From Candidatus Woesearchaeota archaeon (lineage in GTDB: Archaea; Nanobdellota; Nanobdellia; Pacearchaeales; GW2011-AR1), in contig CAYYKU010000001.1 of the NCBI GenBank assembly GCA_964440825.1, forward strand, positions 1-54,676: a stretch of DNA of 54,676 bases. The letters run 5' to 3'. The number at the start of each line of letters is the position of its first letter. Position 1 is the first letter of the stretch. A program made the translations under genes and the position numbers. The notes under the pieces are model-generated. The model made no database searches, was not told the DNA's origin, and worked only from the letters and a program-made list of their open reading frames with translations. This document shows positions 1 to 54,676 of the stretch, piece after piece.

Positions 1-86
1 TTTTCTTTTTTCAAAAAAAGACACCTATCTATAACTTCAAAATCATATATTTTTATAAAATTATTAAGAATTCTCAAATTATAAGG

Positions 87-560
87 TTAACTCTTCTTTT
101 TTTCAGCTAAAGTATCTAAATACAAAATAACATGCTCATAACTTTTTGTTATTCCTTTAGCTTCATGTTCTGAAACTGTCTTTTCCACTTCTTTTCTATT
201 TATTACTTTTATTTTCTTATTTTCTTTCCAATGTAAATAAAGACAAGTACCTAAGTCAACATAACTTCCAGTAGAGTTAGGATTCCAAAAAGTATGGATT
301 TGAGCAGCTCTCTCTTCTTCCTCACAATGATCCATACAAATTCTATATCCTCCAAGATCTGCTTCTTGATTAGTATCTGTAGCAGGATAATGAGCTCTAA
401 ATCCTCTTATTATCATCTCTTGTTTATATGCTTCTAAAAATTCTTTTTCTTCTGGAGTTGCCTTCCTTACAGGACACAACATATAAATTTCATCACCTTG
501 TTTAAGATCTCTAGTCATATGTAGCCAATTAACACCGCTCATTAATTTTTCTAAGGTCAT
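87..560 (-). CDS. hypothetical protein (possible nucleoside 2-deoxyribosyltransferase-like fold)
   Basis: 157-aa ORF. Segments DEIYMLCPVR and STGSYVDLGTCLYL loosely resemble the conserved N- and C-proximal segments of PF05014/DUF4406-type proteins. By eye only. Confidence 0.3.
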   Translation of the reverse strand: MTLEKLMSGVNWLHMTRDLKQGDEIYMLCPVRKATPEEKEFLEAYKQEMIIRGFRAHYPATDTNQEADLGGYRICMDHCEEEERAAQIHTFWNPNSTGSYVDLGTCLYLHWKENKKIKVINRKEVEKTVSEHEAKGITKSYEHVILYLDTLAEKKKS

Positions 561-607
561 AATTCTTTAGTATAAAAGCAATTTATAAGTTTTATTATAC
601 TTTAATA

Positions 608-3184
608 CTATTTTTCTAATTCTTCCCAAACACGTTTAATAAATTCATTTTTATCTTCAATTCTAATAAGGTCAGAGTGACTTTGTAAAATAAGATTTAT
701 AGCAAAAGGACTTATTATTTTAGTGTTTTTTACTTCAATTTTAATTTCACCTTTATTTACTTTATCTATAATTTCTTTAGTATTATTAATATCCATCAAA
801 TCTTCTAAAACTTCTCTTCTAGCTTCTTTCAAAATAGGGAATTCTTTAGTGCTCTTATTCACTGCGGCTAATAAGAAATGACTAGACATTTGTTGTTTTC
901 CAGCAGTTTTTATGTATCCTTTGTAATTTCTAAGAATCATAAGGCTCCTTGTGGCACAGTGTCTAAATCTTCTTTTCAAAACCTCTGTTTTTTCAATAGC
1001 TTCATCAAGAACTTTTTGTATATTGTCTCTTTCTAGCATTTTAAATCCTCTTAATATCTTTTCAAGTTCTAGATCTTTTCCAGCAATAAAAAATCCATTG
1101 TCATTTATTCCTATTTCAACATCTCTTTTTCTAGCAGAGGCAACAACAAAAGCACAAGCCCTCGAAAGAGCATCATTAACTCTTCTTCCAAAAAGACAAT
1201 GGAATATAATATATTTTTTCTTATCTATTTTGTATTCTTCAACTAATATTTGTTTGTCATTAGGAATTATTGAGTATTTGAATTGTTTTTCAAAATAGTT
1301 ATAAATAGTTTCGGCTATTTTGTCGTTGGAATAAACATATTCTTTAATTAACTCCTTTATTTCTTTTGGAGATTTTTTTGCTCTAAATTTATCATCTAAA
1401 ACTCTTCTAAATTTTCCAATTGAACAGGCAGTTGTAAAACTTAAAGGGAGCATCTCAGAAAACCAAGAAGGAATGGTGGGGCTTCGATCGGAAGGAATAA
1501 CATAAACTTTCATACCCTTATTATATAAAAACTGGTATTTTTTACCTCCTAAAACAAAAACATCTCCTTTTTTCATTTTTTCTAAAAATACCTCATCTAG
1601 TTTACCAATAGGTGTCCCATCTCTCAAAACAACTGTTGTAAAACTCTCATCAGGAATAGTCCCAATATTAGTCATATAAATCACTCTTGCAAGTTTGCCT
1701 CTCTTCCCAATTTCATTAGTATCTGGATTAAACCATATTTTTGAATAAAGATTTCTAACTTTAAGCTCATATTCACCTGCAAGATAAGAAATTACAGAAT
1801 AAAAGTCATTTTTATCTAAATTTCTATAGCAATAGCTTTTTTTTATTAAACTATACATCTCTTCCATTTTCCAAGTTTTATAAATAGCCATACCAAATAT
1901 TTGCTGGGCTAAAACATCCAGACAATTTTGAGGAATATATACTTCATCTATTATTTTTTCCTTTGAATTTTTTAGAATAATGGCCGATTCAATCAAATCA
2001 TCAAAGTCATTTACTATAAATTTTCCTCTTGCAGTCTCATGTAATTGGTGGCCAGCACGCCCTATTCTTTGCATTGCTCTTGAAACCGCCTTAGGACTAC
2101 CTAATAAAACGACCAAATCAATATAACCTATATCAATTCCTAGTTCTAATGATGTTGAACATACTACTACTTTTAACTTTCCTTCTCTTAATTTTTGTTC
2201 AATTTCTTGCCTATGTTCTTTTGAAAGTGAAGAATGGTGTGCACCAATATTTTCTATATAGTTTTTTGGGAATCTTTCTTTCAAATTATTGACTACTCGT
2301 TCAGTTGCAGCCCTTGTATTTGTAAAAATGAGTGTTGTTTTGTTTTTTTGTATTAAATTATCTAGCATTTCATATAATTTATGTGCTAATTGAATATTAT
2401 TTGTGTTCAAAAAGTCTTCAACGGGGCTCAAAATTTCCAAATCTACCTTTTTTATCATTTCAATATCTGCAATTAAGCAGTCTCTACCCTCTCCAACCAA
2501 GTAATGTGCTACTCTTTCTAATGGTGAGACTGTTGCAGAGAGCCCAATTCTTACAATTGGCATAATAGATATCTCTTGAAGTCTCTCAATTGTCAAATTT
2601 AAATGTGTCCCTCTTTTATTTTCAGCTAAAGAATGTATTTCATCTATTATCATAAACTCTAATCTTGCAAATTTCTCAACAAATTTAGGGGAATTAATCA
2701 TAATTGCTAAACTTTCAGGAGTAGTTACTATAATGTGGGGTGATTTTTTAGCCATTTTTGCTCTTTCTTTAGCATCTGTATCTCCTGTTCTTAGTCCGAC
2801 TATTATTTTTTGCAATTTTATACCTTTTTTTTCAGCCAAGTGTTCAATTTCTTCTAAAGGTTTTATTAAATTTACAAAAATATCATTACTTAATGCCTTA
2901 AGGGGCGAACAGTATGTTGCATAAACCCTGTCTTCTAGTTCATTTCGCTTGCTTAACATGACTAAATAGTTTAAAATTGATAAAAAAGCAGTTAATGTTT
3001 TTGTTCCGCCTGTTGGTGCAGAGATTAAAATATTTTTTCTTTCAAAAATTGGTAAAACACCATACTTCTGAGTAAGTGAAAATGAAGGAAATCGTGAAAA
3101 GAACCATTCTTTTACAAGTGGATCGAGCTTTTCAATCAATTCTTCATTTTTTCGTGCATAGGTATTTTGATACAGAACGCTCAT
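608..3184 (-). CDS. lhr: Lhr-type ATP-dependent DEAD/DEAH-box helicase (Lhr-core)
   Basis: 858 aa. Walker A APTGGTKT, motif II DEIH, motif III SAT, helicase C motif QRIGRAGH, then the long Lhr-type C-terminal (DEAD-associated) region. Confidence 0.9.
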   Translation of the reverse strand: MSVLYQNTYARKNEELIEKLDPLVKEWFFSRFPSFSLTQKYGVLPIFERKNILISAPTGGTKTLTAFLSILNYLVMLSKRNELEDRVYATYCSPLKALSNDIFVNLIKPLEEIEHLAEKKGIKLQKIIVGLRTGDTDAKERAKMAKKSPHIIVTTPESLAIMINSPKFVEKFARLEFMIIDEIHSLAENKRGTHLNLTIERLQEISIMPIVRIGLSATVSPLERVAHYLVGEGRDCLIADIEMIKKVDLEILSPVEDFLNTNNIQLAHKLYEMLDNLIQKNKTTLIFTNTRAATERVVNNLKERFPKNYIENIGAHHSSLSKEHRQEIEQKLREGKLKVVVCSTSLELGIDIGYIDLVVLLGSPKAVSRAMQRIGRAGHQLHETARGKFIVNDFDDLIESAIILKNSKEKIIDEVYIPQNCLDVLAQQIFGMAIYKTWKMEEMYSLIKKSYCYRNLDKNDFYSVISYLAGEYELKVRNLYSKIWFNPDTNEIGKRGKLARVIYMTNIGTIPDESFTTVVLRDGTPIGKLDEVFLEKMKKGDVFVLGGKKYQFLYNKGMKVYVIPSDRSPTIPSWFSEMLPLSFTTACSIGKFRRVLDDKFRAKKSPKEIKELIKEYVYSNDKIAETIYNYFEKQFKYSIIPNDKQILVEEYKIDKKKYIIFHCLFGRRVNDALSRACAFVVASARKRDVEIGINDNGFFIAGKDLELEKILRGFKMLERDNIQKVLDEAIEKTEVLKRRFRHCATRSLMILRNYKGYIKTAGKQQMSSHFLLAAVNKSTKEFPILKEARREVLEDLMDINNTKEIIDKVNKGEIKIEVKNTKIISPFAINLILQSHSDLIRIEDKNEFIKRVWEELEK

Positions 3185-3326
3185 GAGGTAAATTGTATGT
3201 GAAATTTAGATAAAACTAATTCTAATTATACTATGTTCTCTTTCCTTTTTATATTTTTCTATTTTTAAGTGTTTTATTTATCACATTTCCAAAAACTATA
3301 TAAACTCAAAACCGAATAAGTATTAC

Positions 3327-3638
3327 ATGCCTTCAATTTCTAAAGAAAAACAAGAAAAAATACAAGAACAAGTAATCTATTATCTATTTACTATATTCCC
3401 TAAACAAGTTTTTACATCAGATATTGCAAAAGAGCTTGCTAGAGATGAGGAATTTGTAAAAAAATTACTTCTTGAGCTTGAATCTAAAAATATTTTAGTT
3501 AAAATTGATAAAAATCCTCAAGGAATTAAATATGGTAGGCGGGCAAGATGGCGAATTTCTAATGAAACCTATGAAATATACAGCAAACATCAGCAAAATC
3601 AACAAAACATTTCTCAAAGAGTAGAACAAAATTTATAA
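3327..3638 (+). CDS. small winged-helix DNA-binding protein
   Basis: 103 aa. The pattern DIAKELARDEEFVKKLLLELESKNILVKIDKNPQG..RARWRISNE is typical of a wHTH (helix-turn-helix plus beta wing). Confidence 0.5.
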   Translation: MPSISKEKQEKIQEQVIYYLFTIFPKQVFTSDIAKELARDEEFVKKLLLELESKNILVKIDKNPQGIKYGRRARWRISNETYEIYSKHQQNQQNISQRVEQNL

Positions 3639-3710
3639 GTTAAATGTTCCTTACTAAAATATATCTTATAGAATAATTAATATTAAAAAGACTATTATTT
3701 TCTTCTTATT

Positions 3711-4379
3711 ATGGATCCAGTAAAAGAGGCCTTTCAAAGAATAAAAGAGGAAATGCAATCTATAAAGAATGAAATCTCTTCTCTTCGTAGTGAGGTTTAT
3801 ACCTTAAAAGAATCAATTAGTATCTCTCATAGTCCAACACAATTTAGCCCCTTTACTTCCACTCCAACAGACAAACTAGCAGATTTACCAACAGTTCCAC
3901 AGGAAATGAAGGGGTTGAAAGAACTTAGATCTTCATTTTCCACAGGAAATGAAGGGGTTCCAACAGACAAATCAACAAACAGTCAAACAAACCGACAAAC
4001 CGACTTTTTAAGCGGTTTTATGCATGAAAACAGTCAAAAACTCAATCTTGAAGACATTCAAGAAACCCTAAATACTCTCGATAATCTCAAAAAAGAACTC
4101 AGACTTAAGTTCAAACGCCTAACTCCTCAAGAAATGTTAATTTTTTCCGCAATTTATAGTCTAGAAACAAAAGGTATAGAAGAAATTACATATAAAACTC
4201 TTGCAAATAACCTTAATTTAAGCGAATCTTCAATTAGGGATTATGTTATTAAACTTACTTCAAAAGGCATCCCTATTGTCAAAAGAAGGGTAAATAACAA
4301 GCAAATTGCACTACAGATCTCCGAAAATCTTCAAAAAATTGCATCCCTATCTACAATTATTAAACTCAGAGAACTATAA
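3711..4379 (+). CDS. coiled-coil plus C-terminal wHTH DNA-binding protein
   Basis: 222 aa. N-terminal heptad-like helix (FQRIKEEMQSIKNEISSLRSEVYTLKE), a low-complexity T/S/Q/N linker, and a C-terminal LTPQEMLIFSAIY...YKTLANNLNLSESSIRDYVIKLTSKGI HTH. Confidence 0.5.
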   Translation: MDPVKEAFQRIKEEMQSIKNEISSLRSEVYTLKESISISHSPTQFSPFTSTPTDKLADLPTVPQEMKGLKELRSSFSTGNEGVPTDKSTNSQTNRQTDFLSGFMHENSQKLNLEDIQETLNTLDNLKKELRLKFKRLTPQEMLIFSAIYSLETKGIEEITYKTLANNLNLSESSIRDYVIKLTSKGIPIVKRRVNNKQIALQISENLQKIASLSTIIKLREL

Positions 4380-4636
4380 AGCCTAATTAGAATTCGGCTA
4401 ACCGATTAATTATTTTCATCTATATTTAACCAGACCCTAAATCTCCTTTATTTAGGTTTGTCCTCGGTAATTTTTTATATTTTTTTTGTTTTTTGGCCCT
4501 CTATAGCTTTAAAACTCTCTTTTTCATTAAAAATACTTATTCTTTACCTATTTTTTAATACTCTCTTTTTCAGCATTTTTCATTTTATTATAATCTTTCT
4601 TATATTCTCTCACTTTTTCCTCTAATTTTTTATTTA

Positions 4637-5242
4637 TTATGAGTTTACTCTCATTTTTTTACTTGATTTAACTCTCACTTTTTCCTTTTTGAGTATAATT
4701 TGCTTCATTTCTTCAGGAATATACACTCTTTTCTTCCCATTTGCCTCTTTTGACTCTTCAATTAACCCCTCACACTTTTGTTTTATCATATTTATCTGTC
4801 CTCTAATTGTGCTTTTGTCTTTTCCAAGAACGATCGCTAGGTCTTCATAGCTTAATTTACTATTATCTGCATTTACTAGTGCCCATACAATTCCCCTCTC
4901 CATAAGGGTTAAATTGTCTAAAATACTTGTTTGAACAGCCGTTTGAACAGTACTTTGAACATCAGAAACACTCGTTTGTTTTATCCCTAATGGTTGTTGT
5001 TGTTTAGAAATCTTAGTTCCAAACAGAGAAATAAAATCTTTTACATCATCAATTTCATTTTGTAATATAAATATTTGTTGTTTTAATTCAGAAATCTCTT
5101 CATTTTGTTGCTTATCATTACCGTCGAAATGGCTTATCCATTGGCCTACTTTGTTAAAATCTTCTTTAACTGCATCAAAAGATTTCTGAACTTCTTCTTT
5201 TTTTATTGTACTTTCATCTCTTTTTTTAAAAAATCCAAACAT
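4637..5242 (-). CDS. coiled-coil plus C-terminal wHTH DNA-binding protein (same architecture as 3711..4379)
   Basis: The track ORF runs to 5293, but I prefer the ATG at 5242 (MFGFFKKRDE...) because a TATA-like box and the palindrome lie just upstream. Coiled coil EISELKQQIFILQNEIDDVKDF, a Q/S/T linker, and HTH LTLMERGIVWALV...YEDLAIVLGKDKSTIRGQINMIKQK. Confidence 0.5.
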   Translation of the reverse strand: MFGFFKKRDESTIKKEEVQKSFDAVKEDFNKVGQWISHFDGNDKQQNEEISELKQQIFILQNEIDDVKDFISLFGTKISKQQQPLGIKQTSVSDVQSTVQTAVQTSILDNLTLMERGIVWALVNADNSKLSYEDLAIVLGKDKSTIRGQINMIKQKCEGLIEESKEANGKKRVYIPEEMKQIILKKEKVRVKSSKKMRVNS

Positions 5243-5250
5243 GTTATAGT

Positions 5251-5260
5251 TGTTTAAACA
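5251..5260. promoter_or_regulatory. TGTTTAAACA palindrome (putative operator) between a TATA-like box and the start of the 4637..5242 gene
   Basis: Perfect 10-bp palindrome. On the minus strand, TTTATAAA (5267-5274) lies upstream and the ATG at 5242 lies downstream. Confidence 0.45.
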
Positions 5261-5620
5261 GCTACCTTTATAAATCTTTCGCTTTATATTCAAAAAATCA
5301 TAAAAATAAGCTAAAAATAAGCTACTTTAGCATGTTGTTTATTTAACCAACAAGCAAGTTTATAGTCTATAATAATTAAAAAATATGTTTTAAACTAAAC
5401 AACCGGCAAAAATTTAACAAACAAGATATAAACACTTAAACAGGTACTAAAAAATGCCTTAAAATGGCTTATTTTGCCTCCTTTGTTTAAATGTCTGTTT
5501 AAGGTTGTTTACTTTTTTTTTAAACAGCAGGTGTTTGGAGTTGTTTAAACACTTTTTTTCAAGATTGCTTTTTTTGTATTTTTAAGAAAAGTTTATAAAT
5601 AAGAAGAACATCTCTTAACT

Positions 5621-5965
5621 ATGGGGTGGAAAACAAGGTTAGCAGTACCTTCTTTAGCTGCAATAGGTTATTTAGTTACTTCCTTTTTTATTAAACTTGT
5701 TCCTTGTCAGGTTTCTGCAAATATTCCCAACCCTTCTTATACTTGGAGTCTATGTACTTTGAATCCTGATAAACTTTCTATGTTTGGTGTTCAAGAATTG
5801 TATTGGGGAATTAGCACTCAATTAACAGATGCTTATTTAATTTCACTAGGTCTTGTTTTTTTAAGTGTTTTCTTATTTATTATGCCTTTCACTCGTGGTA
5901 AGCACCGTTCTTTTCCAAAATCAAAAGATAAAAAAGGTTCTGAAAGGGGGTTTGAAACATATTAA
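5621..5965 (+). CDS. membrane protein, unknown function
   Basis: 114 aa with two hydrophobic segments and a basic C-terminus. Its stop overlaps the next ATG (TAATG). Confidence 0.4.
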   Translation: MGWKTRLAVPSLAAIGYLVTSFFIKLVPCQVSANIPNPSYTWSLCTLNPDKLSMFGVQELYWGISTQLTDAYLISLGLVFLSVFLFIMPFTRGKHRSFPKSKDKKGSERGFETY

Positions 5966-6162
5966 TGGCAAAAAAAGGATTTAACTTTTCTGCATTTATT
6001 GCATGGATTGTAGGTATTTTAGTATCTCTAGCTGTTGGCTCTGGAATGATCCAAGGCATCTTAGCTGTACCTTATATACCTGGAATTATTACTGCAATAG
6101 CAGGTTGGATTGTTGTACTTGGTGCAATAATCTCAGTAATTGCTGCTCTTTTCGGCAGATAA
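5965..6162 (+). CDS. small two-TM membrane protein
   Basis: 65 aa, Gly/Ala/Ile-rich hydrophobic (FIAWIVGILVSLAVGSG...ITAIAGWIVVLGAIISVIAALFG). Start is coupled to the upstream ORF. Confidence 0.45.
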   Translation: MAKKGFNFSAFIAWIVGILVSLAVGSGMIQGILAVPYIPGIITAIAGWIVVLGAIISVIAALFGR

Positions 6163-6328
6163 ATACATACAAAATTTTTATTTATTTTTTATTTTTTATA
6201 CAAACAAACAGTCAAACAGTCGTTTTAACACATGTTTAGACTATTAAACAGGCCTTGATTTACCGTATATAAACGGTGTTTAAACAGCTGTTTTTTCTAT
6301 TTCAAGTAGTTTTATATAGTTCTTTTTC

Positions 6329-6338
6329 TGTTTAAACA
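6329..6338. promoter_or_regulatory. TGTTTAAACA palindrome (putative operator) in the promoter of the RHH gene
   Basis: TATA-like TTTTATATAG at 6311-6320, palindrome at 6329-6338, SD GGAGGT at 6355-6360, ATG at 6368. Confidence 0.45.
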
Positions 6339-6367
6339 GGTAAATCCTGAAAAGGGAGGTAAAAATT

Positions 6368-6529
6368 ATGGCAGCAACACCACCAGATGCACAAAAAAGA
6401 AAAATAGACTGGAACATAGACCGAAAAGTTTACGATGAATTTATGAAGTCGTGTAGCAACAAAGGCTACGCTCCTCAAGTCGTTGTAGAAAAAATGATGG
6501 CTAAGTTCAATCAAACAAAACAGTTTTAA
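6368..6529 (+). CDS. ribbon-helix-helix (CopG/Arc-like) small DNA-binding protein
   Basis: 53-aa ORF, below the track cutoff: MAATPPDAQKRKIDWNIDRKVYDEFMKSCSNKGYAPQVVVEKMMAKFNQTKQF. Strong SD (GGAGGT) 7 nt upstream. The pattern of a basic beta-strand (KIDWNID) followed by two helices fits RHH. Confidence 0.55.
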   Translation: MAATPPDAQKRKIDWNIDRKVYDEFMKSCSNKGYAPQVVVEKMMAKFNQTKQF

Positions 6530-6608
6530 TTCTATTTTAATTCTTTATTTTTTGTTTTTAATTATTTCCTTATATCTTTGCACTATGTTTACCTTTGGCC
6601 GCGAGTTA

Positions 6609-6708
6609 TTTGGAAGGCTTTTCATAAAGCAGACCTTAGTGCACAAAACCGCCGAAACTAAAAAGTTAGTTAAGCTGACGAATCAAAAAAGCCCCTTAGC
6701 ACGCAAAT
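6609..6708 (+). repeat. cassette leader repeat, copy 1 (long form)
   Basis: TTTGGAAGGCTTTTCATAAAGCAG + ACCTTAGTGCACAAAACCGCCGAAACTAAAAAGTTAGTTAAGCTGACGAATC + CCTTAGCACGCAAAT. Lies upstream of A1. Confidence 0.8.
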
Positions 6709-6738
6709 ATTTTTAAATAGATTTTAATTAATTAGTAT

Positions 6739-7263
6739 ATGTCACAACCAATTCCTCTTATGTTTGCAGCACCCTTTCCTCTTGCTCTATTTACTGGTGA
6801 AAAAAATAAGACTTTTAGAGTAGCAGGTAAATTTCAATTAGACTTGGGCACATGTGTTTCATTACAATTAGTTGAATCGCGTTTTGGTTTAGCAACTCCT
6901 GAATTTGCAAGAGCAGAAGTTAGTGGAGTAACTCGCAAAAGGTTTTATGATTTTACTAAACAAGATTGGGAAGGACATGAAACTTTTGAATCAGATTATG
7001 AAAGAGACCTGGTTTATTCTGACTGGAATGGTTTTCCGGTCGGTGCCGCAACATTAATGGATATCATTTCATACTCAAAATTTGAAATAACCGATCAAAG
7101 ATTAGTCGAGGAATTTTTAGAAGAATCAGCTCTTAAACAAAGCCAACCTAAGTGCACAGATGATGGCACGCAGTTTCCTTTTCCACACAAAGATCCTAAC
7201 TCGCCAAATTATAATCCTTATAAACTCGGCGGAGATAATCCTAGTCCACATATGAGATGTTAA
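6739..7263 (+). CDS. cassette protein A1: ASCH/PUA-like head plus conserved Pro/Asn-rich C-terminal tail
   Basis: 174 aa. The head resembles ASCH domains by eye (PLALFTGEKNKTFRV...LGTCVSLQL...ARAEVSGVTRKRFYDFTKQDWEGHE). The tail QSQPKCTDDGTQFPFPHKDPNSPNYNPYKLGGDNPSP is shared with A2. Confidence 0.6.
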   Translation: MSQPIPLMFAAPFPLALFTGEKNKTFRVAGKFQLDLGTCVSLQLVESRFGLATPEFARAEVSGVTRKRFYDFTKQDWEGHETFESDYERDLVYSDWNGFPVGAATLMDIISYSKFEITDQRLVEEFLEESALKQSQPKCTDDGTQFPFPHKDPNSPNYNPYKLGGDNPSPHMRC

Positions 7264-7264
7264 A

Positions 7265-7633
7265 ATGACTTCTCAAACACCTCAAAGCTATTTTTGTGAA
7301 TGGTTAGGTTATAAAATTTCAGGAGTTGCAGCAAGAAATTGTAATTATTGTAATCTTGAAACTTATATGTGCAGTCATTCAGGTGAACCTTGTGTTGCAA
7401 AAGAAGGTTTGGAGCAGTTTGCACAATCACTATCAAGTGGGTTTAATCAAGAAAGATTCCAACAACTAGACTTTTTAGAACAGTTGTTTAAACAACAGGA
7501 GGGCCTTGTTCAAGAACAAAGTAAACCTAAACTAACTACTAGTTATTTTTTACAAGAGGCAGCTAAACTGGAAACTGTAAAACGTAAAAAAATATACAAA
7601 GAAATTGCAGATATGGCAAAACACTTAAAATAA
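7265..7633 (+). CDS. cassette protein B1: small 5-Cys (C-x15-C-x2-C-x6-C-x6-C) protein
   Basis: 122 aa. Starts 1 nt after the A1 stop. Core AARNCNYCNLETYMCSHSGEPCV and basic C-terminal helix KRKKIYKEIADMAKHLK are shared with B2. Confidence 0.6.
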   Translation: MTSQTPQSYFCEWLGYKISGVAARNCNYCNLETYMCSHSGEPCVAKEGLEQFAQSLSSGFNQERFQQLDFLEQLFKQQEGLVQEQSKPKLTTSYFLQEAAKLETVKRKKIYKEIADMAKHLK

Positions 7634-7675
7634 TTTTTAAAAATAGACTTTACTTATTCTCCAGATACTAAGATC

Positions 7676-7754
7676 ACCTTAGTGCATAAAACCGCCGAAA
7701 CTAAAAAATAGATTAAGCTGTCGAGTCTCCAAATAACTCTTTCAGCATACAAAA
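7676..7754 (+). repeat. cassette leader repeat, copy 2
   Basis: ACCTTAGTGCATAAAACCGCCGAAACTAAAAAATAGATTAAGCTGTCGAGTC...CTTTCAGCATACAAAA. Lies upstream of A2. Confidence 0.8.
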
Positions 7755-7784
7755 ACTTAAAAACAAATTAACTATAAGTTTTAA

Positions 7785-8255
7785 ATGAAAGACGCAGAAG
7801 GTAAAGAAATTATATCTAACAAGTTATATAGAAATTTTGGAGCAACTACCTTGGACTTCAATTCTGCATATTCTAAGATTTACTTCGTAAAACAATTATC
7901 TTCAGGTCTTGTAGTTGCAAAAGATGAAAAAGGAGTATCTCGAAGAGTTTGGTCTCATGAGGAAATTTCAGAGATGTATGAAAAAGAACTAGACGTATGT
8001 ATGAAGAAAGTAAGGGCTAGTGAGCTCTATCTATGCAATAATATTGACATTTTAATTATGCAAGAAAACCTAGAAAGATCACGAAAGAGAACTCCTGGAT
8101 TAATTTCTTTATTAAATAACTCTGCCCAAAGCCAACCTAAGTGCACAATACCTAAAGAAATGCAATTTCCTTTCCCGCACGAAGATTCTAACTCGCCAGG
8201 GTATAATCCTTTCAAAAGAGGCGGAGATAATCCGAATCCTCTTAAAAAATATTAA
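7785..8255 (+). CDS. cassette protein A2: unrelated head plus the same conserved tail
   Basis: 156 aa. The head has no similarity to A1 that I can see. The tail AQSQPKCTIPKEMQFPFPHEDSNSPGYNPFKRGGDNPNP matches A1. Confidence 0.6.
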   Translation: MKDAEGKEIISNKLYRNFGATTLDFNSAYSKIYFVKQLSSGLVVAKDEKGVSRRVWSHEEISEMYEKELDVCMKKVRASELYLCNNIDILIMQENLERSRKRTPGLISLLNNSAQSQPKCTIPKEMQFPFPHEDSNSPGYNPFKRGGDNPNPLKKY

Positions 8256-8259
8256 AACG

Positions 8260-8550
8260 ATGACTCCTACAACATCTCAAAAATTTATATATTGCCCATA
8301 CACAGGTATAAGGCTCTCCGCAGTTGCCGCAAGAAATTGTAATTATTGTAATCTTGAAACTTATATGTGTAGTCATTCAGGCGAGTTCTGTGTTGTAAAA
8401 GAAGGTTTAGAGGAGTTTGCACAATCTCTTACAGAAAATCTACCAGTTAAAGCACTAGAAGTCTTTCAAAAAATAAGAGAAGATCTAGAGCTAGAAAAAC
8501 GTAAAAAAATTTACAAAGAAATTGCTAAAATGGCAGATCATCTAAAATAA
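8260..8550 (+). CDS. cassette protein B2: small 5-Cys protein (paralog of B1)
   Basis: 96 aa. AARNCNYCNLETYMCSHSGEFCV and KRKKIYKEIAKMADHLK. About 90% nucleotide identity to B1 across the Cys core, by eye. Confidence 0.6.
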   Translation: MTPTTSQKFIYCPYTGIRLSAVAARNCNYCNLETYMCSHSGEFCVVKEGLEEFAQSLTENLPVKALEVFQKIREDLELEKRKKIYKEIAKMADHLK

Positions 8551-8573
8551 TTCCTAAATTATTTACTTTGCTT

Positions 8574-8625
8574 ACCTTAGTGCATAAAACCGCCGAAACC
8601 AAAAGACAGGTTAAGCGGTCGAGTC
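8574..8625 (+). repeat. cassette leader repeat, copy 3 (no intact cassette follows)
   Basis: ACCTTAGTGCATAAAACCGCCGAAACCAAAAGACAGGTTAAGCGGTCGAGTC. Confidence 0.8.
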
Positions 8626-8892
8626 CAAAAACTGTTGAGAGATCTTATTTTATTTTCAAAAATCTCAAAAAACAGCAAAAAATCTGTCAAAAACACCTTA
8701 AATTCCCTTTATGGTTCGTACAAGATACATTGTAGTGACTCAGAAAATCTCTCAAAATCAGTGTTTTTTGTTCAATTTCACAAAACCATATATAAATCTT
8801 TAGCCAAAAATAAAAACGCTCCCTAAACGTCCAGATTCAAAAAATTTAATTTATGTATGATGTTCACTTTTAAACGGAGCAAAGTGAGGTTT

Positions 8893-8933
8893 TTTGGAAG
8901 GCTTTTAATAAAGCCGACCTTAGTGCATAAACC
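8893..8933 (+). repeat. cassette leader repeat, copy 4 (long-form 5' part, truncated core)
   Basis: TTTGGAAGGCTTTTAATAAAGCCG + ACCTTAGTGCATAAACC. A TGTTTAAACA palindrome follows at 8942-8951. Confidence 0.7.
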
Positions 8934-9033
8934 CCTATAGCTGTTTAAACAACCTTCTAAAAAAGAGATAGCATATTTTCACAAAACTAAGTAATTAATA
9001 AAAATTATTAACTAAGGTTAGCAAAGTTATTCT

Positions 9034-9237
9034 TTATTTTTCAGGCATACAAAACTCGGTAGTTACTTCTTCCAATGTTCCGCTGCAAACTCTACAAGGG
9101 CCTTGGTCGTGATCTATACAAAATCCTTCTTCATGTCTGCATGCCAAACAAGTACATGGTAAACCATAGCAGGCGTAACCTTTTTGATCGCTCAATGGAA
9201 AATTATAAGGGTTTGAATTTTTTAGTATTTCTTTCAT
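9034..9237 (-). CDS. small Cys-rich protein (9 Cys in 67 aa), probable metal-binding
   Basis: MKEILKNSNPYNFPLSDQKGYACYGLPCTCLACRHEEGFCIDHDQGPCRVCSGTLEEVTTEFCMPEK. No family recognised. Confidence 0.4.
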   Translation of the reverse strand: MKEILKNSNPYNFPLSDQKGYACYGLPCTCLACRHEEGFCIDHDQGPCRVCSGTLEEVTTEFCMPEK

Positions 9238-9318
9238 TTCAAATTAAACTTTTTATTGTTTTTATTGTTATCTAATTTCTTCCAAAATCTATTTAAACCG
9301 TGGTTCGTACAATCTAGT

Positions 9319-9822
9319 ATGAAAAAAAAAGTTGTTGTAAATGATTTGATGCAAAAAAATTATTTTTATTTTTTAACTGAGCCAACCGGTAAAAATTTTG
9401 ATCCAGAGTTCAAACCAGAGTTAACACCCAAACAGATGTTGGAGCTAGGTGTTTTTAGCGGAAAGTACATGACGGACTGCAAAAAAGAGTTTCCTTCGTC
9501 TTGGTTCGCACAATCCAAACTTTCACCACTTTATCCGCAAGATGCTCTAAATTTCTTCAAAGTTCATGCATCTCAGCCACTCTCTGTTTGGCAAGAAAAA
9601 GGATGGATATATCACGAGGATCCTCGTGGTTGGTTTCAGTGGTACTGTCGTTACTTTATGGGTCGAAGATGTCCGGATGATCAAAGACAAATCAAACGTT
9701 GGAAAGCAATCAAGCGACACATTTCTCAACTAAACAAACATTGTAAAAAGGGAGATTTTTCTTGTCGCCCAGTTCAACGACAAGCGATTCTTCATTGGGC
9801 TTATGATTCTAGAAAACTATAA
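9319..9822 (+). CDS. conserved hypothetical protein
   Basis: I prefer the ATG at 9319 (MKKKVVVNDL...) over the track start at 9256. Distinctive block EDPRGWFQWYCRYFMGRRCPDDQRQIKRWKAIKRH; I cannot name the family with confidence. Its stop overlaps the GNAT start. Confidence 0.5.
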   Translation: MKKKVVVNDLMQKNYFYFLTEPTGKNFDPEFKPELTPKQMLELGVFSGKYMTDCKKEFPSSWFAQSKLSPLYPQDALNFFKVHASQPLSVWQEKGWIYHEDPRGWFQWYCRYFMGRRCPDDQRQIKRWKAIKRHISQLNKHCKKGDFSCRPVQRQAILHWAYDSRKL

Positions 9823-10286
9823 TGGTAAAGCAATTTTTTAGAAAAGCTAAACTTTCTGACGCTCGGGAACTTTCCGAAATTAGGAGAAGCGTTTTTGGTA
9901 ATATTCCTGGAGAAAATTATAATAAGAAATTAATTGAGGTTTTAACCCAAGACTATTCTCCTGAGAATATCAAGAAAAAAATTAAAAAATATCTGACTTT
10001 TTGCTTGGTTAGTGGCCATGAGATAATTGGTTCCGTTTCTTTACAAGGTTCAGAAGTAAAAGGAGTATTTGTAAAATTTACTTATACTCGAAAGGGGATT
10101 GGCACTAAACTAATGAATTTTATTGAAGAATATGCAAGGAAAAAAGGGTTAAAAAAAGTTCATCTTTGGTCTGCAGAAAAGGCGAAAGGATTTTATAAAA
10201 ATTTAGGATATAAACTTATAAAAAAAGTTTCAAAGCCGTATAAAGGCATAAGAAATGTAAACTTTGTTATGGAGAAAAAATTATGA
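9822..10286 (+). CDS. GNAT family N-acetyltransferase
   Basis: 154 aa. Acetyl-CoA motif A RKGIGTKLMNFIEEYARKKG and a C-terminal FYKNLGY. Confidence 0.8.
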   Translation: MVKQFFRKAKLSDARELSEIRRSVFGNIPGENYNKKLIEVLTQDYSPENIKKKIKKYLTFCLVSGHEIIGSVSLQGSEVKGVFVKFTYTRKGIGTKLMNFIEEYARKKGLKKVHLWSAEKAKGFYKNLGYKLIKKVSKPYKGIRNVNFVMEKKL

Positions 10287-11116
10287 ACACCGAAGAATTT
10301 CTAAAAAAACTTGAAATAGAACTTAAAATTTCTAAAAATTCTCAATATACTATCCGAAATTATTTAGATGCAAATAAACAACTGTTTGAACAATTAAACA
10401 AACAGCCGGAAGAAATAGAAGTCGACGATGTTAAACAGTTCATGGCAGAAAAATTAACTGAAAAATCTTCTTCATCTATTATTTTATTTTTAGCAGCAAT
10501 AAAATATGCATACACTAATATTTTAAAAAAAGATGTTACTTTAGGAATCAAACGGCCTAAAAAAGAAAAAAGAATCCCAACAGTAATGACTAAGGAAGAA
10601 GTTAAACGACTAATAAACAGCATTTACAGCGATAAAAGCCGTTTAATGGTCTCGATGCTATATGCTTGTGGTTTTCGTATATCGGAATTAATTAACTTAA
10701 ACATCGCCGATCTGAATTTTCTAGAAAAAACAGGTATGGTTAAACAAGCAAAAGGAAAAAAAGACAGAGTGTTTAATATTCCTGAATTTTTAGTTGCGGA
10801 CTTAAACAAACAAATTGAGTTTCAAAAAAAATTAAATCACGAATTATTATTCTCAAACGAAGAAACTGGTAAAAAACTTTCAGCTTCAAATATTGAAAAA
10901 ATCGTTAGAAAAGCCGTCAAACGGGCAGGAATTCAAAAAGATATACATTGTCATACGCTTAGACATTCTTTTGCAACACATTTATTAGAGAACGGAGTAG
11001 ACTTGAGAACTATTCAAACGCTTTTAGGTCATTCATCCATTTCAACTACAGAATTATACACTCATATAAGTAACCAGCAGATAAAAAATGTTAAAAGTCC
11101 TATAGATAGTTTATAA
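10283..11116 (+). CDS. xerA: tyrosine recombinase, XerA/XerC/XerD type
   Basis: 277 aa. N-terminal SAM-like core-binding domain. Catalytic region GFRISELINL...HTLRHSFATHLLENGVDLRTIQTLLGHSSISTTELYTH (R..HxxR..H..Y). ATGA overlap with the GNAT gene. Confidence 0.85.
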   Translation: MNTEEFLKKLEIELKISKNSQYTIRNYLDANKQLFEQLNKQPEEIEVDDVKQFMAEKLTEKSSSSIILFLAAIKYAYTNILKKDVTLGIKRPKKEKRIPTVMTKEEVKRLINSIYSDKSRLMVSMLYACGFRISELINLNIADLNFLEKTGMVKQAKGKKDRVFNIPEFLVADLNKQIEFQKKLNHELLFSNEETGKKLSASNIEKIVRKAVKRAGIQKDIHCHTLRHSFATHLLENGVDLRTIQTLLGHSSISTTELYTHISNQQIKNVKSPIDSL

Positions 11117-12568
11117 TTAATTCTTCATATAAATTTTATAAGCTTCTTTCATCCATTGCAAATCAAATATATTAATTACTTCTGTTCTCGGGTGATGAAG
11201 TCCACAAACAGGAATACCTACATTCAAAAAAGGCATAGTGTCTCTAAATGAATCATACATTTGTGCACTATTTCCCCAAGCTCTTCCATCAACAGGAGTA
11301 TAATCTCCTCCAATTTGATATCTATAATTTTTTTCTTTTCCAGGAATCTTCTTTTTCAATAATGAAGTAAAATTATCTACATGTTTTGGAGAGGTAGTTA
11401 TTCCTGCATTAATCATTATGCCCCAGCCTGTTCGCGAAGACCTGTCTATATCTACTAATCCATATCTGTCATCTAGCTCTTCAGGCCCCAGCCCAACACC
11501 TACATCAGCACATATTGCAGGCATGCCACCCATAAGTCCTCTGTTTAACGCCGAAGGTAGTTCTATCTTTCCACCTTCTTCTCCATAAACAACTTTTAAA
11601 GTTTCCCTCATTACATTTTCAAAAAAACCCATATAGTTTGCAGAATTTCCAATACTACCTATTTCTTCATTATCTAAAGCAAAAACCATTGTGGTATTAT
11701 CATTATCTAATAATGTTTCTAAACTTGCTTGGAGTCCTGCCCAAACACAACACCTATCATCATGTCCAAAGCCCCCTAACTCATACCCTAATAGTTTTCC
11801 ATTTTTTTCCATACTGGGTAGGCAGTATAGTCTGGCGCTTGCAAAGTCATCTGCACTTTCTATTCCTAATTTTTGATAGAGCTCTTCAATATTCGAAGAT
11901 GCAGTGCTTACTTTAAGTCCTTCAAATGTCTTCATAATTAAAGGATGGTCAGTATGTAATGATTTTTGTTTTATTCTTCCAGGCATCGAGATTCTTTTTT
12001 CTTTTCCATTTATATAAATTTTCCCCACTATTTCTACATCCATCCCGTACCAATCTTCCGGCCTTATTCCTCCAAAGGGTTCTGTGCATAAAGAGATTGT
12101 GGGAGTACGAAGTTCTCTCCTATAATCCTGTGCTCCAAAAACAGGGTTTACTGGAATTCTTAAAGAAGGAACATCCGAATGAGCAATAATTATTCTAAAG
12201 GGTTTTTCTTTTTTTCCAGGTTTTACCATTGCAAAAGAATTTCCTATAGCGCCATTTATCCCCATATCTTCATCGCTTACAAAGAAGGGTTTCTCTCCAG
12301 AGACTCTGCTTTCAATTCCCTTACTCTGTGCAATGCTTCTTGCTTTTTCTACAGAATCAGAAATAAGTTTTTCTTGGATAAATTGCATATATTGTGGAAG
12401 TGTCTGTTCAATTAATTCCTTTACAATTTTTTTTGGAACATCTTCTGTTGCAGGTTGTAATGCATCAAAATTGCTAGCCTCATAATCATTTAATGATACC
12501 ACAAAAAAGGATATATCTTTAGTTTTTAAAGGATTTATATTGTCTAGAATATATGTTAAAAAGTTCAT
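11117..12568 (-). CDS. M18-family (aspartyl/aminopeptidase I-like) zinc aminopeptidase
   Basis: 483 aa. IIAHSDVPSL, GHDDRCCVW, LDNEEIGS and GLHHPRT match the metal-ligand blocks of M18/M42 aminopeptidases. Confidence 0.7.
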   Translation of the reverse strand: MNFLTYILDNINPLKTKDISFFVVSLNDYEASNFDALQPATEDVPKKIVKELIEQTLPQYMQFIQEKLISDSVEKARSIAQSKGIESRVSGEKPFFVSDEDMGINGAIGNSFAMVKPGKKEKPFRIIIAHSDVPSLRIPVNPVFGAQDYRRELRTPTISLCTEPFGGIRPEDWYGMDVEIVGKIYINGKEKRISMPGRIKQKSLHTDHPLIMKTFEGLKVSTASSNIEELYQKLGIESADDFASARLYCLPSMEKNGKLLGYELGGFGHDDRCCVWAGLQASLETLLDNDNTTMVFALDNEEIGSIGNSANYMGFFENVMRETLKVVYGEEGGKIELPSALNRGLMGGMPAICADVGVGLGPEELDDRYGLVDIDRSSRTGWGIMINAGITTSPKHVDNFTSLLKKKIPGKEKNYRYQIGGDYTPVDGRAWGNSAQMYDSFRDTMPFLNVGIPVCGLHHPRTEVINIFDLQWMKEAYKIYMKN

Positions 12569-12618
12569 TTAGGGCCGCCACTCTTTAAGAAAGGTTAATA
12601 AATTTTATGTTTAAGTTA

Positions 12619-13017
12619 TTATTTAAGAAAACTGAAACCCGTTAAATAAACATAAATTATAATGCCTATAAGGATAATAATTCCTGTAAAAATTAATAAA
12701 GTAAAAGATAATTCTAGAGAATCTGTTTGTTCTCTTAGTAAAATAAGTTCGTCTTTATTTGCTTTTCCGATTCCTGTTAAGTCTTCATCCCAATCTCTTC
12801 TCTTTAAATAACCTATAATTGCAAAACTCCCTCCAAAAACAATAATCGCAGGTATCAGAAAAAGCAATCCTAAAATAGTCCAGCCAACCCCTATCAAGAA
12901 CATAATATAGTAATCAATTAACCTATGTTTATATTTGTAATTCAAAAAACCAAAAGCAATTGCCATAATGAGAGAAACTATAAATATTATCAGTAGTAAA
13001 ATTATATTCTGTATCAT
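12619..13017 (-). CDS. membrane protein, unknown function
   Basis: 132 aa with four hydrophobic segments. Confidence 0.45.
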   Translation of the reverse strand: MIQNIILLLIIFIVSLIMAIAFGFLNYKYKHRLIDYYIMFLIGVGWTILGLLFLIPAIIVFGGSFAIIGYLKRRDWDEDLTGIGKANKDELILLREQTDSLELSFTLLIFTGIIILIGIIIYVYLTGFSFLK

Positions 13018-13102
13018 TCTTATTACTATTATAGGAAATTTATAAACCTTAGTTATTCTGTTAAAACCTTACTTTTTTAAACCAGCCATTACTTACCTTC
13101 AT

Positions 13103-13642
13103 ATGGCTTGTGAAAAATGTGGTTATCATGACAAAAAAGAAGGGGAAAAGTTAAATTCAAAATTATGTAGGCTTTGTTTGATGTTTGCTCCAGAAAACGA
13201 GTCAGATTTTCAAAATTATCTTTCTGAGAAAATAGATTGGAAACTTTTAGAAACTTTTAGAAAATATGGGCAATCTACTGGATCTCGTCAGAAAAAAGGA
13301 ATGGATGAAAAAGCAAAGCAAGGAAAAATAATGACGCGGGTTGCTCTTGGTTATTCTTTAGTCAATGAATCTCTTATCCCTAATGAATTTGCATCAAAAG
13401 TTCATTCTATATTTAGGACTTTCTTGAATCAGAATTATTCTTTAAACAATATGGCTAAACATTATAGTCTTTCTGTAAATGGTTTAAAGAAAGTTTTAAA
13501 GAACAGAACTTATTTGGGTGAAGTAAAGTTTGCAGGAAATTTGTACAAATCAAATCATTCTGCAATTATTAATCCTGAAATATTTTATGCAGTTCAAAGA
13601 AAGTTGGTTGAAATAAGTAAAAAACGAAAAATAGTCAATTAG
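13103..13642 (+). CDS. zinc-ribbon protein with a serine-recombinase 'recombinase' (PF07508-like) domain and no resolvase catalytic domain
   Basis: 179 aa. N-terminal CxxC...CxxC (CEKCGYHDKKEGEKLNSKLCRLC). Then GKIMTRVALGYSL..SLIPNEFASKVHSIFRTFLNQNYSLNNMAKHYSLSVNGLKKVLKNRTYLGEVKF, the pattern found downstream of the catalytic domain in large serine recombinases. Confidence 0.5.
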   Translation: MACEKCGYHDKKEGEKLNSKLCRLCLMFAPENESDFQNYLSEKIDWKLLETFRKYGQSTGSRQKKGMDEKAKQGKIMTRVALGYSLVNESLIPNEFASKVHSIFRTFLNQNYSLNNMAKHYSLSVNGLKKVLKNRTYLGEVKFAGNLYKSNHSAIINPEIFYAVQRKLVEISKKRKIVN

Positions 13643-14412
13643 TCTTCTGATTCTAAACAAATTCTTTTGATAGTCTCTAGATATGTTTTTTCGCCATTTA
13701 TTGTCCAATCTTTTATTGCTTCTACCAAGTAGGTTTGGTTTACTCCCATATAATTTCCGAGCCTCTTAATATCGTATAAGTCGTGTTCCATTCTTAAGTG
13801 AATGATATCTAGTTCGGTTCTATCCAGGGAAGAAACCAATCTTTCTTTTTCTTCTTCTATATGTTCTTTAAGTTCGGGGATTGTTCTTATTTGGGGAAAC
13901 TCCAGTGACGATTGGTTTGAAAATTTAAAAATTCTGGCCAATTTTCTGACTATTAAGTCTTCAGGACTTAAAACAGAATATTCTAAATTGCCTTTAATAA
14001 TATTCCTTCTATTGGCAAATTCTCTCTCTATAGAATGTCTGTTTTTTCCTAAAGAAGGTTGGGATCTTCGCTGGTGTTGTATCATAAATCTTTGTCCATC
14101 TAAAGAGTAATTTATATCAAGAGTAGAATTTTCTTTTTTCCTTCCAACATCATATCCTTTCTCTTGTAATCTTGTAATCAGTGGTTTAACTTTACTCCAG
14201 AATTCTACGGTATTTCCTCCCCACAGCATATTAAAATCTAGATCAATAGTGTATCTATTAGTTCCTTCTGGTAAATATGATGATACAGCCATCCCGCCAG
14301 AGATTAAAATAGGTGTTCCGTCTTTTTGCTCTATTCTATTTATTGCTTCAATACCATCTAGAACTATTTGATCTTCCAAAACATGACTATCTAATAAAAA
14401 ATTTTTACCCAT
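13639..14412 (-). CDS. AbiEii/DUF1814-like nucleotidyltransferase
   Basis: 257 aa. ILISGGMAVSSYLPEGTNRYTIDLDFNM matches the hGG(S/T)...R.T.D.DF NTase signature of PF08843. Confidence 0.6.
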   Translation of the reverse strand: MGKNFLLDSHVLEDQIVLDGIEAINRIEQKDGTPILISGGMAVSSYLPEGTNRYTIDLDFNMLWGGNTVEFWSKVKPLITRLQEKGYDVGRKKENSTLDINYSLDGQRFMIQHQRRSQPSLGKNRHSIEREFANRRNIIKGNLEYSVLSPEDLIVRKLARIFKFSNQSSLEFPQIRTIPELKEHIEEEKERLVSSLDRTELDIIHLRMEHDLYDIKRLGNYMGVNQTYLVEAIKDWTINGEKTYLETIKRICLESED

Positions 14413-14435
14413 TCGAATATAGTTTTATAGGCATT

Positions 14436-15410
14436 TTATTCTATTTCTATTTTAATATGTTTAATTCCTGGATAATTTTTAACAATATTATCTAATGTTC
14501 TAAAAGGCATTTCACCAACCAGTTTTACATTTTTACCAAGTCTATCTATTTTAATTTGAAAAGGTAGTTGTCTCGCTCTGAAATAGTTTGTTAATTTATG
14601 CTTTAATCCGATGCCTGCCCCTGGATGTTCATAATCTGCTTTAATATTATATACTGTTATTCCTGCTAACTTATTTTCTGCACCTCTTAAAGCAGCTAGT
14701 TCCTTTCTTCCTAAAAAATCATAAAATTGAAGCTGAAACTTATCTGGATTTTGATAAGAATAAAGATCGTCTCTTGAATCTGCACTCCTATTTTTAAAGC
14801 CCTCTATTGCTCCAAAGAGATAATTTTTATAATCAGATGATTCTCTATCTGCAATGCTAATTGGTAAAAATCCTTCATTTCTGAGGATTGTATTCATATA
14901 AATTCCTGCAGTTCTTTTATTTCCATTACTAAATGATTGGATTCTCACTAGATGAAAATAATCAAAAATTGCTCTTTCAACAGGGTGCAACTTCATATTT
15001 TTTTCTGCTTCCATTGTTCTTTCTAAATGCGCTCTTATTCTAGTTTCATCTATAGGTGGGACATTTTCTCCTTTCATTTGAGCCATCTCTTTTCGAAAGT
15101 CTGCATAACTTTGTCTTGTGGCCCTTAAGGAAGGCTCGACTCTTCCAGAAATTTCAGTAAGTGTAATTAAATCTAAGTTTTTTACCTTCTGAGTTTGTCC
15201 ATAAAGCCAGGCTTCTCTAAAATTTGCAATTACTTCTTTTTGTCTTTCACAATTGTCTTTATCTTGAAAAGAAATATTTTTTATCGTTTGATCTTCTAAA
15301 TCTTTAAACATTCTCATAGTTGCATTCTCTATTTTAGATGAATCTAGCTTTCTCTTTGCACTATCAATTTCCTGAAGTAATTCTTTCTTTAAAATAGCCA
15401 TAAAAATCAT
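14436..15410 (-). CDS. Fic/DOC-fold protein with a degenerate active-site motif
   Basis: 324 aa. HPVERAIFDYFHLVRIQSFSNGNKRTAGIYMNTILRNEGFLP aligns with the Fic core, but HPFx(D/E)GNGRxxR reads QSFSNGNKRTAG (catalytic His to Gln, second Arg to Gly). Confidence 0.6.
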   Translation of the reverse strand: MIFMAILKKELLQEIDSAKRKLDSSKIENATMRMFKDLEDQTIKNISFQDKDNCERQKEVIANFREAWLYGQTQKVKNLDLITLTEISGRVEPSLRATRQSYADFRKEMAQMKGENVPPIDETRIRAHLERTMEAEKNMKLHPVERAIFDYFHLVRIQSFSNGNKRTAGIYMNTILRNEGFLPISIADRESSDYKNYLFGAIEGFKNRSADSRDDLYSYQNPDKFQLQFYDFLGRKELAALRGAENKLAGITVYNIKADYEHPGAGIGLKHKLTNYFRARQLPFQIKIDRLGKNVKLVGEMPFRTLDNIVKNYPGIKHIKIEIE

Positions 15411-15502
15411 TGTCTAATCTAATATTTAAACCTTTCTATTTGTCACTCCTACAAAGATACAACAATACTAATATTTAAAAAGAAACAAAACGATCATTTT
15501 TT

Positions 15503-16093
15503 ATGGTATTTGAATACAATGGATATATGAAAATGAAAAATCCTGATGGAAATGAGCTGCTATTTGCAAAAAGAACTCCTAAATTTCCTCCCAAAGTAGC
15601 TTATACACTATTAGAGATTGCAAATGATCTCTCCCAAAATAAGAGTGCCCTATATGATCCTTTCTGTGGTAATGGTACAATTCTCACCGTTGCAGGTTTA
15701 AATTTTGAGGGGCAGTTCAAACATTTATTTGGTTCAGATATAGCTTCTGAAGCAGTAGACTCTACAAGATTAAATCTAGCAACTTTTACAAACCTTTCCG
15801 ATCAAGAAATACTCGCTCAGACTGCTGTTATAGACTGTACATATCAGTTTCCTGTAAATCTAATTGGACATATAACAACTATTGTTTCTGATCCTCCCTT
15901 TGGGAAAAGGTGTTCGTTACCTAAAGGAACTCTTGAAAAAGCATTTGCTAATTTTACAAATCAAGATATCTCTAATCTAACTTTTTGTTTTGATGATAAA
16001 ACCCCTCTTCCAACAGGAATCTCTGAACATTATAAAATAAAAAAAGTTTTATCTAGATGGGATCGAGACTTCTATATTGCACAACAAAAATAA
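15503..16093 (+). CDS. small class I SAM-dependent amino-methyltransferase (DPPF motif; N6-A/N2-G type)
   Basis: 196 aa. Motif I DPFCGNGTILTVAG and motif IV SDPPFGKR. No THUMP or other RNA-binding domain. Confidence 0.6.
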   Translation: MVFEYNGYMKMKNPDGNELLFAKRTPKFPPKVAYTLLEIANDLSQNKSALYDPFCGNGTILTVAGLNFEGQFKHLFGSDIASEAVDSTRLNLATFTNLSDQEILAQTAVIDCTYQFPVNLIGHITTIVSDPPFGKRCSLPKGTLEKAFANFTNQDISNLTFCFDDKTPLPTGISEHYKIKKVLSRWDRDFYIAQQK

Positions 16094-16121
16094 TTTCTCA
16101 AATAAAATTCTAGTAAGATAA

Positions 16122-16517
16122 CTATCTGTAAGAAGTTTGTCTTTTCGCTCTTGCCTTAGAATCTCCAGGTTTGTAAGCTTCCTTTCTTCTAATATCCGCA
16201 ACTAACATATTTCTATCATATGCAACAAATGCTAATCTTACTTTTTCATCTTTTGTAAACTCTACTATTGCTCTTGCAATTGCTAATCTAGATGCTTCTA
16301 TTCTTGAAGCAGTCCCGCCGCTTGCAACATTTACAGAAATATCAAAATTCAATTTTCCTAAAACTTGTTCAGCAATAATTAATGGTTCTTTTAATTCTAA
16401 CTGTTGTAACATTGGGAAAGATTCTATCATTTTTTTATTTATTGTAACAATTCCTGTTCCATCTTTTATAGATGCTTTAGCAATTGCTGTTTTTCTTTTA
16501 CCTGAAACGATTATCAT
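16122..16517 (-). CDS. rps9: 30S ribosomal protein uS9
   Basis: 131 aa. GKRKTAIAKA...PGDSKARAKRQTSYR, the typical S9 termini. Confidence 0.95.
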   Translation of the reverse strand: MIIVSGKRKTAIAKASIKDGTGIVTINKKMIESFPMLQQLELKEPLIIAEQVLGKLNFDISVNVASGGTASRIEASRLAIARAIVEFTKDEKVRLAFVAYDRNMLVADIRRKEAYKPGDSKARAKRQTSYR

Positions 16518-16927
16518 ATTTGTTTAACTATTTCTCCAAGTACTACATATTTAATTGGTTTTTTAACAGAACTAGCAGCCACTTTAACTTGTTTTAATTC
16601 ATCTGCTGTTAGCGGCCCATTTCCGATATAACATCTTAATCTATCATAAGCTTCTCTTCCTTTAGACCTATCTCTACTTGGTAACATTCCTCTAATCATT
16701 CTTTTCATAAAAAAGTCTGGAGATCTAGAAACTTTCGGACCTTTCAAACCAATACCGCCCAATGTAATCCACCAGTGTAGGACTTCTTTATTCATTGCTC
16801 TATCTCCGGAAATAATTGCTTTCTCAGCATTGATAATAACTACTTCTTTTCCTTTTAAAAGTTCTTTACAAGCAACACTACCTACTCTTCCAACAATTGC
16901 TCCTTTTGCGTCTAAATAAATTTTCAT
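16514..16927 (-). CDS. rpl13: 50S ribosomal protein uL13
   Basis: 137 aa. DAKGAIVGRVGSVACKELLKGKEVVIINAEKAIISG. Confidence 0.95.
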   Translation of the reverse strand: MKIYLDAKGAIVGRVGSVACKELLKGKEVVIINAEKAIISGDRAMNKEVLHWWITLGGIGLKGPKVSRSPDFFMKRMIRGMLPSRDRSKGREAYDRLRCYIGNGPLTADELKQVKVAASSVKKPIKYVVLGEIVKQI

Positions 16928-17298
16928 TGTAGTATTTTAACTCCTTTTAAGTCTTTATTTGATTTTAATTCATCTGCAAGATATATAAATTCTGCCTTTG
17001 CTTCTTTCATCTTCTCAATTGCTTTTTCAGATGCATCCCAAGAGATTATTTTTACTTTCTTTGTTAAAACACCAGAAGATAATATTTTTCCTGGAACAAA
17101 AACTTTATCGCCTTCTTTTAGCATTTTGTCTAATTGTGTCAAGTTAAAAACAGATTTTTTCTTTCTAGGTGTTGCTAATATTTTTGCAATAATTGGATTT
17201 TCTTTCTTTAATTGAACAATAACATTAATTAACAAAGGGTTTGCCTTTTGTCTCATTCTGTTTTCAATTTTTGTTTTGCTTATTACTATTTTTTTCAT
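16924..17298 (-). CDS. rpl18e: 50S ribosomal protein eL18 (L18e)
   Basis: 124 aa, in the operon position upstream of uL13/uS9. PGKILSSGVLTKKVKIISWDASEKA. Confidence 0.85.
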   Translation of the reverse strand: MKKIVISKTKIENRMRQKANPLLINVIVQLKKENPIIAKILATPRKKKSVFNLTQLDKMLKEGDKVFVPGKILSSGVLTKKVKIISWDASEKAIEKMKEAKAEFIYLADELKSNKDLKGVKILQ

Positions 17299-17501
17299 TT
17301 TGTATAAATCTGCTCAGAAATCATATAATGATTTCCTACTAAATCGCGTTAGCTCGCAGGATAAAATTTACTACTAAACTGCTTTTATAAAGCTTTTGGT
17401 TCAAGCGGCTTTGCACATTAAGTCATTTCTGCACAATAAGTCATCTCTTCGGGCGAAGGTTTAAATAACCTACGAATCGATTATAAATATTAAGAAGTAA
17501 T

Positions 17502-17639
17502 ATGGGCGAAGATAAAGATATTAATGTTGTTAGTAAATTAGAAGAGATTAGAAAAGAATTATTTTGGGTACAATGGTATCTTATTGGGATTAGTTTAGGT
17601 GTTCTAGCTATTGGTTTGAAACTCGTTTCCTCTTTTTAA
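17502..17639 (+). CDS. small membrane peptide (45 aa), transposon passenger
   Basis: MGEDKDINVVSKLEEIRKELFWVQWYLIGISLGVLAIGLKLVSSF. Below the track cutoff; one TM segment. Confidence 0.3.
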   Translation: MGEDKDINVVSKLEEIRKELFWVQWYLIGISLGVLAIGLKLVSSF

Positions 17640-17755
17640 CGATTGCAAATATTACTCCAGTTATTAAGACTATGGCGAAGAGTCCTAATAAGACATAAGC
17701 AATAGCGTCTATATATCCCATTCTAAACTAATACACTCTATGTTTAAATATCTTA

Positions 17756-18055
17756 CTACGTCTTCACGAATTGTTTAGCGATACTGAGTAAGTGCTTACC
17801 CTTCTCCGTCAGACTATAAGACACAATAACTCTTTTATTCTTAGGCTTATCAACGATAGTTTGTATAACCTCCAACTCTATAAGTTCGTAAAGTCTAATC
17901 GTTAAAGTCTTCTGACTTTTACAAAGATGTTTTAGCTCCAAGAATCTTCTATTACCTCTTTCTAATTCTTCGAGAATGTCTAAGGCATAAGGTTTAGCTA
18001 TGTCTTGCAGATACTTCCACCGTTTATCATTAATTGTAGTTAAGTTTCTCGCCAT
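17756..18055 (-). CDS. wHTH transcriptional regulator (HxlR/ArsR-like), transposon passenger
   Basis: 99 aa. YALDILEELERGNRRFLELKHLCKSQKTLTIRLYELIELEVIQ. Lies divergent from a 20-bp perfect palindrome. Confidence 0.6.
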   Translation of the reverse strand: MARNLTTINDKRWKYLQDIAKPYALDILEELERGNRRFLELKHLCKSQKTLTIRLYELIELEVIQTIVDKPKNKRVIVSYSLTEKGKHLLSIAKQFVKT

Positions 18056-18106
18056 AAAGCAAGTGTGTGTTAAGTATTAAATAGAGTTGTGCTACTTAGG
18101 GAAAGC

Positions 18107-18126
18107 AACTTTACTTAAGTAAAGTT
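18107..18126. promoter_or_regulatory. 20-bp perfect palindrome AACTTTACTTAAGTAAAGTT (putative operator)
   Basis: Located in the divergent intergenic region between the wHTH gene (17756..18055, minus) and the 18154 ORF (plus). Confidence 0.4.
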
Positions 18127-18153
18127 TATAAACTTGCAACTTGTTTTGTTAGT

Positions 18154-18318
18154 ATGTCAAAACAAGATAAAGAAGATATAGATTTTTATGGGAGTCATAA
18201 ACAAGGTCCTGTTCCGAAAAATATAACTATCTTAAGTGAAAGAACTCGAGATAAATATGGAATAAAAGTTTCTAAGCCAACGATGTTTGATGGGGTGGGT
18301 GAAGCTGATGAAGAATAA
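18154..18318 (+). CDS. small acidic hypothetical protein (54 aa)
   Basis: MSKQDKEDIDFYGSHKQGPVPKNITILSERTRDKYGIKVSKPTMFDGVGEADEE. Its stop overlaps the next gene's ATG region. Confidence 0.3.
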   Translation: MSKQDKEDIDFYGSHKQGPVPKNITILSERTRDKYGIKVSKPTMFDGVGEADEE

Positions 18319-18841
18319 ACAATCAACGTCATGGTTTAAACGATGGTGGGGATTAATACTATTTATCTTATTTATTATAGTCCTCATACGATTATGGATG
18401 GTAGGTTCACAGATTAATAGTTTAAATAACGACCCTACTAATTTACCATCTAGCACTTCTGAAGAAGCAAAAGAATATGTAAAAGCTAATTTAGAAGCGT
18501 ATGAATATACAGTCAGGTTTGTAGACAAAACGAATACAGAAAAAAGCATTAGGGCTTTAGTAAGTATGAATGTTTCTGGAGATAGAAATCTTCAAGTTAT
18601 TTACAGTGCACTTATTTTAAATTCTGCCCAATATTTTAATGACGCTACAGAGTATGGAATATATCTAGTATCCTCTGAACAGACTTGTAGTTACATTATA
18701 AGTGTATTACCTATAAGAGACTTTGTAAATGCTTATCATGGAAAGAACGTAATAGTAGATGGTGATGAATACGGTGTTGATGAAATTAGCTCGTATATTG
18801 TAGATGAAATAGAATCTTCCGAATATTGTTTTCAACCATAA
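18308..18841 (+). CDS. N-terminally membrane-anchored protein, unknown function
   Basis: I prefer the ATG at 18308 (MKNKQSTSWFKRWWGLILFILFIIVLIRLW...) over the TTG at 18287. A single N-terminal TM segment followed by a ~140-aa soluble domain. Confidence 0.5.
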   Translation: MKNKQSTSWFKRWWGLILFILFIIVLIRLWMVGSQINSLNNDPTNLPSSTSEEAKEYVKANLEAYEYTVRFVDKTNTEKSIRALVSMNVSGDRNLQVIYSALILNSAQYFNDATEYGIYLVSSEQTCSYIISVLPIRDFVNAYHGKNVIVDGDEYGVDEISSYIVDEIESSEYCFQP

Positions 18842-18953
18842 GTATTTGGCAGATTAAATAATTAAAAATAATTAAAATAAATTAAATTCTTACCTTTGAA
18901 AGTAAGAATTACGATTTTAGTTTAAAAAGGACATAATTTTATCCGAAACCCTT

Positions 18954-19106
18954 TTAATCTTGAGATGCTTTTCTTTTAGGTTTATCATAATAGGGACTTT
19001 TACATTTTGGACAAATTACAGGTTTCTCTTTTTTATTTCGAGGAACCCAGATATGATTACAACGTTCGCACTTGTACCCTTTTATTTTAATTTCAATTTC
19101 AGCCAT
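18954..19106 (-). CDS. zinc-ribbon protein (50 aa)
   Basis: MAEIEIKIKGYKCERCNHIWVPRNKKEKPVICPKCKSPYYDKPKRKASQD. CxxC-x17-CxxC. Below the track cutoff. Confidence 0.45.
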   Translation of the reverse strand: MAEIEIKIKGYKCERCNHIWVPRNKKEKPVICPKCKSPYYDKPKRKASQD

Positions 19107-19386
19107 ATGAACAAACCAATAGTATAGTAAATAAGAGATTCGGTATTATTTAAATCTTACTTGCATAGGTGACACCTATCAAAACTATACTGCCGAAATG
19201 TTTATAAAGCATACTTACCCAGCTAAGTATAACCTACATAGGTAAGAAAAACAATGAGCAACGACGATAAAGATTATACGCTAGTGAATGTGAAAGAAGC
19301 TACAAACTTTGATAAAAAGGTTGTAAAGAAAGATAAACAAATAATTGAAACTCATACAACAACTAAAATTGTAGTTAAAACATATA

Positions 19387-20382
19387 TTGAAGATGAATAC
19401 TAAATTAAAGAAACGGAAGACATATCCACAACAATGGGTTCAATACAATGAAGCCCAAACAAAAGAAAAACTTTTATTTTATAAGTTATTTGATGAATTG
19501 ATAAATATTATTCCTGAAACAAAATATATATTTGGCAGACCGAATAAACCCATTCGGGATATGATGTTTTGTTGTATTATTAAAATATATTCTAATACTT
19601 CTTCGAGAAGAACTATATCTGATTTAGAACTAGCTAAAAAAGCAGGATACATAAATAATGTTCCACATTTTAATACGCTTCTAAATTATTTTAACAATAC
19701 ATCTATTGAAACACTTTTAAAATATTTAATTACCGTTTCTGCTCTACCCTTGAGACATATAGAAGAAACGTTTGCTATAGATGCGAGTGGTTTCGGAAAT
19801 AGAAAGTTTGACCGATGGGTTCAAGATAAATATAGAGTTAAACTCCCAAATCAAGGTAAATATGTAAAAGCTCACGTAACTTGTGGAGTTAAAACTAATA
19901 TCGTTTGTTCTGCAGAGATAACAGAAGGACAAGTTCATGATAATACCCAATTCAAATCTTTAGTTACTGATACTTCTAAAAATTTTAAAATTGTTGAATT
20001 GGTAGCAGATAAAGGATATTCTTCTAGAGAAAATATGAATATTGTAGATGATTTAGGAGCCGTTCCTTATATTCCTTTTAAATCTAATACTACCGGACAA
20101 CCAAAGAGTTCACCAACATGGGCTAGAATGTTTAAATTATTTAGTTACAATTATGAAGAGTTTGCTAAACATTACCATAAGAGGTCTAATGTTGAATCCA
20201 CTTTTTCAATGATAAAAGCTAAGTTTGGTGGATTCTGTAGAAGTAAATATTTTCAAGGACAAAAAAATGAAGTTCTTTGTAAAATACTTTCACATAATAT
20301 AACTTGTTTAATACATGAAATTTTCGAACTTAAAATTGATTGCGATTTCGAAGAATGTTCAAAAATCATTTCTGCACAATAA
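19387..20382 (+). CDS. DDE transposase, IS4/IS5 superfamily
   Basis: 331 aa (a first ATG is at 19393). FAIDASGFG (D), VADKGYSSREN (D), YHKRSNVESTFSMIKAKFG (E). Confidence 0.85.
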   Translation: MKMNTKLKKRKTYPQQWVQYNEAQTKEKLLFYKLFDELINIIPETKYIFGRPNKPIRDMMFCCIIKIYSNTSSRRTISDLELAKKAGYINNVPHFNTLLNYFNNTSIETLLKYLITVSALPLRHIEETFAIDASGFGNRKFDRWVQDKYRVKLPNQGKYVKAHVTCGVKTNIVCSAEITEGQVHDNTQFKSLVTDTSKNFKIVELVADKGYSSRENMNIVDDLGAVPYIPFKSNTTGQPKSSPTWARMFKLFSYNYEEFAKHYHKRSNVESTFSMIKAKFGGFCRSKYFQGQKNEVLCKILSHNITCLIHEIFELKIDCDFEECSKIISAQ

Positions 20383-20387
20383 GTGGT

Positions 20388-20705
20388 CTACATTTTATGC
20401 AAAGCCGGTTCAAGCTTCAATTCTCTTTCATATTCTGCCATAATCTCTGCATGTACTTTAGAAATAATATTTTTATTGAAGTCAATATAATTTACAACTG
20501 TTCTAGCGAGAAGTTCTTCTCTTAGTTTGTTATCAGTCCAATTAATAGAGTTAGAAAGAATTAAACCATGTACAATTAAGCTGTCTTCAAGTCCTTTTCC
20601 TTTAATCGTGAGTGTGGTAATTTCATTTGGTTTATCTATTATAACTGCATAGTCATAGAAGTTCCCTTCATGTTCTGCTTGTCCATTATATGTATGTCTA
20701 TTCAT
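20388..20705 (-). CDS. hypothetical protein whose last codons were replaced by the transposon end
   Basis: 105 aa. The reading frame crosses the right TSD into the element (..ELKLEP|ALHKM*). Removing the element restores ..ELKLEPKAL*. Confidence 0.5.
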   Translation of the reverse strand: MNRHTYNGQAEHEGNFYDYAVIIDKPNEITTLTIKGKGLEDSLIVHGLILSNSINWTDNKLREELLARTVVNYIDFNKNIISKVHAEIMAEYERELKLEPALHKM

Positions 20706-20756
20706 CTTAAAAAATGCTATTTTTACTATTTAAACATTTATATGTTTTATTTAATA

Positions 20757-20782
20757 TAGGGAGGGGAGGACTCGACGCCTCC
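20757..20782 (-). pseudogene. tRNA 3'-end-like remnant (T-arm plus acceptor-like)
   Basis: The minus strand reads GGAGGCGTCGAGTCCTCCCCTCCCTA; compare GGGGGTTCGAATCCTCCCTCCCACA at the end of tRNA-Leu(TAA). It has an 8-nt 'T-loop' and no matching 5' acceptor strand. Confidence 0.25.
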
Positions 20783-20832
20783 ACAGAGGTGATCTCTTTG
20801 GGAAACCCAGGGGCGAGAGTAATAAATATAAC

Positions 20833-20915
20833 TGGGGAGAGGAGGACTCGAACCCCCGTAAGCGTAAGCTACAACGGCCTTAACGTTGCCCGTTTGACCA
20901 CTCCGGCATCTCCCC
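20833..20915 (-). tRNA. tRNA-Leu (type II, long variable arm); anticodon loop UUAAGGC, which reads as anticodon AAG
   Basis: The minus strand GGGGAGATGCCGGAGTGGTCAAACGGGCAACGTTAAGGCCGTTGTAGCTTACGCTTACGGGGGTTCGAGTCCTCCTCTCCCCA folds by hand into a cloverleaf. Acceptor GGGGAGA/TCTCCCC, anticodon stem CAACG/CGTTG, variable arm AGC-TTAC-GCT. No encoded CCA. Confidence 0.8.
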
Positions 20916-20996
20916 AGAATAAATATTAAAGCTAAACAAGACTATAAAAAACTATTGAAGTGAGACAAACAAACACTTGTTTAAAATATAAACAAA

Positions 20997-21200
20997 TTAA
21001 TATTTTTTCCAAAAAGGATAGCTATCCTTTGTCTCTATTTGTGATTCAGATGGAAAGTTTCTTCCTCTTTCAATTGCTTCTTCACTCAAAATTTCCGCAT
21101 GCATTTGCTCTTCTATTGTCCCACTAGGATCCCTAGTTAACACATCTCCAAATGCTCTTTGTAATTTAATTGCGTTCCTCCAAGATGAATAAGTTAGCAT
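20997..21200 (-). CDS. small hypothetical protein
   Basis: 67-aa ORF directly downstream of rpoD on the same strand. No family recognised. Confidence 0.35.
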   Translation of the reverse strand: MLTYSSWRNAIKLQRAFGDVLTRDPSGTIEEQMHAEILSEEAIERGRNFPSESQIETKDSYPFWKKY

Positions 21201-21213
21201 ATTTTATTTAGAA

Positions 21214-21924
21214 CTATTTTAAAGCTTTAGCAACTTCATCTAAATTCTTGTTAAGTGCTTTTACAGCTCCTTCAAAAATTTCTTCAGCAGATATTTGGCC
21301 ATAAGATTCAATTGTATAAACAATCTCCTCTGTAGGTGTAACTTTGATTCCTTCAAACTCTTTTAAATCTTGAACATCTAAATCAAATTTCCATTCATTT
21401 TTTACGGTTAATTTTCCTGCTTCAAAAGAAAATACATCTGGATAGATTGTTGCAAGTTCTTGTCTTTTTTCTGCATCCTTTGCAATGTCTATTTTACTTA
21501 AGATCTTATAGAAAACCAAACCTGGAGAATATTTTGAATGTTCAACTCCTTTTCCTTGTTTAGCTTTAGCAACAACAGTAACTTCTTGATTCTTATCAAC
21601 AATTGTCAAAGGTATATCTTTGATAACGGAATCTTCTCCAAATTCCCCAGAAAGAACTTCATTTCTCTTACCATCTGCTTTAACACTTAATTTCATTTCT
21701 ACAAATTCGCCTTCTTTAACTTTTCTGTTTTTCAAAGGAATTAAAGCCATTCTATGTGCAAGGACTTCATCATATAATGCAGAATCATTTTTGTAAATGT
21801 CTACTTCATCAATAGCCAAAATTGGAATTTCACTAGCACTTCTTCTCAATGCATTTGCTAATGTTAAATTCATATCGGAAAGGAATACTACCTTTTCATC
21901 TGTTTTGATTATTTTTTTTATCAT
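21214..21924 (-). CDS. rpoD: DNA-directed RNA polymerase subunit D (Rpo3)
   Basis: 236 aa. LTLANALRRSASEIPILAIDEVDIYKNDSALYDEVLAHRMALIPLK. Conserved position after S11. Confidence 0.9.
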   Translation of the reverse strand: MIKKIIKTDEKVVFLSDMNLTLANALRRSASEIPILAIDEVDIYKNDSALYDEVLAHRMALIPLKNRKVKEGEFVEMKLSVKADGKRNEVLSGEFGEDSVIKDIPLTIVDKNQEVTVVAKAKQGKGVEHSKYSPGLVFYKILSKIDIAKDAEKRQELATIYPDVFSFEAGKLTVKNEWKFDLDVQDLKEFEGIKVTPTEEIVYTIESYGQISAEEIFEGAVKALNKNLDEVAKALK

Positions 21925-21948
21925 GTTGTTTTATACAAAAGTTTATTT

Positions 21949-22335
21949 TTAAACTCTTCTTCCTCTTCTTCCGCCACCTTTCTTAGGTCCTCCACGAGGA
22001 ACTCTTGTTATGTCTGCAATACTTATGATTTTGAATCCTTCTTTAGATAATGTTTTTACTAAAGCATGTGCTCCTGGGCCAGGACCAGTACTTGTTGTTT
22101 GTCCTCTTACTCTAACATACAAAGATGTTATTTCATAGTCTTTAGCAACTTCTTTTATTCTTTTTGCAATAAACATAGCAATTGTCGGGTTTGCCTTAAG
22201 TCTATCTTGTTTTGTAATAATTCCGCCAGAGATTTTCATTATTGTATTCCCTGCTAAGTCTGTTAATTGTGCAACAGTATTATTGAATGTGCTGTATACA
22301 TTCACTATTCCTGTTTTTGTTGTATCTTTTGCCAT
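21949..22335 (-). CDS. rps11: 30S ribosomal protein uS11
   Basis: 128 aa. GIVNVYSTFNNT...RVRGQTTSTGPGPGAHALVKTL...DITRVPRGGPKKGGGRRGRRV. Confidence 0.95.
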   Translation of the reverse strand: MAKDTTKTGIVNVYSTFNNTVAQLTDLAGNTIMKISGGIITKQDRLKANPTIAMFIAKRIKEVAKDYEITSLYVRVRGQTTSTGPGPGAHALVKTLSKEGFKIISIADITRVPRGGPKKGGGRRGRRV

Positions 22336-22342
22336 TTTTTAT

Positions 22343-22804
22343 TTATGCTTTTCTCTCCTTTAAAGATATTTTGTTTTCTAAGTTTTTAGATACATTAAAG
22401 GAAGGAATATTAACAATTCTTCCATTAACAATAACATTTTTATGTGTAATTAATTGTCTTGCTTCTAAGATTGTTTTTGCAAAACCTTTCTTAAATACAA
22501 AAGTTTGTAATCTTCTTTCTAAGACTGCTTCAGGTGTCAAAGCTAGTACATCTGAGGTAACTTTTACATCTAATCCTATATTTTGTAGTCTGTTGAAGAA
22601 TTCTTTACTTTCCTGTCCATTATTTGAAATTAACTTCTTAGCTCTTGTTCTAAATGCAGAAACTTTAGCAGTTGCTTTCCAGATTTCTGTTTTACTCTTT
22701 AAACCATATTGTTTTTGAATCTTGTTATCATTTTCAATTCTTGAAACTTCAAACATCTTCTTAGGTCTTGAATACAAATTATGTTTTCTTCTTATATCTC
22801 CCAT
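22343..22804 (-). CDS. rps4: 30S ribosomal protein uS4
   Basis: 153 aa. [15 protein letters not shown]...[11 protein letters not shown]...[38 protein letters not shown] (S4 domain). Confidence 0.95.
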
Positions 22805-23361
22805 TATTTCTTTCCTCCAGCCATAGCTGCTGCATTCATTTTAGCTTTGTTATCTGAAGGTGTTTTGCTCATACCGCTCTTCTTCTTATTCTTTCTGAAG
22901 TGTGACTTTGTTCTCTGACCTCTTACTGGTTGTCCTAAAGTATGTCTAACTCCCTTATACGCTTTTATTTTCTTTAATCTCTTAATATCAAAATCAACTT
23001 GTAAATTTAAATCAGCACCACATACATGTTTATCAACACCTTCGTCTCGGTCATTTCGTCTGTTAAATAAGAATCCTGGAACTCCCTTTGGTTCAGAAAT
23101 AAAATTCTCAATTTTTTGAATTTCTTCGGGTGTTAAATCTTGGATTTTCTTATTTCTATCAATCCCTGTTAACATACAAACTGCATTTGAAAAAATCCAG
23201 GAAACCCCTTTAATGTCACAGATACCTCTATGGAGTTTCTTATTTCCCCTAATGTCTTTTTGTAAAATTCTAACTAACTTCACATATTCTTCTTGTTTAA
23301 TATGTGGATTAACTTTCTTTACTTTCTCTTGTTCTTTTGCTATTTGTTTTTCTTCGCTCAT
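22804..23361 (-). CDS. rps13: 30S ribosomal protein uS13
   Basis: 185 aa. [25 protein letters not shown]...[22 protein letters not shown]. Confidence 0.95.
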
Positions 23362-23894
23362 CTTATGAATAAATTGTGTCTCTGGATTTCTGTCAATTCC
23401 TCAAAAATTCTCTTTTCTATTGCTTTTTGAGGGTCTGGAAGTCCGGAAACTCTTGTTTTAATTTCGCTCATTGACTCGAAAGGTTTTTTGTCTCTCTCGT
23501 CGAGGATTGCTTGACAATGTTTTTTCCCAAAACCTGGAAGTAATTCAAACTGGTGAAGACGGGTATTTATAGCTTGTGCTTTATTAAAAAATTCAACAAA
23601 TTGTTGTTCTTTTTCTTTAACCGCTTTTGAGATAAAATCAGTAAGTTGCATTTTTGCACTTTCTGTTAACTTTTCTCTCAATAATCTTCCTTGAATGAAT
23701 TGGATTTTATCTCGTTTTCCTTCTCCGATATAAACTTCTTCAGCTTGTTGGAAATTTTCTCCTTTTCTTGGAGCTAATTGTAATAATGTGAAGTTATTCT
23801 TTCCTATTGCTTGAACAACTGGCATAGTCCTTCCTTCTAATGGATATCCATAAGGTAGGTAATCTAATACGACTGCAATTTCTTCCTTTTCCAT
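23358..23894 (-). CDS. DUF655/COG1491 predicted RNA-binding protein (OB fold plus HhH)
   Basis: 178 aa. N-terminal VVLDYLPYGYP, C-terminal helix-hairpin-helix LLPGFGKKHCQAILDER. Usual archaeal neighbourhood with Rpo4 and eL21. Confidence 0.75.
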   Translation of the reverse strand: MEKEEIAVVLDYLPYGYPLEGRTMPVVQAIGKNNFTLLQLAPRKGENFQQAEEVYIGEGKRDKIQFIQGRLLREKLTESAKMQLTDFISKAVKEKEQQFVEFFNKAQAINTRLHQFELLPGFGKKHCQAILDERDKKPFESMSEIKTRVSGLPDPQKAIEKRIFEELTEIQRHNLFIR

Positions 23895-23895
23895 T

Positions 23896-24195
23896 TTAAT
23901 ATTTTTTCACAATGTCTAATATCTTTGTGATTTCTTCTTGGTCTAAAGATACGTCAGGCAGTATTTTAATTAGGTCAGCAGCATCTTGTGGTAAAAAGTT
24001 AACAATACTCACTATAGATTCTTCTTTTAATTTCATTAAATCTAATCCTGCTAATTCTTCAGATAATTTTTTTGCATCAACAGATTTTAATTTATAGAAT
24101 TGTTTAATAAAATCTTTAACTTTCTTTGCTTTTTCTCCTTCTCCAACTAAATCTAAAACTTCTGCATATGTTAATGGTTTTTGGTCTTTTATCAT
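23896..24195 (-). CDS. rpoF: DNA-directed RNA polymerase subunit F (Rpo4)
   Basis: 99 aa. LTYAEVLDLV...FIKQFYKLKSVDAKKLSEELAGLDLMKLKEESIVSIVNFLPQDAADLIKIL. Lies between eL21 and DUF655 as in many archaea. Confidence 0.75.
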   Translation of the reverse strand: MIKDQKPLTYAEVLDLVGEGEKAKKVKDFIKQFYKLKSVDAKKLSEELAGLDLMKLKEESIVSIVNFLPQDAADLIKILPDVSLDQEEITKILDIVKKY

Positions 24196-24446
24196 TTTAT
24201 TTTTTTTAAGTGTATTGGGTGAATTATAAATTGTTTTCTTAAGTTTCCATCCATAATTTCAACTATTTTTGAATTTCCTCTAGTTGCTATTATTTTTGCA
24301 GTTCTCCCGACTACTCTTTGGGGGAAAGAAGAAGGAATGCTTGCTTCATTAATTATTGCAACACTATCTCCTATTTTTAATTCTTTAAAGTATTCACTAA
24401 GTTGGATTTTTCCTCTTTGTCTAACGTTTTTTACTATTTGTGCCAT
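24192..24446 (-). CDS. rpl21e: 50S ribosomal protein eL21 (L21e)
   Basis: 84 aa. GDSVAIINEASIPSSFPQRVVGRTAKII...HPIHLKKI. Confidence 0.85.
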   Translation of the reverse strand: MAQIVKNVRQRGKIQLSEYFKELKIGDSVAIINEASIPSSFPQRVVGRTAKIIATRGNSKIVEIMDGNLRKQFIIHPIHLKKIK

Positions 24447-24449
24447 TTT

Positions 24450-24767
24450 TTATTTTCTATCTATTTTATGTTGTATCTCTTTGAACATTTTTTCCATTAC
24501 AAGATCAATTGCAACGAAGGGATTTATATCTTGCTGATCGGATATTACTGCGCCTTGTGCGTATTCTATACGTCCTTTAATTTCAAAGTTATTCACCTTG
24601 ATTTTAGAGTGCGCTCTCATTTCAAGTTTTATTTGTTTAATCTCAGTAATTTTTTTTATTTTCTGAGCGTATTTTTCAACTATTTTCCTAGCGACAAGAA
24701 TTTCTTCTTTATCGAGGGAATCAAACTTCTCAAATAAAATTTGATTGATATTTGAGTCTGCTTTCAT
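24450..24767 (-). CDS. HPF/RaiA (S30AE)-like ribosome-associated protein (tentative)
   Basis: 105 aa. The C-terminal GAVISDQQDINPFVAIDLVMEKMFKEIQHKIDRK resembles the ..E(D)MY.AID....KLERQL.K.K block of bacterial hibernation factors. Size and predicted beta-alpha-beta-beta-beta-alpha spacing fit. By eye only. Confidence 0.4.
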   Translation of the reverse strand: MKADSNINQILFEKFDSLDKEEILVARKIVEKYAQKIKKITEIKQIKLEMRAHSKIKVNNFEIKGRIEYAQGAVISDQQDINPFVAIDLVMEKMFKEIQHKIDRK

Positions 24768-24894
24768 TATAATCTGACAAAATAATCATTTTTAAATCTT
24801 CCTACCGTAAGAAATTCTTAAATTTCTTAAGTTTAGTATAGAAGAAATAAAATTAGCTCCGTATACCTCTCTTTTTTGAGAAATATTATAAAAT

Positions 24895-25080
24895 TTAATG
24901 AGACTCGCTGACTCTTCCAAGTTCCATATTGCCTTTGGACATCTCATTATTAGTGCCCTCAACAATTGCTTTGAACATTTTTTCTCCCCATACGGCTCTT
25001 CCGCATCGGTCACAAACATCCATAGCTCTCTCGTCAGGAACATCGCCCTTGCAATATACACAACACTTTTTAGCTACCAT
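24895..25080 (-). CDS. small zinc-ribbon protein
   Basis: MVAKKCCVYCKGDVPDERAMDVCDRCGRAVWGEKMFKAIVEG... (CxxC-x10-CxxC). I prefer the ATG at 25080 over the track start at 25104. Confidence 0.5.
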   Translation of the reverse strand: MVAKKCCVYCKGDVPDERAMDVCDRCGRAVWGEKMFKAIVEGTNNEMSKGNMELGRVSESH

Positions 25081-25189
25081 TTTACCTCTATTATTAATTA
25101 TCAATTTCTATAAATTTCTCTTTTTAAATACTTCTATTCTCGTGAATACATTTCCAAAGATTTAAAAAGAAAGAAAGAATTTTAATAAT

Positions 25190-26050
25190 ATGAAAAAAGA
25201 GACGGGTTTAGTAGTGGTTTTGGCATTTGTTTTGCTAGGTTTTAATTTTATTTCTGCGGCAACCACTGAATGCAATCCAGCTGTTCAACTTCTAAGCCAA
25301 GATCCTTATCCTGCAATTCCCGGAGATTATGTTAAATTAGTATTCCAAATCGAAGGCATCTCGGATTCTGTTTGTGGAGATATTTCTTTCGAACTTTTAA
25401 ATAAATATCCTCTTGTTTTTGATCCAAATCAAGAAAGTAAGGTTTCTCTTAAAGCAGGTACTTTTGTAAAAGATTATTCCACTCATAAAATAGTTGCATA
25501 TAAAGTTAGAGTTGACCAAGATGCAGTTGATGGAGATAATCCTATCGAAGTTCTATTAACTAAGGGAACCTCTGCAGGTATTGAATCCAAACAATTTAAT
25601 CTATTTGTTGAAGATACAAGAGCAGATTTTGAGGTTTATGTAAAGGATCTAAGTTTCACTACAAATTTTATTACTTTAGAAGTTTTAAACATTGCAAAAG
25701 TAGATGTTAAATCTATTGCTGTAGAATTATTAGACTATCCTACTTTAGTTGTAAAAGGCGCAAAGACAAAAATTATTGGGGACTTGGATTCAAATGAATA
25801 TACTTCTGCAGAATTCGAGATAAAGCCTGTAGAGACAGTCATTCCTCTTAGAATATCTTACACAGATAATGCTGGTTTTAGAAGATCTATCGATAAAAAT
25901 GTTACCTTATTTCCTTCACTTTTCCAAGAGAGAAAAGCAGACGAGAAGACTACTCCCTTAACAACATATATTGTTTTAGCAATTATTGTAATCGGGATTG
26001 GCTACTGGTTATATAAAAGGAAAAAGAATAAAGAAGCAAAGAGAAGATAA
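25190..26050 (+). CDS. secreted, C-terminally anchored COG1361-type (S-layer-domain/CARDB-like) protein
   Basis: 286 aa. Signal peptide, LLSQDPYPAIPGDYVKLVFQIEG, two beta-rich modules, a C-terminal TM and a KRKKNKEAKRR tail. This kind of protein is commonly adjacent to FtsX-type ABC permeases in archaea. Confidence 0.6.
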   Translation: MKKETGLVVVLAFVLLGFNFISAATTECNPAVQLLSQDPYPAIPGDYVKLVFQIEGISDSVCGDISFELLNKYPLVFDPNQESKVSLKAGTFVKDYSTHKIVAYKVRVDQDAVDGDNPIEVLLTKGTSAGIESKQFNLFVEDTRADFEVYVKDLSFTTNFITLEVLNIAKVDVKSIAVELLDYPTLVVKGAKTKIIGDLDSNEYTSAEFEIKPVETVIPLRISYTDNAGFRRSIDKNVTLFPSLFQERKADEKTTPLTTYIVLAIIVIGIGYWLYKRKKNKEAKRR

Positions 26051-26193
26051 TTTATTGTCACTAAACATCTATTAAATCTTAATTTATTTCTGCTATTTAA
26101 TAAATCTGTTCTGTATTTTATTAGCCTAATTAATTAGAATTGGCTTCAGGAACCTATTCATCTCTTCGCTGATTAGGATTGTGAATAATATAT

Positions 26194-27402
26194 TTATTCG
26201 TAACGCAAAGCATCCACTATATTTGTCTTAGAAGCATTAACAGCCGGAATTACTCCAGAGAGAGCACCAGTTACTGTTGCAAACAGTACACATCCTAAAA
26301 ATAAACTAGTTGAATAGTGAGGGCTCAAGAATCCCCATCCTAGATTGTCTAATACTGTTCCAGCAATAAAAGTCATTATAAATCCTGCCAATACTCCGAG
26401 CACCCCCGCAACAGCTCCTAAAAATCCAGATTCGAAAACAAAGATATTAAATATTTCTGAATTCTTTGCACCTATTGCTTTCAGTACACCTATCTCTTTT
26501 GTTCTTTCCAAAACAGAAGTAATCATTGTATTTGCTGTGTTTATGGCAGAAACTAAAACTGAAATAAGGGCAATCAAAATTACAAAACCTATAACAATGT
26601 TCAATGCACTCATATAACTCTGAATTAAATCTTCAAAAGAAGCAACGTAAAAATCTTCTTTACCTTTGTCTACATTCCTAGATATTCTTAAATTTCTCTC
26701 AACATTTGCAATAGTTAGATTCATACTGTTAATATCTACCCTACCAATAATCATTGCATAGCCAGTAACATTTGGAAAAATTACTTTCATTGTATCTGTA
26801 AGGAGATAAATATTAGAGTCATCTTGGGGATTTCCTAATTCTTTATAAAAACCAACAACTCTAAAATCTTCTCCATTAAGTGTTATTTTGTTATTAATGT
26901 CTAATTTATTTGGAAATATTTTATCATCTACTAAATAATTATATCCCAATACTACTTTTTTTGTATCTCCTGATTGTAATTCTCTTCCTTTGAAGATTTC
27001 CATATTGGATAATTCCTTTATCAAATTTGTTTTGGGATTTAATGAGCCGACCATTACATATTTTTTAACATCATTTTTTACTACTTCAACAACTTTCATA
27101 TAAACTCCTTCGGCTTCTATTACTCCTGCACTTCTCTCGACTGCTTTCAAATCTCTTTCTGAAAAAGAGAAGGTATCGTCCAATCCCGGAGCTCCAACTC
27201 CCTTTGGTGAAACTGTTATTTTGTCTGCAGAAGTTCCAGAAGTGAATGAATCTACGTAATCATATAAACCCCATCCAAAACTAATAAAAATAAAAATAGT
27301 TGTTATGCCTATAAATATAGAAAAAATAGTTAGTGCACTTCTAGTCTTTCTATGTGCAATATTTTTCAAAGAATATTTTACGCTTTCTTCAGATATCACC
27401 AT
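26194..27402 (-). CDS. ABC transporter permease, MacB/FtsX type
   Basis: 402 aa. N-terminal TM, large extracytoplasmic domain, C-terminal FtsX domain (ERTKEIGVLKAIGAKNSEIF...). Confidence 0.85.
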   Translation of the reverse strand: MVISEESVKYSLKNIAHRKTRSALTIFSIFIGITTIFIFISFGWGLYDYVDSFTSGTSADKITVSPKGVGAPGLDDTFSFSERDLKAVERSAGVIEAEGVYMKVVEVVKNDVKKYVMVGSLNPKTNLIKELSNMEIFKGRELQSGDTKKVVLGYNYLVDDKIFPNKLDINNKITLNGEDFRVVGFYKELGNPQDDSNIYLLTDTMKVIFPNVTGYAMIIGRVDINSMNLTIANVERNLRISRNVDKGKEDFYVASFEDLIQSYMSALNIVIGFVILIALISVLVSAINTANTMITSVLERTKEIGVLKAIGAKNSEIFNIFVFESGFLGAVAGVLGVLAGFIMTFIAGTVLDNLGWGFLSPHYSTSLFLGCVLFATVTGALSGVIPAVNASKTNIVDALRYE

Positions 27403-27403
27403 T

Positions 27404-28624
27404 TTATTTCCTCAAGGCCTCCACCGGATTCATATTTGCCGCTTTCATTGCAGGAGCAATTCCTGCAATAGATCCAATAATGAAACTTCCAACTAAAGTA
27501 GCTATCGCCAATATCCAATTAATTTCAAATGGATTTTGTGAACCAATAAAAGCATTTATTCCTTGTATGCCTGCAAATCCGATTGATAATCCTAGCGTTA
27601 CTCCTATCAAGCCACCGACCATTCCTAACATTCCAGCCTCAATAAAAAACTGGAAAAAGATATCGGAATTTTTTGCACCTATTGCTTTCATTATTCCTAT
27701 TTCTTTAGTTCTTTCCATAACGGAAGTAGTCATTGTATTTACTATTCCTATTGCTCCAACAAAAATAGAGATAGCTGCAATTAGTGCGATGAAAATTTGT
27801 ACTCCTGTCAAAATAGAATTAACCGTAGATAATGCTGCTTCCGGGGTAGAAACTTCAAAATCTTCTTGACCTACTTTAACATCTCTCCTATTTCTTAATA
27901 ACTTTTCAATATCTAATTTTGCTTGAGCCATGAAATCCTTACTCACAACTTTAGCTGCAATAATGTCTACTCCTTCTCCCAAATCTAGTAAATTTTTTAA
28001 TTCTGGAGTTTTAATTAGAATAATTTTATCAATAATAAAACTACCTTTCTTTTTTAGAATACCTACAACCCTATAATCTTTATTTTGGATAGTTATGCTG
28101 TCTCCAACTGCTATTATTTTTCCAAATCCGTTTTTGTCTTTGTCAGCCAGGTCGTGTCCAATAACAATTTTATTTGTATCTCCGTCTTGCAATAATCTTC
28201 CAGTTTCTGCTTCAACATCTATTGTTTCATACATAAATTTTTCTTTTTCACCTTCCGGAACATCAGTGCCGAATCCAATTACTAATTTATTATTATACTC
28301 AAGCCTCAAGGTTTCAATTCTTCTAGGGATTGCATATTGTACTTTGTCTAATTTTTCAATTGCTACTGCATCACTTTCGGTTAGTGGGTTGACAACTCCG
28401 GAACCTGGAGGTCCATATCCGCTCATTCCTCCTGCCTGTATAGAAATTATTTCTGTAGAACTAATTCCGAACTGTGAGTTAACTGCAAGTTTTAATCCAT
28501 CTCCCAAAGATATCAAAGAAACAACTGCAATAATTCCAATAACTACTCCTAGTAAAGTTAACCAACTTCGAATGCCTCTTCTTCTTAAATTTCTTACTGC
28601 AATAGAAAAATATTCTGCTCTCAT
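27404..28624 (-). CDS. ABC transporter permease, MacB/FtsX type (paralog)
   Basis: 406 aa. Same architecture (ERTKEIGIMKAIGAKNSDIF...). Confidence 0.85.
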   Translation of the reverse strand: MRAEYFSIAVRNLRRRGIRSWLTLLGVVIGIIAVVSLISLGDGLKLAVNSQFGISSTEIISIQAGGMSGYGPPGSGVVNPLTESDAVAIEKLDKVQYAIPRRIETLRLEYNNKLVIGFGTDVPEGEKEKFMYETIDVEAETGRLLQDGDTNKIVIGHDLADKDKNGFGKIIAVGDSITIQNKDYRVVGILKKKGSFIIDKIILIKTPELKNLLDLGEGVDIIAAKVVSKDFMAQAKLDIEKLLRNRRDVKVGQEDFEVSTPEAALSTVNSILTGVQIFIALIAAISIFVGAIGIVNTMTTSVMERTKEIGIMKAIGAKNSDIFFQFFIEAGMLGMVGGLIGVTLGLSIGFAGIQGINAFIGSQNPFEINWILAIATLVGSFIIGSIAGIAPAMKAANMNPVEALRK

Positions 28625-28757
28625 TTTGCGAAACTTCTCTCCTTTTTATTTTGAAGTTCGCAAGGCAAAAAATGCGAAGTATTGACTGCCGCTAATGGAC
28701 AATTTTCGTCGAACGAATGTTTGAAAGCATTGAAAATTAGTCCTTTGTTTACCATAA

Positions 28758-29489
28758 TTATTTTCTCCGCGTCGTTTTCTCAAGTTTTCCGTCCTTAATC
28801 CAATAAACAATCTTTGCGTGTTTCTGTGCAAGTTCTGGTGAATGTGTAACCATAATAATTGTTTTTCCTTCCTGATTTAATTTGTTTAAAAATTCCATTA
28901 CTATCTCTCCTGTTTTGGTATCTAAATTACCTGTAGGTTCATCTGCTAAAATAACTTCTGGATCGTTTGAGAGTGAACGAGCAATTGCAACTCTTTGTTG
29001 TTGTCCTCCAGATAGTTGATTCGGGTAGTGATCCATTCTATCATCTAATTCTACTAGCTTCAAAAGTTGTTCTGCCTTCTCTTCCCTCTCTTCAAATGAA
29101 ACTCCTTGGAAAAGCATAGGTAGCATAACATTTTCTTTTGCTGTAAGATTCGGAATTAAATTAAATTGTTGAAAAATAAAACCTATTTTTTTACCTCGAA
29201 TTTGTGCTAAGTCTGATTCATGTAAATCTGCAATATTGTGGTGGTCTAGATAAATTGCTCCCTTGGTTGGAATATCTAAACTTCCTACTAAATTCATAGC
29301 AGTAGATTTTCCAGAACCTGATGGGCCCATAATAGCTACGAATTCTCCCTGATGAATCTTCAAATCTAAACTATCTAATGCATGAACTTTAGATTCGCCC
29401 ATGTCATAAATCTTATGAACATCCTTTAACTGAATGATAAGGTCTCCTTCTTTTTTATTTTTATATGTTGACTTCATCCTCGTTTGCAT
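28758..29489 (-). CDS. ABC transporter ATP-binding protein (MacB/LolD type)
   Basis: 243 aa. Walker [10 protein letters not shown], signature LSGGQQQR, Walker B ILADEPT, H-loop VTHS. Confidence 0.9.
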
Positions 29490-29539
29490 ACAAAAAACAA
29501 TATCAAAACCTTTAAAAATGCTCCCAAACTCATAAAATC

Positions 29540-29737
29540 ATGATAATTCCAATTCGTTGTTTCAGTTGTGGAAAGCCAATCGCTCACTTATGGAAACAAT
29601 ATAAAGAAAAAACTGCAAAAGGCGAAGATTCTAAGAAAGTTCTAGACGAGCTTGGCTTAGATAGGTATTGTTGCAGAGCAATCTTCTTAGGACAAGCAGA
29701 TAATATTGAATTAGTTAACAAATTTAAGAAATATTAA
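29540..29737 (+). CDS. rpoN: DNA-directed RNA polymerase subunit N (Rpo10)
   Basis: 65 aa. MIIPIRCFSCGKPIAHLW...LGLDRYCCRAIFL. Confidence 0.9.
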   Translation: MIIPIRCFSCGKPIAHLWKQYKEKTAKGEDSKKVLDELGLDRYCCRAIFLGQADNIELVNKFKKY

Positions 29738-29787
29738 TTTTCTATTTTTTTTGATCATTATTTATTTAGGTTTTCTACTTTCTTTTG

Positions 29788-29805
29788 ATGCATACTTTTA
29801 TGCAT
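29788..29805. promoter_or_regulatory. inverted repeat ATGCATA-N4-TATGCAT upstream of the RHH/giant-protein operon (putative operator)
   Basis: Perfect 7-bp arms. A direct repeat ATACTATT at 29820-29827 and 29831-29838 follows. The RHH ATG is at 29883. Confidence 0.3.
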
Positions 29806-29882
29806 GATTATTTAAAATTATACTATTTGAATACTATTATTTAAACGTAAATATTTAAAAAGGAACTTTTCTTTTAGTTTAA

Positions 29883-30026
29883 ATGCAAAAAAGAGTCACA
29901 CTTAGTCTAGATGATAAAGTTTACAAAGATTTTCAGAAGTTTTGCGAGGATAATGATATAATAGTTTCTAAAAGAATTGAAAGGTTAATGAGTGAAATGT
30001 TAGAGAAAAAGAAAAGCTTAAAATGA
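29883..30026 (+). CDS. ribbon-helix-helix (CopG-like) small protein
   Basis: 47-aa ORF, below the track cutoff: MQKRVTLSLDDKVYKDFQKFCEDNDIIVSKRIERLMSEMLEKKKSLK. The beta-strand RVTLSLDD plus two helices follow the same pattern as the 6368 ORF. Its stop overlaps the giant gene's ATG (ATGA). Confidence 0.55.
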   Translation: MQKRVTLSLDDKVYKDFQKFCEDNDIIVSKRIERLMSEMLEKKKSLK

Positions 30027-33000
30027 TAAAAAATAAAAAAATTAAAGAGGTGATGAAGGCGAAATTAATTTATTTAGTTGTATTTTTATTATTGGGGGCA
30101 TTGTCTTTATCTGCAAATGTTGATGCTTCTTTAGATGGGGATGGGTCTTCTTCTAACCCGTACCAAATCACAAATTGCACACATTTACAAGAAATGAAAA
30201 ATAATTTGACAGCGGATTATATTCTTATGAGTAATATTGACTGTTCAATTACTTCAACATGGAATAGTAATGCAGGATTTGAACCAGTAGGTAACACAAC
30301 AATGCCCTTCAGAGGAAGTTTAGATGGAAACGGATATAATATTACTAATATGGTGATTTATCGTCCTTCCGCGACATATTTGGGTTTATTCGGGGATCTT
30401 GACAACAACAGAAAGATAATTAAAAATTTAGGAATTCATAATGCGAATATTACTGCTAGTAATACTGCCGGTGTTTTGGCAGGTAGAATAACAAACAGCA
30501 CAATTGTGCGTGTTTCTGTTTCGGGAGTATTGAGATCACTAAATATTTTGGGCGGATTAACCGCCTCTATTGCTAACACAACAGTATACAACTCTTCTGC
30601 AACGTGTAATCTTACGACCACAGGTACTGGACAATACAATGTAAATGGTGGTTTTGTTGGATGGTTAGGTAGAAATGTATTGATAGAAAGTTGCTTTGCA
30701 GATAGTATTATAGTTAGTTCTGACGCTTCCAATGGTGGGTTTTATGCATGGACTAATGGATTAGAGGTTGCAGGACATAACACAACAGTTAATAATTCTT
30801 ATTCTAAAGGAGCTATTTCTGGCTCCGGTAGTTATACTGCTGGTTTTGGAGGTCCTTCGAATGGTAATTCTTACATCCGTGATTCTTATACAATTGAAAC
30901 TATGTCGGTGGGATATTGTGTTTTTGGAGCTGTATATGGTACTGTTCCTGCAACAAATTTATTTTATGATAGTACTGCTTGTACGAGGGGAACTGGTGGC
31001 GGAGGGACAGCCAAAACAACAACACAAATGAAAACCGAATCCACTTTTACTGCAGTAGGGTGGGATTTTACAAATAAATGGATAATTAATGCATCTAAAA
31101 ATAGCGGTTATCCTTATTTACTTTGGCAAGATACTCCTGTTCCTAATTCAATTAGGCCTCTTTTTGATATTGTATCTCCAACAAATAATTCAATTCAAAC
31201 AGATGCATTTAATTTAACTTTTAATGCAACAAATGCATCTGCATTGTGGTATTATAATGGGACAGAAAATATTAGTTATATGGGGGCAGTATCATTAAAT
31301 TTATCTCCGGCAAATTATAATTACATTTTATATATGAATTATTCTAATGGTACTATTGTTTCCGAAAATTTATTTTTCACAGTAGCATCAAATGTTGAGA
31401 TTTCATTTGCAAATCCTTTCGGAACTGGTGGAAATATAACTTATGAGGGTGAGTATACTATTCATACATTTTCATATACTGGTTCTGAGCAAAATTTTAT
31501 TATTGGGAGTAATATAAATGCGACTATTTATGTTTGGGGTGGCGGCGGTGCAGGTGGATCTCCCGGTGGGTGGGTCTATGGTGCTGCGGGTGGTGCAGGA
31601 GGTGCTGCAAATGGATCTATAACTTTAACAAAGGGAGTTACATATGATATTGTTGTTGGCGGCGGCGGAGTATTAAACAGTTTTGCTAGTGCATTTGGCG
31701 GTGGAGGAAAAGCATCTAATAATAATGCTGATAACAGATACGCCGGCGGCGGCGGCGGTTACTCTGGTTTATTTTTATCTTCTATTTCGCAAACCAATGC
31801 ATTGCTTATTGCGGGCGGTGGCGGTGGCGGCGCGGCAAGCAGAGCTGGAACAGGAAATGCAGGCGGTGCCGGGGGCGGAACATCTGGACAAGTAGGTTAT
31901 TCGCCTTACGATGGAAAAGCAGCATATGGTGGGAATCCTGGAAATCAAACATCTGCAGGTGCTGATGCTAGTTGCAGTAATGCAAATACTGCAGGAGGAC
32001 AAGGTGTACTTCAAGGAGGAACTGTTAGATTCAATAGTTATGGCGGCGGTGGCGGTGGCGGATATTGGGGTGGTTCTGCTGGAGGATATAGTGAAAGTAA
32101 TACTATGGGTGGCGGCGGTGGCGGTTCTGGATATTATAATTCTACTTATGTTTCTTCTGCAAATTTAGCTACTGGTGTGGGAACTACTCCTGGTGATTCT
32201 GCAAATGCATTTAGAGGAACAGCAGGTACTGCGGGTATTGTTTCGGGAAATGGTGCCGCTGGTGTTGTTATAATAAAATATTTAACACCAACATTAATTA
32301 CTGAAGAAAATAATTCTGTGTACGCTAGAGATTATATTTTTGCAAATTTTGATATTTCAGGTTCTAATTTTGTGAATGTGACTTATAATTTGTATAATTC
32401 TACTTCATTATTAGATTCAACAAGTTATTATTCAACTGAAAATAATTCAATAAATTGGACAAACCTTCCAAATGAGGTTTACTATTATAATGCTACTGCT
32501 TATGATCTTTTTAATACAACAATTACTTCCGAAACAAGGATGATTACGTTAGACACTACGGTACCAAATGGGACTTTAATTTCTCCAGCAAATAATACTT
32601 CTGTAGGAGCTACATCAATTAATTTCACAGCAAATATTTCAGATAATTTAGGTATACAGAATGCTACTTTAAGTATTGTAAATGCAACAGATAATGAAAC
32701 TATTTCAACTCATGTTTATGGAGATGATTCTTTACCAGCAGGGGTTGTAGAAGCAACTATTGGAATTGTAGTTTCTTTAACTGATGGAGTTTACAATTGG
32801 TTCTATTCAATCTTTGACTGGGCTGGAAATCAATTCAATACAGAAACTAATCAAGTTACTGTTGATTTACCACCAGTCGTAACCTTAACTTCTCCTGCTG
32901 CAGGAATTTCTTTAACACAATTTGATAGTTTAACTTGTAGCGTAGCTGATATGTTTGGTGTTGAGAATATCACTTTGTATTTATGGAATGAAACTGGATT

Positions 33001-36000
33001 AATTTATAATGATACACAAGAGGCAGGTGGAGCAACTTTATATGAAAATACTTGGAATTATGATTTAACTGATGGAGAATATAATTACAATTGTTTAGCA
33101 GTAGACTCAACTTTAGGTTCTGCTGCCTGGGCTGCAAGTAATGTTACAACTCAAGTAGATGCTTCAAATTATACAATTACAAACGGAAATTTTGTAGATT
33201 GGGGGAATTTTTATTATAGTCCTTCTTTTACAAGAAATTTTACTTTTAATGTTACTTCAACTTCAGTAATTGATCAAGATTTGACATTTGAATTATTTTC
33301 GCCTGGAAAAGATTTTTCTAGTAGTGCTTACATATATCACGCAGAGGGAAATTGCGGTGGAGACAGATGGGGGGCGAGCTGTGATACTTATGATTTGATT
33401 GATGGTAATTGGGATACTTACTACGGTATCTCTGGTTATTACAATAGTTATATTCAATATGATTTGGCTTCCCAAGGTTTAATAAATGAAATTAAAATAG
33501 CTTGGTATCCAGGAAATAACTGGTATAGTCCGGGGCCATATTATTTTCAATACTATGATAGCAACACTGGAGAGTGGCTTACTCCGGACGGATGGAAATC
33601 TTGGATAGGTGATGCTCCTTATTTAGAATCAGGTACTTTTGGAGGTTCTAGTTGGGGTGCATCGACTGATGTTACCACCATGACAGATGGAGATCCATAT
33701 ACTTATTTCGGTATAAGTGGAAATAAAGGAGATGGAGTAGTGACTTACTCATTTGATAATCCAAGAACTATTTCTTCTGTAAATGTTATGTGGTATCGAT
33801 CTAGCCCTGGAGACTATTATTTTGAATATAAAGATGTTGATGGAAATTGGCAACAACCAACAGAATGGCAGTCTAATGATGGTAATCAGGATACTGAGAC
33901 TGATTATGCTTATAGTTTAGATACTCCTGTTGAGGCTCTGGGGTTAAGACTCTATAAACCTGCTCTTGGAGGGGGGAGTGGAACAGGTATATCCGAATTT
34001 ACTTTTGATTCTATTATTTCTCCATCTTACCTAATTAATCAAGATTTTTATACAGAATATACATTCACTTTATCAACACCAGTTACTACTTCCAATATAA
34101 GATTAGCTAAACCCTCTACTGGTTCTAATAGTGGTATAGGTATTTCAGAAATGACTGTTTCTGGAATGGACAAAATAACTACTTCTAATAACGGATATAT
34201 GTATTTAGTGGGTTCAGAATCTCCAACTTATACAATTGCAGCAAATGCTTTAACACAAATTAGTTTCCCATTAAGAATAAATGCAGGGTCTTTTAGTTAT
34301 AATTTATATGCAACTGCAACAAGAACAAGATTTGGAGAAACTTATGATTATTCTTCTCCAAGTTATTGGATAAATTTTATTCAAGACTTAACTCCTCCAG
34401 CCCTAGTTGGCAATATTAGTTACTCTCCAAATCAATTAGATAATATTGATCCAGAAACATTTATCCAAATGAATGCAACAATGACTGATGCTGGTATTGG
34501 ATTAGCTAATGCAACATTCCAATCCTTCTATAATGGTACTTGGCATAATTTAACAACTGAATTAATCGGAGCATACACAAAGGGTGGAAAATTTGGAGCT
34601 AACTTTACAACTGCTTCTGTAGATAAAAACTATACAATAAGATTATGGTCTATAGATTCAGTAGGAAATGCAGGCTATACTGCAAATACTACAATAAAAT
34701 CTGAATGGGATTGTACATGGAATATTGCTCCTTCTTCTTTCGAAGAAACAATAGGGTTCTATGAAGATAAGCCACTTGGAAATATTACTTTAATTAATAC
34801 AGGAGATGTTAATTATTCAAATAATAACTGTTCTATAGAATTTACACTAGGTTGGTCTGGATTTAGTACAGAATACCTTATTGCAACTTCTGATCCTGAA
34901 AGATGGTTAACTGGAAATACTTATTTCCAATTCCCATTAATAAATAGAAAGATAAGAGTCTCTGCAAAAACAAACCAAACAGTACTTGTGAATGTTTCTT
35001 TCCCATCAACAGAATCTCCATTCACTGAGACTCCTTTAGTACTTGTAAGTTCTTCAATAAATGATTCAATAACTCGTTCTAAAGTAAAGAATGTTAGCAC
35101 TGAAATAATTATTTCCCCTCCAAATCCTTTGCTATATCAAGCGATTACAGAATCTCCAACTAGCTATGTTTCTTTAACTCCCGGAAATATATCTCTAAAT
35201 GCCTTTGTAAGAAATCTAGGTTATGATCCTGATAATGCAGAAAATACTACTGCCTATAATGTAACTTTTAACTGGACATTACCTTCAGCATTATATGAGA
35301 GGTTAATAATAGAAGAGAATGTAACAAATGAAACATTATTCTTTGATGTATTAAATACTTCAGAAAGACAATTTAACAATTTAACAATTGCTTTAACAGA
35401 TGCAAACTTAGGATCTATGTCTAAAGGAATATTAAATCTAACTATCTTCTCATATGGGTATTCAAATGCTTCAGATAATTCTTCATTAATTGTTAATTCA
35501 GGAAATAAAACTCTATTGAATGAAACAGTTTCAATTGAATTCAAATGTTATGAAGTCGCAGATAATATCTGTGTCTCCGCTTGTGGTATTGGTGTAGATC
35601 CAGATTGTGTTGCTTCACCTCCTGGTTCTAATGGTGGTGGAGGCGGCGGAGGTGGTGGCGGAGGTAGTGGAAGCTTCGATAAGTCATCTGCTACGTTTGA
35701 ATTAGTCAGGGGCGATAATCAAGAATTTAGTTTAGCATTAGAGAATAAACTATCTAATCCTAAGAAAGATATAACTATCACAATTAAAGGAAATAATTCA
35801 CAGTATGTTATTCCTTCACCTAATTTGATAACTTATTTGGGAGCAAATAGTAATAAAACTATAAAGTTCTTAATTAATGCACCTTCATATTTCTCTTCAG
35901 GTAAATACTTACTAGAGATTACATTTAGTGGAACTATTGAAGGAAATACTTCAACTAAATTCACAGAAGTAAGATATGTAACATTAATGATTTTAGAAAT

Positions 36001-36925
36001 GAAGAGAACTACTGCAGATGAATACTTGAATAATTCATTAGAATTCCTTTCTAAAATGAATGAATCAGGATTGATATTAGATGAAGTACAATCAATATTA
36101 AATTCAATGAATTCAAATTATGAGAGTTTGAATTTCAATTTATTAAAAGAAGAAGCTGCTAAGATTGCAGAGATATATACTGCTGCTACAGAGTATTCAA
36201 AATTGAGGGATGAATTAAATCAGTCAATGATTGAATCGGAGAAAAATGGAATTGAAGTTTCAGAAACAAAGAAGTTATTCCTACTAGCTGAAATATTATT
36301 TAATAGGGGAGATTATGTTGCAGCTTATGCTAAAATGAAAGAAGCTAAGACTAGTTATTTACTTGAAACTAAAGGAGAATTTAAAATATTATATGCAATT
36401 AAGAATAATCCTATTGAGACATTAGGAATCTTGATTTCTTTAAGTGCAATAGGATTAGGTTCTGGTTACTTCATAAGATTAAGATTACTAAAGAGAAAAT
36501 TAAGAATGTTAACTGAAGAAGAAGGATTATTGTTGCAATTAATGAGAGTAGTTCAAAGAGACTGCTTTGAGAACAATAAGATGTCTATGGAAGAGTATGG
36601 TGAAGCCATGTATCAATACGAAGCTAGATTAGGCATAGTGATACAAGATAAAGTTACAACAGAAACTCAGATTGCGAACTTAATGAAGCTAGGTGGTAAG
36701 AAGAAAGCCCTAGGACAGGAAAGAGATAGATTAACTATTTTAATTAGACAAACCCAAGATGATTATATGAATAGGGGAAGATTAGATACTAGAATTTATG
36801 AAAATATGTTGAAAACATACGCTACTAGATTGAGTAAGATTGAAGAACAATTAGTATTTATAGAAGTCCAGGAGCAAATTAATCAGGTTAGTGGTTTCTG
36901 GCAGAGATGGTTTGGTAAAAATTAA
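30023..36925 (+). CDS. giant (2300 aa) multidomain surface protein with a C-terminal TM segment and a cytoplasmic coiled-coil tail
   Basis: N-terminal signal/TM (LIYLVVFLLLGALSLSANVDA). GLUG-like repeats (LGLFG.., AGVLAGRITNS). Gly-rich domain (IYVWGGGGAGGSPGG...VVGGGG..., nt ~31530-32285). Ig/CARDB-like modules rich in N-x-S/T sequons. Discoidin/F5-8-type-C-like repeats (DLIDGNWDTYYGISG / MTDGDPYTYFGISG, nt ~33340-34170). A G11 tract. TM segment (LGILISLSAIGLGSGYFI, nt ~36412-36480). A ~148-aa charged helical tail. Confidence 0.85.
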   Translation: MIKNKKIKEVMKAKLIYLVVFLLLGALSLSANVDASLDGDGSSSNPYQITNCTHLQEMKNNLTADYILMSNIDCSITSTWNSNAGFEPVGNTTMPFRGSLDGNGYNITNMVIYRPSATYLGLFGDLDNNRKIIKNLGIHNANITASNTAGVLAGRITNSTIVRVSVSGVLRSLNILGGLTASIANTTVYNSSATCNLTTTGTGQYNVNGGFVGWLGRNVLIESCFADSIIVSSDASNGGFYAWTNGLEVAGHNTTVNNSYSKGAISGSGSYTAGFGGPSNGNSYIRDSYTIETMSVGYCVFGAVYGTVPATNLFYDSTACTRGTGGGGTAKTTTQMKTESTFTAVGWDFTNKWIINASKNSGYPYLLWQDTPVPNSIRPLFDIVSPTNNSIQTDAFNLTFNATNASALWYYNGTENISYMGAVSLNLSPANYNYILYMNYSNGTIVSENLFFTVASNVEISFANPFGTGGNITYEGEYTIHTFSYTGSEQNFIIGSNINATIYVWGGGGAGGSPGGWVYGAAGGAGGAANGSITLTKGVTYDIVVGGGGVLNSFASAFGGGGKASNNNADNRYAGGGGGYSGLFLSSISQTNALLIAGGGGGGAASRAGTGNAGGAGGGTSGQVGYSPYDGKAAYGGNPGNQTSAGADASCSNANTAGGQGVLQGGTVRFNSYGGGGGGGYWGGSAGGYSESNTMGGGGGGSGYYNSTYVSSANLATGVGTTPGDSANAFRGTAGTAGIVSGNGAAGVVIIKYLTPTLITEENNSVYARDYIFANFDISGSNFVNVTYNLYNSTSLLDSTSYYSTENNSINWTNLPNEVYYYNATAYDLFNTTITSETRMITLDTTVPNGTLISPANNTSVGATSINFTANISDNLGIQNATLSIVNATDNETISTHVYGDDSLPAGVVEATIGIVVSLTDGVYNWFYSIFDWAGNQFNTETNQVTVDLPPVVTLTSPAAGISLTQFDSLTCSVADMFGVENITLYLWNETGLIYNDTQEAGGATLYENTWNYDLTDGEYNYNCLAVDSTLGSAAWAASNVTTQVDASNYTITNGNFVDWGNFYYSPSFTRNFTFNVTSTSVIDQDLTFELFSPGKDFSSSAYIYHAEGNCGGDRWGASCDTYDLIDGNWDTYYGISGYYNSYIQYDLASQGLINEIKIAWYPGNNWYSPGPYYFQYYDSNTGEWLTPDGWKSWIGDAPYLESGTFGGSSWGASTDVTTMTDGDPYTYFGISGNKGDGVVTYSFDNPRTISSVNVMWYRSSPGDYYFEYKDVDGNWQQPTEWQSNDGNQDTETDYAYSLDTPVEALGLRLYKPALGGGSGTGISEFTFDSIISPSYLINQDFYTEYTFTLSTPVTTSNIRLAKPSTGSNSGIGISEMTVSGMDKITTSNNGYMYLVGSESPTYTIAANALTQISFPLRINAGSFSYNLYATATRTRFGETYDYSSPSYWINFIQDLTPPALVGNISYSPNQLDNIDPETFIQMNATMTDAGIGLANATFQSFYNGTWHNLTTELIGAYTKGGKFGANFTTASVDKNYTIRLWSIDSVGNAGYTANTTIKSEWDCTWNIAPSSFEETIGFYEDKPLGNITLINTGDVNYSNNNCSIEFTLGWSGFSTEYLIATSDPERWLTGNTYFQFPLINRKIRVSAKTNQTVLVNVSFPSTESPFTETPLVLVSSSINDSITRSKVKNVSTEIIISPPNPLLYQAITESPTSYVSLTPGNISLNAFVRNLGYDPDNAENTTAYNVTFNWTLPSALYERLIIEENVTNETLFFDVLNTSERQFNNLTIALTDANLGSMSKGILNLTIFSYGYSNASDNSSLIVNSGNKTLLNETVSIEFKCYEVADNICVSACGIGVDPDCVASPPGSNGGGGGGGGGGGSGSFDKSSATFELVRGDNQEFSLALENKLSNPKKDITITIKGNNSQYVIPSPNLITYLGANSNKTIKFLINAPSYFSSGKYLLEITFSGTIEGNTSTKFTEVRYVTLMILEMKRTTADEYLNNSLEFLSKMNESGLILDEVQSILNSMNSNYESLNFNLLKEEAAKIAEIYTAATEYSKLRDELNQSMIESEKNGIEVSETKKLFLLAEILFNRGDYVAAYAKMKEAKTSYLLETKGEFKILYAIKNNPIETLGILISLSAIGLGSGYFIRLRLLKRKLRMLTEEEGLLLQLMRVVQRDCFENNKMSMEEYGEAMYQYEARLGIVIQDKVTTETQIANLMKLGGKKKALGQERDRLTILIRQTQDDYMNRGRLDTRIYENMLKTYATRLSKIEEQLVFIEVQEQINQVSGFWQRWFGKN

Positions 36926-36962
36926 TTATCTCTCTCTATTGAACTCGTGCTCTAAAGAATCT

Positions 36963-37745
36963 CTATTTGTCTATTGCAGGAAGGTTCGTAAAAGTTATCG
37001 AGTCAGTTGTTCCAAAATTTTCAGAAGTAACTCCCAAGTAGTTTGTTCCGACAGGTAACCAATATGCGCTGTCATTTAAGTTTGTTGTAGATTCTAAAAT
37101 AATATTTTCTCCAGGAAGAACCTTAGTAACAGTTAGTGATAAGTTTGTTTTATCTAAGTCTAAGACTGGAGACTCTAGTTTCGGAGAAATAGAGTCTTTA
37201 CGAGTAAATAAAAGGTAGTTTGTTGCATAAACTCCTGGAACGGCATTAGATGTTATGGGCATTGGTAAGTCAAATGGAAATTCTCCTGCCAATGCACATT
37301 CTTTTCCTAAATCAAAAACCCTTATTGCATTTTTATCTACTACCTTGTATGTAACTACATGATTTGTAAAACTATTATATGCTACTGGAGAACCATTAAT
37401 ATCTTTAAATCTGATTCTTTGCATGGTTGGGATGCCATCTAAAACTGCAGTTTTATAGGCCATTAAATTTGTAACTAGCATATTAGGTGAAATAGAATTA
37501 ATAGCTCTAAAAGAATTTGTCATCCCCGGACCCTCAATATCATATATCATAAAATCTTGTTTGTTAGTATAGGTGATATCTCCTCCCGAGGCACTATAAG
37601 TTATACTTTCATTTCTTGATCCTGACGTAGACCAATTATTACCTATACTTATCATTTGTCCTTTACTTTCATTTGGTAGCATACTTGCAGCACCTAAAGC
37701 AACAGCACCTAATATTGAAAATAGACTTTTTTTCATAGATTTCAA
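36963..37745 (-). CDS. secreted protein, unknown function
   Basis: 260 aa. Signal peptide MKSMKKSLFSILGAVALGAASMLP, then beta-rich sequence. No TM anchor. Confidence 0.5.
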   Translation of the reverse strand: MKSMKKSLFSILGAVALGAASMLPNESKGQMISIGNNWSTSGSRNESITYSASGGDITYTNKQDFMIYDIEGPGMTNSFRAINSISPNMLVTNLMAYKTAVLDGIPTMQRIRFKDINGSPVAYNSFTNHVVTYKVVDKNAIRVFDLGKECALAGEFPFDLPMPITSNAVPGVYATNYLLFTRKDSISPKLESPVLDLDKTNLSLTVTKVLPGENIILESTTNLNDSAYWLPVGTNYLGVTSENFGTTDSITFTNLPAIDK

Positions 37746-37781
37746 AAAAAAAACAGCCTTTTTAAATATTTATATGATTAA

Positions 37782-38807
37782 TTAATAATATATTGATCTT
37801 TTTTTAAAAAGAATTAAAAGAAAAACAATTAGTAAAACAATAAATACTATTCCTAAAGCAAACCACCAGAATAATTTTTCAAATTCAAATGAATTATTTG
37901 ATTCTATAGCTTGTCCTGTTAACTCTACTGTTTGAGTATATTCTATAGCTGAAACAGAATTAGTAGTAGTGGAATCTTCTGTAATTGAAATGGAACCTGA
38001 CTCTATATGGCTAGAAGAACGATGGCTACTTCCAGAAGATGTACTAGTTTCACTTTCTGGAGGAGTTATTATTGGTAATTCTAAGATATTTATACTCCTT
38101 GGGCTAGAATCTTGATCAGAAGCAAATGCAACAAGGTTTGAATAATATCCTGGATTTCCGCTAGCTTTTACAGAGAAGTTCAATAATTGATAATTTCCAG
38201 CAGCCAAATTCAAAACTAAAGGATTGCCGCCTGAATTTAAATAAAAAGGAGTAGAAACAGTTGTACTTAATATCCCTCTTTCAATACTACGCGTATAAAC
38301 TAGATTTCCAGCACCGCCTACAGGCCATTCACTAAAAATAATGTTCCAGTTTTCACCGTTATTAGTTTCAAAACAAAGATCTACTCCCGTTATAGTAGCC
38401 ATGCCAGACGCACAACCTGGAGCTAAATTTCGCATATCTATGCCGATCCAAATAGGATTTGAAGAGCACTTTCCACAGCCCCAATTAGAATTACCGCTAA
38501 TGTTATAAGGTGGCCCTTTGGCAGGTCTAGCTAAACAAGTTCCACCGAAACAATCTTGGACAGAATTGTTTACAAAATCATAAGTAACGTTCTCTAGATT
38601 AGGTATCTTTAATCCTACAAGAACATTATTACAGTCAGAATCACTACAAGAAATATTTACTAAAATATTAAATGTCTGATCTTTAATAACCTCTAGGGTT
38701 CCTGTTGGTTGAATCACGTTCAAAGAAACAGAAGCTGAAACATTTAGGGAAAATAAAACTAAAACTAAAACCAAACTTAAAATTTTTGAAATTATTAATC
38801 TTTTCAT
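37782..38807 (-). CDS. Cys-rich surface protein with a Ser/Thr stalk and a C-terminal TM anchor
   Basis: 341 aa. Signal peptide, about 10 Cys in the ectodomain (CSDSDC, CFGGTC, WGCGKC), stalk ESETSTSSGSSHRSSSH, and C-terminal TM FWWFALGIVFIVLLIVFLLILF. Confidence 0.55.
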   Translation of the reverse strand: MKRLIISKILSLVLVLVLFSLNVSASVSLNVIQPTGTLEVIKDQTFNILVNISCSDSDCNNVLVGLKIPNLENVTYDFVNNSVQDCFGGTCLARPAKGPPYNISGNSNWGCGKCSSNPIWIGIDMRNLAPGCASGMATITGVDLCFETNNGENWNIIFSEWPVGGAGNLVYTRSIERGILSTTVSTPFYLNSGGNPLVLNLAAGNYQLLNFSVKASGNPGYYSNLVAFASDQDSSPRSINILELPIITPPESETSTSSGSSHRSSSHIESGSISITEDSTTTNSVSAIEYTQTVELTGQAIESNNSFEFEKLFWWFALGIVFIVLLIVFLLILFKKRSIYY

Positions 38808-38872
38808 AAAAAATTAAGAGGTATAAGGGTTTATAAAAATTAGTGTAATCTATACTGTATAATAAAACTGAA

Positions 38873-39142
38873 CTAATCTCTCAAACTTCCGCCGAGTTCT
38901 TCAATTCTTTTTCTATTAACGGCAAGCAAATAACCAGTACTTCCTACATGTCCAACGCACACAACAGGTCGTTTTTCCCTAAAAAAAAGTCTTCCCAAAA
39001 GTGTTTTTGGTAAAGCTAATTCTCCGAAATGAACACTAATCCTATTTGGGGTCTTTTGAGTAAGGGTGTAATTTTTTTCCTTTCCGTTTAGTATCTGATT
39101 ATAAAAATTCTGATATGCAGGATAAATTTTAGGTTCTTCCAT
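38873..39142 (-). CDS. hypothetical protein
   Basis: 89-aa ORF. No family recognised. Confidence 0.35.
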   Translation of the reverse strand: MEEPKIYPAYQNFYNQILNGKEKNYTLTQKTPNRISVHFGELALPKTLLGRLFFREKRPVVCVGHVGSTGYLLAVNRKRIEELGGSLRD

Positions 39143-39176
39143 TTTTGTTTAACACCTCTAGAATGAATATAAATAA

Positions 39177-39284
<108 letters not shown>

Positions 39285-39356
39285 AAAATTACTATAAATT
39301 ATGGCTTTTTAAACCTTTTGGGATAGCTATTTAAACTTCAATGTATTTCAATAAAC

Positions 39357-39506
39357 ATGGCTTATACATTAATCGGTGCAAGTGCTCTTCTAGTTATAGG
39401 TATTCTCTTAATTATCTTTGGAAGTTTAGGCAAGCTCTTTAAATGGTTAGGAATAATAATCACTCTCCTATCTGCAGGATATTTATTATCTAATTATTTC
39501 TTTTAG
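39357..39506 (+). CDS. small two-TM membrane peptide (49 aa)
   Basis: MAYTLIGASALLVIGILLIIFGSLGKLFKWLGIIITLLSAGYLLSNYFF. Below the track cutoff. Confidence 0.3.
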   Translation: MAYTLIGASALLVIGILLIIFGSLGKLFKWLGIIITLLSAGYLLSNYFF

Positions 39507-39507
39507 A

Positions 39508-39582
39508 CGCCCTTGACAGGAGTTGAACCTGCAACCTAAAGCTTAGGATGCTTTTGCTCTATCCGGGTTGAGCTACAAGGGC
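39508..39582 (-). tRNA. tRNA-Arg (anticodon CCT)
   Basis: Minus strand GCCCTTGTAGCTCAACCCGGATAGAGCAAAAGCATCCTAAGCTTTAGGTTGCAGGTTCAACTCCTGTCAAGGGCG. Acceptor GCCCTTG/CAAGGGC, D-stem GCTC/GAGC, anticodon stem AAAGC/GCTTT, loop AUCCUAA. Confidence 0.85.
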
Positions 39583-40548
39583 AAATTTATTTAAGTTTCT
39601 TGGATTTGAAGAGCCTATCTCTTTCTTCCATTTATTTATTTGTTTGCTTCCCTTTAATATTATTTGTATTGCGTGTTTCTTTCTATTTTGAATCATAGCC
39701 TTAAAGCCCTGCTGAATTAGGATATTATGTACTTGATTCATCAATTTCGGTGCCTTCATTGTAAGATTCAAACAAGGATATGGTTTATTTGATGGTGTTT
39801 TATCAAAGTATACACATCCATCTGTATCAAGTATGCCTCTAATAACATATTTCATTTTTTCATAACCTTGATTATAAATAGTTTCATGTATTTCTAAATC
39901 GATTTTTGGTCCTATTGGGAAGCCTAGGTCTTCATGAATTTTTTTTAAAAGTTCTTTATGGCAAAAATTTAGTTCTATAGAGTTATTTTTTGGGCGATCT
40001 TTTAGATAGGCCGTCCTATCAAATAATATTTTAATATTCTTCTTTAAGTAAATAAAAAATTCCCTATCTTTTTTACCATTCCCACTAACGCCTATAAGAT
40101 TTATTGTTTTTCCACGGTAGTTTAATTTGCTCATCCACCCATCTCCTAACAAAACACCATAAAATTCTAAGAAAAGAGGACAAGTAATATCTATTTTCAT
40201 AGGTTGCTGTATTTTTTTATTTTTTTTAAGTGCACTTTTCCCTCCATTAGCTTGTCTTTTTTTTATTTCTATTTGACCATACTTTTCTAAAATTATTCGA
40301 TAAGTTTTTTTACCTCCTTTGGTCTGTCCCCATTTTTCTTCTTGTGTATCTAATATTTTTAGTTTGTCTTTTATTTCTCCTGGAATTAACTTATCTGAGA
40401 TATATCCTTTCCCATATTTCCAATGTTGAATAGTTTTTAATGGAATTTTTAATTTTTCAGATAGTTTTTTGAGTGAGTTACAAATATTTTTTTCAAGAAG
40501 ATAATCAAATAGCTGATCCCTAGAATCTTTAGAAAGTAAAAACCTCAT
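39559..40548 (-). CDS. LAGLIDADG homing endonuclease (double-motif) with an N-terminal HTH region
   Basis: 329 aa. Motif 1 FYGVLLGDGWM, motif 2 VIRGILDTDGCVYF. The N-terminal ~120 aa are basic with an HTH (LKKLSEKLKIPLKTIQHW). The last 8 codons overlap the 5' part of tRNA-Arg. Confidence 0.85.
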   Translation of the reverse strand: MRFLLSKDSRDQLFDYLLEKNICNSLKKLSEKLKIPLKTIQHWKYGKGYISDKLIPGEIKDKLKILDTQEEKWGQTKGGKKTYRIILEKYGQIEIKKRQANGGKSALKKNKKIQQPMKIDITCPLFLEFYGVLLGDGWMSKLNYRGKTINLIGVSGNGKKDREFFIYLKKNIKILFDRTAYLKDRPKNNSIELNFCHKELLKKIHEDLGFPIGPKIDLEIHETIYNQGYEKMKYVIRGILDTDGCVYFDKTPSNKPYPCLNLTMKAPKLMNQVHNILIQQGFKAMIQNRKKHAIQIILKGSKQINKWKKEIGSSNPRNLNKFALVAQPG

Positions 40549-40581
40549 AAAGAATATAATTATTTATCATATTTAAACTTT

Positions 40582-40609
40582 ACCCTAATCCAGGCTGAGC
40601 TACTCGGGC
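40582..40609 (-). pseudogene. tRNA 5' fragment (acceptor strand plus D-arm-like), with its own TATA-like box
   Basis: The minus strand reads GCCCGAGTAGCTCAGCCTGGATTAGGGT, versus GCCCTTGTAGCTCAACCCGGATAGAGC in the tRNA-Arg 5' end. CTTTTATAG lies ~23 nt upstream. There is no downstream anticodon or T-arm before the endonuclease ATG. Confidence 0.5.
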
Positions 40610-40645
40610 TTAATACTTATTCAAGAAGAGACTATAAAAGTTTAT

Positions 40646-41191
40646 TTAAATCCAATCAATTAACTTATTAGTTATCTTTAGTCCCCAAAATCTGTAAGCT
40701 CCTTCATCATTTCCACAATGATATGTTTTATGAAAGATTCCTTGCAGGTCCTTTGTAACTGGTAAATATTTTTCCACAAGAATCCTGTTCTCTGAAGAAA
40801 TTTTCCATTGGGGAGGCTCAAACAACATAGGAGATTTACCAAAGCACTCTTCAAATTCTTTTATTGCGAGTTTTAATTCTTCTTCTGAAATCTCACCAAG
40901 AAATTCCTCGTATCTATGGTGAATTCCGTGTAATCCTAGTGTTTTATTATATTCTAAAATTTCTTTACACCAGTTAGGATAATTAGCAATTGAATCATTT
41001 TCCCAAAGAGGTATAATCATCAAAACATCGCTTTTTTGAATATATCTTTCTTCACAGTTTATTTGGGGATGTAAATCATCTAATTGTTTATAATTTAGAT
41101 TCCGGATAATTTCAAAAGCACTAATTAATATAAGCAAAAGAAGTATTATTCCCAAAATAATATTAATTAGGGTTTTTAATTTTTTATTCAT
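40646..41191 (-). CDS. membrane-anchored protein, possibly polysaccharide-deacetylase-like (DUF2334-like)
   Basis: 181 aa. N-terminal TM, LGLHGIHHRYEEF and FEPPQWK blocks. Weak by-eye resemblance only. Confidence 0.3.
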   Translation of the reverse strand: MNKKLKTLINIILGIILLLLILISAFEIIRNLNYKQLDDLHPQINCEERYIQKSDVLMIIPLWENDSIANYPNWCKEILEYNKTLGLHGIHHRYEEFLGEISEEELKLAIKEFEECFGKSPMLFEPPQWKISSENRILVEKYLPVTKDLQGIFHKTYHCGNDEGAYRFWGLKITNKLIDWI

Positions 41192-41285
41192 CTATTTAAG
41201 AGTGTCTTCAATTATTTAAACTCTATTAATAAAAATTATTCCACTCCGATAGTTTTTTAAGGGGTGATTTGCTCCAGATTTTTAA

Positions 41286-41369
41286 GTGGGGGTACCGAAG
41301 TGGTCAAACGGGTAGGACTTAAGATTCTATGGCCTTGTGCCTTCGGGGGTTCGAATCCTCCCTCCCACA
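41286..41369 (+). tRNA. tRNA-Leu (anticodon TAA), type II
   Basis: GTGGGGGTACCGAAGTGGTCAAACGGGTAGGACTTAAGATTCTATGGCCTTGTGCCTTCGGGGGTTCGAATCCTCCCTCCCACA. Anticodon stem TAGGA/TTCTA, loop CUUAAGA, long variable arm. Confidence 0.85.
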
Positions 41370-41493
41370 TTACAATCGAAGCTCCGAAGTCGGGGTCGAG
41401 CTTTTCGGCCAAGCAATCGGCTTGGAAGAATGCGAAAAAAGTCCTATGCCTGTTAACCGAAGCTTTTATAAGTTCTAATCACTCATATTTATT

Positions 41494-41691
41494 ATGAAAA
41501 AAACAACATTATCCTTAATTTTAAGAATACCAGCAGAAATTTTGTTATTTGCCTCTTTTGTTGCAAGTGTCTATGTAAAGTTCAGCGGAAACCTTCAAAT
41601 TTCATGGGGAGCAATTATTCTTTTGTTAGCCATTAATCTTTCCTATTTCATTGGCAGATTTCTATCTAAGAAGAACTCTTTTGATTTTTAG
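41494..41691 (+). CDS. small two-TM membrane protein
   Basis: 65 aa with two hydrophobic segments. Confidence 0.4.
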   Translation: MKKTTLSLILRIPAEILLFASFVASVYVKFSGNLQISWGAIILLLAINLSYFIGRFLSKKNSFDF

Positions 41692-41766
41692 GTAGGCTAA
41701 GATTTTTAAATATCTAAAATTATAGAATTCCATGAAGCAAAAAAATAACAAAAAATTTTATGGGAT

Positions 41767-42733
41767 GTGCTCGGTCATGACATATGTCACTAGCCAATAT
41801 ATAGATTAAATCACCTAAATTAACTTCTTTAGCGTATTTTTCCATATTCTATGGAAAAGGAAGAAGTAAGAAAAGAGTTCTTCAAACTTAAATTAAAAGG
41901 ACACTCCTATTCGCAATGCAGAAGAATTTTACTTGCACAATTTGGTTACGAAACCACTACTAGAACTTTAAAAAGATGGATGAGTAAACTAGACAATTTA
42001 GAAAATTGGGATATAAAAGATGAATCTAGAAAACCAAAACAAATTCATTATAAAATTAATCAAGAGATAGAAAACAAAGTTTTAGAAATACGGAATAAGA
42101 CTGGTTGGGGAGCGAATAAAATTGTCAGTTATTTTGACAATATTTCAGAAACCAGCATTAGAAGAATTCTAGAAAAGTATAAATTAACTAAGTCTGCTAA
42201 AAGAAATAAGAAGAGAATTAAATATGTTCGTTGGCAAAGAAAACATCCAAATTCTCTATGGCAAATAGATCATAGTGACCAAAAGATCAAAGGTAAGTGG
42301 GTTCTGTCAATTGTAGATGATTGCTCAAGATATTCAATAGCTATGGTAGAAATGAATTCTGTTACAACAGATACTGCAATAGCAGTAGTCGATGATTGTA
42401 TTAAAAAATATGGAAAACCAAAGCAAATACTCTCAGACAATGGTTCTGCTTATGGACTAAAAAGTAAACATTCTAGGTTTGATAGAAAATGCAGAAAAAG
42501 GGGAATTGAACACATTAGAACTGCAGTTCATTCACCTACAACCTCTGGAAAGGTTGAAAGATTATTCCAAACATTAAAGGCAGAATTAGAGTTTTGTAAT
42601 AAAAATTTGGAGTTATGGAGAATGAGATACAATCATTTTAGACCGCATACAAGCCTACATAGGAAAACACCTGCAGAGATTTTCAATACTTTGATAGATT
42701 GATTCGGTGGTGACATATGTCATGACTTAACAC
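41767..42733 (+). mobile_element. IS481-like insertion sequence (967 bp)
   Basis: 24-bp terminal inverted repeats: GTGCTCGGTCATGACATATGTCAC (41767-41790) and GTGACATATGTCATGACTTAACAC (42710-42733), 20 of 24 matching. Flanked by a 17-bp direct repeat AAAAAATTTTATGGGAT (41750-41766 and 42734-42750). Confidence 0.9.
41851..42702 (+). CDS. DDE (rve/integrase-core) transposase, IS481/IS3 superfamily
   Basis: 283 aa. N-terminal HTH, WQIDHSD (D), ILSDNGSAY (D), SGKVERLFQTLK (E). Confidence 0.9.
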   Translation: MEKEEVRKEFFKLKLKGHSYSQCRRILLAQFGYETTTRTLKRWMSKLDNLENWDIKDESRKPKQIHYKINQEIENKVLEIRNKTGWGANKIVSYFDNISETSIRRILEKYKLTKSAKRNKKRIKYVRWQRKHPNSLWQIDHSDQKIKGKWVLSIVDDCSRYSIAMVEMNSVTTDTAIAVVDDCIKKYGKPKQILSDNGSAYGLKSKHSRFDRKCRKRGIEHIRTAVHSPTTSGKVERLFQTLKAELEFCNKNLELWRMRYNHFRPHTSLHRKTPAEIFNTLID

Positions 42734-42811
42734 AAAAAATTTTATGGGATAACATTTATAAGTCTTGGAATAATCTTATTATTAGTTGGAGGATATTTTA
42801 TAACAAAAAAC

Positions 42812-43276
42812 ATGAGCAGTTCAAAAGTCGTTTTATTAGAAACAAATTATGGAAACATAAAAATAGAGCTAGCAAGTGATATGCCCATTACAACAGGAAA
42901 TTTTGAATCATTAGTAAGTAAAGGAACTTACAATGGAGTAATCTTTCATAGGATTATTGATGGATTTATGATTCAAGGTGGCGACCCTACTGGAACTGGC
43001 TATGGAGATTCTAGAATTCCAAAGATAAAAGATGAGTTTACAGACCATAACCGAAACGACAGAGGAACAATTTCTATGGCAAATGCAGGTCCAAATACTG
43101 GAAGCAGCCAATTTTTTATAAATCTAGTAAATAATAATTTCTTAGATACCAAACATCCTGTTTTTGGTAAAGTAATTGAAGGTATGGATGTTATTGATAA
43201 AATTGCAAAAGTTCCGGTAAATTCAAACGATAAGCCATTACAAGAAGTCAAAATAATCAAAGCTACAGTTCTATAA
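42812..43276 (+). CDS. ppiB: peptidyl-prolyl cis-trans isomerase, cyclophilin type
   Basis: 154 aa. FHRIIDGFMIQGGDPTGTG...GTISMANAGPNTGSSQFFI...HPVFGKV. Confidence 0.95.
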   Translation: MSSSKVVLLETNYGNIKIELASDMPITTGNFESLVSKGTYNGVIFHRIIDGFMIQGGDPTGTGYGDSRIPKIKDEFTDHNRNDRGTISMANAGPNTGSSQFFINLVNNNFLDTKHPVFGKVIEGMDVIDKIAKVPVNSNDKPLQEVKIIKATVL

Positions 43277-43322
43277 TCAGAAAACGTAATATTTAAAAGA
43301 GTTATATCTTAGTTAGTTTTAA

Positions 43323-43421
43323 GCGCTGTTAGTATAATGGTAGTATAGTTGGTTTCCATCAAACGTCTTTGGGCAATTGCGAAAAAACCAATTGGCTCGG
43401 GTCCGATTCCCGAACGGCGCA
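43323..43421 (+). tRNA. tRNA-Trp (anticodon CCA) with a ~26-nt intron at or next to the canonical 37/38 site
   Basis: 99 nt. Acceptor GCGCTGT/ACGGCGC (one G-U), anticodon stem TTGGT...ACCAA separated by TTCCA + ~26 nt + A(A). Removing 26 nt gives a 73-nt body. The D-arm and T-loop (TCCGATT) are atypical. Confidence 0.6.
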
Positions 43422-43484
43422 TATATACAGTGTAATGGTTAAGGATACCGGCGCATTTATATACAATAAATCGTTAATAAAAAA

Positions 43485-44369
43485 ATGATAAATAAAGAAA
43501 AATTCAGTGGTTGGTATGACAAGAATTACAAAATTATTTTACTAATTCCTTTAATTGTGGTTATTGCTTCTCTTGCTCATTTAGCTTACTTTTATTCCCA
43601 AACTGGAGATATTATGTATAAAGACGTATCTCTTAAAGGCGGAACAGTTATTACTTTAACTGGAGATATAGATACTTCGTATTTAGAATCAAATCTTCCA
43701 AAATATTTTGAGGATGTTTCCTTTAGAAAACTTACAGAAGTAGGATCTGGTAAACAAATAGCTTTTGTAATTGAAACTTCTGCAAAACCAGACGAGGTCA
43801 AATCAAAAATTTCAGAAATGAGTACTGGATTGACTGATGAAAATATTAGCACTGAATTCACAGGTCCTTCTCTTAGCGCAAGTTTTTACAAACAATTAAT
43901 GTATGCTATTCTTATTTCATTCGTATTGATGTCAATAGTTATTTTCTTTTTATTTAAATCGTTTGTTCCAAGTATTGCAGTTATCTTTGCTGCTTTTTCT
44001 GATATTGTTGTTCCATTAACAATATTGAATATTTTAGGTGCAACAATTTCTTCTGCTGGAATTGCAGCATTTTTGATGCTTATAGGTTATTCTGTAGATA
44101 CTGATATTTTATTGACTAGTAGAGTTCTTAAGAAAAAAGAAGGAACTGTTAACCATAGAATATTTGGAGCTTTCAGTACAGGTATGATGATGACTGGAAC
44201 TTCTCTAGCTGCTGTTCTTCCTGCTTTCTTTTTAATTTCTGGTTTACCTGATTCATTTAGACAAATTTTCCTTATTCTTGCACTTGGTTTAATAACAGAT
44301 ATTTTTAGTACATGGATGACTAATGCTTCAATAATTAAATGGTATTGTGATAGTAAAAATATAAAATGA
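43485..44369 (+). CDS. secF: protein-export membrane protein SecF
   Basis: 294 aa. N-terminal TM, periplasmic domain, then 5 TM segments with GYSVDTDILL. ATGA overlap with secD. Confidence 0.85.
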   Translation: MINKEKFSGWYDKNYKIILLIPLIVVIASLAHLAYFYSQTGDIMYKDVSLKGGTVITLTGDIDTSYLESNLPKYFEDVSFRKLTEVGSGKQIAFVIETSAKPDEVKSKISEMSTGLTDENISTEFTGPSLSASFYKQLMYAILISFVLMSIVIFFLFKSFVPSIAVIFAAFSDIVVPLTILNILGATISSAGIAAFLMLIGYSVDTDILLTSRVLKKKEGTVNHRIFGAFSTGMMMTGTSLAAVLPAFFLISGLPDSFRQIFLILALGLITDIFSTWMTNASIIKWYCDSKNIK

Positions 44370-45886
44370 AAATTACATTAAAGATCTGGATATTGTTTTT
44401 TGTTCTGCTTTTCTCTATTTTAGCAATTGCTCCTTGGCATTATTTTGATTCAGGCGTGCTAATCAAAAGCGTAGAAAAAAACTCTTCAGCATATGATTCT
44501 GGTGTACGTTCTGGGATGATCATTACCTCCATAAATGGACAAGCCATAAAAGATATGAATGAATACTCTTCCATTATCTCTAATAATTTTATTTCTAATG
44601 ATACTCAAAAAATTGTATTAAATACAAATTCTGGAGAATTTATTTTCTTATCTAAAGATCTAGCTCTCTCTGTGGTAGAAGTTCCAAAATCAAATATTAA
44701 AACAGGTCTTGATTTGAGTGGCGGCGCAAGAGCAATGGTAAGGGCTGCGAATATTTCCCTTTCAAAAGCAGAGGTTGACGATTTAGTATCTATTACTACT
44801 GAAAGACTGAATACCTTTGGTTTAAGCGATATTGTAATAAAATCAGTTTCTGATTTAAGTGGAGAAAATTATATGCTCATTGAAATTGCAGGCTCCACAA
44901 CTACTGAACTTAAAGAATTATTAGAAAGCCAAGGTAAATTTGAAGCTAAAATTGGAAATGAGACAGTATTCATTGGAGGAGATAGAGATGTTACGTATGT
45001 GGGTGTTAGTGGTCAGGATGCGGGAATTTATTCATGTAATCAAGGTACAGACAATTATTATTGTGAATTTAGATTTGTAATTTCTTTATCTGAAAAGGCA
45101 GCACAGAGACAAGCAGATGTTACTTCCAATCTTTCTGTTAATCTTTCCTCTGGAGGAAAATATTTAGAAAAACCTTTAGATCTTTTTGTAGATGATGGTT
45201 TATTAGATACTCTTCAAATTGGTGCAGATCTTAAGGGAAGAGCAACAACTTCTATTCAAATATCTGGTTCTGGTACTGGTGCAACTCAACAAGATGCATA
45301 TAAAGATGCACAAGCAAGCATGAAGAAATTACAGACAATATTAAAGACTGGAAGTTTACCTTACAAATTAGAGATTGTTAAACTAGACTCTATATCTCCT
45401 GCTTTAGGAAAAGAATTTACAAAGAACTTGATTTATTTAGCATTACTTGTCTTTGGCATAATCTCTGTGGTTCTTCTTGTAAGATATAGAAAAATGAAAG
45501 TTACTGGTGCTGTTATTTTAACTATGTTTTCCGAAGCAGTTATTACTTTGGCTGTCGCAACACTTCTGAAACAAAACTTAGATGCTGCAAGTATTGCAGG
45601 TATAATTGCAGGAATGGGTACTGGTGTAGATGATCAGATTGTTATCTTATCTGAGTCTTTCAATAAAGAAGATTCACATGTAAAGCTTAAAGAAAGAATC
45701 AAGAGGGCCTTCTTTATTGTTACTGGTGCATTCTTTACTGTAATTGCTGCAATGATCCCACTATTCTGGGCTGGTGCAGGTATGTTAAGGGGCTTCGCAT
45801 TAACAACTATTATTGGTATCACTGCAGGTATTTTGATTACTCGACCTGCTTTTGCTGATATTATTGAACAAATCAAAGGAGACTAA
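44366..45886 (+). CDS. secD: protein-export membrane protein SecD
   Basis: 506 aa. N-terminal TM, large extracytoplasmic domain (LDLSGGARAMV), C-terminal 5-TM bundle with GMGTGVDDQIVI. Confidence 0.85.
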   Translation: MKITLKIWILFFVLLFSILAIAPWHYFDSGVLIKSVEKNSSAYDSGVRSGMIITSINGQAIKDMNEYSSIISNNFISNDTQKIVLNTNSGEFIFLSKDLALSVVEVPKSNIKTGLDLSGGARAMVRAANISLSKAEVDDLVSITTERLNTFGLSDIVIKSVSDLSGENYMLIEIAGSTTTELKELLESQGKFEAKIGNETVFIGGDRDVTYVGVSGQDAGIYSCNQGTDNYYCEFRFVISLSEKAAQRQADVTSNLSVNLSSGGKYLEKPLDLFVDDGLLDTLQIGADLKGRATTSIQISGSGTGATQQDAYKDAQASMKKLQTILKTGSLPYKLEIVKLDSISPALGKEFTKNLIYLALLVFGIISVVLLVRYRKMKVTGAVILTMFSEAVITLAVATLLKQNLDAASIAGIIAGMGTGVDDQIVILSESFNKEDSHVKLKERIKRAFFIVTGAFFTVIAAMIPLFWAGAGMLRGFALTTIIGITAGILITRPAFADIIEQIKGD

Positions 45887-45887
45887 T

Positions 45888-46349
45888 ATGCTTCCTAAAT
45901 GGCACTTTCTTTATGGATATGTTTTTTCCATAATTCTTGTTTATTTTTTCCATTTTAGTTTATTTGCTGGTTTGGTTGTATTTTTATCTTCGATATTTAT
46001 TGATTTAGATCATGTTTTGATTTATTTTATAAAAACAAAAAATCTGCATCCTTTTAAGTTTTATAACTGGTCTTTAGTTAGGAAAGAAATATGGAATAAA
46101 CTATCTTCTAAAGAGAAAGAAGATTTCAAAAGACCTCATTTTATTCTACACGGTTTAGAAGCAGTACTTATTTTAATATTGTTGTCTTATTTACACGTAT
46201 TTTTCTTTTGGATACTTTTAGGGGTTTTGTTACATTTAATTTTAGATTTTATAGTTTTATTTTACGAAAGGGAACACCTAGCTATTAAAACTTCTCAAAT
46301 TTGGCTTTGGCAAAGAAATAAAAACAGAAAAGAGTTTATTATAAGATGA
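45888..46349 (+). CDS. membrane protein, DUF457/YdjM-like (putative metal-dependent membrane hydrolase)
   Basis: I prefer the ATG at 45888 (MLPKWHFLYGY...), just after the secD stop. Polytopic, with H/D residues at helix ends (DLDHVL, HFILHGLE, HLILD). Confidence 0.4.
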   Translation: MLPKWHFLYGYVFSIILVYFFHFSLFAGLVVFLSSIFIDLDHVLIYFIKTKNLHPFKFYNWSLVRKEIWNKLSSKEKEDFKRPHFILHGLEAVLILILLSYLHVFFFWILLGVLLHLILDFIVLFYEREHLAIKTSQIWLWQRNKNRKEFIIR

Positions 46350-47710
46350 AGCAAGCATTCGGTTTTACAAAAAGATTATTACATAGGGATTTTTCAGGTT
46401 ATACTGGCATGGCTGTTAAAAATTCAATTTATTCTTTTTTAACAAGTACTCTTGCAAAAGTAGGCTCTCTTCTTTTTACTGCAGTTTTGATCGGCTCTAC
46501 TTTTTTAGTAAAATTATTTAGTCTTTTTAATATAGAATTAAAACCTCTTTTAACTCCTGAATTATTTGGTTTGTATTCTCTTTCTCTTTCTACAATTCTT
46601 ATTTTTGCAGGCTTTTCTGATTTAGGTATTGGGAGTGCGTTGGTCCGATATATTTCAAAGTATAATAAAAATTCTTTAGGGTACATTAAATACTTAGTAA
46701 AACTTAAGGTAGTTCTAACTTCAATAGTTGCTTTAGTTTTAATAATTTCATCTTACTTTATTGCTAGCTTTTATCAAAAACCTATTTTCCTAGCCCTTTT
46801 AGCTGGTTCAGTTTATATTTTAAGTATGAGTTTGCTTGGTTTTATTTCCGGTTTCTTCCAGGCTGAAAACAATTTTAGGATCATATTTAATAGAGAGTTC
46901 ATCTTCCAAATTTTAAGATTAATACTTGTGCCTATTGCAATAATTTATTCTCTGGCCTATTCTTCACAATTTATATTATTTGTAATTTTAATTACTCTTT
47001 CCTTATGTTATTTCTTAGCTCTTCTTTTTCTTAAATTAAATTTGAATAAATATCGTGGTAAAAATTTAAGTTTGAATCAGAAAAAAGAAGTTAATAAGTT
47101 TATATTGCCTTTAACGGTTACTGCCCTATCTGGAACTTTCTTTGGTTATATTGATATCATCATGTTAGGTAAATTTGTTGAAGCTTCATATATTGCCTAT
47201 TATCAAGCTGCCTTTGCTCTTTTAGGTTCGGGGATTACTATCATTTCTTTCAGTGCTGTTTTATTCCCCATTTTTTCTAGGTTGAAAGGTGCAAGGTTAC
47301 TTAATGGTTTAAAAAAAGCTATATTAGTTACTCTTCCGATCTCTATTTTAGGCGGTGCCTTTACTTATTTCATAGCTCCTCTTGCTATCTTTTATATCTA
47401 TAATGCAGATTATCTACCTGCAGTAAAAATACTTCAGGCCCTTTCTATTTTGTTTCTTACAGACCCTATAATTGCAATTTACAGTAGTTTCTTTATTTCT
47501 GAAGGGAAGAGCTATTTTGTTGCAAAAGTCCTTATAATTTCCACTTTAATCAATATTGTGTTAAATTATCTACTTATCACTAGTTTATTGCCCTCTGGAG
47601 ACTATTCTGCGGTTTTTGGGGCAGTTATTGCGACAATCGTTAGTAGAATTATCTATTTAGGAATGTTTGTCTATAAAGGCTCTTTTAATAATCAGGCCAA
47701 AAATAATTAA
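46346..47710 (+). CDS. oligosaccharide/polysaccharide flippase (MOP/Wzx family)
   Basis: 454 aa with ~12 TM segments. Typical Wzx N-terminus (KNSIYSFLTSTLAKVGSLLFTAVL) and the context of a glycan cluster. Confidence 0.7.
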   Translation: MKQAFGFTKRLLHRDFSGYTGMAVKNSIYSFLTSTLAKVGSLLFTAVLIGSTFLVKLFSLFNIELKPLLTPELFGLYSLSLSTILIFAGFSDLGIGSALVRYISKYNKNSLGYIKYLVKLKVVLTSIVALVLIISSYFIASFYQKPIFLALLAGSVYILSMSLLGFISGFFQAENNFRIIFNREFIFQILRLILVPIAIIYSLAYSSQFILFVILITLSLCYFLALLFLKLNLNKYRGKNLSLNQKKEVNKFILPLTVTALSGTFFGYIDIIMLGKFVEASYIAYYQAAFALLGSGITIISFSAVLFPIFSRLKGARLLNGLKKAILVTLPISILGGAFTYFIAPLAIFYIYNADYLPAVKILQALSILFLTDPIIAIYSSFFISEGKSYFVAKVLIISTLINIVLNYLLITSLLPSGDYSAVFGAVIATIVSRIIYLGMFVYKGSFNNQAKNN

Positions 47711-48181
47711 AAGTAAGATAAGTATCATTCCCAATGTTATATTTGTTTTATTTGTTTTTCCTATTACATTTCCCGTAATTAGACTGATTGTCTCAATAGT
47801 TCCCACTTGTTCTACTTTTAAATCAACCCAGCTACTTATTTCGATCATACTTTTCTCATCATAAAAATAAATAATCCCTGAAAGATTTCCTGCTTTTTCA
47901 GGTGTAAAGCAGATTTCATATTTCCCTTTGGATAAATAAGAATAGTTTATTTCTAGTTTTATCTTTTCTTTTGTTAGTGTGTATTTGGACAAATTACCTT
48001 CTCCGTTGTAAGTCCATTTAGAACTTATTTTATAATCTGTTTCAGGTAAAATCCATATATTTGTGCAGTTAGTTTCGTACTGGTTTAGATTTAGTTCTTG
48101 TTGTGTTGGAGAAATCTTAACTGCAGAAGAAAAACTAATTGAAATTACTAAGATAATAAATAAACTTACAATTTTTTTCAT
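47657..48181 (-). CDS. secreted protein with a C-terminal TM anchor
   Basis: 174 aa. Signal peptide, beta-rich body with N-x-S/T sequons, C-terminal TM LGMILILLLIIFGLII. Confidence 0.5.
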   Translation of the reverse strand: MKKIVSLFIILVISISFSSAVKISPTQQELNLNQYETNCTNIWILPETDYKISSKWTYNGEGNLSKYTLTKEKIKLEINYSYLSKGKYEICFTPEKAGNLSGIIYFYDEKSMIEISSWVDLKVEQVGTIETISLITGNVIGKTNKTNITLGMILILLLIIFGLIIKRAFIDKHS

Positions 48182-48215
48182 AAGTATTACTAAAAAATAT
48201 GTTTTATAAAATTAA

Positions 48216-48809
48216 TTATGGGGAAGGATCAGATACACTATTCCAAGCAGGGATAACTATAAATTTTACTGTGTTTCTATAATTTTCCATTGTAAAAGGA
48301 ATTACTTCATTATACTCTGATAAGTCAAGTTTAATAGATTGAACACCATTAATACTAGTGGCATTTTCTAATCCTCCGGATTCTATTGTTGACCAATATC
48401 CTTCATTTTCAGTTAGATTAAATTTTAATGAGTAATCTCCTAATTTCTTCCATCCACTAGTGTATGTTCTTGCAAAATATAAATTTGAAAAGATTTTGTC
48501 ATTTGCACTTTCTAGTGATGGAAAAATTTCTACATTGATATTACCTCTAGCTTTTATTTTATACTTTTGTCTGTAAAGATCAGAAGATTTTCCTGGAGTA
48601 ACTGGGCCAAAATCTATTTCACTTGTATTTAGCCAAGCTTCTGCATAATATTGAGTAGCCTGCACTTCTGCAACAACGTCAAATTCTGCAGAAGTGTTTG
48701 TAATTGTATTTGTTGAATTTCCAATAAAAGTTCCATTTGTACTAGCAGAAACAAATCCCAAATAAAATAGAAAGCTAAACGCAAACAATACAAATATTTT
48801 TTTATTCAT
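48216..48809 (-). CDS. secreted protein, unknown function
   Basis: 197 aa. Signal peptide MNKKIFVLFAFSFLFYLGFVSAS, beta-rich. Confidence 0.5.
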   Translation of the reverse strand: MNKKIFVLFAFSFLFYLGFVSASTNGTFIGNSTNTITNTSAEFDVVAEVQATQYYAEAWLNTSEIDFGPVTPGKSSDLYRQKYKIKARGNINVEIFPSLESANDKIFSNLYFARTYTSGWKKLGDYSLKFNLTENEGYWSTIESGGLENATSINGVQSIKLDLSEYNEVIPFTMENYRNTVKFIVIPAWNSVSDPSP

Positions 48810-48866
48810 TAAAGAATTTTAATCCACGGGTTATTTAAATATTTCTTTTTAAAAATAATTTTATAA

Positions 48867-49661
48867 TCAGTAAGCCAAGTAGTCTTGCGTACCTATTTTC
48901 TTATATTTGTAATGATTTTTATCTAAAACAATTCTTATTTTTCTAAAACATTCATCATTCCAAGCTTCTAAAAGTATCTTTGGATGATATTTTTTTAATG
49001 TTTTATTTGCACCAATTAACACGTCGGCTTCTGCACCTTCTACATCTATTTTTATTAGTCTTATATTTTTTATTTTATTTTTTAAGACAATATTGTCTAA
49101 GGTATCTACTTCAATTTCAATAAATTTATTTGTTCTTTTAATAAGTGAATGCGCTCCATTTCCCTCTTCTTCTCCATCTAAATAAAATCTTAGCTTACCT
49201 TTTTTTGAAAAAAGACCCTTTCTAATTGGTAAAATATTTTTTAAATTATTCAGTTCTATATTTTTTTCAAGAATTAAAAAATTTTTTATCTCAGGCTCAA
49301 AAGACACAACTGTTCCGCGTTCCTTCAATTGTTTTCCAACAATAACTGAATATTTTCCGATATTTGCTCCAATATCTATAAAAGTTCCTTCTTTTAGGGA
49401 AAAGTAGTCTCTTAATTCTGGCTCATAAAATGAACTAGAAGTCCAGGCCGCAAAGATACTTTTGCCGCAAAAGAATTTGCCTTCTTTATTACTAATAATG
49501 ACTTCGCGATTTAAATAATGTGGAAAATCATGACCTACCATTCTATAAAAAATACGAATTGGCATCTTAAGAAAATAATAGGTTAAAGACAATTTATCTT
49601 TCCAAGAATCCCCCTCAACTATTAATTTAGAATACTCTTTTAATGCAGTAATTACCTTCAT
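48867..49661 (-). CDS. FkbM-family SAM-dependent methyltransferase
   Basis: 264 aa. FIDIGANIGKYS, VVSFEPEIKNF, KIDVEGAEADVL. Confidence 0.8.
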   Translation of the reverse strand: MKVITALKEYSKLIVEGDSWKDKLSLTYYFLKMPIRIFYRMVGHDFPHYLNREVIISNKEGKFFCGKSIFAAWTSSSFYEPELRDYFSLKEGTFIDIGANIGKYSVIVGKQLKERGTVVSFEPEIKNFLILEKNIELNNLKNILPIRKGLFSKKGKLRFYLDGEEEGNGAHSLIKRTNKFIEIEVDTLDNIVLKNKIKNIRLIKIDVEGAEADVLIGANKTLKKYHPKILLEAWNDECFRKIRIVLDKNHYKYKKIGTQDYLAY

Positions 49662-49711
49662 TTTATTTGGAGATTCAATAGCTTTATAAATATTTCTTCT
49701 TCAATATCTTT

Positions 49712-50913
49712 ATGAGAATTTTAATAGTTCATCAAGAACTTAGTTATTTTTATGGAGGGGTAGAAAATCATTTAAAAGAAGTTGTAAAAAATTAGTTATA
49801 AGAGGACATGAAGTTTTAATTTTAACTGAAAAATCTCTTTTTGATTCATTAAAGGAAATTAAAAAATTAAATAATGTAAATGTTATTTATTTAAGCTCAT
49901 TAAAAATTCGTAGAAGCGATAATTTTAAAAAAATATCTAGTAGTGTCTCTGGGCAGTTAAATAATAAACACTCAATTACTAAGTATATTAGGCTTATTAG
50001 TCATTCAGGATGGATGTTGAATTCTTCTAGGTGGATATTGACAAATAGAAAAAAATTCGATATTGTCTGGGTAAGTAAACATTCAGATACAGTCTCTTTA
50101 CAGTTAATTAATCATATTCTGAAAATGCCTTATGTTAGTTCTTTAGAAGGATACGATCCGATAGAGGCGGAAAGTGCAAAAAAATCAAAATATGTTTTTG
50201 CAATTTCAAATTTTATAAAAGAAAAATGTGAAAAAGATTATAAATATTCTCCTGAAATGATAACTATTGGCGTAGATACTCTCAAATTTGAAAAAGTTAA
50301 AATTTCAGAAATAAATAAGATTAAAAAAAAATACTGTCCAAATAAAGAATTCTTAGTTCTTAACGTAGGAAGACTTGTAGGTCCAAAAGATATGGAAACA
50401 TTCGTAAGGGCTGCTCTAGAAGTTAGTAGGGTGTGCTCTAAAATTAAATTTTTAATTTGTGGCAATGGGCCTGAGAAGAGTAGAATTATTAGATTAATAA
50501 ATGAGTACAAACTTCAAAAAAAAGTTTTTTTAATAAGTGACCTAACAGACAAAGAAATTGTAAAATATTTTCGTTCTGCTGATCTTTTTGTACATGTTCC
50601 TAAGTCTAGTAATCATTTTGGAGTTGTGTATCTTGAAGCAATGGCAGCAGGATTACCTATTATTGCAGCTAATGAAGATGCAACTCCCCATACAGTGGGA
50701 AATGCAGCTATTTTGGTAAAAAAAGAGAATCCAGAAGAGATGTCGAAGGCGATTATTAAATTGTTTAAAGATAGAAAATTGTCAACCAAGCTTTCAAAAA
50801 ATGCCAGAATTAAAGTAGAAAAAGAGTTTAATTGGGAGATTATTGTTGATAAATTAGAAAATTTTTTTGAAAAGGCAATTAGAAATAATCAATCATATAA
50901 TTTAGATCATTAA
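49712..50913 (+). pseudogene. GT4-family glycosyltransferase interrupted by a frameshift in an A6 run (49786-49791)
   Basis: Frame 1 reads MRILIVHQELSYFYGGVENHLKEVVKN*. The frame that continues ..KKLVIRGHEVLILTEK.. runs without stops into the track ORF 50014..50913 (GT4 C-domain: GPEK...ADLFVHVPK...FGVVYLEAMAAGLPIIA). One extra A would give a ~400-aa intact GT4. Confidence 0.75.
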
Positions 50914-50929
50914 AAATTTTTATAGATTC

Positions 50930-51976
50930 TTAAAATCTTTCGTCTTTATTTTTTAACATTTCTTTATCAGAATCCATCATCATTTTAACCAAATCTTTAA
51001 ACTTAGTCTTTGGAGTCCATCCAAGAACATTTTTTGCTTTAGTTGCATCACCCAAAAGCAATTCAACTTCTGCTGGTCTAAAGTATTTAGGATCAATTCC
51101 AACAATTAATTTTCCAGTATCTTTGTCTTTTCCAACTTCATTTATTCCTTGTCCGCTCCATACAATATTATATCCTACTTCTTTTGCAGATTCTTCTACA
51201 AATTCTCTTACAGAATGAGTTTCACCAGTGGCAATAACAAAGTCATCTGATTTTTCCTGTTGTAGCATTAGCCACATAGCTTCAACATAATCTCCTGCAA
51301 ATCCCCAGTCTCTTTTTGCATCCAAATTTCCTAAATAAATTGCATCTCGTACTCCTTCTTTTATTTCACATAATCCTCTGGTAATTTTCCTAGTAACAAA
51401 ATTTCTTCCCCTCCTAGGAGATTCGTGATTAAACAAAATTCCATTACTTGCAAACATATTGTAAGATTCTCTATAATTTCTAGTTATCCAATAAGCATAT
51501 AATTTTGCGCAACCATATGGGCTACGTGGATGAAGTGGGGTTGTTTCTTTTTGGGGCGTCTCAGCAACAAGACCAAACATTTCGCTTGAAGATGCTTGAT
51601 AAAGTTTAATTTTTTGATCCACTGCTTTAATTGTTTCTAGTAATCTTGTAGCACCTATACCTACTACATCGCCAGTGTATTCTGGTTGGTCAAAAGAAAT
51701 TCTTACATGAGATTGTGCTCCTAAATTATATATTTCATCCGGTTTAATATCATTTATGACTCGAAAAAGAGAACTAGAGTCAGATAAATCTGCATAGTGT
51801 AATTTTATTAGATTGCCTTCACTTTCTTCAGAAGGATGAAGATGATCAATTCTGCCTCTATTAAAAGAAGAGCTTCTTCTAGCTATACCATGAACCTCAT
51901 AACCTTTGTCAAGTAAGAACTCTGCTAAATAAGACCCGTCTTGTCCAGTAATGCCTGTAATTAGTGCATTTTTCAT
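50930..51976 (-). CDS. gmd: GDP-mannose 4,6-dehydratase
   Basis: 348 aa. [28 protein letters not shown]...SSSEMFG...[12 protein letters not shown]...NHESPRRG. Confidence 0.95.
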
Positions 51977-52154
51977 AAAAATAATGTTTATTTGTTCTTT
52001 TTAAGAATTTCTATTCTAGAGAGTATGTATAATTACTTATAATTGGATTGCCTTTACGGCAAAAAGTAATGTGTTAGTAAATTAGATATTTTTAAATTAA
52101 TTAGGGATGAAAGGCAAAACATTAATTTAAAAATAAGATTTTTTATATGGTCTT

Positions 52155-53009
52155 ATGAAAGTTTTAATATTTGGTGCTTCTGGTTTTTTAGGAACAAAAC
52201 TTGTTGATTATTTTTCTAAAGAAAATACTGTATTTGGAACTGGTCAGGAAAACTCTACTGACAGAATTTTTGCCTTAGACGCAACAAATCCTGCTGAAAT
52301 AGATCATATAATTTATACTGTTAAACCAGATTTAGTAATAAATACTATAGGAGTTACTAATTCTTTAGAATGTGAAAAAAATCCTCTTCTAGCAGAAAAG
52401 GTAAATTTTCTTGCTGCAAAAAAAGTCTCAGACATTTCAAAAAAAATAGGAGCAAAGCAAGTTTTTATTTCTTCAAGTTATGTTTTCGAAGGAAATAAAG
52501 GTAATTACACTGAAGAAGACTTGCCCACCCCTCAGACAAAATACGGGCAAACAAAGCTTATGGCTGAAAAAGCTGTACTTTCAAATGAAGGAATAGTTAT
52601 CCGAGTTGATGTTATGTATGGGTTTAATGGCATTGAAAAACCAAATGGCGTTTTGGGCAAGGTAATAAAAAATAATATCCTTGAAGAAAGAAATCCTAAT
52701 CAAAAAAGAACTCCTCTTTTTATAGATGATTTACCTGAGATAATTTTTAAACTAGTTTCTAAAAATGCTTCAGGTATCTTTCATGTAGGAGGTCCAGACA
52801 GTATGGATATGTATTCTTTTCTAAATCTCTTAAAAGAGGTAGCCGGTTCGCCCGTACAAATTGTCAGGGTAGATGATCCTCATGCATTAGTTAAACCTCC
52901 TCAGAATGCAACAATCTCTATTCAAAAAATAAATCAACTAGGAATAAAAACAACATCACTTGAAAAAGGACTATTAATCTTAAAAGAACAACTAAACAAT
53001 TTTAGATAA
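52155..53009 (+). CDS. RmlD-like SDR (NDP-4-keto-6-deoxyhexose reductase family)
   Basis: 284 aa. VLIFGASGFLGTKL, YGQTKLMAEK (YxxxK). Size and layout match the dTDP-4-dehydrorhamnose reductase family. Confidence 0.7.
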   Translation: MKVLIFGASGFLGTKLVDYFSKENTVFGTGQENSTDRIFALDATNPAEIDHIIYTVKPDLVINTIGVTNSLECEKNPLLAEKVNFLAAKKVSDISKKIGAKQVFISSSYVFEGNKGNYTEEDLPTPQTKYGQTKLMAEKAVLSNEGIVIRVDVMYGFNGIEKPNGVLGKVIKNNILEERNPNQKRTPLFIDDLPEIIFKLVSKNASGIFHVGGPDSMDMYSFLNLLKEVAGSPVQIVRVDDPHALVKPPQNATISIQKINQLGIKTTSLEKGLLILKEQLNNFR

Positions 53010-54255
53010 CTGCAAATTTTGGCAAAGGAAGTACATACTTTCCACCACGTTCTTTGAATGTTCTTTCAGTATCTGTCAATCCTTTAAACAAGTGCCAAAT
53101 TAATACTATTTGATAGGCTGGGTTCATTTTCTTCATATCTTCTGGTGAAACAATTGGAATCATACTTCCGACTGTCTTTTTACCCCATTTATCAGGATTG
53201 CTGTCAGCAATAGCTTCTATCTCACTAGGTGTAAGGCCAAAATATTGTAATGTAGTATTTCCTCTAGTAGAAGCACCACAAGCTCCAAATCTTTTACCCT
53301 TCGCTTTTTCTTCAGCGATAAATTCTAATAATTTTCCTCTTTGTACTTGTATATCTTCTGCAAATCGTTCATATGTTTCTTTCTTTTCAAGCCCTTGCAA
53401 TTTCTCAGCAGTTCTCAAATCAGCAACTCTTCTGATTGCTTCTGCTCCGTCACCCATATGGCTTCCCTTGTTTCGAATATAGGTTCTTATACTTCCGCCA
53501 TTTATTCCATTTTGTTCAACATCAAAAACTTCTAAGTCGTGTCTTGCCAATAAAGTTTCCATAGATTTCAAAGAATGATATTCTAAATGTTCATGGCAAA
53601 TATTGTCTACCGCATTATTAGATAACATAGTAGCCACATAATTTTGTTGTACTACAAACAAGCCATCCTTATTTAGGTTATTCTTCACATCTCTCAAAAA
53701 GGTATTTGGATCATCTAAATCATAGAACATAGAAATTGCAGTAATTACTTTTGCCTTCTGGTCTCCAAACTTACTTACATAAGCAGCTCCATTAAAGAAA
53801 TCATTGATTACATCAAATCCCTTTGCCTTTGCTTCTGCAGCAACATTTTTAGAGGGGTCAAAACCTGCTCGATGTACTTGGGGGGAATAGTTAGAAAGCA
53901 ATGTTCCATCATTACATCCGATATCAACTACTAAATCTCTTTCATTTAGTGGAATTCTTGTTTTAACTCCTTCCACAATACTTTGTAAATCTTGTCTAAT
54001 TAAAGGGTTTAATCCTGATTTATACCAATACTGATCTCCCCACATAGCTCCGGCAGGAGTAGTATGTTCTAATTGCATTAGTCCACAACCACCTCTTTCT
54101 TGATCACACAAAACCAAATTAAGTGGAATTTTTGGACCTTGTTGATCCACAGTATCTACAAAATTAGTTACATATAAATCTCCTAATGAAATAATTGGAC
54201 TCATATACTTAGAATCGCATGCCCTACATCTGTCTATTTTTCGTGCTTCTTCCAT
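53002..54255 (-). CDS. NDP-hexose C-methyltransferase-like enzyme (Zn-ribbon plus class I MTase plus C-methyltransferase C-terminal domain)
   Basis: 417 aa. N-terminal CRACDSKYMSPIISLGDLYVTNF, SAM motif VVDIGCNDGTLL, HEHLEYHS block. The architecture is that of TylCIII/NovU-type sugar C-methyltransferases. Confidence 0.7.
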   Translation of the reverse strand: MEEARKIDRCRACDSKYMSPIISLGDLYVTNFVDTVDQQGPKIPLNLVLCDQERGGCGLMQLEHTTPAGAMWGDQYWYKSGLNPLIRQDLQSIVEGVKTRIPLNERDLVVDIGCNDGTLLSNYSPQVHRAGFDPSKNVAAEAKAKGFDVINDFFNGAAYVSKFGDQKAKVITAISMFYDLDDPNTFLRDVKNNLNKDGLFVVQQNYVATMLSNNAVDNICHEHLEYHSLKSMETLLARHDLEVFDVEQNGINGGSIRTYIRNKGSHMGDGAEAIRRVADLRTAEKLQGLEKKETYERFAEDIQVQRGKLLEFIAEEKAKGKRFGACGASTRGNTTLQYFGLTPSEIEAIADSNPDKWGKKTVGSMIPIVSPEDMKKMNPAYQIVLIWHLFKGLTDTERTFKERGGKYVLPLPKFAVI

Positions 54256-54444
54256 TCTATTTTCTTTAATTTAACATTTATAAACATTATTATTCTATAT
54301 AATAAGAATAACCTTTGTTTAGTTTTTAATTTCTTCTAAACAGTTGACATTATTACTTTAATTTTTTTTGTTTAAATTAATTTTTATGTGTGCGAGGTAT
54401 TTGTACTAAAGTAGAGGGAATAGATTATAATATTTTAAATTATA

Positions 54445-54675
54445 CTATTTTGAAACAAATCCTAAGAAATATCCATAAATTTTAAATAAATCTATACTAG
54501 ATCCATAATATCCTGCCTTTAATTTCTTAAATTTGAGAGCCAATTTAATACCTTTAAATATTGCATGGGCAAAAGCCATTGGAAAAATTATTGCGACAAG
54601 TAAAGAGAGTTTTGAATTTGTTGGAAGGTTAGTAAATGAAAATGCTTTTGCATCCCAATATCCATAGTTTCTGAA
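54445..54675 (-). CDS. C-terminal fragment of a membrane protein (runs off the window)
   Basis: Open frame from the window edge to the TAG at 54445-54447: ..FRNYGYWDAKAFSFTNLPTNSKLSLLVAIIFPMAFAHAIFKG...YGYFLGFVSK*. Absent from the track because it has no start codon. Confidence 0.35.
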   Translation of the reverse strand, partial: FRNYGYWDAKAFSFTNLPTNSKLSLLVAIIFPMAFAHAIFKGIKLALKFKKLKAGYYGSSIDLFKIYGYFLGFVSK

Positions 54676-54676
54676 T

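Follow-up and report, generated by a model that had tools for sequence, protein, structure and literature searches.

How did two neighboring gene pairs in an archaeal genome come to share the end of one protein and its partner, while the beginnings of the proteins are unrelated? The locus lies in a 54.7-kb stretch of a Candidatus Woesearchaeota genome (54,676 nucleotides, the whole of which was analyzed and is called the window here). Integrons, shufflons, and SCC elements play a central part in the gain and variation of prokaryotic functions. To our knowledge, the cassette systems described either mobilize entire genes or invert alternative ends of genes. Here, one DNA word is found both at cassette borders and at in-frame joints between protein modules, and this in the DPANN, a group of genome-reduced archaea with a barely known accessory biology. 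We propose, with a probability of about 55%, that the region 6580-8931 is a recombination-driven hypervariable cassette array, which shuffles protein modules in a fixed slot in a narrow Woesearchaeota lineage.

Two gene pairs with unrelated heads and shared tails

Four open reading frames (ORFs) were verified on the + strand: A1 (6739-7263), B1 (7265-7633), A2 (7785-8255), and B2 (8260-8550). A1 is composed of a head module of 132 amino acids (aa) (6739-7134) and a Pro/Asn-rich tail module (7159-7263; FPFPHxDPNSPxYNPxKxGGDNPxP), and A2 of a head of 113 aa (7785-8123) and a homologous tail (8148-8255). Since BLASTP matched the two tails (E value, 2e-17; 71% identity) and B1 with B2 (E value, 3e-35), the data agree with a sequence-only reading of this DNA, which had described two A+B units with a shared tail of ~40 aa and a shared B core. 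The same reading held the heads to be unrelated, and no relation between them was detectable (BLASTP E value, 0.15; profile-profile probability, 0.5%). Its DNA identities estimated by eye (~90% in the B core, ~75 to 80% in the tail) were close to the computed ones, 88% over 113 nt for the B1/B2 core and 75% over 110 nt for the tail and B start of unit 1 versus unit 2. The A1 head evolves with a dN/dS of 0.20 to 0.23 and the A1 tail with one of 0.15 to 0.49, synonymous positions of the tail drifting freely.

B1, which starts 1 nt past the A1 stop codon, contains a Cys core (residues 11 to 57), a 27-aa insert, and a C-terminal helix module (KRKKIYKEIADMAKHLK); B2 contains the Cys core and the helix module. 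The dS between the two cores is low (0.47). In the B family, of which 32 clusters are now known, C11, C26, C36, and C43 alone are invariant and the second Cys of the CxxC varies; a spacing given earlier as C-x15 is in fact C-x10-AARNC.

Neither the four proteins A1, A2, B1, and B2 nor five additional head types had a match in Pfam, PHROGs, NCBIfam, PADLOC, or PDB sequence and profile searches, and an earlier concern that the tail or B might fall into a known family was thereby answered, these family searches having found none. The A1 head belongs to an orphan family with only 3 clusters among 5.8e9 proteins. It had been called ASCH/PUA-like, a call that was not supported by any Pfam match at an E value of ≤1 or any PDB profile match; hhalign against Escherichia coli YqfB likewise gave a probability of just 0.8%, and the ASCH assignment was dropped for lack of support. 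A tail-profile search of the 5.8e9 proteins, for which the query was too short, gave nothing significant. A toxin or immunity domain was not detected in any head, tail, or B (Pfam, PADLOC, NCBIfam, PHROG). The AlphaFold2 model of B, built from a 10-sequence alignment, was of low confidence (pLDDT, 60), and that of A1, built from 3 sequences, was unusable (pLDDT, 38). Because of the adjacent start and stop codons and the consistent co-occurrence of tail and B, it might be guessed, weakly, that the two form a complex presenting interchangeable heads. The orphan proteins of the locus probably matter for host or mobile-element interactions of these archaea.

A dyad-symmetric site heads each cassette

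Each cassette has a repeat unit of ~63 nt upstream of its promoter. Exactly four copies of the repeat core, ACCTTAGTGCAYAAA, are present in the 54.7 kb, at 6633, 7676, 8574, and 8917, which are the four places named by the sequence-only reading, and versions with 2 mismatches are found inside A1 (7146) and A2 (8135). When the window was scanned with 24-nt references at a reporting threshold of ≥18/24, seven matches were located within 6580-8929 (2.4 kb) and none in the remaining 52 kb. The unit opens with GCACWWWG-N5-CWWWGTGCA. The copies described earlier are thus present, but their left end had been set too far to the right, as ~10 nt more form the second arm of a palindrome. The resulting site is ~21 to 24 bp in size, with arms of ~8 to 9 bp, of which the left is poorly conserved, and a spacer of 5 nt or 7 nt, which differs between sites. 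Its dyad symmetry is evident from the finding that 75% of the cells are complementary in register versus 29 to 54% when the arms are slid. No covariation was found in the site arms, and dyad symmetry without covariation is as expected for a protein-binding site.

All strong copies in the window lie in the + orientation. Copy 1 (6622-6684) consists of the site (6622-6645) and a right part, AAAACCGCCGAAAC-small inverted repeat-AAGCTGACGAATC; copy 2 (7665-7727) consists of the palindrome tACTAAG-ATCAC-CTTAGTgca and the right part; copy 3 (8563-8625) was recognized by direct-repeat and core matches. The left arm of the ancestral first site is chromosomal (6580-6596, + strand; GCACTATGTTTACCTT; 18/24 to the repeat reference). 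It is parted from the right arm by a ~36-nt insertion, while in two related contigs (L001, L002) it directly abuts the core. Upstream of the core of copy 1 lies a decayed junction-type left arm, the U segment (6605-6632, + strand; TTTGGAAGGCTTTTCATAAAGCAG). It forms a direct repeat (89%) with 8889-8934, where a second U relic and a terminal half-site (8889-8931, + strand; the core without the right part) constitute copy 4; in copy 4, as in copy 1, the upstream part is what is left of a junction-type left arm after decay. The U segment also matches GGAAGGCTTTCGCAAAGCCGACCT, ahead of the in-frame junction in a long B of L023, and ggctttcGCACAAAGCC in L028. The sole inverted copy is degenerate (9004-9027, - strand; 17/24) and lies at the right array edge. 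A sequence like it is also present in L001.

Copies 3 and 4 had been taken for decayed or empty slots. This needs to be revised: copy 3 heads a ~340-nt non-coding unit that is conserved in six relatives, and copy 4 is the terminal half-site of the array. In most relatives, the array ends with this conserved non-coding terminal unit, segment e (8626-8888, + strand; mean identity, 84% over 130 nt in six lineages). It has no conserved ORF and no RNA structure, and it was ruled out as an RNA by the negative structure test.

TATA-like boxes are located at 6710-6719 in the A1 cassette (TTTAAAAA-type, ~25 nt upstream of the ATG) and at 7756-7764 in the A2 cassette, both on the + strand. In the alignment, the TTTAAAAA-type box is conserved at a fixed position ahead of unrelated heads, and the boxes are predicted to act as cassette promoters. 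Since the repeat lies upstream of this position-fixed box, the predicted mRNAs would be leaderless, with the repeat outside the transcript. Furthermore, the repeat did not fold better than shuffled sequences, as RNA or DNA, and neither an RNAalifold consensus structure nor an Rfam match was found for it; only a weak inner inverted repeat of 4 bp shows some compensatory change. The earlier idea that the repeat is a leader, a 5' UTR, or a separate RNA is therefore not supported.

The site recurs in frame at the head/tail boundary

A near-copy of the repeat site, GCACAAAGCCAACCTAAGTGCACA (AQSQPKCT when translated), lies in frame exactly at the head/tail boundary. The A1 junction site (7135-7158, + strand; …KQSQPKCT) matches it at 22/24 positions and the A2 junction site (8124-8147, + strand; SAQSQPKCT) at 23/24. 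Across 10 copies of the junction, the codons AAG, TGC, and ACA were found in 10/10 and CCT in 9/10. In comparison, invariant Pro columns of the tail use 2 to 4 codons, and 16/18 of the Lys codons elsewhere are AAA. A Fisher calculation from these counts yielded ~5e-6, although the copies are not independent. We conclude that the junction word is under constraint at the DNA level, its codons being frozen while the tail codons drift.

The word is also used in a second reading frame (DNLSAQKK, GQLSAQKK, GDLSAKEK), ahead of unrelated gene bodies, and it is present in non-coding spacers. In sister lineages, the gene that precedes the serine recombinase carries it in another frame in this way. In relatives it stands at module boundaries, including those before and after the B Cys core. 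Moreover, hybrid sites with a junction-type left and a repeat-type right half were observed in four relatives (L011:1450, L028:6797, L005:5594, L009:116) and twice in the window (6622, 8906), although their parents share just a core of 11 to 13 nt. Sites of the reciprocal type are found at array ends. A polymorphic T/A base in the core goes with the junction part in the L028 hybrid and with the repeat part in the L011 hybrid, showing that there is no single fixed crossover point.

Cassettes turn over faster than the chromosome

Differing cassette sets were found in this slot among about 20 related Woesearchaeota contigs, with at least six unrelated heads, head-only genes, tail-less fusions, and one HNH cassette. 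The array was reproduced in an independent contig from another sample (L020), which excludes an assembly artifact. The conserved left flank, which is context and not a cassette, carries a 53-aa ORF in the window's lineage (6368-6529, + strand). This ORF lies directly upstream of the first repeat in nine relatives (L001, L011, L013, L014, L017, L019, L026, L027, L028), with a dN/dS of 0.04 to 0.07 at a dS of 0.47 to 2.1.

Several relatives are natural recombinants. In L001, an A2 head is joined to a tail resembling that of A1 and is followed by a B resembling B1. In L025, an A1 head is fused to the C-terminal helix of B, and there is also a head stopping right past the junction; L011 contains a head-only gene ending in QSQP*. 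Further module reassortment was seen in L017 and L028. The recombinants L001, L025, and L011 bear out the earlier proposal that a homology boundary inside gene A reflects module exchange and not plain duplication. It had also been asked whether B always follows the tail. This was the case at every locus where downstream DNA is present, except for the second gene of L017, which has a different module past the junction. All carriers are fairly close relatives, and the conserved gene order is therefore weak evidence for functional linkage.

Array content is wholly different between genomes whose flanking genes are 84 to 91% identical in DNA. The A2 head is 96% identical to the L001 head, with a dS of 0.12, compared to about 0.68 to 0.88 in the flanks. 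Thus, the cassettes are younger than the host backbone and were transferred recently. The identity between the window and L001 collapses immediately past 8146, exactly at the junction end. The left edge of the recently shared segment is in the conserved repeat/promoter region and not at the palindrome, and a second L001 breakpoint lies within a highly similar B stretch that has no site; both point to homologous recombination.

Scanning the GTDB representative genomes for B revealed nothing, and a repeat scan returned four Woesearchaeota-type metagenome-assembled genomes plus two chance matches (L029, L030). A viral origin was rejected, as B, the repeat, and the junction were all absent from the viral contig collection.

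Recombinase genes adjoin the array

Downstream of the array are a GNAT acetyltransferase gene (9822-10286, + strand) and, with its start overlapped by the GNAT stop codon, a gene for an XerA-type tyrosine recombinase of 277 aa (10283-11116, + strand), which is a candidate catalyst. It matches NF040815 (XerA_Arch) with 227.9 bits (cutoff, 220) and is typed as housekeeping XerA. The gene is located 1.35 kb downstream of the array in all lineages close to the window. With the integron integrase model TIGR02249, the enzyme scored 207.9 bits (cutoff, 265) in two separate stretches, with the gap at the expected place of the IntI-specific domain.

Four sister lineages (L005, L012, L023, L032) encode a ~260-aa serine recombinase with the Pfam domains Resolvase and Recombinase only, which is located 0.1 to 0.7 kb from B in four independent contexts. 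Its gene spans 6743-7519 in L005, 4019-4801 in L023, and 5953-6738 in L032. Its best NCBIfam matches are CcrB/CcrC. In L023 and L032, it occupies the slot after the GNAT gene, where the window has XerA, and in L032 it is also found, like XerA, before a PmbA/TldD-like gene. In L005, L023, and L012, a site-like word stands at the start codon of the serine recombinase gene or ahead of it, and the GNAT orthologue of L023 has an N-terminal extension with the site in the second reading frame. No terminal site was found past the serine recombinase pair in L005 and L023.

Some observations on the enzyme weigh against the model proposed below. Classical tyrosine recombinases poorly tolerate a varying spacer between the arms, such as that of the site. 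No catalytic serine recombinase is encoded in the window, and the tyrosine enzyme there is typed as housekeeping XerA.

A model of module shuffling and its alternatives

In the model that we favor, a cassette would consist of the ~63-nt unit opening with the site, a TATA-type promoter of its own, and a gene transcribed without a leader. Recombination at the site would excise, insert, and re-join segments; with all copies but one degenerate one in direct orientation, deletions, circles, and re-insertions would be the expected products. Promoter and head modules could thereby be placed ahead of tail and B modules, and modules could be lost or exchanged between strains. We infer that a dedicated recombinase acts at the array. 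It would most likely be an array-adjacent site-specific recombinase, namely, the ~260-aa serine enzyme in L005, L012, L023, and L032; in the lineage of the window, the XerA-type enzyme may play this part. Homologous recombination within conserved stretches contributes as well. More specifically, although this is tentative, the locus may represent an undescribed archaeal system with a dedicated recombinase (serine or tyrosine, depending on the lineage) and a ~24-bp site used in more than one frame at module boundaries and between genes, by which proteins are assembled combinatorially from mobile sub-gene cassettes (promoter plus head, tail plus B, C-terminal modules) that are exchanged between strains.

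The strongest competitor does without a dedicated recombinase: the repeat and the junction word would simply be the most strongly conserved DNA, and their homology would let paralogous cassettes and incoming DNA take part in general, RadA-dependent homologous recombination or in gene conversion. Orphan toxin modules of polymorphic-toxin loci are swapped at conserved junctions in this way, and the off-palindrome edge and site-less B breakpoint in L001 fit well. So does the dS of the B cores, which is consistent with gene conversion, and the conserved flanks would allow replacement of the whole array after DNA uptake. Nevertheless, the 11 to 13 nt shared by the parents of the hybrids are very short for a process that occurred repeatedly, homologous recombination has no need of a dyad-symmetric word or of its maintenance in two reading frames and spacers, and the recombinase genes that abut the array, with the site-like word at their start, would be left aside. 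We consider this explanation less likely than our own.

It is unlikely that the repeat is an operator or promoter palindrome, recognized by, for instance, the 53-aa ORF product or a winged helix-turn-helix (wHTH) regulator and copied along with the genes by tandem duplication, with the in-gene word being a coincidence or an intragenic binding site. The position directly upstream of a conserved TATA-like box, the operator-like symmetry without covariation, and the small conserved ORF and wHTH genes flanking the array would suit such a role. However, the heads are not duplicates of one another, and the hybrid and terminal half-sites, the head-only genes ending at the word, the frozen junction codons, the second-frame word before unrelated bodies, and cassettes younger than the backbone would all stay unexplained. 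Even less probable is that the site is the chromosomal dif of XerA, at which cassettes are stacked as IMEX-like elements exploiting Xer. IMEX elements are known to form tandem arrays, and the constant distance of the XerA-type gene from the array in lineages close to the window, the tandem elements between direct site copies, and the terminal half-site would be in agreement. However, the described dif sites are 28 bp long, with two inverted arms of 11 bp around a spacer of 6 bp, and do not adjoin xerA in Thermococcales (PMC2958812), whereas the arms here are shorter, the left one is poorly conserved, and the spacer is odd-numbered. Furthermore, an in-frame position within genes is not a known trait of dif, the XerA slot is occupied by a serine recombinase in sister lineages, and no GC skew switch is visible at the locus or elsewhere in the 54.7-kb window, which, being a part of the chromosome, is uninformative on the terminus.

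If a recombinase acts on the word, module shuffling at this array would be natural protein shuffling at the domain level, in effect a protein-domain integron, and the site together with the ~260-aa serine recombinase would be a compact, directly testable pair. Under the plainer reading, it is still a fast-evolving, strain-variable locus of orphan proteins.

Comparison with known recombination systems

The array resembles integrons and CALINs in its tandem, short cassettes of the same orientation with a repeated element between them, in its confinement to one locus, in its fast turnover, and in the tyrosine recombinase nearby. The attC sites of integrons are single-stranded hairpins (R''-L''/L'-R'). 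Such hairpins are not formed by the repeats: single-stranded DNA folds of 72-nt units on both strands had energies of -1.9 to -8.1 kcal/mol, with z values of +0.5 to -1.15. The IntI tyrosine recombinase of integrons, including archaeal ones, has an extra domain of its own close to patch III (Ghaly et al. 2022, PMC9668308), whereas the recombinase of the window is typed as XerA and is below the integron integrase cutoff. With both the IntI and the attC tests failing, an integron was ruled out. In addition, each cassette here has its own promoter, and the site is also found in frame within genes, joining protein modules.

With the SCC elements, which use Ccr serine recombinases, the array shares a tandem, partly recombinase-less organization, short direct repeats, and one conserved chromosomal site. 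It differs in its cassettes of ~1 kb, its in-frame sites within genes, and its enzymes of ~260 aa, which score far below the Ccr cutoff (140 versus 900 bits with CcrB for the 258-aa enzyme of L005). Judging from this length, the zinc-ribbon/coiled-coil C terminus of large serine recombinases is presumably absent from the sister-lineage enzymes.

In shufflons (Rci/sfx, R64 pilV) and phage invertase systems (Gin, Cin, Min; tail-fiber genes), the site is likewise in a coding sequence at the boundary of constant and variable parts, as at 7135-7158 and 8124-8147, and alternative proteins arise by swapping. Moreover, the variable module Sv of phage Mu travels with a small partner, U, as the tail does with B. 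Those systems have inverted sites and vary the C-terminal end by DNA inversion. In contrast, the repeats here are direct, except for the one degenerate copy, so that segments should be deleted and inserted; in A, it is the N-terminal part that varies, and this part comes with its own promoter, and modules are exchanged between strains, beyond switching within a cell.

Polymorphic toxin loci (CdiA-CT/CdiI, Rhs) have a conserved short junction motif, a variable C-terminal toxin, and an immunity protein partner. The likeness lies in the junction between constant and variable parts, the alternative modules with a small partner gene, and their displacement by recombination. At the Woesearchaeota locus, however, neither a toxin domain nor an immunity domain is detectable, A varies at its N terminus, and the junction word is palindromic and is used outside coding frames, too.

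Array genes in the window and in related contigs

All four cassette genes proposed by the sequence-only reading were found, namely, A1 (6739-7263), B1 (7265-7633), A2 (7785-8255) and B2 (8260-8550). The common tail of A1 and A2 was confirmed as homologous (E 2e-17), as was the kinship of B1 and B2 (E 3e-35), and the heads of A1 and A2 show no detectable relationship (BLASTP E 0.15; probability of 0.5% in a profile-profile comparison of the head families). At the DNA level, the B cores of the two units are 88% identical and their tail regions 75%. The Cys core of B is real, but its spacing had been misread: the correct pattern is C-x10-AARNC, and only four Cys residues are invariant across the B family. 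This family is small (32 clusters in an exhaustive profile search of 1.84 billion proteins). The same array is present on L020, an independent contig from a different sample. Every array module shows dN/dS of 0.15-0.49, which corresponds to purifying selection, and the modules are therefore real genes; for the flanking genes, dN/dS is 0.04-0.09. No toxin or immunity domains were detectable in the array proteins. A role of B as an adaptor or partner would be compatible with the tight A-B gene spacing and the co-occurrence of the two.

Every carrier is either a MAG of Candidatus Woesearchaeota or a matching contig from a metagenome. The backbone is conserved in the order Lhr helicase, wHTH genes, two small membrane ORFs, array, 167-aa ORF, GNAT, recombinase and PmbA/TldD-like gene, yet the array content differs at each compared locus. 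The window carries A1-B1, A2-B2 and a noncoding terminal unit (8626-8888), while the related locus L001 has a single cassette with the A2 head, an A1-like tail and a B1-like B with a B2-like 3' end. A head of the A1 type is found in L004, a third type in L009, L019 and L026, and another in L018 and L028. L017 adds two more types; in one of them, QSQPKCT leads into a different module, which is also found behind a B core in P0032, a relative's protein. An extra head-only gene in L011 ends in QSQP*. In L025, one head ends in …QSQPKCTKK*, the A1 head is fused to the B C-terminal helix module, and a B core is joined via EQSQPKC to a new module. In L035, yet another head is combined with the tail and a B of 134 aa. 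An HNH-type cassette is present in L003, L021, L026 and L033, in the last of these behind a tandem pair of B-type genes. We conclude that the locus is a real, lineage-restricted, fast-reshuffled array of modular orphan genes.

A dyad-symmetric word between and within genes

The core of the intergenic repeat, ACCTTAGTGCAYAAA, occurs in exactly four copies, all inside 6633-8931, and A1 and A2 each contain one version of it with two mismatches, placed precisely at the boundary of homology. Aligned with each other, the four copies form a mosaic, with an upstream part (U) common to copies 1 and 4 and a downstream part common to copies 1-3. We catalogued 42 distinct copies of the site in about 20 related contigs; they show an imperfect palindrome, (T)GCACWWWG-N5-CWWWGTGCA, of which the core forms the right arm. 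In 20 distinct copies, 75% of cells were complementary in register, compared to 29-54% when slid; no covariation between the arms was found in 20 distinct copies, because the right arm is invariant. To the right of the core follow AAAACCGCCG, an inverted repeat of 4 bp that shows some compensatory change, and AAGCTGTCGARYC. Folded as RNA or single-stranded DNA, the repeat was no better than shuffled sequence, and RNAalifold and Rfam found nothing in it. Judging from its symmetry, the palindrome is the signature of a putative protein-binding site rather than of a hairpin.

A TTTAAAAA box is located at a fixed position about 25 nt 5' of each head ATG and is kept even before unrelated heads. Given this box and the leaderless mRNAs that we infer for the cassettes, the repeat, previously read as a cassette leader, would lie upstream of the putative promoter.

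The head/tail boundary is gCACAAAGCCAACCTAAGTGCACA (AQSQPKCT), a near variant of the intergenic site. In ten distinct copies of this junction, attached to at least five unrelated heads, the codons are frozen (CCT in 9/10; AAG, TGC and ACA in 10/10 each), whereas 2-4 codons are in use for the invariant tail prolines, and elsewhere 16/18 lysines are encoded by AAA (Fisher ~5e-6, computed from counts of copies that are not independent). In B relatives, an AQSQPKCT-type peptide also precedes the B core and other C-terminal modules, and it stands right behind the …FAQS end of the core. Furthermore, sister lineages read the same DNA word in another frame (DNLSAQKK, GQLSAQKK, GDLSAKEK), after a common MVKKE… start and before unrelated bodies (GNAT, an unknown 155-aa protein and a 70-aa ORF). 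Since the word is kept in two frames and in spacers, the constraint acts on DNA. As far as the compared sequences indicate, the array joints are set by this dyad-symmetric word, constrained at the DNA level.

Probable recombination at the word and candidate recombinases

Four hybrid sites (L011:1450, L028:6797, L005:5594 and L009:116) combine a junction-type left arm and its coding context with the right part of the repeat. The U segments of the window are decayed junction left arms and match DNA 5' of the in-frame junction in the long B of L023, and at the array ends, nonrepeat right sides are attached to repeat-type left arms. The partners joined in these sites have only 11-13 nt in common. 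The A2 heads of the window and L001 share 96% identity with a dS of 0.12, compared to 0.68-0.88 for flanking genes, and identity breaks exactly after …CCTAAGTGCAC. Thus, cassettes moved between lineages after host divergence.

We favor, with a probability of roughly 55%, a mechanism in which a recombinase would exchange modules at the dyad-symmetric word and homologous recombination would add to it. The main rival, homologous recombination alone, is rather unlikely. Against purely site-specific exchange, the left edge of the young window/L001 segment lies near the repeat end and not at the palindrome, a second L001 breakpoint is inside B, and a polymorphic T/A base in the core segregates either way among the hybrids. 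Clearly, homologous recombination is also at work. On the side of recombinase-mediated exchange, a Resolvase+Recombinase enzyme of ~260 aa is encoded 0.1-0.7 kb from B in four independent contexts (L005/6/7, L012, L023 and L032), and a site-like word is at or just 5' of its start codon in L005, L023 and L012. In L023 and L032, the serine recombinase, with an HNH/Recombinase-domain partner, occupies the slot held by XerA in the window lineage: it comes after the orthologous GNAT gene in L023, and in L032 it lies between a gene whose stop it overlaps and the PmbA/TldD-like gene. This in situ swap suggests that the slot may be functionally linked with the array.

The tyrosine recombinase of the window (10283-11116) was typed as archaeal XerA and falls below the integron-integrase cutoff. 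No catalytic serine recombinase was found within the window, only a Recombinase-domain ORF (13103-13642). Such ORFs without the catalytic domain are conserved in all lineages, located a few kb 3' of the array (L005 7506-8051 and 11526-12062; L001 11040-11579); at the N terminus, some have a zinc ribbon or HNH. The promoter region 5' of the MVKKE… gene is near-identical in three serine-recombinase lineages (L005 6414-6533, L023 3338-3457, L032 5369-5488); within it are the palindrome TAAGGGAACCCTTA and, immediately 5' of the ATG, a site-like ACCCTTAGTATACA.

Surroundings of the array

Palindromes centered on GTTTAAAC are found around and inside the array (6268-6292, 6329-6344, 7479-7496 and 8938-8956) and in L005 (4690-4710 and 4940-4990); possibly, they represent a distinct motif for regulation or recognition in this genome. 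The 12-mer TGGTTCGTACAA is present in the conserved terminal unit (8712-8723) and at about 9301-9312, the latter copy just 5' of where the next conserved gene probably starts; relatives keep both copies. This gene, read as a 188-aa ORF with a TTG start (9256-9822), is strongly conserved (dN/dS 0.05-0.09), has no family match and most likely starts at an internal ATG (MKKKVVVNDLMQ…), yielding 167 aa as in all relatives. The constant left flank in the window lineage is a 53-aa ORF (6368-6529), absent from the serine-recombinase lineages and ribbon-helix-helix-like by eye, without support from Pfam. At the right edge, a degenerate inverted site copy (9004-9027, minus strand; L001, about 6766-6800) lies just beyond the 3' end of a conserved 67-aa Cys-rich minus-strand gene.

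Farther away, an AbiEii-type nucleotidyltransferase toxin is encoded beside a Fic/DOC protein (13639-15410, minus strand), and the wider neighborhood is therefore rich in accessory or conflict-type genes. A 2300-aa ORF spans 30023-36925; across its first ~5 kb (about 30-35 kb), the G+C content is raised to 0.34-0.38, compared to ~0.31, and GC skew is positive. Rfam detected a 99-nt, probably intron-containing tRNA (43323-43421) not reported by ARAGORN, and tRNA-Leu (20832-20916) was reported by ARAGORN alone.

Comparison with known systems

An integron was ruled out by comparison with the features described for integrons (PMC9668308): the tyrosine recombinase of the window is not typed as IntI, the repeats do not fold like attC sites, and the cassettes, with their putative promoters, are not promoterless. 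Neither does the site match the 11+6+11 architecture of dif sites (PMC2958812), as considered for dif and IMEX elements; no replication-terminus signal is visible in the window. Like SCC/Ccr, the array has tandem elements between direct repeats, but the enzymes of its lineages are far below the Ccr cutoffs. Polymorphic toxin loci follow the same junction-motif logic, although they differ from the array, which lacks detectable toxin or immunity domains. The viral contig collection yielded no counterpart. In-frame sites are likewise a feature of shufflons and phage invertase systems; unlike in the array, their sites are inverted. Having found no earlier account of such a locus in the searchable literature, we classify it as a variant not previously described there and akin to cassette and shufflon systems.

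Follow-up and report, generated by a model that had tools for sequence, protein, structure and literature searches.

A 47-aa ribbon-helix-helix gene overlapping the gene of a giant surface protein: a candidate autoregulated operon in a DPANN archaeon

The Overlapping Gene Pair

The stretch of DNA analyzed here (54.7 kb in length; hereafter, the window) contains a 47-aa ORF at positions 29883–30026 and a 2300-aa ORF at positions 30023–36925, in agreement with the positions given in an initial annotation made from the sequence alone; these ORFs and all other features described below are located on the forward (+) strand. The tetranucleotide ATGA at 30023–30026 is common to both ORFs, with the ATG of the 2300-aa gene located inside the stop codon of the 47-aa gene, as the initial annotation had claimed, and the region covered by the pair contains no N and no internal stop codon. 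The 2300-aa ORF (hereafter, the giant) appears to be real, as intact relatives of 1713–2518 aa are present in independent assemblies; a look-up of its exact protein sequence retrieved no record. A second in-frame ATG of the giant is found at codon 11 (30053), immediately preceded by GAGGTG; this ATG could be the true start, in which case the coupling between the two genes would be looser. Neighbors of the pair include ribosomal-protein, RNA-polymerase, tRNA, and 5S rRNA genes.

By predicted fold and weak profile matches, the 47-aa ORF encodes a ribbon-helix-helix (RHH) protein of a DUF6364-related family. The AF2 model (pLDDT 84.5) presents an extended segment (residues 1–10) followed by two helices (residues 11–23 and 28–46), i.e., the strand-helix-helix fold of ~45 residues expected for the MetJ/Arc/CopG superfamily. 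Its best Foldseek matches were mostly known RHH proteins (ParG, CopG, CopA(SO), Arc, ParD, PutA, and NikR), with TM-scores of 0.5–0.8 and a highest probability of 0.97; the E-values were weak (0.1–1), which we attribute to the tiny size of the domain. Pfam matches of the window protein stayed below the cut-offs (DUF6364, E = 7e-4 and 20.5 bits, cut-off 27.3; RHH_5, E = 0.08), and in the family (E ≤ 0.01) DUF6364 was matched by 34 of 38 members, RHH_9 by nine, and RHH_1 and RHH_5 by three each; the family profile presented no match among PDB sequences. The N-terminal strand is of the type M-x-K-R-x-T-[IL]-x-L, like that of CopG.

Homologues of the RHH protein form 66 clusters (44–55 aa, 63–94% identity, nine invariant residues) found in Woesearchaeota, Pacearchaeota, and Nanoarchaeota MAGs; relative to the syntenic locus L001, the RHH gene differs synonymously at six codons and non-synonymously at three. 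These comparisons show that the RHH gene is a true gene maintained by purifying selection. The initial annotation had called the small ORF an RHH ORF and had named, beforehand, a lack of conservation among the grounds for abandoning its reading; the ORF proved to be conserved, with mostly synonymous change. A short ORF in an AT-rich, intergenic-looking stretch, with sub-threshold Pfam scores, might be taken for a chance ORF, or its adjacency to the giant for an accident, but the 66 conserved clusters, the mostly synonymous change, and the reappearance of the pair at unrelated loci refute this reading, to which we assign a negligible probability.

Architecture of the Giant Protein

The giant was scanned against Pfam in slices of 330 aa (E ≤ 0.05, with gathering cut-offs). 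It opens with an N-terminal hydrophobic segment (aa 15–33; 30065–30121; Kyte-Doolittle peak of 2.28) that is probably a Sec signal peptide (…SANVDA/S). The matches above cut-off comprise a Gly-rich domain (ALK_LTK_GRD/Gly_rich_2; aa 504–746; 31532–32260; 42.1 bits, cut-off 24.5), spanning positions 15–238 of the 243 positions of the ALK_LTK_GRD profile; two Big_7 Ig-like modules (aa 848–889 and 951–1022; 32564–33088; 26.0 and 24.6 bits, cut-off 24.1); and two carbohydrate-binding modules of the discoidin (F5/8 type C) type (33395–33964), one matching F5_F8_type_C_2 (aa 1125–1185; 33.1 bits, cut-off 27.8) and the other F5_F8_type_C (aa 1211–1314; 37.2 bits, cut-off 28.2). A sequon-rich beta region (aa ~1441–1985; 34343–35977), homologous to the same part of other RHH-linked giants, includes a G11 linker (aa 1871–1881; 35633–35665); Pfam presented no match over aa 1321–1980. 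The modular layout proposed in the initial annotation, with a Gly-rich domain, discoidin repeats, and a G11 linker, was thus recovered, while two of its other assignments fared less well. Among the proposed Ig/CARDB-like modules, the Ig-like part stands (Big_7 twice, with further matches to Big_13 and DUF4625), whereas none of the 330-aa slices matched CARDB at E ≤ 0.05; the proposed GLUG-like repeats were not confirmed, as the GLUG profile presented no match at E ≤ 0.05 and aa 55–168 presented just a sub-threshold match to Peptidase_M26_N, in the C-terminal portion of that profile (23.2 bits, cut-off 27.7). Self-BLAST of the giant detected no recent internal repeats. Motifs of the G-[LF]-x-G-like type are visible by eye in the giant. 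A search of the literature for prokaryotic Gly-rich domains of the ALK type yielded no useful reports.

The C-terminal part of the giant begins with a membrane-proximal helical ectodomain (aa ~1995–2125; 36005–36397; homologue alignment and AF2) that ends in a conserved ETKGEF…IKNNP. This is followed by a hydrophobic stretch (aa 2133–2151; 36419–36475; Kyte-Doolittle peak of 1.67), which is conserved in homologues, is predicted by AF2 to be part of a continuous helix, and is flanked on its C-terminal side by the positively charged RLRLLKRKLR; these features support the identification of this segment as a transmembrane (TM) helix, on which the initial annotation had agreed beforehand to stand or fall. 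All 82 N-X-S/T sequons of the giant are located before this second hydrophobic segment, with none in the 148-aa tail behind it. The N-terminal signal, the single C-terminal TM helix, and the positive charges on the inner side, as judged from Kyte-Doolittle hydrophobicity and the sequon distribution, are those of a type I bitopic protein, and sequence and structure prediction together support the view that the giant is a bitopic membrane protein with a helical cytoplasmic tail.

The tail itself (aa 2152–2300; 36476–36922) shows stronger conservation than the ectodomain, many of its positions being the same in ≥90% of sequences, and contains two copies of K-x-[MI]-[SE]-x3-Y-x6-Y-x2-[KR]-L. The initial annotation had described it as a charged coiled coil; its helical nature is retained, whereas AF2 predicts four helices rather than one long coiled coil. 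Matches of the tail and of the C-terminal module were at chance level in PDB by sequence, in Pfam (E up to 10), and in Foldseek against PDB (TM-scores < 0.25). A resemblance of the tail motif to SHOCT-type short C-terminal domains was considered, found no Pfam support, and is not claimed. The module composed of helical ectodomain, TM helix, and 148-aa tail was found in at least 1125 representative proteins of 450 to >4000 aa, almost always at the extreme C-terminus, and corresponds to no Pfam family; judged from these homologues, the tail is not special to this giant but belongs to an anchor module that many proteins carry at their C-terminus. Signaling through the tail, as well as any role of the giant in host attachment, is speculation. 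In a separate observation, paralogous giants are often adjoined by other small DNA-binding genes (DUF2080, DUF7557, MarR-like wHTH, and AlbA_2-wHTH).

Like C-terminally anchored archaeal surface and stalk proteins such as Sulfolobus SlaB and tetrabrachion-type stalks, the giant would combine a signal peptide with a beta-rich ectodomain that is glycosylated, a helical stalk close to the membrane, and one TM anchor at the C-terminus. The giant differs from them in its conserved helical cytoplasmic tail of ~150 aa and in a C-terminal module that matches no solved structure in sequence or fold and recurs, outside any Pfam family, in the large set of representatives described above. Giant adhesin-like proteins of DPANN archaea and other episymbionts, reportedly including the SPEARE proteins of Nanohaloarchaeota, are modular, secreted proteins with carbohydrate-binding and adhesion-type modules in a small-genome organism, features that the window giant shares; unlike them, it contains ALK_LTK_GRD, Big_7, discoidin, and anchor modules, and no protease or nuclease domains were detected in it.

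Recurrence of the Pairing

The gene downstream of the RHH gene encodes a secreted or membrane protein with an N-terminal hydrophobic segment, often of 600 to >2900 aa, in 27 of 29 RHH loci located in unrelated genomic contexts; the overlap between the pair amounts to exactly 4 nt in 16 loci and to 1–20 nt in seven others (23 overlapping pairs in total), so that the recurrence of the pairing, which had been proposed as a check, was found. RHH genes head three unrelated cargo classes, among which the class B and class C membrane proteins lack the tail of the giant, and in one locus (L008) a 14-aa signal-peptide stub is all that remains behind the RHH gene. From the side of the giants, the RHH gene accompanies just two of 25 complete giants bearing the same C-terminal module, and ~10% of the proteins with the anchor module carry it, which makes the link between RHH and giant a one-way link. 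The description of the pair as hard-wired therefore holds from the RHH side but not from the side of the giant. No prior description of the pairing was found in the searched literature on DUF6364, Woesearchaeota RHH proteins, or DPANN giant surface proteins.

These counts also bear on the idea that the RHH protein, instead of or in addition to serving as a DNA-binding autoregulator, acts on the giant itself, either as an adaptor or chaperone of the tail or by being sequestered at the tail, such that surface events feed back on transcription. The fixed stoichiometry expected from translational coupling, the conservation of the tail above that of the ectodomain, and the lack of a Pfam, PDB, or Foldseek assignment for the tail would suit this idea; the poor co-occurrence (2/25) and the tail-less class B and class C partners speak against it, and DNA binding is a simpler explanation of the covarying DNA motifs described below. 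We regard such an action on the giant as improbable.

Promoter and Candidate Operators

An archaeal BRE/TATA-type promoter (TTTAAACGT-AAATATTTAAAAA; 29840–29861), near-identical before the RHH genes of most loci, ends 22 nt before the RHH ATG; from this distance we infer that the RHH–giant mRNA is probably leaderless. The element AAATATTTAAAAA was also considered as an RHH operator and was rejected as a generic promoter element, since the same 13-mer (≤1 mismatch) precedes further genes of the window by an equal distance, as at 25156–25168 (ATG at 25190). A scan for sigma-70 promoters and intrinsic terminators, models that are not meaningful for an archaeon, revealed nothing above shuffled controls.

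Two repeats are located upstream of the promoter, both of which the initial annotation had proposed as plausible RHH operators. The distal candidate operator (ATGCATAC-TTTT-ATGCAT; 29788–29805) can be read either as an inverted repeat ATGCATA/TATGCAT (arms at 29788–29794 and 29799–29805) or as direct repeats of TTTKATGCAT at a distance of 12 nt; a 7-nt inverted repeat alone is unremarkable (10 such pairs in 200 nt), and variants of this element are present at the same position in four related loci (L001, L003, L018, and L024). The proximal candidate operator (29820–29838) consists of two copies of ATACTATT (29820–29827 and 29831–29838) at a spacing of 11 nt and ends 1–2 nt before the BRE; its proximal copy is retained as ATACTATT in L001 and as ATACAATT in L003. 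Each exact pattern (ATGCATA-N4-TATGCAT and the ATACTATT pair) occurs once in the window, no second cluster of operator-like sites was found in its 54.7 kb, and heptads of the xRCRTAC family are never clustered elsewhere in it, giving no sign of a wider regulon.

Motifs related to both repeats recur at the homologous position of other loci. With patterns defined after inspection of the sequences, TATACT/AGTATA was found upstream of 15 of 27 RHH genes (controls, 29/311), TACATA/TATGTA in 21 of the 27 upstream regions (AT-matched promoter-like controls, 4/76), and either motif class in 26 of the 27 (controls, 11/76), the upstream repeats being 5- to 15-fold enriched as compared to AT-matched promoters. 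The type of motif varies with residue 4 of the RHH protein: where this residue is K, a 20-bp palindrome (TRTAYTTCTATRGAARTAYA) is present in 14 of 16 loci, and where it is R, the palindrome is present in 0 of 13 loci and xRCRTAC heptads (TACATAC-type) in 12 of 13, a covariation that is confounded by phylogeny, as two clades alone may account for it. The palindrome of the window contains just one match to the regex-defined family heptad. The enrichment of related motifs and their covariation with residue 4 point to an operator role for both upstream repeats and support their standing as credible candidate operators of the RHH protein; on this comparative evidence, repeated candidate operator half-sites are present at the promoter, as expected for the RHH superfamily. 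In K-type loci the proximal palindrome (−42) adjoins or overlaps the TATA element at −29. The candidate operators of the window are located upstream of BRE/TATA and not over it, a position that activation would fit too.

Comparison with Known RHH Systems

The window RHH protein resembles CopG (pMV158), Arc and Mnt (phage P22), and omega (pSM19035) in consisting of an RHH domain alone (~45–55 aa), in being encoded by the first gene of its (here, proposed) operon, in having at its own promoter repeated sites of 7–20 bp (here, candidate sites) that are direct or inverted and follow each other at intervals of about one helical turn, and in its predicted fold, which matches these proteins best. It differs from them in its archaeal origin and chromosomal location, its BRE/TATA promoter, and an mRNA that is probably leaderless; in being filed in Pfam as DUF6364 alone, with a score below the cut-off, its DNA binding being predicted; and in its putatively co-transcribed gene, which encodes a giant exported surface protein rather than a replication, partition, or lysis-lysogeny function.

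An RHH gene placed first, a 4-nt overlap with the next gene, and presumed autoregulation are also shared with type II toxin-antitoxin operons that have RHH antitoxins (ParD, CcdA-like, CopA(SO), and AtaR). The RHH protein could accordingly be read as an antitoxin, or as a plasmid or virus regulator carried along with cargo, and the Foldseek matches do include antitoxins (ParD, CopA(SO), AtaR, and MazE6). The partner, however, is not a small cytoplasmic toxin but an exported protein of 2300 aa that has a signal peptide and a C-terminal TM segment, and the partners in other loci are exported or membrane proteins too; the 47-aa protein has no C-terminal toxin-binding extension that could neutralize a toxin, the locus is located among ribosomal-protein, RNA-polymerase, tRNA, and 5S rRNA genes, and no RHH relatives were found in IMG/VR viral contigs. 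A partner this large and bearing an export signal largely refutes this reading, which we consider very improbable.

Divergence behind the Signal Peptide in Close Relatives

The window presents 78–85% nucleotide identity to its syntenic relatives L001 and L003 over 9 kb of flank, the RHH gene, and the signal peptide; DNA similarity to both stops at ~30090–30121, with none beyond the signal peptide. The giant of L001 opens directly with the Gly-rich domain, whereas ~450 aa precede this domain in the window giant. One explanation of this pattern is an expression site, in which recombination swaps surface-protein bodies behind a fixed head of promoter, RHH gene, and signal peptide; the RHH gene would then be conserved mainly as part of this invariant head, and surface variation would help the cell to follow hosts or evade viruses. 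In addition to the abrupt end of identity and the missing ~450 aa in L001, the three unrelated cargo classes behind RHH genes, the signal-peptide stub of L008, and a reverse transcriptase adjoining one giant of the family (L062) are consistent with such a site. On the other hand, silent cassettes, inverted-repeat recombination sites, and recombinase genes were not seen beside the pair in the window, fast evolution together with ordinary homologous recombination could explain the divergence, and the comparison comprises three closely related genomes. We consider the expression site, which is compatible with autoregulation, a tentative alternative. Its extension, in which the invariant head is a dedicated site for interchangeable giants and each giant gene of these DPANN archaea has its own 5′ gene for a small DNA-binding protein (the RHH gene in the window) for a mutually exclusive or switchable display of host-binding proteins, appears doubtful.

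Proposed Model and Its Significance

Our preferred reading, to which we assign a probability of roughly 0.6 as a whole, is that the two genes form an operon, autoregulated by the RHH protein, on the chromosome of a DPANN archaeon of the Woesearchaeota/Pacearchaeota type. Transcription would start from the consensus BRE/TATA element, which precedes the first ATG by ~22 nt, and yield a putative leaderless mRNA, of which the first cistron would specify the minimal 47-aa RHH protein and the second would begin within the stop codon of the first (ATGA); because no Shine-Dalgarno-like sequence is present in the window, the giant would most likely be translated by termination-reinitiation. A dimer or higher oligomer of the RHH protein is predicted to bind the repeated ATGCATAC/ATGCAT and ATACTATT elements (−95 to −45, adjoining the BRE) and so to feed back on its own promoter. 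Judging from the comparative sequence data, the RHH protein most likely represses its own operon in the manner of CopG, Arc, and omega; such negative autoregulation would cap and stabilize production of the 2300-aa giant, which is expensive to make and presumably heavily glycosylated. The giant would be exported by means of its N-terminal signal peptide, would display Gly-rich, Ig-like, and discoidin carbohydrate-binding modules, and would be held in the membrane by its C-terminal module (helical stalk, one TM helix, and helical cytoplasmic tail). Among relatives, the promoter, RHH gene, and signal peptide are kept constant on this reading, whereas the exported body that follows them is freely exchanged.

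DPANN archaea depend on cell-cell contact, and giant surface proteins are prime candidates for making this contact; to our knowledge, almost nothing has been reported on the control of the genes that encode them. The family of 47-aa regulators, with its predicted operators and a residue-to-motif rule (heptads with R4, palindrome with K4), provides a handle for in vitro work that does not require cultivation. The anchor-plus-tail module, which has no Pfam family, is a marker for an entire class of surface proteins in archaea, and the small DNA-binding genes beside paralogous giants hint that the surface repertoire is controlled one gene at a time. If autoregulation is true, the locus would be a clear case of an ultrasmall cell reusing a minimal RHH circuit in the style of bacterial plasmids to limit the production of a very costly protein.

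Conservation of the RHH Gene and Its Pairing with Genes for Exported Proteins

Both ORFs proposed in the initial annotation were found exactly, the 47-aa ORF at 29883–30026 and the 2300-aa ORF (hereafter, the giant) at 30023–36925, both on the + strand and sharing the tetranucleotide ATGA; this region contains no ambiguous bases. The small ORF also proved to be real and conserved: a search of 5.8 billion proteins identified 66 clusters of homologues (44–55 aa, 63–94% identity), and the codons that differ between the window gene and that of L001 (loci designated L are homologous loci of other assemblies; L001 and L003 are syntenic relatives of the window) include six synonymous and three non-synonymous changes. 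An alignment of 38 of these 66 clusters presented nine invariant and nine nearly invariant positions, with the consensus MQKRVTLSLDDKVYxxFQKFCExNDIIVSKRIERLM; the GTDB genomes with relatives are MAGs bearing the labels Woesearchaeota, Pacearchaeota, or Nanoarchaeota. In the AlphaFold model obtained from the family alignment (pLDDT 84.5), two helices follow an extended N-terminus, and the best Foldseek matches of this model in the PDB were mainly ribbon-helix-helix (RHH) proteins (ParG, CopG, CopA(SO) antitoxin, Arc, ParD, PutA, and NikR), with probabilities of up to 0.97 and, the domain being so small, weak E-values (0.1–1). While the window protein is below Pfam cut-offs (DUF6364, E = 7e-4; RHH_5, E = 0.08), DUF6364, RHH_9, and RHH_1 matched 34, 9, and 3 of the 38 family members, respectively. 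The 47-aa protein is thus classified as a putative RHH protein by its predicted fold, the profile evidence being suggestive rather than decisive. One locus (L035:8331–8602) carries two RHH gene copies back to back in tandem (8331–8468 and 8468–8602).

The pairing recurs in related genomes. Among 29 loci compared (the window, 7 non-redundant loci of the 15 found by exact-protein look-ups, L001–L015, and 21 from GTDB genomes), 27 presented a same-strand ORF with an N-terminal hydrophobic segment downstream of the RHH gene; the overlap is exactly 4 nt at 16 loci and 1–20 nt at 7 more. The neighbours of the pair vary: the gene for RNA polymerase subunit N (rpoN) in the window, L001, and L003; KaiC-like ATPase and hemerythrin genes in L004 and L013; and different genes altogether at other loci. 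Inherited synteny therefore does not account for the linkage. KaiC-like ATPase genes (PF06745), some with hemerythrin domains, directly precede either an RHH-giant pair or a giant itself at three independent loci (L004:7573–9874, L013:8662–9702, and L096:1–468, the last preceding a giant).

At least three classes can be distinguished among the downstream proteins. Class A includes giants of 1700 to >2900 aa that share the C-terminal 400–850 aa of the window giant (complete in L004, L013, L028, L029, and L030); class B includes proteins of 850–990 aa with three C-terminal TM segments (L011, L020, and L023); and class C includes small multi-pass membrane proteins (L006 and L021). Incomplete ORFs resemble the window giant (L003, L022, and L034) or other class A giants (L017 and L025) in beta/Ig regions only, which does not establish their class membership. 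At L008, a 14-aa stub, MKRKLLLLLFLILE* (10150–10194), is all that follows the RHH gene; it represents a truncated signal peptide, as if the cargo gene had been deleted or rearranged. Upstream of this RHH gene, instead, are two genes for large surface proteins (1658 and 1069 aa).

Promoter, Candidate Operators, and Translation Start

A 13-mer, AAATATTTAAAAA (29849–29861), preceded by TTTAAACGT, is almost identical upstream of the RHH genes at most loci. Because this 13-mer (≤1 mismatch) also precedes other window genes at the same 22-nt distance (13 matches versus 4.4 expected), it represents a generic BRE/TATA promoter; by standard archaeal promoter geometry, transcription of the RHH-giant pair would be expected to begin at the ATG or right beside it, and the mRNA would be leaderless.

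Two repeats upstream of this promoter had been proposed as RHH operators. Neither exceeds chance when taken alone, since ten inverted repeats of 7–19 nt occur in 200 nt, but comparison among RHH loci supports both, through motifs that are enriched and covary with the protein. TACATA/TATGTA was found in 21 of 27 RHH upstream regions, as compared to 20 of 311 unfiltered controls and 4 of 76 AT-matched, TATA-containing controls; TATACTT was found in 14 of 27 (2 of 76 controls), and either of the two motif classes in 26 of 27 (11 of 76 controls). Motif class tracks residue 4 of the predicted DNA-reading strand of the RHH protein: a 20-bp palindrome (TRTAYTTCTATRGAARTAYA) is present at 14 of the 16 loci with K4 and at none of the 13 with R4, which include the window (Fisher p 2e-6, for patterns defined after sequence inspection), while xRCRTAC heptads are present at 4 of 16 and 12 of 13 loci, respectively. 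The K4 and R4 classes may simply be two clades. K-type loci often carry the palindrome twice, at −62 and −42, and the proximal copy extends into the TATA at −29; R-type heptads (TACATAC, GCATAC, and GTACATAC) are often repeated with a spacing of 9–11 nt. The distal candidate operator, ATGCATAC-TTTT-ATGCAT (29788–29805), is the window version of the heptad class, with counterparts CTGCATACgtttATGTATA in L001, ATGTACGTACgtttATGTATA in L003, and ATGCATACgtttATGTACAT in L018. The proximal candidate, two copies of ATACTATT (29820–29838), ends 1–2 nt from the BRE; L001 and L003 retain the copy nearer to the promoter. The exact patterns of both candidates occur once each in the window, where no other clusters of operator-like sites were found.

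At many loci, GGAGG or GGAG occurs 5–10 nt before the downstream ATG, within the sequence that encodes the variable C-terminus of the RHH protein. Neither sequence is present in the 3′ end of the window RHH gene; termination-reinitiation at the ATGA is therefore the most likely route to translation of the window giant. A strong Shine-Dalgarno-like sequence (GAGGTGATG, 30044–30055), with GAGGTG directly before the ATG, abuts an in-frame ATG at codon 11 (30053), making this a possible alternative start; the signal peptide is kept with either start (30023 or 30053).

Architecture of the Giant Protein

Several modules attributed to the giant in the initial annotation were recovered by Pfam, run both on the full-length protein and in 330-aa slices: a Gly-rich domain (ALK_LTK_GRD/Gly_rich_2, aa 504–746, 42 bits) and two discoidin-like repeats (F5_F8_type_C_2, aa 1125–1185, and F5_F8_type_C, aa 1211–1314). 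The same runs gave no GLUG match for the claimed GLUG-like repeats and no CARDB match for the claimed CARDB-like modules; they did identify two Ig-like Big_7 domains (aa 848–889 and 951–1022) and, below threshold, a resemblance of aa 55–168 to the C-terminal part of Peptidase_M26_N, with no match within aa 1321–1980. The predicted G11 linker is a run at aa 1871–1881.

Hydropathy identified two hydrophobic segments (aa 15–33 and 2133–2151), the second followed by RLRLLKRKLR; all 82 N-X-S/T sequons precede the second segment, and the final 148 residues have none. The AlphaFold model of aa 1985–2300 (pLDDT 84) is all-helical: the ectodomain forms a helical bundle, and one long helix crosses the membrane and continues inside, followed by three further cytoplasmic helices, in agreement with the single C-terminal TM segment and helical tail proposed earlier. 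The juxtamembrane motif ETKGEF…IKNNP is highly conserved; the tail, which contains two copies of K-x-[MI]-[SE]-x3-Y-x6-Y-x2-[KR]-L, is more conserved than the ectodomain. Sequence and fold searches identified no characterised relative of this C-terminal module or its tail. At L004:15288–16199 and L013:17697–18653, the giant is followed, with a 4-nt overlap, by a gene for a ~300-aa protein that combines a signal peptide and a helical ectodomain with a TM segment and a tail and is homologous to the C-terminal module of the giant itself; no such gene is present in the window. These proteins may be stalk or anchor partners, and their presence suggests that the anchor module (helical ectodomain, TM segment, and tail) may oligomerise.

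The window and L001/L003 show 78–85% nucleotide identity over flanking genes, promoter (44–47 of the last 50 nt), RHH gene, and signal peptide. This similarity stops at ~30090–30121, and the L001 giant opens directly with the Gly-rich domain; such a pattern of head and body would be expected where a surface protein is subject to diversifying selection or to the replacement of cassettes.

Distribution of the Anchor Module

A profile of the C-terminal 316 aa of the giant and its homologues, searched against 1.84 billion cluster representatives, matched at least 1125 representative proteins (E ≤ 1e-3; 525 of them E ≤ 1e-30) of ~450 to >4000 aa, nearly always at the extreme C-terminus. Among 80 metagenomic loci with the module, 25 contain the 5′ end of the gene; a gene of this RHH family lies directly upstream at only two of these (L105 and L107) and two genes upstream at L110. 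The link, previously described as hard-wired, thus holds from the RHH side, where 27 of 29 loci have a downstream ORF with an N-terminal hydrophobic segment, but not from the giant side (2 of 25). A direct interaction between the RHH protein and the cytoplasmic tail is unlikely, given this poor co-occurrence (2 of 25 tail-bearing giants).

Two paralogous giants can be present on a single contig. Other small genes encoding DNA-binding domains adjoin or overlap many of the giants that lack an RHH gene, a frequency that refers to giant loci alone. These include genes for DUF2080 (L045:3657–3824, 4-nt overlap), DUF7557 (L050:5270–5527), a 70-aa MarR-like winged helix (L083:1410–1628; weaker in L095), and AlbA_2-HATPase_c_4-wHTH proteins (L076:1674–3113 and L110:3310–4674), as well as weaker wHTH- or RHH-like candidates (L038, L052, and L079). 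A fixed expression head with interchangeable giant bodies and, in a wider version of this reading, a small DNA-binding gene private to each giant gene seems unlikely. At L062, a reverse transcriptase gene (RVT_1, 94 bits; 2332–3429) overlaps by 11 nt the start of an anchor-module giant (3419–6715); it could represent a diversity-generating retroelement or the remains of a group II intron.

Genomic Neighbourhood

The window (~31% GC) is archaeal and chromosomal; the pair lies among genes for ribosomal proteins, RNA polymerase, tRNAs, and 5S rRNA, with rpoN (29540–29737, 90 bits) directly upstream and a MacB/FtsX ABC transporter encoded on the opposite strand. L001 carries a gene for a 383-aa cytidylyltransferase-like protein (8671–9822) between rpoN and the RHH promoter, which is absent from the window (29738–29882). 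Two secreted-protein genes on the − strand (36963–37745 and 37782–38807), neither with a Pfam match, converge on the 3′ end of the giant. One of the proteins carries just a signal peptide, and the other combines a signal peptide with a C-terminal TM anchor and a Ser/Thr-rich linker; an exact copy of the promoter 13-mer (37759–37771) precedes the first gene (36963–37745). Beyond these are a stand-alone 5S rRNA gene (39173–39285, −) and tRNA-Arg(CCT) (39506–39583, −), overlapped by the 3′ end of a LAGLIDADG-domain ORF (39559–40548, −). A 99-nt tRNA (43323–43421, +), possibly intron-containing, was found by Rfam and not by ARAGORN; tRNA-Leu(AAG) (20832–20916, −) was found by ARAGORN and not by the Rfam scan.

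A Putative Regulatory Circuit for a Giant Surface Protein

The best-supported model is a leaderless bicistronic operon in which a minimal RHH protein sets the output of the giant through its own promoter. A reading as a TA module or mobile element was rejected, given the size (2300 aa) and export of the partner protein, the chromosomal context, and the absence of relatives of the RHH protein from IMG/VR viral contigs. In the operon model, the RHH protein would bind repeated sites at its own promoter, as in the CopG, Arc, and omega class of autorepressors; overlap of the K-type proximal candidate operator with the TATA box argues for repression, while the window sites lie just upstream of the BRE, so that the sign of regulation is less certain there. 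The literature searched contained no description of DUF6364, the RHH-giant pairing, or the anchor module; this type of circuit is well known, and its cargo, lineage, and operator-residue covariation are new. Through binding, the RHH protein would determine how much of this very large surface protein, glycosylated and anchored in the membrane, is produced; a candidate role of the giant in host attachment fits its discoidin and Ig-like modules and the DPANN lifestyle.
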